Part shown: positions 1-64,000 of the stretch, one piece after another
Layout of the letters: each line of letters opens with the position of its first letter
Numbering within the stretch: position 1 is the stretch's first letter
Assembly (NCBI GenBank): GCA_973895155.1
Contig: OZ316897.1
Coordinates: 11,059,832-11,123,831, forward strand
DNA from: Marsupella aquatica
Lineage: Eukaryota; Plantae; Marchantiophyta
Direction: 5' to 3'
Length of the DNA: 64,000 nt
The notes under the pieces: model-generated
Databases searched by the model: none
What the model was told of the DNA's origin: nothing
The model's input: the letters and a program-made list of their open reading frames with translations, nothing else
Program-made: the position numbers and the translations under genes

Positions 1-1128
1 AAAAACCAAGAAGACCATGCATCCCCATCTCCTCACAACTTTCTCTCCAATTGTGGTTCTTCTCCCCATATAGATGACGAATCAATGATCTGCCCACATT
101 CCCCTCAATGTGCATCGGATCTAACAAGTGATTAATGGGCAACTCTGACCAATATGGCAATTGTGACAATGCAGACAAACGGGTCATGCCACATTGGAGA
201 ATTTGTAATGGATCATCTGGGTCTTGAACTCTTTCCCATACCTCTCTCCAATATGTTGGATCCTTTTGCTGAGGTTGAGGACGAGTATCGGGTTGGCCAT
301 CATTAGTATCATACAAGAAATGATCAGTCCTCCAAGGATGGTCTTCTGGAAGATATTTGGTATGGCCAATGTAAACTATCTTACGCAAAGTAGTTGACTT
401 GCGTCTTGCCACACCCTCCAAATCTGGTCCGGACAAAGGGCAAGCTCTATAGCCTGATGTTTGCAATCCAGAGATATATCCAAACCCTACGCTTGATCAA
501 TACACAACCAACCAATGAAAGTAAGTTAAATGATACAAATTATAACCAACAATTAATAATTAATAAGCATGGTGTAAATAGATAGCAATGGAAATAAGGG
601 TTTAATACCCTACCTGGAAAATCATGCATGGTCCACATAAGAATGGCCTTCATGGTAAATATGTGGGATAAACCTCCAGTGTTGTCACGTCCGTCATAAT
701 AATCCCCCGAACAATCCACCCCTCTCCAAAGTTTCAAAAGCTCATCAATCAAGGGTTGCAAGTAAATGTCAATCTTTTTTACTTGCTTAGGACCAGGGAT
801 GATCATTGAGAGTAGTAGATGACCTTTCTTCATGGCCATCCATGGAGGGATATATTGTAGTTTGTGAGAACAACAGGCTATAGTGAATATGGATTAGCTT
901 TACCTACTAATGCAAAATGACTGATACCATCTGCTGCCAAGCCAAGTCAAATATGTCGCGGGTCTCAGTTTTGAATTCACCCCATCTGCCCTCTACAAAT
1001 TGATTGGCAAGAGAGTCTACCATCATCCGCATGGTACTAGAGTATGTACCCATATCCGAACGATGTTGTGAGTGCCAGACCATATACTCAGCCAACTCTG
1101 CACAACGATATTGATGGCGCAATCGAGG
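1..1128 (-). pseudogene. CACTA Tnp2 (Transposase_21-like) transposase, degenerate, 5' part deleted, runs off the window
   Basis: Motifs PRLRHQYRCAELAEYMVWH, LSMIIPGPKQVKKIDIYLQPLIDELLKLW, AILMWTMHDFPG, GYRACP and RKIVYIGHTKYLPEDHPWR are present. There is an intron at ~492-611, plus frameshifts. Confidence 0.9.
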
Positions 1129-1968
1129 GCTAAATTTCCATTCCTAACAGGGTCATCGTCAATCATCCGACAATGCCACGGTGGCCTAATGAACACCTCA
1201 TCTGGGTCTGAGTCCATCCTCAATGCATACACCCCCCAACTTGGGTGTTGACGCAACAAAATGTTCCAACTCTTTGCGTTATATACAACCCCAATATAAA
1301 GGAAAAGGTGCTCTCCATCGAAGCCACATCTCCATGGCTTTGGAGCTCGCTTTGGAGGGACAACAATGTCTTCCAAAGCATATAGACCATATCCTATATC
1401 AGCACCAATAGAGGACTCATTCACTATCCAAGGACGGCCCCATATCTCCATAGGTTCATCAATAGGAATGTAATCTGGAAATTTGAAGACACTGGGAGAA
1501 AAGTCTTTCAAAACATCTACAGCCCTGCCAGTGAGATAGGATGCTCCAAATCGACCCTCAACGCCAATGTAATCTACATAATTTGTTGGAGGACGATCAC
1601 TATCTAACACCCCCTCCCGGATGTCTATGTGGTCCATAGGCTCGTACTACCGTCTATGTCTATGAGACCGTGCTTGTGTACGTAGGACTCTTGAAGTCCC
1701 AACCTCTGGCCACTAGTAGAAACCGGGGCATTTCATGACCAGACCAGTTATGACAGGCTTGACCACCATAGTGCTTTAATAAAATGTCAGTCTTATGGAT
1801 GTGACCTCACATGACTTGACAGTCACTAATGAGTCTACATAAGATAAGACACTAGAGCTTTGAAATTATGAACAATGGATAGTCCTAGTCATGCCTAGTC
1901 TAAGTAATATAAATGCAGTTGGTCCAACCACGTCCAATATAGTCATAAATTGGCTTGAACATTCTCAT

Positions 1969-4609
1969 TGTGGGATTAATCCCGTTACTCCCACTTGGGC
2001 AACTTCCATTTTACCGTGGGTATAACCACCGTGACAGCAAACAGCAAATAGTTACTCGTAACAACAAACGGGTGGTAAAATTTTTGGAATTTTTTTGTGA
2101 GTCGATATTTTTTGACTAGCGCCCGGAGCTAGTAATAGTATCGCCTTACACTAGCCAAAAATAATTATGTTAAAATTAAATTATTTTGAAAATTGTGACT
2201 TTTAATGACACATTTTTAGATTGTCTAGTTTGCTCGTAACAGTAAATTTTTGCTTGTAACAGGAAATTTTTTGCTCGTAACAATAAATCTGTTTGCTATT
2301 TGCTGTCACGGTGAAAACCCTCTTTACCGTGGGGGTGTGGCTCATGCACATGAACACTACAAAAGACCTTCAGTGAAACAGAGTTTAATTAGGAAAAGAC
2401 TATGAAAAGTTTGCTTCCTACTTTGTGAAGGGTGTGTGCACCCCTCAGAAAGTGGCCCACAGGTCTGTTAGAGGATTTTTAGGCTTCATAGAGAGTAATT
2501 AGTATAGTCGAGACGTTGTTTTGGAGCAAGTATGAAATGGTAGAAGTGACAAAATGGTTAAATAGAAATAGGAATTAAGCTCTATGCACTTGACTTTTAG
2601 TTAGCAATAGGTGACATGAAGATTAGTGGAGAGAAAAAGAAAGATTTTTTTTCAGGCCATATTAGTATTGACATTTGATAGTCTAAATGTAAGTTTTAGA
2701 CAAGTGTTGGGATAGATAAACTAAGCTACTTAGGACTTGGGATAAATATTCTTCTTGGTGTTAGACTAGTAAGGGAATAACCAGGAGTAGTTCTAGTAAT
2801 TAGTCAAACTGCTGTAGTTGCTTGGAGATCACTCATGTAGAGGAATGAGTGAAATTTGGGGTTACACCAATTTGACTGTGCCGCTAAATTGAATAGCTAG
2901 CTTAGAGGGGGACTTAGAGGGCCTTGCTAGTACTGGCCAGTGATGAGGTGGAGAAAGGTCCAAGGGGGAGAAAATGTTGAGCCTAAAGTACAAGGGTCGA
3001 GCAGGAATCCAAGAGACCATCGAAGGTTTGTGGCTATGGAGGCAGCAGCAGATCGGGAACTGTATCTTTAGCTTCGATTGCTCATTTTTGCATTGCATAG
3101 GTGCGGTGGATTTGTCTTTGGATGCTCTCGCGGATGGCAGCTTCGATTTAGGCTTTCCTGGTACACCTCAAAGCTAGTAGAGGTCACCATTTGACCTGGA
3201 ATCCAAAATTTCCCTGCATGTAAAAGCTGCAGCAGATCGGGAGATGTATCCTAGCCATTTCTTGATTGTTTTTGGATTGGATTGGGGCATTGGATTCGCC
3301 TTTGGATACCCTTGATGCTATGAGCCAGGAATCAAGCCTCCCATCAGCTGCTCGAAGCTGAAGGAGCTCAAAGTTCAGCCCGAAAGTTCAGGATTTGGAA
3401 TAACAAAGGCCAAATTTAGTGCTACGGTTTAGGGAGCTGTATCTTTGGCATTCTACCATCATTTTTGGATTGGACAGATGGATTGGGATCGTCCTTGGAT
3501 TCCCTTAGAGGACATGCATTCGAATCAGGGCTTCAAAAGAATCGTTGGATGCTATAGGAGTTAGATTTGGGAGCCGGAAATTAGGGATTTGAGTGAGAAG
3601 AAGCCAAAATCTGAGTTATTGCTTGACATGAGGGCTAGCTCGTGGCTTTCCTTGTTGGTTGCTGGATTCCAGGGGAGTAGTTGAGGTGTCCCTGGTGGCC
3701 ATTCAGTGGAGATTGAGGTGCAGGACAAGGAGACAAGGAGAATTGATGCAAGATTGAATGTTCTGGTCAGGGAGAGCACAGTGTGACTGATTTGAGGTGG
3801 AAAATTTGTGTGCACTGCTGGTGGCTCGTGGGTGCTACTCAGGGATCCAAGGAGTGATACCAGGGCAAGTGGGCACCCCAAGGTTGAGTATTGGAGAGAT
3901 CAGAGTGCTATTGGAATCCACGAGAGAGATTTTAGGGCTAAAATGAGTGCCCAGGATACAATGTCAGAAATTACTGAGTTACTACTAGAGACCAGGGAGG
4001 AGCTACTGGAGTAAAAATTGAAGGTAGGAGCTAGGAGGAGGTACCCATGGAGGCCAAAAGAAAATTCAGCTCAGGAGTGATGCATGGAGGTTTGTGAGAA
4101 CTTACCTAGGTAGTGAGTAGGACATTTAGAATAGATGAGCTGCAAGTTAGCCAAGTAAATTTCAGTTTCACGCTTTGCAAGAGAGTAATTAGATGCATTG
4201 GATGCTGTGATAGGAGGTAGAGAAGAGACAAGGAGGAGAGCAGCTCCTGAGAGTGAGTGAGCTCTCAAGTTTCAGCTATTTAGTTGTACAAATTTTCAGT
4301 TTCAGGGGCTTGTATGTTGTTGGCTGGTGGAAGCTATGTGCATTTTCGCTCAAGCCAAGCTGATCAGCAGCTGTAGTGTCCCAACTCTAGGAAAGTAGTG
4401 TGTGTATGAGAGAGGGTTAAGCCTGGAAGATTCACCTGTGTTGGAAGCTTTGAATTGTGAGTTACATAAAGCAGCCCTCTTGACTTATCTCACTCTATTG
4501 TCCTGTTTTTGATGTTGTATATGACTGGTGGGTTTGTATTATCTTCCATTCAGTCTTATGTTGAAGGTTCAGAAGTATCAATTGGTTGTGCATAGTAGAC
4601 TGTAGCACG
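1969..4609. mobile_element. Probable solo LTR nested in the small CACTA
   Basis: Starts TGTGGG and is non-coding and purine-rich. It is flanked by the direct repeat TTCTCAT (1962-1968 and 4610-4616). The right end is CACG rather than CA, so the boundary is uncertain. Confidence 0.5.
2019..2322. mobile_element. Mutator-like MITE
   Basis: Inverted repeats CACCGTGACAGCAAAYAGCAAAYAG (from 2027; complement ending 2313). An 8-9 bp TSD TTTACCGT(G) occurs at 2010 and 2323. Confidence 0.75.
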
Positions 4610-6560
4610 TTCTCATTTGAAAATGCCGAAGTATGGATTTGGTCATTATTAGTCACAAAATGTGTCTTAAAGCCTAGTCACAGATCTGACCACTCGATTT
4701 CAATCACTTTAAATAAGAAGCTATGTCAAAATTATGACTGGCTTGATACCCCCAAAACTTTAGTCACAAGGAGTCATGGGCAATCGTAAAACCTAGTCAT
4801 ATAACACCCCGTTTTCTACTAGTGGGCCGAGATATTGGTTCTCCCTCTACATGCTCATGTAAGGGGATAGGAGCTTGGGGCTAAGAGGAGGATGGGCAAG
4901 GGGGGCTGCAAGCAAGTCTCTAGCCCTTGCTAGGAATCCTTCTAGCCACACAACCTCATCAACCAAAGGAGGTGGTGGTCTACGGGGCACCTATTTCAGC
5001 ACACAATAAATTAGTATTATTTAAATGCAAGCCAATTGGAGTTTCATGAATGGAATTAAATATTGGCCCAATTGGAGTGTCATGCATGGAATTAAAGGGG
5101 AGACATATATATTACCTGGCTAGGCAAGTACCCTGGCGTATCACCCTCATGACAGCCATAGTTCTCAAGTGCTCACAAGTCTTCCAAGCATGTCGGACCA
5201 CAAATCCCTTGCATCTCACACACTAGCAAGGTATGGGCCCTAGTAGAGCACAAGGACGCTCAGAGGGAGGGGGTGGAGGAACCTCCCCCTCTAACGAGCT
5301 CGTGTTTGAGTCTGAATCCGACGCGCGTGGAACTATCGGATGTAGACCGGGATGTAGACATCTACATATCATACTCATCCATCCAACATGTAAGGCGCAT
5401 TCAACAACTTATCATGTTTAAAACCACAATTTGAGAGATATATAAACATTAATTGCCCTACCTCAATGATACTCGTTGTCCGGGTGACCATGTTTTCTGG
5501 TAAGAGCATGTTGGCTCTTATGAAGTCAACCTTGCATGCCCATAAGTTCTACACTAAAACCAAAATAATAACTCTTGTAAGAAGGGTAGTGGGTATTAAG
5601 AAAGGTTCAGGTGAAACTAATATACTATTAAATCCTATTTCATTATACTTGCGGATTAACACCTCTCGGAAACTAATTTTTCTACAACGTATGATCCTAA
5701 TATCTCCAAGAGAAAATGAAATAGGAATGTCATCTGGACTCCTAGTATTTAATTAGATCCATGACTTTAATAGAGGACAAAGGTAATGCACTATCACTCC
5801 TCTCGCTAAAATACTATTGGGTATACTATTGGCTCATTAGAACTCATAACAGCAGCTACAAATTGAGCTCCAAAGTGATAGGTTAAATGTTGCCTTATGG
5901 ATGGCTTGTCTAAAAGATGGACTCTAACCAAAAATGACTTATGAATGGGAAGATTTGGGATATCTCTCCCTCTTGGAATCATAATGATTCTCTTATTTCT
6001 TTGCTATCCGGGCCAAAGGATGCTCCTGGACCACCTCTAAGTTCTCAAAGAGACCTTGTTTCCTAAGGTCTCATCTATTAAGTCTACCACTCATTCCTTT
6101 GCTATCCGGGTCAAAGGATGCCTCATCACTATGTACATAAAGCAAAGAATAGAAGGGAAAGATGAGAGAAGAAAAGAGGATCGCTTCGACACGGAAATTA
6201 TCAAAATGTGGGAATGAGGAGAGAATGTCCCTCACCACTTTATTTATACTGAATCCAAGAGGGCATGAATTATGCCCAAATGCTTGGATGAAAACCAAGT
6301 GGCACACATCCAACGTAGGAATATGTGATAATACTATTGTAATCAAAACAAATGATGCATGCAAGTAAAATAACTAATGCATGCACCTAAAATAATTTGT
6401 GCATGCATGCACCATGTGGCTTGCATATTTGCTCACCTTGCACGCGTATAAAATAACTAAGGCATGCAAATAAAACAATTTGTGCATGCACCTTGTGGCT
6501 TGCACATTTGCTGACCTTGCATGCACATAAAACAATTTGTGCATGCACCTTGTGGCTTGT

Positions 6561-8532
6561 TGTCAAACACTTGTCAAGGAGCTTAAGCGGCTTTTCTCCC
6601 CAAAAGACTACATAATACCTGCTCCATATCATACCAGGATCACAAAGGATTGACAAAACTTCTGAAATGTGCCTACAATGACTAATCACTCCATACATAA
6701 GTAGTTTCAACTCTCCACTTCTAGAGAGGTAGTCCCCTTGACTACTTTTGTACTCACACCCTTCCCCTCTTCTCTACTCCAAGGATCAGCAAGGGGGATC
6801 TCCGCTCCAAGCTGTCACCTTAGAGAAGAGTCTCACACAAACACCCAAGAACCAAAGTACTTTCCTCTTCAAGCTTAAGTCTCCTCAAGACCCTCAAAGT
6901 AGTGTTACCCCTCAACCTTGCCCCCTGACCTTGGTTTGGGTCCACACATTCCCTTTGAGCTCTAGAGAAGGCTCCTCTATCTAAGGACTCTTCCTCTTGT
7001 TCTTACTTCTTGTTAACACCATACACCAAGCAAAATACTTTCCACCCTCAAGCTATAATCCTCTCTAAGTCTCAAAGTAGTGCTCTACCTTAACCTTGCC
7101 TCTTGGCCTTGGTTTTGTACTGGCACATCCCCTTCAAGCTTAGACCAAGATTACATCATAGCATGGACTCTTCTCTTGCTCTCATATGCTTCAAATGCAC
7201 TCACACTTAATGGTCACAATGAAGATTGGCAAGTCTCCTTTTATTGCATCACCTTTACAACAAAAGTTCACTACACATTCTCCACACTAAGCATGGATCA
7301 CCTCTCCCTTCTCAAGCTTAGCCCTACCTTGGCAAGGTAGAGATTCCACTTAAGAGATGAGACTCCCGGTCCCTAACAAATGAAAAATTTCTCCTTATAT
7401 ACTATTCTCCTTCCCCACCACACCAAGGTAGCCCACCAAGGACCAAGGACCAAAGTAGAGGACCAAGGACCAAGGTAGAGGACCAAAGTAGCCCACCGAG
7501 GACCAAGGACCAAGGTAGCCCACCAAGGACCAAGGACCAAAATAGAAGACCAAGGACCAAGGTAGCCCACCAAGGACCAACTAACTACCAAAGTCACACT
7601 ACAACAAAAGTCCAACTAACTACCAAAGTCACACTACAACAAAAGTCCAACTAACTACCACTCCCACTCAAGCTCCTTCACCTTGTGATTGTCTGGTCTA
7701 TTCAACCATCTCCTAGCCGCCCTTGTGCTTGACTTATTCCTGCCTTGTGGTAGCCTTGTCGAAGCGTTTTTACACTTAGTCGGATTTCGTTATTTGGGAA
7801 AAACTATAATTCCCTGACCCATATTGTACCCACCGCCAAAAATCACCCATAAGGCCAAAAGGACTTTTGAGTATATCCATAGATTTTCTTGACATAGGGC
7901 TATGTCCTGGTTTACTAAGATCTAAACAAAACCCTATAACCAATTTTCTAAAATTAGGTAAAGAGGGTTAATTCTTATGTTTTCCAAAATTCTTCTCAAC
8001 TTTGAGATGCTCCCAAAAAGTAACCAAAGGTAACCAAGTTCTACCACAAGTTTCCAGGGATAGAGTGGACCATATTTAACATATTTTGCAACTTGGAACC
8101 CCTACCTTTTCCCATCAGCTATTTTTCCCGAGACCCACTATTTGGTAACTTTAAGTTTTGCCAAAATACTTACAACTCCTAGGTTAAGACCCCACTTGAC
8201 TTTGTGACTTTTATATGTGGTCTAGGGACTACCTAGCACCTATAGGGTGAGTCTTAGCAAAACTTATCGCTCAAAAGTATCGGTCATGTCTTCGGCTCGA
8301 CTTGCCGACTATCGTAACTTTTTTCCGCCCTTACCAAATAACTTACTCAACTCTTGATACTTCTTAGAGAAACATGTCCTCTCCCTCAATTTATTTCCCT
8401 ACTCTACTTCCCTAGTTATTAAGTTATCTTAAACCTAACAACTCCGCTAATCACTAAACTATGTAATTACTACTTCTTGAAAGCAAAAAACTGACGCATT
8501 TCCTACTCAAGCCTCCCTTGAGCCATTCCACA
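6561..8532. mobile_element. Solo LTR (~1.97 kb)
   Basis: TG...CA ends with a perfect 5-bp TSD CTTGT (6556-6560 and 8533-8537). It interrupts a tandem repeat in register. A homologous fragment occurs at ~23991-24205. Confidence 0.88.
7421..7660. repeat. GGACCAA-based minisatellite inside the solo LTR
   Basis: Many GGACCAA / GGTAGCCCACCAA units are followed by duplicated CAACTAACTACCAAAGTCACACTACAACAAAAGTC units. Confidence 0.9.
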
Positions 8533-9305
8533 CTTGTACATTTTTTCACCTTGCATGCACATAAAACAACTAATACATGCAAATAAAACAATTTGCACAT
8601 GCATCTAAATAATTTATGCATGCATCTTGTGGTTTGTATAGTTATTTACCTTGCATGCACATAAGTAATAGTCAAACTATTTAGTTATCCCGTAGTAAAA
8701 TAGAAACTTAATCTATATACTTAATAATATACTTAGTGATAGTGATTTCATCATGAATAATTGAATTATCATGACATCGCGCTTTGCCGTGCCTACTGGG
8801 CTGTATTCTCTACACACAAGGTGTGGGATATCCAAAATCTCTGCAGGGTGGAGATGAATATGGTTACACAAATGTATAAATGCAAAAAAGTACTTGACTG
8901 ACTTTTGGCACACGATATATCAAACTTGCCAAAGCTGACCTCAATGTTCCAAAGAAAAATGGATAGATGGGCCGGGGAATTACATCATACCTCATGGATG
9001 CGCGGTCTCACACTGTGCATAGTGCATTGTCCAAGAACAAAACCCTACCTAGCTACCCCCCTCAACCCAAAAAAAACAAACCTATCTACCCCTCAATCAA
9101 AACCTAGGTACTGCACATAAAATCCAATCACAACCATTAGCGTAACAAAGGCTTAACATTATCCTCAAAAAATGTCTAACATATCCTATGTATTAAAACT
9201 CTATACCAATAAATCCCAAAACCCCTCAAAGCCCTAAAGTCCATCAAGAGAATTGGGATCAATTATAGTAAAAGAGTAAATCTAGGTACCACTTACTAGC
9301 GAGAC

Positions 9306-11884
9306 ATGGTGGGAGGAGGATCAGGTGGTGGGGACGGGGCTAGACCCTCTCGGCCCTATCATGAGATTATGAGGGAGATTTTTATGAGTAGGGCAAAGCT
9401 AAGTGCTGAGGATGCAGAGAGAGTTGTGCCACTGACTTCTTCAGACCTTGATTGATGGATCCAGGATTGAGGCAGAGAATCGAAAGCTGCGGCTACAACC
9501 ATTGCTGTAGAGAAAACTGCAAAGAAGAAATGAAGCGAAAGAAGGCAAAGAGAGGCAGGGAAGATGGTGAGGAGTCCCTCTCTCCCCGAAAAAGAGAGAG
9601 GAAGCTTCGCAAGGCAGCTAAGGAGGCTGAGAAGAAGAGAGTGGAGGAGTTAAAGCGAAAGGAAGTTGAGAGAGCTTTGAAGCCTGAGCTAGCCCTAAAC
9701 TCAGGTGGCTCTCCAATGCCGAGAGGATACAATCTCTTTCGCAGCTAGTTCAAGCAGGTGGTGAAGGCCAATTTGGGACTATTAGATTACTGGGGAAGGA
9801 AGACTGAGGAGGAGAAAGGTCAAATTCAAGAGCAAGTGAAGGAGCGATTCAAGAATGGGGCCTACCTTGTTGACATGTTCTTGAATAAGAGGATATCAGC
9901 TTCACTCTCAGACATGCAAAATCATTAGAGAGAGAAGTTCAAGAAGTACCTTGCTGATTTGCCGATTGATTTAGAGGTGGTCAGGGAGCAGGGCTGTCCA
10001 GATGTGCTCTCCCCAGATGAGTGGGCAGCTTGGCTTGAGGAGGAATTAGCAATCCAAGCCTGGCCAAAAAAGAGACAATGGGACCACGAAATCAGCTTGG
10101 CAGAGGAGAAGGGGAAGGCTGGGGAGGAAATTGACATCCTCCCCCTCCAACAGAACCTACGGCAGCGGGGAGCTCAAGCAATACAATTAAAAGAGCCACC
10201 CAAAGACATCATCAAAGCATTGGAGCGAGTCCAAGGGCGGCCCATTGATCGTCACTCACCGCATGGGGCAAGGAGGCTCCAATTGACTGAAAGCAGAGTT
10301 TGTAAGTGCCTTCTCCCTCCTCCCTAGCTCCTCCCCCCGACCACCTGACCTTCTCTTGCAAAGAGTGACTCAATTTCTGCTGCCGAATGCCTTTATGCCG
10401 TTTCAGCCCGATGTTTTCTGCTCTTGAGATTGTTATGTCTTACACTCATCCAAAGCTTTTAGCATCGGACCCAGTATTGGACCTATTGTTATGCCATTTA
10501 GGGTTACCGGGATCCGATACTATTCTGTTGCTTTAAGTATCGGAAACAACATCGAACCCCTCGTAAGAACAACGGGTTTTCTTAAATGTTGCTCTTTCAC
10601 TTAATTAGACTTTAGGAGTAGGATAGGGGTAGGGGTTTGCATTATTCAGTACCCTAAGAAGGCATGGGACCCCTTACAAGAATTGGGAAAAGTTGGGCCG
10701 ATGCAAAGACTAGTTTTCATGCTAATGGGTTTCTTGTTTGGTATTGTGATGTGTCATGAGTAGGATTGGGGTTGACCTATGGGCCGTCAGAGAGGGGGTT
10801 AGCAAAGAGGGATCATGGACCCCGAGCTCTTAAGCTCCACCTTGAGGAGGAGCTGGGAGAGGTAATTGGTGTTGAATTGGCCCTTTATAGGTTCAAAGTG
10901 GTTTTGGTTGTGGTCAATATTAGAGAGCTTTCAAGGAACTATGTTTTCAAATGCAATTTGACCCTACTTATGTATTGTGCAGGATGAGGAGACAAGAAAG
11001 CTCGATCTGGTCAAAAAATGATGGGTTTGCAGAGTTTTCAGGGAGTAGTCAAGTAGGTTCAATTCCTAGAGTATGATATGCCTAGTTGGCTGTGGAGTAG
11101 GTTCAATTCCTACCGTATCAAAAAGAATGCATTGGATGGATGCCTAGGCATTGATAAGGATGGAGGATCTGATGAGGGAGAGGAGGGTGAGGGTGAGGAG
11201 GAGGGTGATGGTGAAGGAGAGGATGGCGAGGGAGAGGAGGGAGATGATTCTGAGGCGTCTATGCCCTTAGAGGGTGTGGCAGAGCGATCGGGGAGGGTGC
11301 CCCGAGTTACCCCTTCCAGAGCAGTCCCTCATGTTGCCCCCACATCGGCACAGAGGGGTAGGTCACATGGTGTTCATGGTGTGGCCTCCCATAAGTCGGG
11401 AGTGTCACGGAGTGCGAGGCCCGGCCCCTCAGGGGGTAGTAGAGGTGGAGCGGGATCAGGCCATCGCTCCGGAGTACTATCCGGTACACTTGGCTCTTCT
11501 CAACAAGTGAGTCGTGACATGGAGGATGGTGGTTCTAGGGGGCAAGCGCCATCACGTGAGTTTGGTGGGAGTACCGCACGGCATGGGCCACAAACAGCAT
11601 CTGCAAGGGATGCATCCCATCACTCTCACAGGTTTACCGAAGGGGGAGACGGCTCCTTCCACTTTGCCGTGTCAGGGGGTTTAGAGACATCTGTTGCGCC
11701 TCAGCATCCTAGCGGTGCATCTAGTGGATCAGGGTCCCTGCCAGCATCAGGCCAACCCACTGGTGAGCAAGTGGTTGCCACGGTTGTGGGCAGCCAGAGA
11801 GAGGAGGGGTCTTGTGTTCCTGGACCTGTACCACCCCCTTGTTCTCGCCTGAAGAAGAAGAAGGGACGCAATACACCTTTTTAG
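9306..11884 (+). pseudogene. CACTA second ORF (TnpA/ORF2-like, charged and low complexity), degenerate, about 2 exons
   Basis: It lies just inside the CACTA right terminus. Exon 1 is Lys/Glu/Arg-rich (ORFs 9452-9748 and 9959-10327). A GT-AG intron spans ~10300-10982. Exon 2 is acidic and Gly/Ser-rich and ends in an NLS-like RLKKKKGR. Stops and frameshifts are present. Confidence 0.5.
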
Positions 11885-14800
11885 AGCTTAGTGGCATGAG
11901 CTAGATATGTAGTGCATGGTAGCTTTTATACTAGCATATATGTACCATCTAGTATAGTAAGCTACCTAGGCTACTACATATTGTACATACCCGGGTGTTT
12001 CCCTTTTTGAATATGACATTTTGAGCTTGTACATATAACATTCTTTTGCATCAATCATAATTTAACCCAATTTGGCCCATTTCACCCTAAAACTAACCCT
12101 AAACCCTCAAATACCAACCCCATGAGGCCCACTCTTCTATCAAGAAAGAATCACCCATGTCCGTTACTAGTCCAATGCAATATCCATCAAAAAATCACCT
12201 AATTATCCCATGCTTTTTGTATCGGGACATCCGATACTCTGCTCTTCGCAAAGTCCTATACTAAATGCATCGGGCCCCTCATCCAGCAAGCATGACAAAA
12301 CTCCGGTGTCCGATACGAAAGACTTTGGACCATCCGATATTAAAACAATGGGATTTTCCGATACATGCAACATTGGACCTTCCGATCTGTAATCCAACGG
12401 ATGTTGCGATACTAAAAGCATCGGAAATTCTGATGCTATGAATTACGCACATTGCAAAGCTTCTGGTAACGGAAATTCCGATATGATATGTATCGGACGC
12501 CAAGTTTTGCAATTAAGGTCACCCAAGTGGATATCTGACTCTCTTTGCATTGGATACCAAATATTCCAAAATGTTTTGCTTCGGAAAACCGATGCAGAGA
12601 GAAACAAAAAATCCAAAGGTTGTCCGATGGTCTGTGTCCGATATGTGGAGAATGGGAACATACAAAGCGGGTTACATCGGAAGTGCCAAATTTAGTGTGC
12701 AACTTTCCTGAAGGGATCCGATGGAGATGGTATCGGATAAAGGTCCAAAAATGTACTAGAGGAAGTGCTCCACCATGACCAAAACATACCAATTATGACG
12801 TTGGGTAAGAGATAATGGACCAGCAAAATCCAAACTCCAACGATATCCCAAACCCATGATCGGCAACGGATGGAACTGGGGAGTGGGAGCATTAAATGAT
12901 GCTCTCACTCTATCACATAACACACACTTAACTATCAACTGCTAGACATGAGTGTGCATACCACACCACCAATACTGTGTCTGCAGCAAGCTATAAGTGC
13001 GCTTCACACCAAAGTGACCCAACTCCTCATGCGCATGTCGCACCAAATGTACTCGTTGTGATGGTTTTGGTATCACCAACACCCTACAATCACACAGTAC
13101 TCTCAAAAGATGGTTTCCCTCCTATCAAAACCTCTTGGCTCTCTGTAGAACCCTGTCACGCTCCTTGGCATCAACACTGCCAACAATAGAACCACTACAC
13201 AGATATTCCAACACTCTCACATCATTGTGAATATCTTGCTGTCCATAAGTTACCTCACCAACATCCACATCTGAAGACTCATCATCCACTCCATTCAATG
13301 AGGTAGAGTCCACAGATCCACTATATGCTGGCACCCAACAAAGAAAGGCAGATGCTTGCAATCCTGGCACCATCTCCTTATCTAACTCATCATGCCATCT
13401 GGCTCCAGTCTCATCCTCCTGACTGGTACATGGATTGCGGCTCAATCTATCTGCATCCAAGTTCACTTTTCCAGGCCTATGCACCACCTGTAAATCATAC
13501 TCTTGTAACAACAATGCCCATCGTGTAAGCTTCCCTGTAAGCTTGTCAGACTCCATTAACCACTTAAGAGGCTAATGATCAGTGATCAAGGTGAAGGGGT
13601 TACCAAACAAGTAGTAACAAAAGTGTGCAACAGCCCACACTGCTGCCAAACACTCTCCCTCATAAGAGCTATACTTAGCCTCTACTGAATTGTTTGATCT
13701 ACTGGCATAAGCCACAACAAACTCATGCCCCTCATCATCCTTCTGAGTCAGCACTGCTCCAAGTCCTACTCCACTCCAATTAGTGTGTAGCTGAAATGGT
13801 CTCCCTGAAATGGGTGTTCTCAAAATAGGGGATGATGCCAGCCTTTGCTTCAAATTCTGAAAGGCATGCTCCTGGTCATCACCCCAAGTCCATTCCTGAT
13901 CCAACTTAGTGAGTATGGTTAAAGGTTTAGCAAGCTGGCTAAATTCTTTAACATACCTCCTGTAGTAGCTCGCCAATCCCAAGAATGCACAAACTCCACT
14001 CACATCAGTAGGACAAGGAATCTGTGTAATGGCCTCCACTTTAGTCTGCTGTACAACCAATCCCCCTGGGTATATAGTGTGGCCCAATACTCAATCTGGT
14101 CTTGCTTACACTTGCCAGGATGAAGCTTCAACCCAGGTGCTCTCAATCTCTCCAACACAATTTGCAAGTGTTGCTGATGTTCTTCCACAGTAGAAGAATA
14201 GACCAAAATGTCATCAATATAACATTTGACAAAATCCAAACCAACGAGGATTCGATCCATGACTCTCTAGAACTCAGTTGGTGCATTCTTCAACCCAAAT
14301 GGTAAGAACAACCACTGATACAAATGATCTTTGCCATAAGAATCAATCCCCCATAATGTTGTCTTGGACCTATCAGCATGCCTAATTGGAAGCTGATGGT
14401 ACCCTACCCTCAGATCCAATGAACTGAAAACCTTTGCATGCCCCACAGCGTCAAAGATCTCCTCAGGTGTGGGCATGGCATATCGATCAAATTTTGTCTG
14501 GTGATTAATAGGTATGTAATCACCACACATGCGTCTACCTGTGTAATTGCCATGTACATCCTTCTTGGCTCGCATCACTGTGGCAAATGCATATTCCCCA
14601 TATGAAATCTCCACCAATCTAGTCTCCAAAAAATCTTGAGTTATGCTTTGAATCAAAGCTCTCTCCATGTCACTATAACGGTATGGTCTACAAAAGATTT
14701 GGTGCATCACTAGCCAATTCAATTTGAATACTAGGGCCCTTCAATGTCCCCAAATCCTTTATGCTGAATGCAAAACAATTCTAGTAACTCTTCAGGAATC

Positions 14801-15109
14801 GATGCATGCAATGTCTCTCCTCCCTGTCAACTTAGAACCAATCTCTGGCTCCCAACTCTCCACCAAATCCCTAATGTCTTTTTGTAGAGTAGAAGAGATA
14901 GCTGATGATTGCTATTTAGCAGTAGATTGAGCAATGAATCCCTTCTTGCTCAACAATCTGTCCAGCCTTGGCCAATCCTACCATAGGTCCATGGACTGTC
15001 TACTTGCCCCCAGCTGTGGTCATCATTGTCTCAGTGGACCGCAAGCTCACTAATGGACGATAAGTAACACCAGCAAAGCGCATCCGCAACTGTTCAGCTA
15101 CTCCAAAGT

Positions 15110-16070
15110 TGATAATCCAAGTCAAGAAATTCAAATCCATTGCTTGACCAAGGACCTAGCGGCGTGAACTCTCTGACACCGAGGCAACTACAGTGGTCCT
15201 TGTCAAAAATCCCATAGCACGCTCTCTCTCATCAGTAGTAGGTTCTACTAACTACTGGAGAGTTGTGTCCCACACAAGTCCAGGGCCACCTGCTGTGAAT
15301 GCATATGAAGTAGAGTGGCTCACAAGAGTGGGTAATGCACAATGTGGACGCCCAACGACATTGACTACTGCCAATGGAGGTTTATCAGATTGGGTCACAC
15401 CCTGTGCACGACGCCCTGGATCTAAAATATCATCCACCACTAAGGCCGTTGAGTGTGGAATGCTGTCAAATGCGCCCTTTAGCACCTCACATGGGATAAA
15501 GTTAGTCCACCACAAGCGTGGACAATGTGCACGAAAACCCATATGTGCAACATCCAATAACAAAGCAGGTCCAATCCAAGACCTCACTTGGTGAACACTG
15601 GCAACAATCCAATAACGATCATCACCTAACAATGGCACATTCTCCAAAATATATGTTGGAGACTATGTCTGATGTAGCTGGAGATGACGCAGCACCCGTA
15701 ACATCTCCCAAAACAATGCAGAGCATGCTAGATCATGAAGTCCATGCCCAACGCCAGCTCTAGATTGGCCTTGACATGGCCAACTAGCAATCACCAAATC
15801 AATGAGGCCAACACGATGCAAATGATCCGCCCCAACAATGAAATATCAGCAAGTAGTGCATGCTGATAACCACAAACAACATCCACTGGCAGCAACTGTG
15901 GATATCTATCCACCAACATAGCCACATGCCGCAATGAGACCCTCCATGCTGCCTCATCTATCTCCACATACAAATAACAACACATAGGAATTCCTGCCTG
16001 AAGAATAGCAGCCAATCTGATGCTAATCCCACCAAATAGATCCAACAAACAAATACCCTTCAGTGGATAC
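15110..16070 (-). pseudogene. DNMT3-like C5 cytosine DNA methyltransferase domain within Gypsy pol
   Basis: Ordered motifs: I LLDLFGGI (~16025-16052); II YVEIDE; IV IDLVIASWPCQG (Cys codon 15774-15776); VI YILENVP; VIII LLDVAHMGFRAHCPRLWWTN; IX EPTTDERERAMGF; X RR*VLGQAMD. Frameshifts and stops are present. Confidence 0.9.
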
Positions 16071-17610
16071 TGTCAAGCAATAGGAGTGGTATCCAATGGT
16101 GAAAGAGTCACCGGTCCATCTGCAAGAGACTGCTTTGCTCCGGACTATGGTGTAAAAGCATGATGCCATGCATCATGTACCAATCGTGTTGTTGCCTGTG
16201 GCAAGGCCTATCCAGTGCCCACACTGGTGGCACCACACTGCCAATAGGTAATCCCCACATGATCTGCTCCTCATCTGACTCCTCCAATGGTGGAACATCT
16301 ATTGCATGCGCATTACCCTCAATCAAATCATCAGGTCCAGTAATCACACCATTGAATGCTGCCAAAGACAATAGTGTGGATTTAGGGCCTCCCATAGGTC
16401 AGGTTTATATGACACTGATTTATTCCAAAAATCAAGAATAAATCCCATGGGGTAGAGCACCGTACATCCCACCAATACATCATATGACTTTGCCTTAGTC
16501 AAAATAGCTTGCGCCTGTATCTGTGAGCTATTTGTCGCATGACCTCCCTGAATCCTTAGATCAAGTGGTCTCCTTGTGATATGCTATATAGGTGACATAG
16601 GTCCCTCCAATGAAGTCTGAATGGGAAAGGGACAAGCCTCCAAATCCTCTGGACACAATCCCAATCCACGTATGGTAGACTTTCCCAACATCAAGGGCTA
16701 AGCACCAGTATCCAGTAACACTCTCTCTGGCTGGTATACTGCTCTAGAAGGCCCAACTTATCGGAAGATACCACTCCGATTATCCAATGACACAACACTA
16801 GGTTTCAACCTAGTCCTTTCAAATGCAGGGCATGCTAGTAAATCCACCAACCTTGCTGCTGCTGCATGCCATTTCTCACTAGTAGCAATAGGTGACATGG
16901 TCTCCATTGCTTCAACACTACAAGCTACTTCTCCATGGGAAGCAACAACTGGAGTGTCCTCACAGAGTGTAGCTGCCAATTTGAACACTTCTACAGGACC
17001 AACTCCCAAGTTTAGCATGTCTGTCGCTGAAAATAATGGGATGCGTACTATGGTAGTAGCCGCCCCCAATAGGGTACCTATCATCCCTGCTGCATCACTA
17101 CCTGATTCTGCCAACTTACCCCCACTAGGGTTTGTTCGAACCGGGTTCTTAGAGGCAATCTACATTGTCTCTGATAATGTGAAAGACTGGGGAAGCTTTG
17201 TCTGACGATGAGCATCCCCTCTCAAAGGGTCCAACTCCACAATGGCCCCTCTAGGTTCAAGAGCTTTTGCTACTCCCCGTGTCAAAGCTGCTGATGCATC
17301 AATGTGTGCAGTGCCACACATGAATCCCATGGTGGCAAGGTCTCCATCAACTTCATAAGCTGTGGAAGGACCATGGGATGTGGAAAGTCCATAGGATGTA
17401 GATGCCCCATCACCAAAAGTAGGTCTCACCTAGGAACTAGCCATGGCAGCTAGCTATTGCTTCAAATTGAGCAATCTTAGCATCCTTTGGATCTATGGTT
17501 ATAGCAGGGGCAACATCACCTCCCTGTCTCCTTGCCGGTGGCATGCCACGGCCACATCCACCAACTCTACCTCCTCCTCTTCCTTGATCATGTGTACGAG
17601 GTTCTCCCCT

Positions 17611-18087
17611 GGGTATGCAACTCCCCTTTTTATAAGGCAAGTTTTTAATTCCTTATAATGGCCTTATATCCAATTGACCATCTTAGATTTCATTTTAGTC
17701 TACTAAAGTCTTGTACCTCTGAACTCAAGAAATCCAAAAATGTAACTTAAAAAAAAAAACCAAACATGTTTTGATGTACAAAAAGTTGATCAAAACCAAA
17801 TTATATGGGTTTTTTTTTAATACAGGGGTCTACAGCCAAACTAGCCAACTTTTTAGGGTTTTTATTAAAATTTTAAAAATCTTTTAATAAAAATTACAAC
17901 ATGTATAGGAATATTTTTTAATTTCATATGGAAAATGAGGGAAACCAAACCTTTTATATGACTTGAAAATTTTTAAAAGTGGAAAACCCAGGTTTTTTCA
18001 AATTTTAATTATTTTGTATAGCCAACTTTTTAGTCTATATAAAAATGTAGACCCCTATCTATTATATAAGAGTTGCGTACCCGGGGG
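17611..18087. mobile_element. AT-rich MITE inserted in gag
   Basis: TIR GGGTAYGCAACTC with a ~9-bp TSD TYCTCCCCT (17602-17610 and 18088-18096). The gag reading (...HPEL*RG / EPRTHDQGRGG) resumes across it. Confidence 0.75.
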
Positions 18088-20711
18088 TCCTCCCCTCTAT
18101 AACTCAGGGTGGAGTGAGAAACATCTATCCTTGGTGTGTCTAGGAGCTCCACAATGATCACAATGTCGCTCATCAGGCGCTGATGCTCCCCCTGATCCTC
18201 TATGAACTGGGCAATATCTTTGTGCATGATCCTCATCACAGGTCCAACATCTTGACTACTGTCCAGCATAAGAGGGCACAGGTCTCTGGCTGGTAGACTC
18301 TCGTGTAGTGGACTTCTCCCTCTGGCTCTTCCGTGCAGGGTGTGGTGTGGATGTAGATGCAGTCTTTGGCGCTTCATTGCCAAATCTGGAAGTTACCACT
18401 TTCTCATTCACCATATTGAGCTCAATGCGCTCAAAAAGTGTAAAAATAACTACCAATGTCAGTGGGATCTATGTCCCTAAGCGGAGTGACATCTTTCACT
18501 CTGCGTTGCAATTTTGTATCCAGAATTGCATACCAAAACTGGACTGCCTAGGCCTTTGTCACTCCTTTGGTGACAATGATCAATCTACGCATACGAGTGT
18601 ATACCTCACGTAGACTCTCTCCAGCCTTGCGCTGAAACTCCTGTAGACCCTTCAACTTATCAGTTCTCACATCTTGATAGTTCTACTTTAGTACCTCAAA
18701 GAATTCCACCACATGGTTAAATGTTGGCGCAACTCAAATCCCTATCACAATCACACCGGTAGGAGTAGCGGTGGATGCTGCTGGAGTGGTAGTAGTGGAT
18801 GGTGTGCCACTCTGGCTAGTGCTGCTAGAAGAAGCAGCAGTTGAATGTGGCAATGGGTTGGGCAGCCGCACTAGTGTCATAGGTGATGGACACATAATTA
18901 GGCGACCAATGCTGCCTCTATGCTTCAATCTCAACCAAATGAGCCTTTCAAAACTCATGGTAATCATCCATGGGTGGCCCCTCCAAATGTTGAAATAATC
19001 TCTTCCATGCCATGAAAGGGGTAAACATGGCATTATGCAATGTCTGCATATCGCACTACGTATCAAACTCTTGGATGAAGTCATCCAGATCAATTATGCC
19101 AACTGGACCATAGTATCGTCGACGTCGTGGGCCCTTCATAGCCCCGTACATCTCTTCCATATCCCACAACAAAGGTGCAATCACCTGATGACAAGGAGAA
19201 CTGGTCATAGAGTCCTCATCAGAATTATTGTCTGAAGCAACATTGCTGACTGCTACCAATGCCGCTGGCCGAAACTGTGCCCCACTCCAAGTGAAACCGG
19301 TCCATCGTCCATCGGGTAACCCAGCAGCACCAGAAGAATCCGTGGTGATCAACCTAACCTAATCTATGTGCTAACCCTAAGGGAGATTTGTCCCTCTCAA
19401 CACCACAAGCACTCACCATGGTGTGTTGGGCATCACTCCAACATCACAAGGAGAGAAATACGTAGCACAACTAGAATGTACGGTTGCAAACCCGGATCAC
19501 TCCTATGGAATCAAGTGCCCACACCAAACTAACATGGCGCATAATCAACTTTCTGACACACAAAAGGAAATGCAAATCAATATGACGATGTTCATAAGGT
19601 TCAACATATAGCCTTCACAATGTTTAGTGTCGTAGCTAGGAATCCATGCAAAACTGATTCAATCCATGCATCTGGATGAACTCAGAAGCATCAAAAACCC
19701 TAGGAGAGCTTATGATTTGGCCCAAAATGACACTCTAAATAAACCAGAATGTGTATAAAATTCCTAAGTGTTCATTTCTTAACATCAAAGTAGAAAGGAA
19801 TGTGTGTACACACAAGCACTTAAGAACCACGTAGTTAAGTGTGTGAAGAAGGAATAGCTTTGGGATGGGTGACCTCTCACTTGTAGTTGTGCACAAAATA
19901 GGCTGCTCCAAATTCAGCACCTTGCAAACTACTCCTCACGTACCAGCAAGCTGGCCCGCCCACTCCTGCTTTGCCCTCACGCCCCTCGTCCCGAGTTGCC
20001 TTGAAGCCTCTAAACGCCGAGATGAGCCAAAGAGTGAGCCCTTCACGCCCACAACGCTTTGCTACGCCAAAACTAGGTTCAGATTTTGCAACATTCAAAC
20101 TCAGCTTCTTCGCTTCCTTCACAAAAAATCGCACATTGGCTACGGTCCACCCTAACCGCAACGCCCAGCCGAACCCTTCTGCAATGGACCACGCCTCAAA
20201 TTTGGCAACATACGCGACTATTGGCAGTCACTTTCTTCACAAGAACACTGGCGATCGGACTTTGCAACATACAGTCCGTCAGCGTAGCACAATCGTGTCA
20301 ATCCTGCAACATTTGCACCTCTATTTTATCACAAAAAATTCACAATCAAACATGTAGTACCTCAATCTACCAACGATCGACTCAACTTTGCAACATTGAT
20401 ACTCAATCCCTTCGCAAAACAGCAGATGGAGTGCACAACATTGATCAGCAACCCGAGCGCCTCTCGCCAACTTTGATCAGCACCACCGACGGTCCGAAAA
20501 CCGGTCACAACACGGCATCAGAATGTCTGAATGAAACTGAAGATGAGACTCGGGTCCCCACTTCAGATCCGCCCCAACAATCAAACTACCAATGATCCAA
20601 TCAAGCAACACAACACGATTCGAGATACTAACCACGAATCGTCAATCAAATCTCAAACAAATTTATGTTTGCACAATCCGCACAATAGGGTTCGAAGCTC
20701 AGATATTTTGA

Positions 20712-21046
20712 TGTAATCTTCACAACAATCGGCACAACAATCCCGATCAACAATACCCCATCAATCCTGCACCAATCCGATCACACACGTATATATGTCA
20801 AGCCAACGCACCTTGCATTACTTAAGGAATCCACGTTGCACAAGTAGAGCTCACAGCCACCATAGCCACACTCAAGCTCCTCTCTCTCCAAGGCTCAACA
20901 TCGAAAGATGACCTTCCAATGCCTCACAAGGGAGAACCTCTCCCACACAAACCTAATGGAACCCTATTGGCTCCAATAGCACACATACAAAATGTATATA
21001 CTCAACTAGCACTATATACTACAATAGCATCTAGAATGGTGTGACA
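20712..21046 (-). mobile_element. LTR-like segment followed by a degenerate tRNA-iMet PBS-like motif
   Basis: The minus strand reads TGTCACACC...GATTACA, then ...TATCTGAGC (compare TGGTATCAGAGC). It truncates the LINE endonuclease at 21047. Whether it belongs to the DNMT-Gypsy is unresolved. Confidence 0.45.
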
Positions 21047-21540
21047 AAGATTTGCTCAGTCATATTGAGGTCCCTCAATAAAATCCATGTAAATGAGGAG
21101 TCCAAATGGTTGAAGAGCTCCCTTCAGAGATTCATGCGATCTCAAGGTGAGTTAGCTGCATAGATGCCAAGAAATCCCAATAGGCCCAATCCATCCTGAA
21201 TTATGCAACACCATACGACCTTGACACAAGCCAAAACTCCCTCAGATACCACAAACTCATATAACTTTTTGTGATGGCAAGTGCCATTCCCCCCAACCTG
21301 CATTGACATTGCCATTACGAACACTTGGAGTGGGCGCCATCCGCAGCTGGAGCACAGACCCAGTATGCAGGTCTCCAGACATGCCTAAGTTTTCAAATTC
21401 TGCCAACCCAAAGCTTGTGCTCCTGAAGGCATACAACATCAGGGGTATGTTGTAGCTCCTCCAAGATGAAATGGGCTTGGAGGCACCTTCTTCTTGAGGC
21501 CAGGCCAAGCATGTTGTATGTCAGAATTGTGAGCTAGGGC
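21047..21540 (-). pseudogene. LINE ORF2 AP-endonuclease fragment
   Basis: ILTYNMLGL, PDVVCLQEHKL, GGMALAI and GIYAANSP..R..L.REL......WILLRDLN match the APE motifs in order. Confidence 0.85.
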
Positions 21541-21942
21541 ATCCTGTGGTGGAGGAATTTAATTTGTAGCAGGGTAAATTGTGATGAGGAAGTTCTTGCA
21601 ATCGGGGTCACTTTGCTCTTGATGGAGTATGTCATGTGCATAGACATCACTACACAACATACATTGCTTGTCACATACATCTATTAACCATAGTCACATC
21701 CAACATCACAAACATAAAAGAATGGAATACAAGTGGAACTCCTATCCACACATGTCCAAAACTCACAATCACCTCCTTAGCTGGGAGTGAGGTTCCCTAA
21801 CTCTAGCTATCCATAAGTTCTACAAGGTTGATATACATCTTTTTAAGTGTGAAGATCAGGAGGCCACGTGCAATGGTGCCCGATTGATCACCTTCTTGCA
21901 ATCTATACTTTCCATGAGAACACAAATGGTAACTAGTTGGCT

Positions 21943-23990
21943 TCACCAACATTGAGGACACGACCATGATCCACTAGGACACCTCTAATTTAGTGGTGTC
22001 AAACATGACATGTGCCATCCTTTAGAACACTTATCACAAATCAACATAGTGGCTGCTCCGTGAGCAGATCCACACAACATACACTTCAAGTTGGCACAAA
22101 CATATATGGGCTAAGCTTGGATCTACAGTACCATCAATGTTTGAAAGGTGACATGGTGCACAATTGCACACATGATCCTTCCAAACCGTACCATCACATC
22201 CTTCCAACATTAGTACACCAAAAGGCAACACTTCACACACACATAAGATTGTCCAACCTGCGATCACATCAAGTGTCATTGGTGGTATTTGCTGCAAATA
22301 AACAAAAATCACCAGGATGAAATCGTCGAATCCTCGCACGATAACCTCCTCCATGAAGAGTGGCATACCTCAAAGTATCACAATGTTTGGCAATGGCAAG
22401 GTTGTCAAAGGCCATGGGCATGACTCTCTCAAAAACTCGTGCCCTTCACTAGTACATTTTGAGGCCTAGTCTGATTCTTGCATTCCGACTATGCCAAGAG
22501 TTGCCATTCTATTTCAATTGGATGAACGACTGCACTTTCTGATGTAACACAAATTGAACTTTGCCATTCTACTTGAATTGGACGAACACCATTCCATTCA
22601 AACTTCAAACGGACACCGTATCCAATTGTGGACACAACGGTTCCACTGCCCATGCCAGTCAACATTGGACCACATGGTCCAATTTTGTTTCAATTCTAAA
22701 TGAATCGTAAACGTCTTTCCAAAGGAAAGCTCAAGCCCATTTTTCCGATGGAGCTGGAATTGCTAGTTGTAATTCTATGAAGATCGGATGTTTCAATGCA
22801 AATTTAATTGGAAATTTTGATGTGTGATTAAATTGGAAATGGAAATTTATGCTCATGACGTAAATAATTGGTAAAGTTTTCCAAGCGCTCAAGGATTGGA
22901 GAAGCATGTCCAATCGTTATTAAATTGGATGTGTGATTTGCAACTAGAATGGGATCGGGGTCCAATTGTGAGTTAAACAGACTTAGTGAGCCATGTTAGT
23001 TAGGATTGGAAACGGGGTCCAAAGTGTGGTTGTCTTAACAAAATTTAGAAGTGTATAAAAGTCCCAAGAGTCTATATCAAACACCAAAATTGTCAAGCTT
23101 CCATGTGCAATGCACTAGTAAAGAACTACATAGTTAACCTCCATGTTGGAGGAATAGCACTTGGGTTGGGTGATCGCACACACAACCTAGCCAACCAATA
23201 GAGTTCAAATCTGCACACACACTAATTAGCCCGCCACTAGATTGAGAAAAAATATTGGCTCCACACTTTCTGTGGTTGTCGAATAGAGCTTTTGCAATTT
23301 ACGACATCACACATTGCATATCGATTCCAAAGTGCTCGGACCGCATGATGCCATACTAATAAAATTGGACATGGTTTTGCCATTGTTTTTGAATTGAAAC
23401 CTGATTTCCAATACCAGAAGAATTGGACTTTTTCGATCTTGGTCCGATCATGCTTACCCGATTGTTTGAGCATTGGAAAGTGCGATTGGACTAAAATTGG
23501 ACCACCGGTAAAAACGGCAATATTTCGCCGAAGACATCCGATGCATAGCAAATCGGTTTAGGGGTCATTTTTGTACTAGTACTTTATGAACACATCTTGA
23601 CCCAAACATCACGATCATCCAAATCCACAACAATTGTCACATCACGACAAATAGCCGTTGGCAAATCTGGCTCTCTACCATAGAGCAAGAAATAAGGTGA
23701 AGGACGCAAGTGATGCTTGTTGATTGAAATGGTAGCCCATAGCTAACCAAGGTAGTTGGAGATCCCAATCTCCCAAATGAACAACCTGCAAGGTAGCCAT
23801 ACTTACGCAATCCTCTCTTCATGGTTTGTACAACTCTCTTTGCCAATCCATCTGCCTCAAGATGATTACAAGAAGTAGTACGATGATCAATAAGAGCTTG
23901 CTCACACAAACCCTCAAACTTTCCACCGAATTCTGTGCCCTGATCAGTCAACACCTCAGTTGGTGCTCCAAAATGATTGAGTACTACCAA
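21943..23990 (-). mobile_element. 3' fragment of a second Gypsy pol: integrase core, C-terminal region and PHD finger
   Basis: FGAPTEVLTDQGTEF...ADGLAKRVVQTMKRGL, then RVFERVMPMAFDNLAIA, WKDHVCNCAPCHL, and CMLCGSAHGAATMLICDKCSKGWHMSCLTP...SGSWSCPQCW* (21946-22083). Confidence 0.88.
22447..23581. mobile_element. Non-autonomous CACTA element in the Gypsy fragment
   Basis: Termini CACTAGTACA and TGTACTAGTA with a 3-bp TSD CTT (22444-22446 and 23582-23584). AATTGGAC-like subterminal repeats are present, and the pol frame resumes across the insertion. Confidence 0.85.
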
Positions 23991-24205
23991 GCTTGGCAAG
24001 ATTGGGAAGACTCATTTCATTGCATACTCAATCTTTACAACAAAAGATCTTGTACAAAATCCTCACGCTAAGTATGGACCTCACTTCCTTCTCAAGCTTA
24101 GCCTCAACTTAGGAAGGTAGAGCCTCTACTTTGAGAACTGAGAATTCTCACTGGTCCCTTAACAAAAAAAAACTTTTACCTTATATACCTTCCACACCAC
24201 ACCTC
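23991..24205 (+). repeat. LTR fragment homologous to 7221-7425
   Basis: Shared blocks occur in the same order: CTTTACAACAAAAG, CTTCTCAAGCTTAGCC, GGTCCCTAACAAA, CCTTATATAC. Confidence 0.8.
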
Positions 24206-25684
24206 AACTGGTGCTCAAAATAAGAAGCTTGGCACTTAACATTTTAGTTAAGTACTCGTGCACCTACAATCAGTAACTAGTAGTTGTTATTGTTTTTAAC
24301 TATTAACTTTTAACTACGACAGCCACTTGAGCCGGAGGGAACCCTGCACCTAGTTATCTTAATTTTCAGATAACAATAGTAGGTTAAACATAACGTTAGG
24401 TAGGAACCCACCCTTACTATAATTATGTGTTTGTTACATGAAGGGGAAACGTGGCCAAAAACAACCACTGGAGGTCCCAAGAGGAAAAGTATTTCTATGC
24501 AAGTCCAGTTTCCAAATTATCACTGAGTTATATATCAAACTGCAAAAGAACAAGGGGCACCCAAACACAAGACAGGACCCCACTGACAGACAAAAGACCC
24601 AATCAAGGGGAGGCAACCAAACAGCCCATAAAGGCCAAAGAACCAGAAGAAAAGCCAAGTGAACCACAAACCAACAAAGAACTAGGGGCCTAAGGCTGTA
24701 CCTATAGAAAACTTGTAGGGTCTAGTAGAGCTCCGGAGTGAACTACATAGGGGGTCAGATAACAAAGGAACTTGACTAGCTGCTCTAGAACTAACCCAGG
24801 CTGGTGCAAAAGAACCAAAAAAGTCAATTCAAAAGAACAATGAAAGAGCCTAATATGGTAAGTCCCCAACAATTGCTAAAGACCTTAAACCCTAGTGACG
24901 CACCAAGCTGGGTAGAATTCTGGAATAAACTACATAAGAGGATCACTAGCTACTACAATTTTGACCAGAGATCGAGTGACCGTAACACCAATCTTGTCAA
25001 ACATGGATATGGTTGTTCTTCCCCATAGTTTTTATTGTATCTAACATTATCAAATGCAATACATGTTCAATCAATAAAATTATGTTCATATTACGTACGT
25101 AAAAATGAAGGGAAACTGCGATTTTGAAAACATAAGTTCACGGACACAGTGCCCTGGCTTGGCATTTGAGCTCTACAAACATTTGGTGAAGCGCATGAAC
25201 CAAGACCTATCCTTCTGGTGCTCGTGGGCAGAACCTTAACTTGTCTAGTATCCGCGAAAGCGGTGCATATATCTATATTCAGAACGCCTTCAGATTGTAC
25301 AACATAATGCATAGTAGAATTAAGGCGAAGTACCCTACCTATTCAATGTCGTACATGTACTCTGTCTTGGATTTTGAGCTAGTCTATTAGATACTATATA
25401 CTAGTGTGACTCATGTTAGGGGGTACATAGGATAGTAATGTGCTCCAGTAACCCGTCCGGTAACTATACTTTATTAATTACATGTAGCCACTTAACCCGT
25501 TCATGAATATTCTCTTCTCTTCTCTTAAGTAACTTATAGTTTTTGTTCATCATGGAAAAGAGTCTAGATTTGGACGGGAACTTAAATGGTACTTCTCCCC
25601 TAGTTTTACTAAGATAAAAACAAAGGAATTCGCTAAAGCTTCAAGCTAGTTTTTAAATGTAACAAGGCATTACCGGCAAGAATA

Positions 25685-27048
25685 GCCCATCAAACTTCTA
25701 AAAACATAGTGACGGACCAAACGAGAAGTGTGACCACCCTTCTCATTTTGCCCGATCGCAAAATCGTGGCTAAGTAAAGAAATCTCCGATACGAAACGCC
25801 CATGAGTGAGAATATCGTTTGTTTTTGGAGTCTTGAAAGTGAAGAGCGATACGCGGATCGCTCTTTGCATTGTGCAACCAAACAGTAAAAAAAATCCACT
25901 TGAGACGGTAAACTGCATAAACTGCGCGGTTGACTACGAAACTTAACCCGTGGTTAATGTGATCCTGGAGGACGACAAATACCGGTATTGTTATGTTTAT
26001 TGGATTGGCATTCAAGGTTGTCGAGAGAAAAAGCTATACCGGTATCGCGGTCTGTATTGGAGTGGTGTTTACAGGTGGTCAAGGAGGAAGAGAGATACCG
26101 GTATCGTGGTCTGTATTGGAGTGGTGTTTACAGGTGGTCAACGAGGAAGAGAGATACCGGTACCACGGTCTGTATTGGAGTGGTGTTTACAGGTGGTCAA
26201 GGAGGACGAGAGATACCGGTATCGCAGTCTGTATTGGAGTGGTGTTTACAGGTGGTCAAGGAGGAAGAGAGATACCGGTATCGCGGTCTGTATTGGAGTG
26301 GTGTTTACAGGTAGGTGGTCAAGGAGGAAGAGCGATACCAGTATCGCGGTCTGTATTGGAGTGGTGTTTATAGGTGGTCAAGGAGGAAGAGCGATACCAG
26401 TATCGCGGACTGTATTTGAGTGAGGATTACAGGTGAACCGGGAGGAAGAGCGACACCAGTTTGCTAGAGGAAGGACTAAGAAATGAGTCCGGAACAATTT
26501 CAAATGGACATTGCCATTTGTATTCTTGTTTCAACGTTGACAATGGAATTTTGCAAACTACGTGGTGAACTGCGAGGTAACTTCAGCTGACTGTGTGGTG
26601 AAATTTGATGTAAAAAAATATTAGAATGTGGTAAATATTTCAAAACCTTCGTTTTATGAAAGAAACGGCAAACAAATTTGAATGGAATTCGAGGAGCGAT
26701 ACCGGTATCGTAACAGTTTTGTTTTCTTGATCTGTTTTCCTTGTAACCAAAAGTTCTATTTTCAAAATCTAACCAAAATGGAAATATTTTTGGGTTCTAT
26801 TGTCGCAATGAAAACATTTGAAGTTAGTGAGGATATTGAAATTCACAATTTGGGATGAAGCCATCATTCCTCGCGAAGTTGGGAACGATACGAATTAGTC
26901 GGTTTTGCAAAAATCATTGATTTTGTGAGAAATGTGTCGCAAACATTGTGAAAATTGGCGGAAATCGATCGAAATTGAAAACACCCTTCTCCATTAGGCG
27001 TCACACTTCTCGTTTGGTCCGTCACCGTGTTTAAATGAAGATGGAGGG
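25685..27048. mobile_element. Non-autonomous TIR DNA transposon (possibly Tc1/mariner-like, TA flanks)
   Basis: A perfect 26-bp inverted repeat GTGACGGACCAAACGAGAAGTGTGAC lies at 25709-25734 and 27000-27025, with weaker outward extension to TA dinucleotides. Confidence 0.7.
25977..26460. repeat. 59-bp minisatellite, about 7-8 copies
   Basis: The TGTATT core recurs at 26053, 26112, 26171, 26230, 26289, 26352 and 26411. The unit contains the palindrome GATACCGGTATC. Confidence 0.95.
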
Positions 27049-27061
27049 TATTATTACGTAC

Positions 27062-27660
27062 ACGAGCTCAATACCTGTGCGTTGCACAAAAGATGTCTGA
27101 AGAAAAAAGACGTCGTGACGCCCAAGATGTTGAATGTTGAGAGAAAAGATATCATGACGCCCAAGATGTCACCCAAGATGTGTTAAGAGAAAAGATGCCA
27201 TGTCGCCAATTGAAAGATGTCGTTGAGACAAAAGATATCACTACGCCCAAGATGTCGTTAATAGAAAATATGTTGTTAAGTATAAACTTGTTGTTAAGTA
27301 CAAAATGGTCCATAAATATTAAAGTGATGTCATCAATCATATATGTTGTCAAGTCTCCGTTGCGCAAAAGATGTTGTTGCATCAATACGTCGTTGCATTT
27401 ACAATATTGTTATATAAAAAATGTCAGTAAATAAAATATGTGGTTGCTCAAAAAATGTCATTGCGCAAAAGATGTAGTTTACTAAAAGATATTGTGTGGT
27501 GAAAGATGTCAATGCGTAAAAGATGTACGTTGTTGTGCTAATTAAAGATGTAGACAGTTGAAAAATTATCATGGTGCAAAAAAATATTTGTTAGAAAGAT
27601 CTCATTGCATGAAAAGAATTTGTCGAGTGAAAGACGTCATGACAGAAAGAGAGGCAACAA
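27062..27660 (-). mobile_element. Helitron-like 3' end with AAAGATGTCGTTG-type short repeats
   Basis: The minus strand reads ...GTGCAACGCAC AGGTATTGAG CTCG(T), resembling a Helitron 3' hairpin plus CTRR end. The same repeat type adjoins a helicase remnant at 62864-63300. Confidence 0.5.
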
Positions 27661-27765
27661 CCACCACCAAAGTACAGCAAATTAAATGAGAATGATTTTT
27701 TAAATTGTTTTTGTCATTTTTATATTTTTAAATTAAACCATAAAACCCTCCATGTCCCGGCCTCT

Positions 27766-27796
<31 letters not shown>

Positions 27797-28676
27797 TTTT
27801 TCTTTTCCCTTCTTTTTCACTATTTTTCTTGTCTTGTCTTTTTATTAGATTGTGCACTATTTTATTGATTACCTAATATTTGTAATTCAACTCCTCTCAT
27901 GATGTAGCACTTCCTATGCATGGATGATATGGAGCATAGTATATGGCATGGATAATAGAGGGAGAAGCATGGTGTAGCATGAAGGGTACAACTGTAAAAC
28001 TGAATACTTTGTACTTTTCTTGGTTGAAATACTTGTTCACACCAAACATAATTATTTTCTTCTTATTCCTTTCTCAATTTTATTTTTTCCACATTGAAGG
28101 GAAAAGCTATTTGAATGACGATCGAACACTTTAAAAAGGCGCAACCATTTATTATAGTTTCTAATATCATGCATAATTAACATTCCCCACCGACACCAAC
28201 TAAAGGAACTAAATTGTCAATTAAAAAGACTTGAGAAAAACGGGTGCTGTGGCCAGCAGGAAGACACGCTGCTTTGTAGTTCAATCTACTTTGATCAGCC
28301 CACCTGCTATGATCGAAAGCGCGGCGAGGAACTGTTCAAACCACGTACGCCTTGCTACAAAAGCTGCCTTCTTACAGCTACGATCGAACAGATCACTCAG
28401 CTGGAATGGAGTATTTAGTTCAGACTTCAGCTGAATTTCACCAAAGCATCCCTCCACTTCTCGTCTGGAATTGAGAGAGAGAGAGAGACCAACCATTCAA
28501 GCTCTAGAGGATCGATCAAGCATAACTTCACAACCAGCGATTATGTACATGTCAAGTGCTCAATATCCGTGATCTGAGTAAGTGTAGAGGTTGTTTCTTG
28601 AGAGGCGGTAGTCAATTAGAAGCGTCTAGGAACGAAAACAGCAATCGAGGTTTGTTTAATTTGGAGGGGCTGAACG

Positions 28677-31503
28677 ATGGAGGTGAAACTCCTTTGGACA
28701 ATGATATGGTCTGCTACGGTCATATCATTAGTTGTTCCAGCTGCTGTCAACTCCGCCCCGGTCACGATCGACTTCAACGTGTGCGTACCTGCACACTACC
28801 CACTTAATCCGGTGAATCTCACGGGTCAGCAGGAAACTAGCTATTGCTGCCCTCTGAAGCCAACTAAGCCAGTCATAAACGGGCCCCCTCCTCTTTTGAC
28901 GGATATCATCAGAGTTAGAAAAGCTTCGCAATGCACGGATGCTGCCTACGCTGCGAAGATCGAGAAGGCGTATTCACTGATGAAAGCGCTGCCAGACGAT
29001 GACCCACGGTCGTTCAAGCAGCAGTGGTCCCTTCACTGCGCCTATTGCGGGGGTTCCTTCCTCACCACCAACAGCACCGGAGGTAAGGAAGGAATCGACA
29101 TCCACTTCAGCTGGCTCTTCTATCCGTGGCATAGGTACGCACACGTCAGGTCTCTAGCACGTAGTTCCAAATTATGCAAGTGAAGTAGATGTTTGCGGTC
29201 GGAGCCAGTGTCAAATGCCTCGATGAAGCTGCATGTCAGGTGGTGAAATCTCCCATGATAGATGAATAAGCTAGTGTTCAATGCCTCAATGAAGCTATCG
29301 ATCAGAAGGTGAATTCTGGGGCCTCAATTCCACGAGACTAAAATTTATAACAGGGAGATTGCTGAATTACTTTAACGGAGTGGTTGAGCAGGCTGGCTAA
29401 TCTTCACAAGTCGCTGCCAATCCCCTAGCTTGAGCTAGAGCAGTTTTTCAGCGTAAGATCGATGGACTTAACGGAATTGATGAATGAATGGAATGCAGGT
29501 GGTTCTTGTACTTTCACGAAAGAATCCTGCAGTCGCTTCTTGAGGACCCAACTTTCAGTCTCAATTACTGGAACTGGGACAACCCATACAGCGTGGGCGA
29601 TGGCTCGTCTAAGGATGGAGCGTGTCTGAAGCAGGGACATGACTTCCCCGCGGTCTTCAGTAACCCTTCGAAATCTACATACGATTTCAACCGGTCCGAT
29701 AATGCGAAGGGAAAGGGCCGCTTGCACTTCCCAGGTGGGTTGGGTAACTGCGATTAGGGATATAGGGGAATCGTGTTCATGAAGAAGCATTCTTTCAATT
29801 ATTTCATTAAAACAGGATTAGAAACTGACTCGTGTATCGGCTTTCTGTTCGCAGACTTCTTCTACATTCCAGCACTGTCAGAATACCTTCAGCCGAACTT
29901 CACCGCCAGTGAGGAAGCTGTGATTCTAAGTAATATGAATATAATGTACCAAACCTTAGTGAGCGGCGGAACCACTGCAGAAACGTTTATGGGCCGCCCG
30001 TATAGAGCAGGAGAGGTTAAAGGTGTGTACAACATGCATATGGAGATTATTAATGCAGTATCTCGTTCACATTCACTATTCGAAAGGTAGTCTTAACTTT
30101 AATTGGCTAGTAACAGGGATAACGTGGTCGCTCAAGCTGAAAAAACAGATAAGTTTGTTTCAGTTGGGGTCCGACTATTTAGCTTCAGTCGACAGAGTCA
30201 GAATTCTTACGCCTTCGGTAATTGTTTTGAATCTGAACAGGATTCCCAGGGCCTAGTGGAGGCGCTGGAACATTGGAATCGAGCGCTCATGCTACGGTTC
30301 ATTTCTGGACCGGAAGAGACCCACCTACGCTTGACGACATGGGACAGCTTGGACATGCTGCCCGTGATCCAATATTTTACGCACACCACTCCAACATCGA
30401 TCGCTTGTGGCAGGTAAATGAGAGTCCGAATGAACCTTTCTTTGTCCAGGAAACAATGGTTAGTCTAGTCATTCAAGCGCAGCTCGAAAATTTTACGGGA
30501 TCTACATAATTGTACTTAAGACACTTATTCACTATCGTAGGTGTGTAATTGTTTCATCAGCACTGCAGATATATGTCACGGAAACTGATCCAGTTCTAAA
30601 TGTTGATCGCTTTCTCCGGTTGTTGATGAAATAGGTCTGGAAAGATATCGGACCAATTTTTGGTCAAAAGCGTGAGTACTATTCGGACCCTGATTTCCTA
30701 AATGCGGAGTTCCTCTTCTACGACGAGAACAAGGATCTCAGAAGAGTGAAGGTAGAAGATGCGTTAGATACAACGAAACTGGGATATGTGTATCAGGGAG
30801 CGAATGATGCCGCATGGCTATTCCCAGACTTGACAAGGTAATAAATATAGTTGAAGAGTGCAATGACGTAGATCGAAGTTTTACCCGCACTAGAGATCGA
30901 TTACTGATGTCGTGAAGTTCTTCATGGTGGCTTGTGGCTTTAAAACCGCACATCGTACTAACTACGATCTGTCTAAATCGACGTGCTCGCATGCCACGAT
31001 AAGCTACTAATCATGATATCACCGGTCGTTACCCTTGCAGGTGCTCCAATTCGAGCTACTTGGAACTCATTGCCCAGGCAGAAGATTTGCCAGTGCCAAA
31101 GAAAACGGAAGGATATTATCATCTGCAAGCCGGGACACCATTTGTGCTGGTGATTGACAGACCGGACAATCCGCATGGAATTGAGGAGTTTCTCACGATT
31201 GACGGCATCACGCTGGACAGATCTTGCATTGCAGGGTTTGATGTATATGTTGATTTGCTTAAGCCTTGGGATTACCAGGTCGCTTCCAAGTGCGCTGAAT
31301 ATGGTGGGAGATTCACGAACATGGCTCAAAGTCAAAGCGTGTCTACAAAATCATTGGTCTGGAAGCAAAGTATCACCAGAACTTTAGTCGACATTCAAGC
31401 TCCAACAGCCCCTTCTAAAGTTGTGATTACTCTGATTCCCTTTTCCCAGTCGGGCGACTACGAAACCATCAAGTTTAAGTCCATAACCGTCAACACTAGT
31501 TGA
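28677..31503 (+). CDS. PPO: Polyphenol oxidase (type-3 copper) with secretory signal peptide; exons 28677-29134, 29499-29734, 29855-30022, 30241-30413, 30635-30837, 31041-31503
   Basis: CuA: HCAYC...[22 protein letters not shown]. CuB: AHATVHFW...RDPIFYAHHSNIDRLW. DWL-like DPDFLNAEFLFYDEN...LGYVY and KFDV-like GFDVYVD are present. All introns are GT-AG and frame-compatible. Confidence 0.95.
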
Positions 31504-32339
31504 CACTCGACCAGTTTCCATAGTTATGGACCTGAAGAGGGTAGGAAATAGGGTACAAGGGAAACCCTTTCAAAATTTATTGAGTTTTATCATTTTTTCA
31601 GAATCACATTGTTTAATTCATAGAATGAAAACCAGTGTCAAACATAGTTTGAAATAACACTCTATCGATTGAAGCAATGCGATTCTGTAAAAGCAACATT
31701 ATTCTTTTTGAATTGAAGATACTAGCTAGGTTGCAAAAATTGAAAACGTAATTGTTACTCTCGGAAAGTTGAAGGTATCGCAGTTTCTCTAATAAATTAC
31801 TGCCTTTCGCAAAGCGTTCCTTTTCTCGATCATTGTTCTGGCGTAGAAAAAGATACGCCTGCCCTGCAATGATTATATAAACCCAAGTCTGTAATACATC
31901 AATGACGACATTCGTTTTGATTGTATTTTCCAAATATTGCACTGGATGCAGAATGCCAATTGATCATAGTTCGCAGATTGTCGACCTTTTTGGTGGATGA
32001 TATATATCTGGCAGTTGTTTAAAATTCGTGAGCCGCTTTCATTCAAATGGTTGTCAAATTTGGGATAGTTAGTAGCACTACGCCCTTCAACGCAAATAGT
32101 TGTAGTCACACCACTGTTTCACATTATTCGCTGTTAGTCATTCGGGAATAGATCGCCCTCACAGAAAACAATTTCCTGACGCAAAGTTGCATGACATTCA
32201 TGCTTCGTTCCCTCCGTTACTAAGAGGCAGATTCTGGGGAAGTGATCCTATGTGATTGTCGCCTCCTTTTCGCAGTGACATGCTGTCCCCAATGTAAACG
32301 GAACACAGTAAGAAATAATGTGAGCGTTGTTATACTTCA

Positions 32340-32580
32340 CTGTTGCCTGAATTGGTCGTGGTAACACGGGTTGTGAATCCAAATTTGGTTTCTTAAAATT
32401 ATTTGTGGAGTTCAAAATTGGTCTTGTTAACACTGCTCTCGGCAACACTTTATCCAATTAAATTGGGTTCTTAACATTATTTGTGAACTCCAAAATTGGC
32501 ATTGGTAACACTGCTCTTGGCAATACTTTCTGTGGTCCAAAATTGGTCTTGGTAACATATTCATGCAACCTAAAATTTTA
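32340..32580. repeat. Degenerate tandem repeat (AAAATTGGTCTTGGTAACAC core)
   Basis: The core recurs about 5-6 times with variation. Confidence 0.6.
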
Positions 32581-34159
32581 GCTGTTAGAGTACTAGATCC
32601 ACTGGTAGCTGGCACAAAATGCTAGGCTGGTAAAGTCTTTGACATTTTGGGCACCTCTAGAAGACAATTACAGTATATGACTCCTGGTGCTAGGTCCTTT
32701 GGCCGCTTATGAAATCTACAAGACAATGTGAGAGTATACTTGACGCTCTAGACTCACTTCAATTGGCAGATTTTGCAACATTCAAGATACAGCAAGAGCT
32801 CCTCCATTTGTTTCATGCATTTGGCAAGTTCTTTGCAATCATAAAGCACCTGCATTCTTCACACAATTCCAATCTTGGAAGTCACCCATCAGATCTACTT
32901 AATTATCCGGATCGTCCTAGGTTAGTTGACTAGGACAGAATTAGCCTACTCAACAACAGAATTGTTAGGGCATTAGCTCCATGGGTGAGTCGATCACCTG
33001 GGCTGTAGATGGTTCTTACAGTTCATTTGACATGATATCAATCATATCGTAGCAAATTCCAAAATCCAGATGACCCAACCATCAGGACAGAGTCAGAGTT
33101 TCTTGATTCCACTTTGATCAATTCTTGCTTCAATCATTATGTTTTATAGTTTTACATCTTCACGTTCATAGTGTAAGTCAGACCAAGATCTGGAACATAA
33201 TTACTACCCTCGTATATATTGAGATACGAGAATTAGTTTCATCACATTCCTTTGTCACATTGAGCAATTTCTTGGATTTCATCCTGTTTATTGTTACGGA
33301 AATAACCTGATTGAGGAGCCCAAGGCCAATTGCTGACGCCAAGCCAAGTTACAAAACCGAAGACAAAAAAATAGCCAAACCAGGAAATAGGATCCAAAAG
33401 AAGAGATTTTGTAAAAGGGAAAAAAAAAAGGAAAACCCCAAGAAGACCAAAGAGCAGTAAAGCCAGACAGTCCTGCACGAGGCCAAGGAACTAATGCCTT
33501 TTTGAACAGGAAAGGGAAAAGTCTGGTAATGCTCCCAAGTAAATTGCATATGAGGGTAACAGCGAGAGTCCCTAAAAACCAACAGCCTCAATAAATTAGG
33601 CTTATCGTCCTCATCATCACTGTCCAATTGGTTTCCAAGCGAACATAAATGATTCCTGTAGCTGCTTGTCACGGATGCCCCGTCGTTGGCGTTTCCTGAC
33701 GTCAACGGGAAGGTGCTCTTTGGCAGACAAGCATGGACGTGATTTTGAAGGTTCTCCGGACGGATGTCAAAGCAATCTAGAAAGATTTAAATGTTGCAAG
33801 AGAAGTGGATGATTTGAGCGCTTCGGGTGGCTTTACTAGAACTCGGCGGAAGTTCTCCTTTTATTGCGTGGAACAGTGGTGATATAAAGAGTCCCGGACC
33901 TCGACATTCGAACCAAAAGGGGAATAGCAACGAGGACCACATGTGGAACCAGATCCCTGTGCGCCCAAGTCAGCTTTCCTCATCCGCAAATGCTGACATC
34001 AGCGGAGATATGATGTCACAGCGAAAGTCAGCGAAAGCGAATAGGGAATTCTACAATTCCACTATGTAGTTATCCTATAAAGGCAATCCAAACCGGAAGA
34101 GTCTCATTGTCGGAGTTCCTTCGTAGGTGCCTGACTCCGGGATCGAGACACGGACATCG

Positions 34160-34960
34160 CAGTGTTTCTCTGGCTGTTCAAAACGAGGCTTCTCGTCTAA
34201 ACTATCTCAGTGCCCCAACTCAGGACTACTTGCGGTGTCATCAATTTCATAGTTTCTTTGTTCCTCATTTTCTCTGCGGTCGATTGGTTAATCTTGCTAG
34301 TATGGTTCCCACAGGCAATATGGTGGACGTGTAATTCACCCCGCAACGGATGGTATCCGGATACAGAACGATCGAGGAATCATGCGACAAAATTGTCCCT
34401 GCCTGCCTTTCGAAAAGTTTTGATCTCTCCTGTACGTAGCTGCTCTTCTCTTGATCAAAGCATATAGTTCATGCATGATAGCCATGACTTTTGGATATTT
34501 GATCTTCTCCTGTACTATTTCCCTGGCTCACTCAAAATGAAGCTTCTCATCTAAACTTACTTCAGTGCTCGACCAACTGCCTGCTCTCTGTCTCTTGATC
34601 GAAGCTTATAGTTCATGATTGCTATATATGACATTAGACATCTGACCTTCTCGTGTACTATTTCTCTGGCTTCGTTCGAAACGAGGCTTCTCATCTGAGC
34701 TCCCCGACCAATTGAAAGACTATTTGCAGTGTCATCACTTTCATACTTTCGATTGGTTATTAATCTTACTAGTATGTTTCCTGCCGGCAAAATGGTGGAC
34801 CCTGCAACGGATCGTACTCCGCTTCAGATCCGGCTATAGAACAATAAATGCGGGAAATTTTTCCATGGCTGCCTTGCTAAAAGTTCTGATCTCAGCTGCT
34901 CTTCAATCTCTTGCTTGAAGCATGTATTTCATGATTGCCATGACGTTGTGTCTCTTCCAG
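34160..34960. repeat. Diverged tandem duplication upstream of the LRR-RLP
   Basis: TTTCYCTGGCT...AAAYGARGCTTCTC.TCT recurs at ~34165, 34519 and 34661, with collinear downstream blocks. Confidence 0.65.
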
Positions 34961-35154
34961 ACTTCAAAAGTCTGTCAGTGCCTCCAAAACCATATTTTGG
35001 CCTTATCTTTCGCTCCCCAACTTACGGCTCTGTACTCCCTGGATTGACCAATTTTCGGAGTTTGAACCTCTAATCCGCTTCATTTAAACAATTAAAAGAA
35101 TCTAACATTAGACCTTGAATTCTCCAGGCTCATCAGGTCTTCTAATAGATCGAG

Positions 35155-38100
35155 ATGGCGTCAAGAGGATCATTGTGTACATGCTTTCTACGAGTCCTGA
35201 CTACGGTGCACATTCTTCTCCATTTCGTGAGCTCCAGCTCCATTGCTGAGATCGCTGAGCCGGTGTCATGTGTTCCGAAGCACGGATCAGTTCGAGCTTT
35301 TTCTATGATTCAAAGTCGACATTGTGCAATGCATGCTGCTCCGACCCATGATGTTGCTCCGACAGATGAGGCCCCCGTTATGCACAAAGGACGTCAGAAA
35401 GCCATCGCCCGTGGCTCAAAGAACTTACGTGAGCTCCAGGGCCGATCAATCTCCACCGCCGCCATGAGTCCAAGCACAAACGTTACTGATAGGTAAGACT
35501 GAACCTCATTGCGACAATGCAATCTTTCTGCACAGACAACTGTATGTTTTTTCCAGTCTACTCATCCCAAATGTTTGCTTTGGATAGAGTTCTTTAGCTC
35601 TGATGAGATCTATGAAAATATCTATGTTGTCTAGGATCATATGGGTTTAGGACCACACTAGCTGCTTGACTTCCATCCAAATAGTACATTGGGTGTGATA
35701 CCATCTGAGTTTCAAGGTTTTGAATGGAGACCCTATCGAGCTTATGACTCTTGCTGTACCATTACTTTATTGTAAATTTGTTAGTTTACCATTCTTTTGG
35801 TTTTCGATCCATACGGGCGGTTTGAACCCTTATTTTCGAGAAAAAGTGGCATTCTAATAATTAATCCCAAACACTTCTACAAATTTCACAAATAACCAGT
35901 GGCATAGTACGAAATCTTAATCTTTCCATCTAGCTGCATCATATTTGCATGTAATCGGTATAAAAAAAATGCCCAAATTGTTAATGTGGCACTCTATCAT
36001 GCAATTACATACTGAAAACCAAAATAGCTTACTGAAATCGAGTTGCTGGAGTAGTAAAACGGGCCCTGTGATTTCTAGCATGCAACACAGGTCTTGGTCA
36101 TTCATTCGAGTCAAAACATAACTCCTCGCTACATTTCAGTACGTTTTGGATTTGGCCATGTCTGAAGTCCTCACTGTGCACACGATGAGTTCTTGAATTG
36201 TTTTCTGATACAATGTTTTCTGATACAATGAGTCATCACTTAAGTGTGCAATTACAAGTAAGCATGATCACTTAAATAGGCACTACAAATCTAAGTCAGA
36301 TATACTAAAACCACAGGAGTACATATGCAAAATAGGTGTAAGATGTATCTACATAAAAGGATCTGTACATGCCAAATTAGATAGAAATGGGAAACACTAA
36401 CGTACGCATGATGGGATTAGGTATATATTCCGTCCACATCCCAATTGAAAGTGAGTACTTATCAAGAGATCATATATATACTCTGACTAAATGTATGGGT
36501 GTCCTGTTTGTAACTGTTTGTGACAGGGAAGTACTACTTGCTTTCAAAGCATCGATCGATGGACAATTGGACAATACCCCTGTCACCTGGAACGTCACCA
36601 CTCACCCCAACATTTGCTCAGGCTGGGAAGGAGTCACTTGCAACAGGGCCCAACGAGTGGTGAGTCTAGATCTATCTGAAATGAAGCTTACTGGTCCCAT
36701 CAACCCAGCCTTGGGGAACCTGTCCTTTCTCATGAGTTTGAATCTCTCCTTCAATGATTTCAGTGGAGAGATTCCTGCAAGCTTGAGTCTTTGCAGAGGA
36801 CTTCGGATGATTGATTTCAACTCGAACAACCTCTCGGGTTGGATTCCCAGCAGTTTGGGGGCTGTCATCAACTTGGAACTTCTGGATCTATCTATCAACA
36901 GTTTATCTGGACCCATTCCAAGAAGTTTAGGGAATCTCACTAACTTGCAGAAAATTGACTTGACATTAAATCAACTTTATGGTGACATTCCCATGGAGTT
37001 GGGGGCCCTTTTCAAGTTGGACTTTCTAAAGCTATCACTGAACCGTTTCACTGGACTCGTTCCCAACAGTTTGGGGAACCTCACAAATTTACTAGACCTT
37101 GAGTTGTACTCTAACCAACTAGATGGTGCTATTCCAGATTTGAGGGGTCTTGTCAAGATACAGGGTCTTGACTTGTCGGACAACTACTTGAGTGGATCCA
37201 TTCCTAGCACTTTGTGTAACCTCACAAATTTACTAAGCCTTGGGTTGGAGATTAATTACTTATTTGGTGGTATTCCAAAGGAGTTGGGGGCTCTCAACAA
37301 GTTAATGCATCTAGGTATATCCCAAAACAACTTGACTGGATCCATTCCCAGCACTCTAGGGAACCTCACAAATTTAATAGAACTTGTGTTAGGCTATAAT
37401 ATTCAACTAGTTGGTGATATTCCAAAGGAGTTAGGGGCTCTCACTAACTTGGGGTTTCTAGCACTTGAATATAACAGCTTGACTGGATCCATTCCCAGCA
37501 CTCTTGGGAACCTTACAAAAATGCAATCCATTACCTTGGAGAGTAATCAACTGGTTGGTGGTATTCCAAAGGAGTTGGGGGCTCTCAACAACTTGGGTAT
37601 TCTGAATTTACTCCACAACAATTTGAGTGGATCCATTCCCAACACTTTGGGGAACCTCACAAATTTGATAGACCTTGAGTTGGGCTATAATTATAAACTA
37701 GTTGGTGATATTCCGAAGGAGTTGGGGGCTCTCACTAACTTGTTGGATCTAGGACTTCAATATAACAGCTTGACTGGATCCATTCCCAGAACTCTGGGGA
37801 ACCTTGCAAATTTGCAAAGTCTAGCACTTGTTGACAACAAGTTGACCAGATCCATTCCCAGCACTCTAGGGAACCTCACAAATTTATGGTACTTTGAGTT
37901 GGGCTCTAATCAACTAGTTGGTGGTATTCCAAAGGAGTTGGGGGGTCTCACAAACTTGAAGAGTCTAGGACTCTATCGCACCAACTTGACTGGATCCATT
38001 CCCCACATTTTTGGGAACCTCACAAGTCTGGTGACCTTTTATTGCTCTAGCAATCACCTAAGTGGCCATATTCCTATTGAGTTGGGGGCTCTCCCCAACC

Positions 38101-39593
38101 TTGAAGTTATTGATCTAATGGGAAATAGCCTCACTGGACCAATTCCCAGGAGTTTTGGCAATCTCACAAGCATGGAAGACATTCTCCTTGGCCAGAACAG
38201 CTTGAATGGCACCATTCCAGCCGAGCTTGGAAAATTGGACTTGACGATGCTGACCTTGGAAGAAAACTTGCTATCAGGAGAAATCCCTGAAAGTATGAAG
38301 AGCTTTCATGATTTAATTTATCTAAATCTGTCCAATAACTTGCTTTCAGGTAGCATACCAGGTTGGCTGCAGCTGAACTCCACTTTGAAGGTTCTTGATT
38401 TGTCCTCCAACAACTTCAATGGTTCAATTCCGCCATTGCTAAGCAATCTCACAAACATTCAAGTTATGCTTCTCAACAAAAACTCATTGAGTCTTAACAT
38501 CTCCCTTGACTTTAGCAATCTGCAATCACTTGTGACACTGGACTTATCACACAACAATCTGATTGGTGAGTTTCCTACATTGGTGGAGAATTGCAACAAC
38601 CTGCAGGTTCTGGATCTCAGCCACAATATCTTGAGTGGGGCACTTCCAGCCTTCTCAAAACAGTTGGTCTCAATTCGAGTCCTCATATTGAGTTTCAACA
38701 ATTTGGAAGGAGAGATACCGGATTGGGTGTGGGGGCTGCCCCAGCTTCAGTTTTTGGACCTGTCACGGAATTCATTCAGGGGCAATATACCAAACAACAT
38801 GATTGTCCTTGGTGGAATGAAGAAGGGTGCAAATGATACTACTTCAATTGTTTCAGTTTTGACATTTTCAGTCAACGAAGGAGCCACATTCTACTATGAT
38901 GGAATAATAAGCTATTTATTCTCCAATGAAAATGAGGTTTCTCAGGCTCAGCAAGTGGACGTGACAAGCAAAGGAGTCCATACCACGTATGCATACATCC
39001 TTCCAGCTTTGGCTTTGATCGACGTATCAATGAATCAGTTGACGGGTGAGATCCCTTCAAGCTTGGGAGCTTTGACACTCTTGAAAACTCTCAATGTATC
39101 GCATAATATGTTCACGTCTTCCTTACCGGAAAGTCTTGGCTTGCTAGCAACATTGGAATCCTTGGATGCCTCATTCAACAACCTCTCTGGCACTATCCCT
39201 TCCTCTCTTTTAAACTTGACTTACTTGGAAGTCCTTAAAGGAAACAATTTTAGTGGATGCATTCCAGCAGGGGAACAGTTTGCAACATTTAATGTTTCAG
39301 ACTATAGACCTGGAAACCCACATCTCAGCGGATTCCCGATAAGTTCTCATTGTGTCATGACTGCAACTTTCAACAGCACGGTGAGTGATGGCTCAACTCC
39401 ATCAAAATTTTACGATTGGGTCTCTATTCTGGCCCTCGAGATTGGAACAATGTTGGGGTTCATCTCAGTCTTTGTTCTTCTGCTTCTCAGAAAGTCCTTC
39501 TGGCTAATCAAATTGCCTACTCCTGTTGTTGCTGATGTGCCTTCTCACGAGGGCTACTACAATCGAACAGGCTATGGGTTTTTTCGAGAATGA
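35155..39593 (+). CDS. LRR receptor-like protein (no kinase); exons 35155-35492 and 36527-39593
   Basis: Exon 1 encodes a signal peptide, and the splice joins ...VTDR/EVLLAFK. An LRRNT motif (CSGWEGVTC) precedes about 30 plant-type LRRs (LxxNxLxGxIP), an island region and 4 further LRRs. A TM segment with GxxxG (IGTMLGFISVF) and a short cytosolic tail follow. Confidence 0.93.
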
Positions 39594-39799
39594 CCTAAAA
39601 ACAATTATGGAGCTAGAGCCAGCCCCCATTGTTTTAGTCAGAGTATTACACCAGATTTTTTTCACACAGCCCAGAGAGGCGTGGCTTTGTGGCAGCTCAC
39701 TTGAGTGGAGACTTGTAGATCTTGGGTTCAAATTTTGTGATTGAATGTTCCCTTTCTATGAGACTGTTTCACAGATTTTCCCCAATTAAAATGATTTCT

Positions 39800-40900
39800 T
39801 TCACACCATGCATGCATAGAGCAGAACTTTTGAAGGAGGATCTTACCTGGCCAGGATTTTGTAGATTTTGATCTTTAGGCGTATGGCAAACTTGCTCCCT
39901 GACTTGCTCTCTCAATGAAGGAGGGAGTTATGAAGCTTGTTGGAACCAAGGAACTTGAGACAACTAAAGAATTGGCGCACTCCAATTAACAATTAAGCTA
40001 AATACAATGTACAAGCTAATTGTGCAGATTCTGGCTCTCAGGCTTAGACCTTACTATTAAAGCAAATTATCAGTGCTCAGCAAACAGGAAATATCCTTAG
40101 TCTGTAGACTTATTTTGGAGAAAATTTATGTTGCTTGGTTGACTTCTGACTGGGTGAAGTTATACAAGGTTATCATTTATCTTGAAGTTGGATTTTGGAA
40201 AGCATTTAATAGAGTTAACCACTCTTATATATGGGAAACAATGTGCATACCCGGTACATATAAGTAGTCATTTTATCAGTTTAATAGTCCAATCACTAAT
40301 AAGCAGGTCGGGCAAGCTCAAGAGTGCATATCAATATTGATATGTAAGTGATGTTACACACATCATGATCAATAAAGTAGATTAATTTATCTTGTAGTAA
40401 GCACAATGACTATTATTTAGTCATTTTAATGAAATAATGACTTTGTAATCATTATTTTACTAGTAAGAACATACAGGATTGGTACTAGTGAATAGAGTGA
40501 CAAATTTTCAAATATATTCAGATGTTGAGGTTTGACAAGGGTGCCCCTGATCTCCTTTGCTATTTGTAATTATATCTACCCGGCCAGGCACCCTCTTATC
40601 CAACCTTGATGGATTACCTAGATAATGAAATTAGGCAGGATAGATACTAGGATTAAAGGCAGAAAGATCTCATTAACAATATGCTATAGATTATTTGCTG
40701 ATGACCTTTGGAATATTCATACCTGCAAAGGAAGAGGGCTCTGCAATGCTATGAACTGGATACTGGAGCTTGACTCAACCTACATGTAGACGTAGGTAGT
40801 GATTCCTTTTGCCTTGGATTTAATACCCATTTGAAGTCCTCACTCGGACATATACCCAATCAGTATTTGGGATCTCGTTTGGGATTGTCTTCAGAGATTT
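39800..40900 (+). pseudogene. LINE reverse transcriptase remnant
   Basis: Degenerate NWR..I..LN..YKL...LALRL, KAFNRVNH, QGCP.SPLLF and LFADD motifs occur in order with frameshifts. Confidence 0.75.
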
Positions 40901-43900
40901 CTTGAGCACCATTGGGTTGGGGTTTGTGTGCATCACAACTGCACAGTCACCTTGTGTCTTGACAAGATAAGGAACGGGCTCGATCAACTTACAATGGTCA
41001 AAGGTTTGTCAAGGTTTGTCAATAGTCTGGATCATTCAAGGGGTCCAATCAAGTAACACTTTTCATTTTGGGTGGTCCATCAAGCATATACCTAGTTCTA
41101 AATTTGCTAGGTTTTTTGGTTCACATTAGCCAGTTTTCCACCTAACCACAGACCCCATTAGCTAGAATCTATTGGCCATCCTTGCATCAAGGGAGATTTA
41201 GCAGTAGGGAAATAACTCAAGAAAACCAGACACTGAATATTCCTAGCATTTTCTCCTAGCTTCCAAGAGGCTAGCATTTGCCACAGTGGTGGAAAGTTAA
41301 CAAGAAAAACCTTATAGATTAAGCTTGTAGTTCCTTCCAAATATGGCAGCCAGGGGTTGATGAAAAAGGAGCTGGCTGCCTTTAGTTAGAGATAGGGCCA
41401 GCATTGGGAAACATTGCTCCAAAGAATCAGCCCTACATGCGCATTTGACCCCACTGCTGGAGATCTCTAATAGGGCATCTCTAAGCTTCATAATTGTTTC
41501 ATAATTGTGGATGATGGCTTATGGCCACAAACCAAAAAAAAATCCCTTTTTATTTCACGTACCACTTCTACAGGGACTTATGGTCATGGCATATGACCAA
41601 TCACTATGGTAAAAGTTAAAGTCATGGAACATGAATTGGGTGTCTCAAAGCTTCAAAATTATGGATGATGACATTAGACCATTAAAAAATATTCATAACT
41701 TTTTAACAAGGTTATGTAAGCGTTCCTTTGCTTTTTCTGTCACCAGCCTCTACTATGAGTGATGATGCAAAAGACCAACCCTTATGGCAAAAGTTATAGA
41801 CTATGAATTTGATAGTCCTTCCTTAACTTTTTGTGTCCATAACCAGTACCCAGGGCGTTAAGGTCTTTTAGTGTCTACAACCAGTAACTAGGGAGTTAAA
41901 GTTTGAGAAGCTTAGATAAGCTTAGGTAATCCATAACATTTTCTGTGAGTTAAGGTCCATCAAATATTTAGATTTGAGACCCCCTAATATTTTCTGTGAG
42001 TTAAGGTCCCTCAAATATTGAGGTTTGAGACCCACTGATCGGACAGCTTGGGAAGTCGGAGATGAGCAGATGGGTTGTAGAATCACACAACACGAGATGG
42101 AAGCGGGCAGAGAGCGGCTGCTTCGGCGATTCACCATATTAGCCACATCCATCACGGCAGTGGTCGTGCTCCGGCTGATTACGGCCCTCAGCCTCACGCG
42201 CTCTCTGCTGTAAGAGAAATTCTGGTTGCTCATTCCTGTCCATGCTTAATTCCTGCGTTCCTATTTCGTTTGCCGTCCTCGATGCTCTGCTGCCCCTTGT
42301 TAATTGTTCGATTCTGTTCTCCGTCATCGTTTGATTACTCCAAATCATCTGGCGATCGGTTCATTCCAAGCGCAGAAAAATGAAATCGTCTCGTGTGCAT
42401 TTCGTGGGCTCGGGATTGTTTTGAGGGAGACAGAGATTGCAATCCTGTGCATTAGTGCCGTCTGTTGCGTCTGCTGGCATTTTGAGGAGTGATCAGAGAA
42501 ATGTTTATGGCCCTGTTTAGTCGTTCTATCGCAGCTCCGTTTTGGGGGCTACACATGATTTACACCCCTAAGTTTTGCCTTGTAGGAGTAGTGTTTCTGG
42601 AACTCGTGCTCTCGCTTTGTGTTGACTGAAATTGAAGTCGGTGCTTTATCAGGTCCTCTCCATTGTTTGAGCTACGAGGAGTCCAATAACAACATAGTTG
42701 AATTGCACGTGTCGAGATGGTTGGATGCAGGCAAGGATTGGCTTCTGAGCCCCTCTGAGACAGAGCTAGCAGAGCTGGAGAAGAAGCGAAAAGTTTCCTT
42801 GGCTCGGAACGAGAGTGAGGACACAGGTGGAGACTAAAATTGAGTGTTGGAAGCAAGCTTGGATGATCATCCAGACGATCGGCAAAATCGCCTGCAGGAA
42901 TCTTTTGCCCTGACTGTGCAACTCAGCTCCGGTTGTCATGACTAGCGGGTATTACATATGCTCATGAGCGTCTTCATACATGATCAACTCATCTCTGGAG
43001 AGCCGGCTTCATTTTGGTTTCAGTGAAATTCAGAATTCACACAGGTTGAGAGTGTCAGTTTGACACTGTTTGTTCCTTTCCGTAACCATGCTACCCAATG
43101 ATGGTCTGTAGAGCTGTGGACTAAGCTGTAGAGGTGCGAGTGCAAACTTATTGTACAACTTGGGAGGTGAGCTTGAACCATTCGTAAGACCTTACCTAAG
43201 GCAGAAACAGGCCAACGTAACATCTGATATGTCAACAAGGGAGGTAAAGGCACAATGTCCTTGTATCGTAAATGCACTAATCTTGAAGCAAAGACAACTA
43301 CATTCTTTAGCATATTTTCACGTCGAGCTGTTGTCAAGTGTATTCTGCTGTAGTTCCGACGATGTGGCTCCTCAACTCGTCTAGTAATGTTGTCCCAAGT
43401 GTCTCTCCAATACCAAATATTTCCTGTCTTACAAATTTCCTTTCAGTCACTGCAAAGGCACGTTTCGATAGGATAGTCGTGGCACTTTTACCCGTTGGGT
43501 CAATGTGCAGTTTCTTATTCGCCCACAATAACCCTGCGCCTGTAGAAGTAAATTCTATGCTGCGATGCCATACTGACAAAACTAGCATTTTTGCCATAGT
43601 GATCGATAACTAGCCCGATTCTGATTCATTTAACAAGAAGTTGAAGCAAATTTAGTTTACAGACGATCAAACTTTTCTTGTTGCATTTCGGTGTCTTCCA
43701 TCGATGTTTCATGCAGGCTCACATTTAGTAAGCTTCTTAACGACTTACAACATGACTAATCAAGTTTTTTGGACCAATCACAACATTTCAACTAAGCTGA
43801 AGCATTGAAGAGTACATGTGTCCATCTGTTGTCGACGCAGAGCAGTTTCACTTTACTTCACGTCTCCCTCGGAGCTCTTGGCAGGATGGTGGAATATATT

Positions 43901-44224
43901 AAGAGTCCACGAACTCACAACATCGCAATGGATTGAATTAAGAGGTATAGATCTTGCCACTTAAAAACAGAGAGTGAAACGATCTGGAAAAAGGAACAGA
44001 AAAGGCAAACCAGTTTCTTTGTTTTAAGGCACCGTGTAGCTCCGGTGTGCACAGTCCAATTTTATCTGGACCTTTATCGTGAGAACAGACTATAGTGAAT
44101 GGAAGTCTTTAACTAGTTTGAGATTCATCAGTCCAATACACGAATAAAGAACAAATGGACAGACACAGAGAAAGTCCGGTTATGAAGACATCGAGAGCTC
44201 AATTTTACTTCATTTCAAATGACG

Positions 44225-44425
44225 AAGAGGAATCATACTTCAAGATTGACACGGATCATCTCTAAGAAGAGGAATCATACTTCAAGATTGACATGGATCA
44301 TCTCTAAGAAGAGGAATCATACTTAAGATTGACATGGATCATCTCTAAGAAGAGGAATTATACTTAAGATTGACATGGATCATCTCTAAGAAGAGGAATC
44401 ATACTTAAAAATGACATGAATCATC
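44225..44425. repeat. 41-42 bp tandem repeat, about 4.7 copies, downstream of the cupin
   Basis: Unit AAGAGGAATCATACTT(C)AAGATTGACAYGGATCATCTCTAAG. Confidence 0.95.
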
Positions 44426-44459
44426 CCAATGGCTGCCATTCAATTCCGCGACTGACTCT

Positions 44460-44960
44460 TCATAGTTCATCCTTGGCATGGTGTTCAACCGTAACGATGC
44501 CATACGCTCGTGCTAGGTCGAGGGCTTTTTTAGCAATGTCCGGGGTCATTAGAGGAGGTTCTCCTGGTGTATTACGATCTGCGACAGGTTTCCCAACTTC
44601 CAGAAACCAGTGTTCAAATCCACCAGGGGCGTAAGAGAGCACCATGTGAGCGTTTTTATCAGATAAGTTGATGAATGAATGCTGAACATTCCTAGGCAAG
44701 TGAATGAAACATCCCTTTGTTGCAGGAAATGACTTGCCTCCAACATTCCATGTCAGCTCCCCATCAAGTATATACCAAGTTTCTTCCTCCCTCGTGTGTA
44801 TGTGGGGTGGTGTACCGACTCCTGGAGGCACAATGTCCTCAAACAGAGCATAGGTTCCTCCCGTTTCATTTGAAAGAGCCTTGACGGTGACGAGAACTCC
44901 CAGGGCCCAGACCGTAATTCCGTCAGCTACAGTCAGATGAGGCCAGAATGAGTAAGGCAC
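44460..44960 (-). CDS. Cupin-domain protein (bacterial quercetin 2,3-dioxygenase-like monocupin); true start unresolved
   Basis: Cupin motif 1 GTPPHIHTREEETWYILDG and motif 2 GCFIHLPRNVQHSFIN are present, followed by APGGFEHWF and ARAYGI. The ORF has no in-frame ATG near its 5' end; a possible splice acceptor lies at ~44927. Confidence 0.85.
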   Translation of the reverse strand: MPYSFWPHLTVADGITVWALGVLVTVKALSNETGGTYALFEDIVPPGVGTPPHIHTREEETWYILDGELTWNVGGKSFPATKGCFIHLPRNVQHSFINLSDKNAHMVLSYAPGGFEHWFLEVGKPVADRNTPGEPPLMTPDIAKKALDLARAYGIVTVEHHAKDEL

Positions 44961-47900
44961 AAATTTTCAAACCAAGGTTCTTCGCTGTCTACGACGCATT
45001 GTCCTTGCATGACTATTCTTATTATGCTAAATTGAGCGTCGATTCCAGAGTCTTCTTTCTTGTTATTATTGTGAGCGACTTCAACTCTAAGTTCGGACAT
45101 CTGTCAAGTCATTTTCTGTAATCAGCTCATTTGAACCAGATTCTTCGCTGTACCCTTCAACCTTCCAACCATACCTGCTTGCTAAAAAGCAGTGGATAAT
45201 ATTAACGTAGAAGCCTGTGTACAGAATTTTCTTTGGTGTAATAGCATGTTTCTCAAGATTCAAGATCGAAGCAGTATATACCTGGACCAACAATGTTGAC
45301 ACTTGATGAAATTTGATCCATGGCTATCCTCCTTAGCTGACCCTTCAACAGCAAGGCACACCGTCAAATCTTGACTCAAAGGTTTAGACTCATCCCAACC
45401 ATTTGAGTACAATGCATGGACCACCAAAGTATCCATAGCCATGACGACCTTCCTGTGATGTTTCACAAGAGAGAACCAGTTCGCTAAGACTACAAACAGC
45501 TGTGTTGACTCCCGGGCCATTGAGGGAAGCGAGAATCTGGCAGACTTCCTTTTTTCCAATTCCTTGTGCTATGAGAAGATCTGAAGCACACAGCTGGATG
45601 GATCGCTGCATTCCTCGACGACACATTATTTGTCATCATCATCAACGTTCAGATGTCTGTCTATTGACTTCTCAGCATGAAGCTATAACTTCTATGACGC
45701 ATATGTGAACGAGAAGATGTCATCCCTCTCAGACCGTAACATGCGCTTAGCCAGAAATCCCTGCCTAGAAATCGCTTCATGAAGTCGCCCACGGATGCAA
45801 CACTTCCGACAGCACGTGCACTAAAATCAAGTTTGAGAAATGGTTCTGTGGAGAGGAGAACGGGAGCTACAGTGGGCGAGAGGTATCGTAGGAAAATTAG
45901 AGTCAAGAGAGGTGATCGCCACTAGATAAAAAACGAATTCGAAAACAAAATGACTCGATCTCGATCTTGCAAACAGGGACAAAACAACTAAATCACAAAG
46001 CGTAAACAGTGAGATTCAAATGTCAGAGAACAAACACAGTATAGTCGAAATCTTTTCCAAGAGTACATTGAGAAAAGATGACCAAATCTCAAAAACCATA
46101 TAGAGAGATGGCGAATCTCAAAGTGCTTAAAGAGAGAGACGATAACTGAATCTGGAAGAGAACACACAAGGAAAACTTTCAAAACCCAAAGAACAAACAA
46201 CCAGGGAGAAAGCAATGATTACAATCTCCAAAACCAGCAGAAAAATGACTGACTCTGCAACAAAATGAACGGAGACTGAATGGAAATGGCGACTGCCTCT
46301 CAGCTGCCTAGGCCACCCTGAGTGAATGAGCCTCACAAAATCACTTCGGGTGAAACAGAGAAAGCGAGAGACAGACCGACAGACCGACAGACAGAAAACA
46401 ATGGCTGTATCCTGGCGCAACGGAAGGGACGGAGATCACCCGAGCTCCACATTACCTTAAAAGGCCTGCACAGCTTGTGGGTACCCCTTCTTCCTCCCCA
46501 GTCAAGCACTCAAGACAGAGTGGTATTGGCGACAACCGCTCCTCCGAATTCCCTTCTCTCGCCCACTTTCTCTCCACCACATTCAATTCATTGCATTTCA
46601 GCTCAGCTCAGCTCAAGCGGCTATATACTAATACTTTCAATTTCTCATCCTGCATTACATTTTGCTCGTCATGACAATATCCAGATTGCAGCATCTACAG
46701 GACGTCCTAGCATGTGGTGCACAGTGGCAGATTCGAGGAGGCCGACAAGAAGCTTCAGGTCCTCCTTCCTACCGTCCCTCCTCGTTCTTCACCTCCACCG
46801 CAAAAACATATTATATTATAAACGATAGAATATGAGCTGCAGGTGCAGCAGAAACTACAGTATCTAATGAATAATCGGATCTTATTAACTTTTCCGGCCC
46901 AAGTCATTTTGCCTCCTGCCATGCAAAATCAGTCACTGTTTATTTAAGTTGGCCTGCAATACAGGGGGTGGCCCACATGAGGAATCATGCTAGAAAGCAT
47001 GCTATTGGTTTGCTTACAAGCTTGAGCGGGGGAAAACCAATGCCTCATCAGATCTTTTCAAGGCTGTTTTGGCAATGTTGGATGACTAATCAATTGGGGT
47101 GCTGAAATGGGGAGGGGCTATTTGTGTAGGCAGGAGGGGGGCTACATGTACCATGCTGGCTGCTACTGGTACACGTGCATGTGATATTGTGCACTAATAT
47201 GCTGGGATCGTCCGTAAAGGTACTATTGTACGGCGTTTGAATTACCGTACTCACATCACAACCCGTACATGGAAGGTGAAATCGTAAAACAACGAATCAA
47301 TGCAATTGGACTGGAGTCTATGGGAGAGGATTAAATGGACCATGATCCCATTTAACCTGAGGACTGCGATAGACCATGCATGTTTTGACACTCCAAAATG
47401 TGAGCACACATACAAAGTGAATGCATTACCTGAGTAAAAGATAATGTTTCAAGATGATCCAGATGTGACACATTTTGGGGGGTATACGCAAGCATCTAGT
47501 CGAACATTGTGGCATTGCAAAGCCTCCCAAAATGTATATCAAAGCTGCAAAATTGAAGACTTTATGATCGCAAACTGTATATCAAAGCTGCAAATTAAAG
47601 ACATGATGAACCCAAAATTGTGTGCATTCAGAAAAAACATATTAAAGGCTGTTGGAAGTTTGAATTATATTAAACGCTGTAACAAACAATCCCATCAAAA
47701 GAGGAATGGTCTGGTTACAAACAAAAAGGCAGGCGCAAATCCTGGCGATTCACCAAAATATGGATTTTTGTAAACCATCAAATCCACCAATATATTCACC
47801 CTTGCCTCACCTGCCTACCCAAACTGCCAGTGCCTGCCCGGGATTAAAAAATTAACATTTTATTACTTTTATTAGAAAATTTACAAAAAATACAATAGAA

Positions 47901-50900
47901 AACAAAACAAGAAATCAGAAAAAAAGGTAAAATTCTTCCTCCTATTGTGCAATTGTATTTGGGTTTTGTGACAGTGTAGCTGTTGTCACCCCTTTTTTGG
48001 GTCCCCACTCACTCCTCAATGCCTCCCCAACAAGAACACTTTTAGAACAATAACACTATAACCTAAAATGACAACATTTCTGTAACAACAACTGCCAAAC
48101 CGAATAGCAAGACTTCCACACCCACAAACATGACTAGTCAGATGACACATTCAGAACAACAACTCTTACTTGCCTACTTGCAATCTTTGTCCCGCCTTGA
48201 TACTTATGTGCAATGCATGACTAGGTATTGTTGCACCAGTGACCAGATTTCAACAACAACCACATGGTCACAACTACAATCCTCACTTGCCATTATTTGT
48301 CTTGCCTAGACATTTCCGTGCCATGCACAAGTATTGTTGCGCCAGTGACAACATGGTTGCAACAATAGTAGTGTAACATGTTCATTGGGTTATCAGGCAC
48401 TATAATATGCAAGTACGTCTGGCATCTTTTTAGGGGCATCGTTTGGTTATAAACACTAAAAATGGCAAGAATGAATTGTGGATGTCTGTCAAAAAAACCT
48501 TTTTGTCACCGTTTGAAGGGGAAAAAACACCTCCCTTGAGACCCTCCCTACACATGCCAGCCACTATTCCCTCTGATATGCTTGCCGCTATGCACCTGGG
48601 GCGGCAAAGTCCAAAGAGGGTCACGCAACTTTGACCCCAGCTTTGACCAAAAAAATGAATCTTTTGCCTATGCCTACAAAATCCAAAGACAGTCAAGCAA
48701 GTTTGACAACAAATGTTGTGTCCTATATGATAAGATTCTTTATCAAAAATGAATTAAGATTGCATGGTTGTGGTTTACTCTTGTTAATTAACTTATGATC
48801 ATATCTGCATTACTTTGTTGATATCTACATTTGTAGGCCCTTTGCATATAATTTACGTTTGCATCCATTCCAGACATGGGCATTGAAAAATATGGCCTTA
48901 CATTTGTCTTCATTCTGTCTTCACAATGAAGGTGATTGACTTTTATTCATCTACTTGGTATCGCACACTGAATATTTTGTGGAAGAACAATAAAGTCATT
49001 TTAATCCAATTTAAAGAGTTCCAAGTAAAGAGGGGGTTTTTTTAACCATTTTTGGAATATTTTAGGAATGTTTTGAATGAATAGGGCCAAATGTTAGAGT
49101 GTTCGATACCTTCAAATGTCGCAGGTGATGGGAGCAGGTATGGGGTTCCATATAGTGAGACCCCCACCGCCCCACTGAGGAAACGGTTCCAATTACAATT
49201 TATGGCTGCAATGACCACATGCCCACAATGATTGCATAGATGCAACAACAATATGGGTGCAACAAGCACATGGCTGATAACATTGTGGCAACAAGCATGG
49301 TCCAAATGACAGCATGGCAGCAACAACAATCGTGTGCAATGTGCAGGCATTTGGGCTTGTGACATCTAATAAGCCTTGGTTATGTTCTTACTATGGGCAA
49401 AAATAGGGTGGTTCCAATTTCTGGGCTAAAATGAGCAAGTTTGGTGGCCACGGGCATACTTAGTCAGCACCAAACTCTTCTGTGGGAAGCCAAGAGGATG
49501 ATCATTGTGTGCTCATCTCTACTTCAGTAAGGAATTTTCTAACTTTTGGGAAATCTCCTTCTAGGGTTACCATATCTTATTATTGGTGGCCCTGTCTCCT
49601 TTGTGGCCTGGCATAGTGCCAGTTTGACAGACACATATGACGTACATACATGTCATTGGCGGACAATTAGAAATCCTGCTCCCAAACTGATAACTTGGGA
49701 CAAACAGATATCACATAGCAGCCTAAACAGTATCTGAGACTCAGGGCATCTTTCCATGTAGATTGAGAAGGTTATAGCCAGCTATTCTTTCGGGGGCAAA
49801 AAATTTGCTAGCTTTTGCATCTCTAAAATGTATTTGTCAGTTTTTGCAAAAATTCTAGATTTTCTGTCATCCATTAACCAATTTCTGTCATCCATCCCAC
49901 TAGACTAGATTAGCCAGAATAGAAATTAATCTAGAAAAAATATTGTTAGCATCTTCTTCTTCAGTAAAGGTGACATTTGTCACATTGGTTAAAATAAAAC
50001 ATTCTAAAAATTAAGCTCGTCAGAGCACCTTTCCATTTACCCCATTTTTACCCCCTACCCCTGTTCTTGCAATTTGCAAAGGCGGCAGTTTATCCCAAGT
50101 GGAATGGTACCCAGTCTAACCCTCTTTAAACCACACATGCCCATACAAAAGTTTCATTCCCTCCCTAACTACCCCTCATTCCTGTCCTGTGTTGAACAGT
50201 GTCTCACCATAAAGGTGAAACACTCAGCCCATTACCGAACTTACTTTATATTAATGAGAGCCTCACCACCTTTGTGGAGCTCAAGTCCATTCCTGAACTT
50301 AATATTAATGAGAGCTCTACTAGCAACCACCTTACCTCGCAATAGGTGCACTCGCTCGCCACCTTTTGTGTAACTCAAGTCCGTTCCTGAACTATATATT
50401 AATGAGAGCTCGTGGTAACCCATAGCTCATTACAGGTGCGTAAGTGTTTAGCACAGCGAGGGTGCAAGTACGACAATAGGGGAATGTCAGAGCATATTTC
50501 CATCCCAAGTGGAATGGTACTGAGTCTCACCCTCTTTGCAACAAGAAGGAAGTGCAAATGGAAGTGCACTCAGCTGGATTAGCTATTCTAGGTCTTTGAG
50601 ACTGGAGAAGAGAATGGAAACAGACCATCCGATCTCTCGGATGGGGCTTTATTCGGGTAGCTGGTTCAGAACATTTCCACCACAGAAGGGAATGCGATCT
50701 TCTAGACATTCATTTTGGTTTAAAAAGTTTCGACTATAACATATTGCAGTGCGGTGGACTGAGGTAGAAAGCGACTTTGACAGATCGTTGGACGGGGCCG
50801 AACTGTATGGCTCCTCTCTGCGAAAAATAGATCTCAGGGATGCATGATGCAGCATTTCCCAAGGTTCGCATGAGCCACAGAGCGTTCAAAGCTTAGCTCG

Positions 50901-51459
50901 GAATCGTTCATATTGTACTAACATTCTAGAAGGGATGCCCATTTCATTGGGATATTTCGTCTTGAAAAATACTCTACGAGTGCCCAACAAACTGATACCT
51001 GACATCCACATAATGTTTCCACTTACCACGAATTCAATAATCAGTAATAACATCCTCAATAATCTACAAACATCATGTCACAAAAAGGGAACCTCTAATC
51101 AGGATGAGCATGGACTCATGTGAAACACAACTGTTGCAAACTTGCAATCAGACAAAAAGGCTTTCGGGATGCTAAATTCAATATGATTTTCGAAGTGATC
51201 AGAACTGGGAACTTCTTGGCCAATTACGCATGAAGTAGTAGAAAGAACAGCTTCTCAATCTTCCACGGAGAGCTGACCCTAAGGAAACAACATTCATGTG
51301 AGAAAATACCGACGATCTCCAGATTCCAGTTTACAGATAATACATTCTAAACAACGTTGCTCGAAACTATAGTTAGCTGATAGTTGGCAATCGTGCCAAG
51401 CCCTCCTTACAAATGGGGCAGAGCCTATCAAAGCATAGTCCAGTGATACACGTCGCGAC

Positions 51460-52693
51460 TTAAGCAGCGGAGCGATGAAAGTGAACATTCCTCCACTGGT
51501 TATCCACTTTTTCCCACACCCTGCTTTCATTCCAGGCCTTGGTTTCATTGGTGTTTTGATCCCGAACTAGACGTGTGTATGTGACTAGTCCCGCATTGTT
51601 CCCTAAGAGAGTGACCTTCGGTGCTACTATAGTAGAGTCCGAAGGGGAAACTGTTCCACTGGCAGCTTTCTTGTCAAAGTAGAATTTGTGAAAATCCAAG
51701 CCTTCCACCAGATGACCTGCACGACTCTCAACACAAGCAAGGCTCAGCCAAGAGACCTACCAAAGCAGACAGAAGACAACTTTAGCAAAGTAGTCCAGAA
51801 CGCTCAGCTATTGCAATGGATTAAGAAAAAAATTCCGACTCGCCCAAGCACCTCCACATCAGGCATCAAATATTGTGGACTCCTGTTCCAATAAAATATT
51901 ATTCTCAGATAAAGCACTATTCTCAGATTCACCGAGTGCACTATTCTCAAATTCACAATACAGAAACGGAAGCTGTCCTGTATTGCCAGATTCTTTCGTA
52001 GAAATGAGAGACATACACGACTTTTATCTAAACAATTCAAGAAATGTTGTTCCGGCCTTATTCATATGAAACGTTATCTGGAAGACATCCTTTTCGTGAA
52101 GAAATTTGTATCTCGCCTTAGATAGATTAAGTCTTCACTCCAGAGTGAAGCAGGCCAGAGCACATCAGCAAGCGTTGGAAAATCTGATCAATATACAAAA
52201 TTCCACAAATTCCTACAACACAAACTTCAAGCCTGCTCATTCGTTATGTCAGTTCCAAATGTTACAGACTTTGTCCTCTTTTCTTCTTCTTCTTCCATGA
52301 GAGGCAAGCTATCTCCTAAAGTGGGTTGATTTTGGACTCCCATCAGACGACAAAATAACAATGCTTATGAGCACTTACAAGTCCGTCAGAAGTTAATTCC
52401 TTTTACCATTTACTATTTTCCAGAACGCCTGCAAGGCAGGATCTTGGAAGGCATTAATTGAGGAGCTCAATCCCTCAAAATTACACGGGCCTCCGTTGGA
52501 ACTGGTGCTAGGTGTCCCAGTATCTAGAACTGTCCAGCATTCAAGCAATCCAATCAGGCAGGAAATGCGGTTACGTACCTGCAGCTTCCGGTTCAAATGC
52601 AGTCAGTCCCGGATCGCAGAGTTCTTTGTATACGCCATAATCGTTTCTGTCAATCCCTCGCAAGAGGCTTTCTGTAGTCCGAAGTAAATCAAC
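51460..52693 (-). CDS. CaMKII association (hub) domain, exons 52579-52693 and 51460-51716; probably the C-terminal exons of the UMP-CMP kinase gene
   Basis: Translation [52 protein letters not shown]...ESRVWEKVDNQWRNVHFHRS closely matches the CaMKII hub signatures ([27 protein letters not shown]; ETRVW...W..VHFHRS). The intervening intron is GT-AG. Confidence 0.92.
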
Positions 52694-54130
52694 CTATAGT
52701 CGTCAATGACACTAAGATTTTATGTTAGCGAAAATTTCTTGTTTTAGAAAACGAAACTTTGTACGAATCAAGTGCTGAACTCTGCATTTAGCCAGGGAAA
52801 CCAGGGGCCAAAATAAAATTGTCTCCTTTATGTACTATTCAAACTTTACAATAGCCCATTTATGTAGCAATCAAACTTTATGATAGCTCTAAGTTGGTAT
52901 TCATTGAGAATACGTGCCCTCATTATCTTTGCCATGTTTAGGTCCAGCAAGTTTCCTAGACATATTTGTGTGCACCAATCTGCACATTGTAAGTTATCAA
53001 CAGCGACATCCAGTTCCTACACCAACAATATATAGATGCTGTACACAACTTTTTGCTTTATTGGATGGTTTTGGAATCCAAGCCTTGAATGCGTCATATA
53101 GGTACAGCGGACTGTAACCCAAGTTCTGAACTGAACTCTTGAGGGTTGCTACAGGTGAGTTTGAGGGACTTTCGATACAACTAAGGTGAGAAACTTGGTG
53201 GCTCAGAGGTTGCAAGTTGTTTGAAGATTGAACACCCATCAGATGCACCGATGCTTTATACACATTCAAATCGGATGCAAGGGACTTTCTTCAGTGATCA
53301 AGGTTCAGAAGGTGGATGAGCAGCGAGTGCAGCAATACTTGTGGCAGATGCAGTCCATACCTTTCACTCACTCACAGATCTCAGAGGCTTCATACCAAAA
53401 ATTGAAAGATAGAAGTTGTGCTCGACATTGGACGCAATAATTGAAAAGAACTTTTGCAACCTAAGATAATTGTCTCTCGGACGCACTGTAGCCGTGGATG
53501 GTCTATTTTGCTTTGAGTAAAAAGAACTCTTTATCAATACTCATAAGATAGCCCAGTCTGTGGGACTTGTAAATGCGGACCTGGCTAGAGGTGGCGGCTC
53601 ACAGCTCAATAGGAGACATGTAAGAATGAGGAACAATCTATAAAATGGGTAGAAGTTTGCTTCCTCCCATACAATATCTCATTCTTGGCTATCAACTCTT
53701 TCCTTGGAGGCAGACATGATCCACAGTCTACTACATGGCTATATCTGTTCTATTTCAATCCACTGTCGGGACAAGCTCATCATTTACGGAAGAACACTTT
53801 TGGCCTGAACTGTCACAGAGATAATTGTTCCCCTCTTGGATTGAACGAAAATGAAGCATTAAGTGCCCATGGATCACTGCCGTGGAGTGAATGCCGTGAC
53901 CTTAAGCAAATAACATTTCCTTCGGCCACAAATACAATGCTATACTTTGGAATAGGTTTGAAGGTGTAGCATTGATGGTTATGTGGTTTCGATGGTGTTT
54001 GATAGTGTATGTTTGATAGTTACCAAGGTTTGATAGTTACCAAGGTTTGATAGTGTTTTATAACTCTCCACTTATCCATACACCTCCAGAAACAGTATCA
54101 CGTATACGGCCAGGTAGTTGATCATTATTA

Positions 54131-57872
<3,742 letters not shown>

Positions 57873-58391
57873 CCTCCCTCGGCCCTCCTCGCTGTCTCTC
57901 CCCTTCCTCCCTCCCTCCCTTCCCTCACTCTCCGCTCCCACGCTCCTCTCAACTTTAATTAATTAACCACAGCACTCAACTTTCACGGACGGATCCAAAG
58001 ATTGCCCGACCCCGCATCGATTCTTTCCCCTCCAATTGCTCTACGCCTCCTCCTCCTCTCGGCCTACGTCTGTCAGGGAGGGAATCAATCCACTCTGTCC
58101 TGCTGCTGCACTTTCCACGACCAGCACGCGGATTCGTGGATCATTCTGTTCCGTTGTTGACCGCCTGCCTCCGCTCCCTCTCCTAGGATCCCACCATACT
58201 ACCATAGTGTCCTAGTGTGTGGTACGCTTCTTCCGTGTTCCTTCGTTCCTGTGTTCGTTCGTTCGTTGGTTCAATCGTTGGCTTTGCTCCAATTTGTGTG
58301 TAATGAATGCCTGCCCGCCGAGCCTGCCGCCGAGCCTAAACCCAGCCCTTAGACAGCTACCCGACCATGGCACACATTGATTTGCGAGTAA

Positions 58392-58728
58392 GGGCCACTT
58401 TACAAGAAGGGTGCGATAATTTGATTACTTTCTACCAGGGTTGTAACATAGCCCAACTTTTTGTGTGTCCCGGAAGTCTCTAGACCAATCCAAGGCAGGA
58501 CTTGTAGGAGAAAGTGGTCTGCCCATTTTCACACCTCCGGAGGTCTGATAGTCTAGCGCCCGGATGAGAGCCCCGAGCCAGCTAGCCTGAGCTGATCCAT
58601 ACCAGCATGCAAGTTCGGTCATTCCCGCAACTCAACTAGCCGCGCCAATCTTCTAAACAATGGTCATGATTGATTGGGTCCTGAAGAAAGAGGGACTAAA
58701 TTGCCGCGCCCATCTTGTAAAGTGGCCC
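58392..58728. mobile_element. PIF/Harbinger Tourist-like MITE
   Basis: A ~31-bp TIR beginning GGGCCACTTTACAAGA, with a TAA TSD (58389-58391 and 58729-58731). Confidence 0.88.
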
Positions 58729-58789
58729 TAATGTAATTGCCATCTTGTAAAGTGGCCCTAATGTAATTGTATTCCAGTGAACCCTTCAA

Positions 58790-58990
58790 GTACTCTAATA
58801 ACTAGCCTGACTACTCTTTCCTTTCAGAGTGCTCTAATAACTAGCCTGACTATTCTGTCCTTGAACGAGAATAGAATTGAAAAAAAAAAACACTACTCTT
58901 TTGTTTCCAGTACTGTAATAACTAGGCTGACTATTCTGTCCTTGAACGTGTCTGAATAGAATTGAAAACAAAAAAAAACAAAAAAAATTA
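58790..58990. repeat. Short tandem repeat (TAATAACTAGCCTGACTATTCTGTCCTTGAACG)
   Basis: Three diverged copies. Confidence 0.7.
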
Positions 58991-61860
58991 TACTCTTTTC
59001 CGTTATCTTTGTATATCGTTTCTTTTTTGTGCACCTTTTAGATTTATCTTATTGAGAGTTATTATACATTTTGTCCTTATTTGAATTATGATCTAGACCC
59101 TAGCCTTTAAAAGTAGTTTCTGTTTGTGATTATATAGTAAGATATACTCGGTTCCAACATCATAGATGTGACAAATGGATGGGTAGTGGGAAGTGGAGGT
59201 AAGAAAGGAGGGGCCAAAGGAATAATAATAGTTGGTGATATGCAAGAACAATCGAGTTTATCATGGTATGAAAATTTTATTGAACTTGTGGGCATGACAA
59301 AAAAAGTTCTAGGATAACCGAGGGGGGCCGGGACTAGTGGCAGACAGAAAACTCTTTTGAGCATTCTGGTAGCAGGGTTTAATTTGTGAATAATTCTTTT
59401 CCAGGAGAACGTTTTCTGGCTATATATATTGGGCACAAGATTAGGATAGCAGCATGGAGTAAAAATGGTTACTCACCAATAACTTTTGTTCCATACAGAT
59501 TATTTTATGTACTGTAGTAGTAGCTCTGTTCTCAATTCTCAATTGCAAAAAGTTATTTATACTTGCTTCCACACTTTTGTCGAAGGCCAATTAGATTTTT
59601 CCCTATAAAAAAGTTTTCTTATTCTATTTTATTGTATCTACAACTATAATAAAGGATTTTGTCTTTTTTAGTCCTTTGTCTCAATACAAAAAAGCTCCTG
59701 AGCGGGAAAGATCCACAGCTGTTGGATTTTATTAGTTGTTTTCCCTGACCATTGATGGAAAAAATGTGCACACCTGGCACATATGTGCTTCCCGTTGCCC
59801 CATAAATGCCCCGGCCCGATTCCCTATGGGCCGGCCCTTCTTGCATAGTGCACCGCACGGGCATAGGGCTCGTTTGCCTATAAGTAGGCAAAACATGTGT
59901 TCAAAGCCAATTTCAACAAACTGCCCATTGCCCTAAGATGCCGGAATATTTTTCAGCCCCTTGTTTTAGAGACATCACATTTTCACTCTAGGCACCTGTG
60001 TCTTTTTTGCTCCTGCAGCACATCAAAGCCATGTATATGATCAAAGCATTTTTCTAGCAGCCCCAACAACATCCTTTCCATTTCTTTCAGGGCCTAAAAT
60101 CGACGCAAAGCAGCTGTGTGCCCTAGCTATTTCCCCCCAAGGATTGTTTCATTTAGGGGCAAAGCTATTCTGGGCCGTATACATAGGTTCCTCCCAAGCA
60201 CTCAACATAATTCTAGGTGATAGGGTTTGTAGGAAATGAGGTGGCAAGCCATGGCAAAGGATGGCTCTCTTGACCCATCCCTCATCTACTCAAACTCATT
60301 TGGAGCTCATTAGGTCCCTCTGTTAATTTCCTCCTCAAGCCATACATTTTCATATACAATATAATTTGTCAGTTACCTTATTCCACATTACAACATACTG
60401 GCAAGAACCCAAATCTACCATGGAACTGGTCTTTGGTCCTTGGGGGCCTCACTCTAAAGGGGGTCTCTTATCACTCTCAATGTTTTTAGCTATTAAACAC
60501 CCTAAAAAATAAGAAGACAAAATTTTTCCAAACTATTTTTCTACTCCAAAGAATATTCAAACATATTCTCAAAATTCATTTCTAAAACACTATCTTTTCT
60601 TATAATTCTCAAAATTGGATTTTAAAACCCTAATGTTCTTCTACAGAAATTTGAAATCATTTTACTCAACCTAATAACAAACCCTATATTTACTTTTGTG
60701 TGATAGGTGGAAAGAAAACAAGTGAGGACCCCAAGCTTCAGTCACTTGGATTGGTAGTGACACGGCCCAAACCAGTGCCAGAAACATCCATGGAAACCCA
60801 GAAAACCTCAAGGGGCAATGTATCATGGTGAGAGAATAGGGGGAAACAAACCCACAACTTGTGCTTATTAGCAAGCATTCCCACCAGTGTGCTAGAGTAG
60901 AACCTCACCTGCCACTCACTCCAAAGCTACTGCAAATCTTTAAATCTCTGCACATAGAATACTGATGAGAGTACCCAACAACCAATAGGTTCATTTATTG
61001 GCTCAACGAGCATCTCATGAGCAAACACCAATCTTCTTGAGATTTGTGTACTTTTTGTAATGCACGGCCGTATCATGCTCCAGCAGCACTTGCATGGTAA
61101 AATGTACACGTTCCATATCAAGGCTGGCTTTACATGATGAGGTGGTGATAGGGCCATTTGCAAAAAAGAATTCACTTAGAGTAAATGGCTAGCCTACTTT
61201 AGCTAGACGCTTACTTTTGGAATGGTAATACACCAGTCCTCCATGGCACATTGTGGGGCCCATCTGGATCCTAGGTGTACGGGCCATTTAATTCCTTCTT
61301 GTAGTCCACCTCGTGAGATGGTTTCTCAAATGGCCTTGAGGACCATTTCTCATTTGGGAATCTCACATCTTACCTTGAAAATGACTCCCTTGTTTTGCTA
61401 TGGAACACTTGAAAGTGATAGGAATTGATAGTCAACAGGTGGCCCTATCCTGTAGGTATTGAAAATGTATGGAAAATATGGCCTGGGTTTATGTAAAGTC
61501 CCCCTTGAGCACTCTCTACAGCCTTATGTCATAGTATCTGTCGTCTCAAGCTCAACTTTTATACTAAGGATGTATCAAGGTCTTAGTACATGTTCATTTT
61601 CCAAGTAGATTGAATTGCTCCCCATAATGATTGTAAATGCGTACTTGCTTCTATATTGGCTTTAATTACAATAATGAGGGTTTGACCACTCCCATTTTTT
61701 CTAGACCAAACTGTGGGCAACTTTAGGGCTATATGTAGGCTATTAGCCCAAAGGCAACAGGCCAAGCTCGTGACACTCTCTCCATAACCCAATGCAAAGC
61801 AAGCAGTAAGTTGCTCAAGGGCATTTAAAAGTAAGATTTCTGGTTGTTTTAAACTAGCAC

Positions 61861-62822
61861 CAAATATATATATATATACACATTTTTTTTACAGAAAAAG
61901 GCCAAATAGAGTACAAAAGAATAAACAAGAGAGGTCCCAAGTGGACAAAACCAAACGCAAAAGAAGTGAGCAAAAGGAAACACTAAAAACCAAGAAAGAG
62001 GAACTAAAAGAAGTGAGCAAAAGGAAACCCCTAAAAACCAAGAAAGAGTAACTAAAACTATCGCAAATGGACCGAGGTCCTCATCATACCTAGCAAATGT
62101 GGCAACAAGCTAGTGGTCTACATCAAGTGTCGAAACTAGATCGGCAAGTGGGACAGGAATGTCCTCTAGGGGGGCTAGCCGCTGCGGAGTCACACTAGCA
62201 CCCACTGTCAGAGATCGACGATAGACGGCCCGAGCTTGAGCACGCTGTAAGGTGACTGAAATGCGTTGGCGAAAGTGCGTGGTCAAAACAGATAGCGGGG
62301 GCCCGGTGGGACCCATCCGGCCGTGAACATCCCGAGCAGCTTGGCGAAGAAGCCCGTCGAACTGATGATGGAGACGCCCAAATATCTCAAGAGCAAGGGG
62401 CAGGAAGCTATCAGATGAAGCTTGTGCAGCATATTTGGCCTCCTTCGTTGTTGTTGCTCATGATGCTGCTGCCCCTGCCGTTGTTGCCGCTGTCTCAATG
62501 ATGTCTTGGCGCAATGGGTTTGCCACCACTACATCTGCCAAAGTACGGTGACCTTCACGGACCATGGTAAGATCCACCCGTAATCGCTATGATGGAGGAC
62601 CAGGTAACTCGAGCACCACCTCCTGCCGCACACAGACCAAAGAGCCAGAGAGAACCTGAGCAGTCACATCTCTCACAGCGTCGTGAACAAAAATGGTTTC
62701 GCCGCCCAAACTGCATCGAAGAAGATGGACACCTGTGGCATCACAAGGCTTCCCACAAGTGCAAGTAGGAGGTAAACCAGCAAGAAGTGGGTGGGGCAAG
62801 CCCATACGAAGACGCATGTTGT
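61861..62822 (-). mobile_element. 5'-truncated RLE-type (CRE/R2-group) non-LTR retrotransposon
   Basis: Motifs CTCGKPCDATGVHLLRC, HDAVRD, RVDL...LADVVVANP, PLALEIFGRL and FRQRISVTLQRAQA are present. An A/AT-rich tail lies at ~61862-61890. A ~41-bp TSD occurs at 61820-61860 and 62823-62863. Confidence 0.88.
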
Positions 62823-62863
62823 GGCATTTAAAAGTAAGATTTCTGGTTGTTTTAAATTAGCAC

Positions 62864-63300
62864 AAAAGATGTTGTTGCATTAAAGATGTCGTTTGCAGTA
62901 AAAGTATTTTTGCGCAAAAGATGTCATTGTATAGAAGATGTCATTGCACAAAAGATATTGTTATGTAAAAGAGGCAGTTTCTGCAAAAGGCATCGTTGCA
63001 TCACAAATGTCGTTGCACAAGAGACATAATTTAGAAAATAATCAATTTGTGCAAAAGAGCTTACTAGGTACAAAGTGAAAAGAGAAAATAGTCAACATTG
63101 AAAAGTGAACACAATACACATGACTAGGTCTTTATTTGTTTCAATAGAGAACCTCATATTACAACAATTTTGGTCAACTTTGTCTTCATTATCCAGAAAT
63201 ATACTATTACCTGTGGATGTTACTCTTGAAAAGGTAATGCATAACTGACCATAACTGAAATTTGACCTAGAAAGTTGCAAGCCTACATGTTCTAATTAAT
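62864..63300 (-). mobile_element. Helitron remnant (Pif1 helicase C-terminal motif plus short repeats)
   Basis: VGLQLSRSNFSYGQLCITFSRVTS resembles G.L....FSHGQLYVA.SRV. AAAGATGTCGTTG-type repeats like those at 27080-27660 are adjacent. Confidence 0.7.
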
Positions 63301-64000
63301 TAAAGTCTAAAGTCAGCCAACCCTTCAACAAAGCCATTCATTCACCCCATATTCTCAAGACCATATTTTCCACAGGCATCCAACTCATGTGATTAGGATA
63401 CACCCTTTTAAGGTTGCTTGGTTCTTGTTGTGCCAATGCAGAGACCCCAAGGGAGCACGACATAGCTTGACTGACTTTTCAACTGACCATCTTCATTGAC
63501 CCCATTTTCCCAATATTGTCCAGTCCATTTGTAACACACTTTCAAGTTTAGTACTTGGCCACTTCCTCTGCAATACCATGCCGTTAGGAGTTGTGGTTTG
63601 GCTTGTGTCACTTGTTAACTTTGGATTTTGAGACAAGGTGGTCCCCTCATAAATGTTTCTCAAGACCTGCTACCCCTGGCCCAACCTTGGGCCAATAATT
63701 TTGGCCCCCAACCAGTTGGTGTTTCATTTCATTGTAAAACTTTAAGAGATGCTTGTGGGAGAGTCAAGACCCAAGGTTCCAATGTCCAGGGTGCAGGAGG
63801 GAAGGGGGGGGGGGGGGGGGTAGTATTTGACCTCCTCGCAAATCCAACTGGTCTAGGCAGAGGCAGGGACGCATGGTGGATCCAGTCAAGGTGTTGCTCC
63901 TGATCACAAGCCGTGCAGGTCCAGGTGCAACATATTGAAAAAGTCAGCAACGTCCTACACTAGAGACCAGCAAGCACACATTGCATCTATGCCATAAATA

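Follow-up and report, generated by a model that had tools for sequence, protein, structure and literature searches.

The window, a 64,000-nucleotide stretch of Marsupella aquatica DNA, carries on its minus strand, between 19160 and 12762, a decayed Ty3/Gypsy element that comprises gag, protease (PR), a C5 methyltransferase (DNMT), reverse transcriptase (RT), RNase H and the N-terminal half of an integrase (Table 1). Its backbone is in the Ty3/Gypsy order, gag-PR-RT-RNase H-integrase, with an integrase of the DDE type. The Asp_protease Pfam matches on intact relatives, which are part of the evidence for PR, score below the curated cut-off. As the preliminary description had stated, this copy is dead: it is broken by frameshifts and stops, gag is interrupted by a MITE-like insert, and the integrase is cut at 12762. 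The damage in the DNMT consists of one frameshift near 15830, TAG codons at 15663, 15252 and 15156, and substitutions in motifs I and VIII, while more stops and frameshifts lie in gag, PR and RT.

Table 1 Features of the element and of the related fragment (window positions)
Feature	Positions	Strand	Evidence
Broken gag; two zinc knuckles at 18249-18226 and 18162-18121	18088-19160	-	tblastn with Marchantia P0005, 40-73% identity; motifs
AT-rich MITE-like insert in gag, about 490 bp, short terminal inverted repeats	17598-18084	.	Joint skipping 486 nt, lower depth; ends
gag-PR linker and aspartic protease, DTG 16718-16701	16386-17477	-	Motifs, tblastn, Pfam matches of relatives
DNMT3-type C5 cytosine methyltransferase, motifs I-X linear	15108-16060 (about 16055-15110)	-	PF00145, homologues; DNMT3A best by sequence and fold for close relatives
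In-frame TAG followed by CAATCA (UAG-CARYYA), candidate readthrough signal between Gag-PR-DNMT and RT	14906-14914	-	Sequence
Reverse transcriptase, frameshifts and stops, core 14698-14090, YIDD 14224-14210	14090-14860	-	RVT_1; motifs
Connection domain and RNase H	13430-14087	-	RT_RNaseH, RT_RNaseH_2
Integrase N-half, including zinc finger and first catalytic Asp; CACTA-like insert breaks it at 12762	12762-13121	-	Integrase_H2C2; motifs
Separate family fragment: integrase C-half, CACTA-like insert inside, C-terminal PHD finger 22083-21949	21949-23984	-	tblastn; PF00628 E 2e-8
PPT-like stretch and B-type terminal repeat, right-end motif CAYGACA	21630-21790	-	39-nt match to L067 3' end; motif at 21636

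No LTR pair around the element and no tRNA genes were found in the window. The separate fragment (23984-21630), which like the in-frame TAG at 14914-14906 was absent from the preliminary description, begins in the integrase about 25 codons past the break in the main copy, so that both pieces read like one circularly permuted element with unique DNA and other repeats between them; this look may be due to chance, to a tandem remnant or to a rearrangement beside the CACTA-like inserts. These two non-coding inserts (23581-22448, and 12761 to about 12165) have similar ends, and the first is flanked by a 3-bp target duplication.

A polyphenol oxidase gene lies at 28674-31503 (+), with eight protein matches (six from Calypogeia fissa; 58-73% identity) in one word-based search. 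Since this neighbour is closest to that of the liverwort Calypogeia, the host is, by this one gene, likely a liverwort, and the placement of the element in a land plant is upheld. The window further contains an LRR receptor-like frame of 1070 codons that gave no kinase match (36381-39593, +), a Transposase_21 fragment (540-893, -) and two short, single-exon-like frames on the minus strand, one with a CaMKII association domain (51460-51756; PF08332, E 1e-20) and one with a cupin (44460-44966; PF07883, E 5e-18). Our impression is that the last two look microbial and may be horizontal acquisitions in the plant.

The methyltransferase and its family

The DNMT motifs follow one another on the minus strand at 16054-16028 (I), 15976-15956 (II), 15800-15768 (IV, with its Pro-Cys), 15653-15636 (VI, ENV), 15533-15516 (VIII), 15230-15207 (IX) and 15152-15135 (X). 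The motif-IV piece alone passes the curated cut-off of PF00145 (24 bits vs 22, E 3e-5; Pfam), and the stretch 15842-15003, read with X at the stops, matched 57 proteins, the best with E 4e-132 and 75% identity. With this motif order, the profile match and an alignment to C5 methyltransferase relatives that is colinear and free of introns, the reading first proposed holds: a linear, non-permuted DNMT3-type domain lies between PR and RT on the same strand and has no introns.

P0060, which is the closest intact relative and 79% identical across the domain, matches DNMT3A at E 7e-11, HaeIII at 6.5e-5 and DRM2 at 0.009. The predicted structure of a second relative, P0003, has a mean pLDDT of 70, mostly 80-96 in the domain, and all 33 listed Foldseek matches of this model are DNMT3 chains (best E 2e-16). 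The enzyme type of these close relatives is thus DNMT3 rather than DRM or bacterial, by sequence and by predicted fold. The element domain shares the C5 methyltransferase fold with the DNMT3 and DRM enzymes of host plants, DNMT3A being the best solved match, but it has no introns and no accessory domain and is not permuted like DRM. An Atlas search returned generic C5-methyltransferase clusters only, and in viral contigs the matches were all phage methyltransferases, with 27-53% identity (30 loci; 6 loci).

The DNMT in this family is under purifying selection. The comparison of L060 with L062, two metagenome loci whose frames are open across the domain, gives a dN/dS of 0.125 for DNMT (315 codons), 0.13 for PR and 0.10 for RT; the PR rows of the window were out of frame and are left out. 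The window compared with L050 gives 0.17, with synonymous sites near saturation, and decayed pairs give higher DNMT values (0.30-0.54), as expected after insertion. The catalytic Pro/Glu-Cys pattern is present in 85 of 96 domains, and an ENV-type motif in 91.

Next to selection, copy abundance bears on whether a host DNMT3 gene or retrocopy had simply inserted once into a single dead element, as the heavy decay of the window copy and the other inserts it holds could suggest. The unique flanks are present, with no differences, in four public runs. In each of these, PR, DNMT and RT show an even summed contig depth, which exceeds that of the unique flanks at least 80-fold (63-70k over DNMT vs 190-247 in run X1; 4.3-7.4k vs 52-53 in run X3), a figure that stands for many domain-bearing copies and not for a copy number. 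One joint in one contig, among the 15 of 209 joints listed, skips the DNMT (depth 296 vs about 190,000). The 57 relatives include many Marchantia loci, several with full frames of 1278-1281 aa, as well as Calypogeia and Sphagnum. A metagenome scan that used the methyltransferase as bait, and is blind to relatives without it, confirmed 295 loci; among the best 80, six have the DNMT directly before the integrase, while the remainder, where long enough, read PR-DNMT-RT-RNase H-integrase-PHD. Level depth, the same position of the domain in Marchantia, Calypogeia, Sphagnum and most of these 80 loci, purifying selection and congruent DNMT and RT trees (see below) together refute a one-off insertion, the probability of which we regard as negligible. 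The DNMT is a family trait, as first supposed, and copies do have the PR-DNMT-RT layout.

Differences among the copies are mostly transitions (329 of 599 variant places in run X1 are A>G or T>C), a pattern that fits the decay of methylated DNA.

Termini and range of the lineage

The complete relatives have no LTR pair. Two full LTRs with a tRNA primer-binding site do not occur among them, and no TGG (tRNA primer site) stands right after A1 in four of four relative loci examined. Their ends instead have the layout A-coding-B-A-B, seen in L067 and L076 of the window's clade, in L075, L081 and L088 of a sister clade and, with a shortened B2, in L094. The termini read TGTCRYG...CAYGACA, and five of the six loci with both ends show a 4-bp target duplication; these features together show integrase-type insertion. 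A G-rich polypurine tract precedes B1, and the inner B1-A2 border reads CAYGACA-NN-TGTCRYG (L060:8653, L067:10344, L088:15276, L094:15217 and others), so that it resembles the border at which two integrase ends would meet in a circle. A1/A2 and B1/B2 have diverged about equally (91-94%), and both pairs were thus seemingly remade at each insertion. The ends of the window copy itself are lost, and all that is left of such ends in the window is a PPT-like tract and a B-type right end. These ends suggest an undescribed way of rebuilding termini by an integrase-type element, and programs that search for LTRs are likely to miss such elements.

A second homologue search yielded 101 proteins, with members from Closterium, Scenedesmus, Haematococcus, Chlamydomonas eustigma, Hariotina and Tetradesmus. 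Chlorophyte-type proteins have the DNMT after RNase H and before the integrase, an arrangement found in 73 of 147 proteins, including P0035, a spliced Marchantia model. The lineage also carries a PHD finger, recognized by PF00628 in the window fragment and located after the integrase in relatives.

We built quick trees of DNMT and RT with SH-aLRT support only and with the chlorophyte-type rows thinned to the named ones and every third; the DNMT tree has four phage enzymes as outgroup, and the trees hold no Klebsormidium or host DNMT3 sequence. In the DNMT tree the window groups with Marchantia, Calypogeia and Sphagnum (22 rows, support 100). Elements with a stop between DNMT and RT, described in the next section, group with support of 88 in the DNMT tree (with one long-branch intruder) and 100 in the RT tree (5 rows), and chlorophyte-type elements with 96 and 99. 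The chlorophyte branch (P0111-P0178; L089, L103, L104, L107, L109, L115) forms its own clade in both trees. The congruence would fit a single old capture after which the domain moved, or two captures whose donors were related. A further set of divergent environmental Gypsy proteins (P0056, P0171, P0179-P0185) has a long-branch methyltransferase before RT; those of its members that are included in the RT tree branch outside the main clade, and the set is perhaps a separate capture.

A conserved stop codon between methyltransferase and RT

In the window, TAG CAA TCA (14914-14906) stands in frame with the start of RT and is the only one of the 101 TAGs of the element to be followed by CARYYA. The locus L060 has a single frame from 973 to 8227, from gag to PHD, in which the only stop is a TAG at 5083, between DNMT and RT. 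The window's group within the best 80 of the 295 loci comprises 40 loci, 28 of which reach this junction: the stop is present in 27 of the 28, and CAR-YY follows it in 26. These 28 loci belong to two subfamilies, 26 being of a moss type, some of them probably the same insertion assembled twice, and the other two being L060 and L062; with the window, three independent subfamilies thus give the stop context. The moss-type loci are placed beside Sphagnum P0042 in the tree. At decay stops within the loci, which served as control, CARYYA follows none of 578 and CARYY nine of 578.

At the sole locus without the junction stop, L061:6960, a tyrosine codon is found instead; tyrosine is the residue inserted at the readthrough stop of TMV. 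The TMV hexamer is matched exactly in the window, L060 and L062, and at five of six positions in the moss-type family (CAACCC, the final A missing). No conserved RNA structure was found 3' of the stop (folding z -0.03 to -2.7). Contigs over 14870-15175 show no alternative letter at the stop or hexamer, positions at the ends of a stretch going unreported in these data (the known 14888 variant and the control stop at 15156 are both absent).

Database proteins agree with this junction. Of the 45 in the window's DNMT clade, 37 end 50-200 aa past the DNMT without an RT, because the in-frame TAG seen in L060 and related DNA splits DNMT from RT; four of the other eight are truncated, and the last four, all Marchantia gene models, continue into RT or RNase H. 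P0107 was considered as a further stop-type protein and was not counted, its ORF ending inside the start of RT and its cluster mate P0199 being fused. The DNMT had initially been taken as part of Pol; this has to be revised for the window's clade, in which it closes the Gag-PR frame before the conserved stop. In the sister lineages (the L074-L116 group, P0095, P0105, P0106 and Closterium) DNMT and RT are fused with no stop between them and the DNMT is kept, so that the stop is not necessary for its retention.

Judging by the conserved context, ribosomes probably read through the UAG to yield the RT extension. The same signal, UAG-CAR YYA, gives readthrough of about 10% in TMV in vivo and of 6-10% in transgenic Arabidopsis (PMC2754532). 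As in TMV, to which the window, L060 and L062 correspond in the whole hexamer, one in-frame stop would set the ratio of short to long product (PMC2754532), and an in-frame gag-pol stop does so in Tj1, Tcry1 and Tosmo1-3 (bioRxiv 10.1101/2022.12.06.519325). In those fission-yeast elements the stop separates Gag from PR (bioRxiv 10.1101/2022.12.06.519325), whereas in the window's clade it comes after PR and DNMT; both PR and DNMT would therefore be made at the level of Gag. Elements of the plant cluster usually have a single ORF (bioRxiv 10.1101/2022.12.06.519325).

The stop could also be real while RT, RNase H and integrase are made from reinitiation or from a spliced RNA, with no readthrough. 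An in-frame ATG is indeed present at the third codon past the stop in the moss-type loci and at the fifth in L062, but the window and L060 have none there. Likewise, in the Marchantia gene models P0009, P0013, P0014 and P0035 a predicted splice connects DNMT with RT or RNase H, but the joins of P0009 and P0013 fall at different points, as prediction artefacts would; gene models of this kind splice across the stop. It also speaks against these routes that CAR-YY is preserved across three divergent subfamilies with differing flanking peptides, and we consider this explanation unlikely. Readthrough, which is also known for the env of SIRE1, is the reading that we carry forward.

Proposed mechanism and comparison with known systems

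In the model that we propose, Gag, PR and the DNMT3-type enzyme would be translated as one frame ending at the conserved UAG, and readthrough a few percent of the time would add RT, RNase H, integrase and the PHD finger. The DNMT would be packaged in the particle at the level of Gag and capsid, where PR may free the domain, and the freed enzyme would methylate new cDNA ahead of integration. The new insertion would then arrive methylated, and host maintenance methylation would keep the mark. A methylated new copy may benefit from being silent or from resembling host heterochromatin, and the PHD finger would steer the integrase towards marked chromatin. We give this model as a whole, from the Gag-PR-DNMT frame and leaky UAG to packaging and methylation of cDNA before integration, an even chance of being correct.

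That the enzyme is catalytically active on cDNA, with CG as its likeliest target as in DNMT3 kin, is in our estimate somewhat more probable than not. SymbioDIRS-Dnmt3 domains establish CG methylation de novo in yeast, while the KnitGypsy-Dnmt3 domain gave no DNA methylation there, an outcome called inconclusive in that study; human DNMT3B failed the same assay (PMC5890265). Intact relatives of the window element are CpG-depleted (o/e 0.35-0.55), a depletion that host methylation would equally produce.

The inactivity of KnitGypsy-Dnmt3 in yeast (PMC5890265), together with a Gag-level dose that suits a structural or nucleic-acid-binding function, could mean that the domain persists as a DNA- or RNA-binding module or as an RNA methyltransferase and makes no 5mC in DNA. 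We hold this to be quite improbable: most of the 96 domains still have the SAM-binding and catalytic motifs, related SymbioDIRS-Dnmt3 domains methylate CG (PMC5890265), and the predicted fold is that of DNMT3, not DNMT2.

It is likewise improbable, in our estimate, that the enzyme works mainly in the nucleus and in trans, on chromosomal copies or host DNA, and so curbs the family or alters the host methylome. Gag-level synthesis would provide excess enzyme for such a role, the stop uncouples DNMT from RT and so weakens the cis argument that the authors of PMC5890265 drew from a shared ORF (peer-review file), and a host-benefit model is raised in their discussion (PMC5890265). Against it, the DNMT is fused to Gag and PR and would thus enter particles, and in the sister lineages it is joined to RT or sits after RNase H and before the integrase, positions consistent with work on cDNA. 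Methylation of cDNA in the particle remains our preferred role for the enzyme.

More broadly, and only tentatively, we envisage a single ancient green-plant Gypsy lineage, spanning chlorophytes, mosses and liverworts, that has both a writer (DNMT3) and a reader (PHD). In one branch, to which the bryophyte elements belong, the Gag/Pol stop would have moved behind the DNMT, giving every particle enzyme at capsid level and fully methylated cDNA. Replication would proceed without LTRs or a tRNA primer, the ends being rebuilt from an internal, circle-like CA-NN-TG junction used by the DDE integrase. This extended scheme is doubtful as a whole.

The question whether retrotransposon DNMTs methylate their own cDNA, and why, dates from 2018, and the hosts known so far are difficult to study. 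Full Gag-PR-DNMT frames in Marchantia polymorpha (e.g. Mp4g09160, Mp5g06330, Mp5g06860 and MpVg00370), annotated as hypothetical, make the question testable in a model plant. If the model is true, a leaky stop past the enzyme would mean selection on the enzyme dose per particle.

The kind of element is already known from the charophyte Klebsormidium nitens. KnitGypsy-Dnmt3 shares with the window's family the Gypsy set, an intronless, non-permuted Dnmt3-type domain under purifying selection and the DIRS-like A-coding-B-A-B repeats in a Gypsy element; the legend of Fig. 4c describes it as a DIRS repeat structure with Gypsy domains (PMC5890265). Mainly because this layout is rare, both are likely to be one lineage, although no named Klebsormidium sequence is among the 57 and 101 homologous proteins and the likeness rests on the published description. 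The preliminary description had left open a related or an independent lineage: the repeat layout and the congruent RT and DNMT trees, which include Closterium, favour the former, and an independent origin is not favoured.

The two differ in host, a charophyte against a land plant, and in the coding frame: DNMT shares one ORF with RT and RNase H in KnitGypsy-Dnmt3, whereas in the window's clade the conserved UAG-CAR-YY splits them within the frame; the sister clades are unsplit. The text passages of PMC5890265 (de Mendoza et al. 2018) name DNMT-carrying elements only for dinoflagellates and charophytes and contain neither the PHD finger nor the 4-bp target duplications nor the junction motif; its supplement and figures may show the domain order and the PHD finger. 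In the passages concerned, a 2025 paper and a 2026 preprint mention Klebsormidium-type elements only as 'streptophytes'. Our literature search, with most subscription papers, Repbase and REXdb outside its scope, returned nothing on land-plant members, their readthrough or their ends.

Other retrotransposons also bear C5 methyltransferases. SymbioDIRS-Dnmt3 and SymbioLINE-Dnmt (PMC5890265) belong to different classes (tyrosine recombinase and LINE), and the EpiLTRs of Cymbomonas and Euglena (bioRxiv 10.64898/2026.05.21.726589) differ in having an enzyme sister to DNMT4, with DAM and a chromodomain. Set beside these systems, what is new here is the UAG-CAR-YY between DNMT and RT, the 4-bp duplications combined with A-coding-B-A-B ends, the PHD finger, and the reach of the lineage to Closterium and the chlorophytes.
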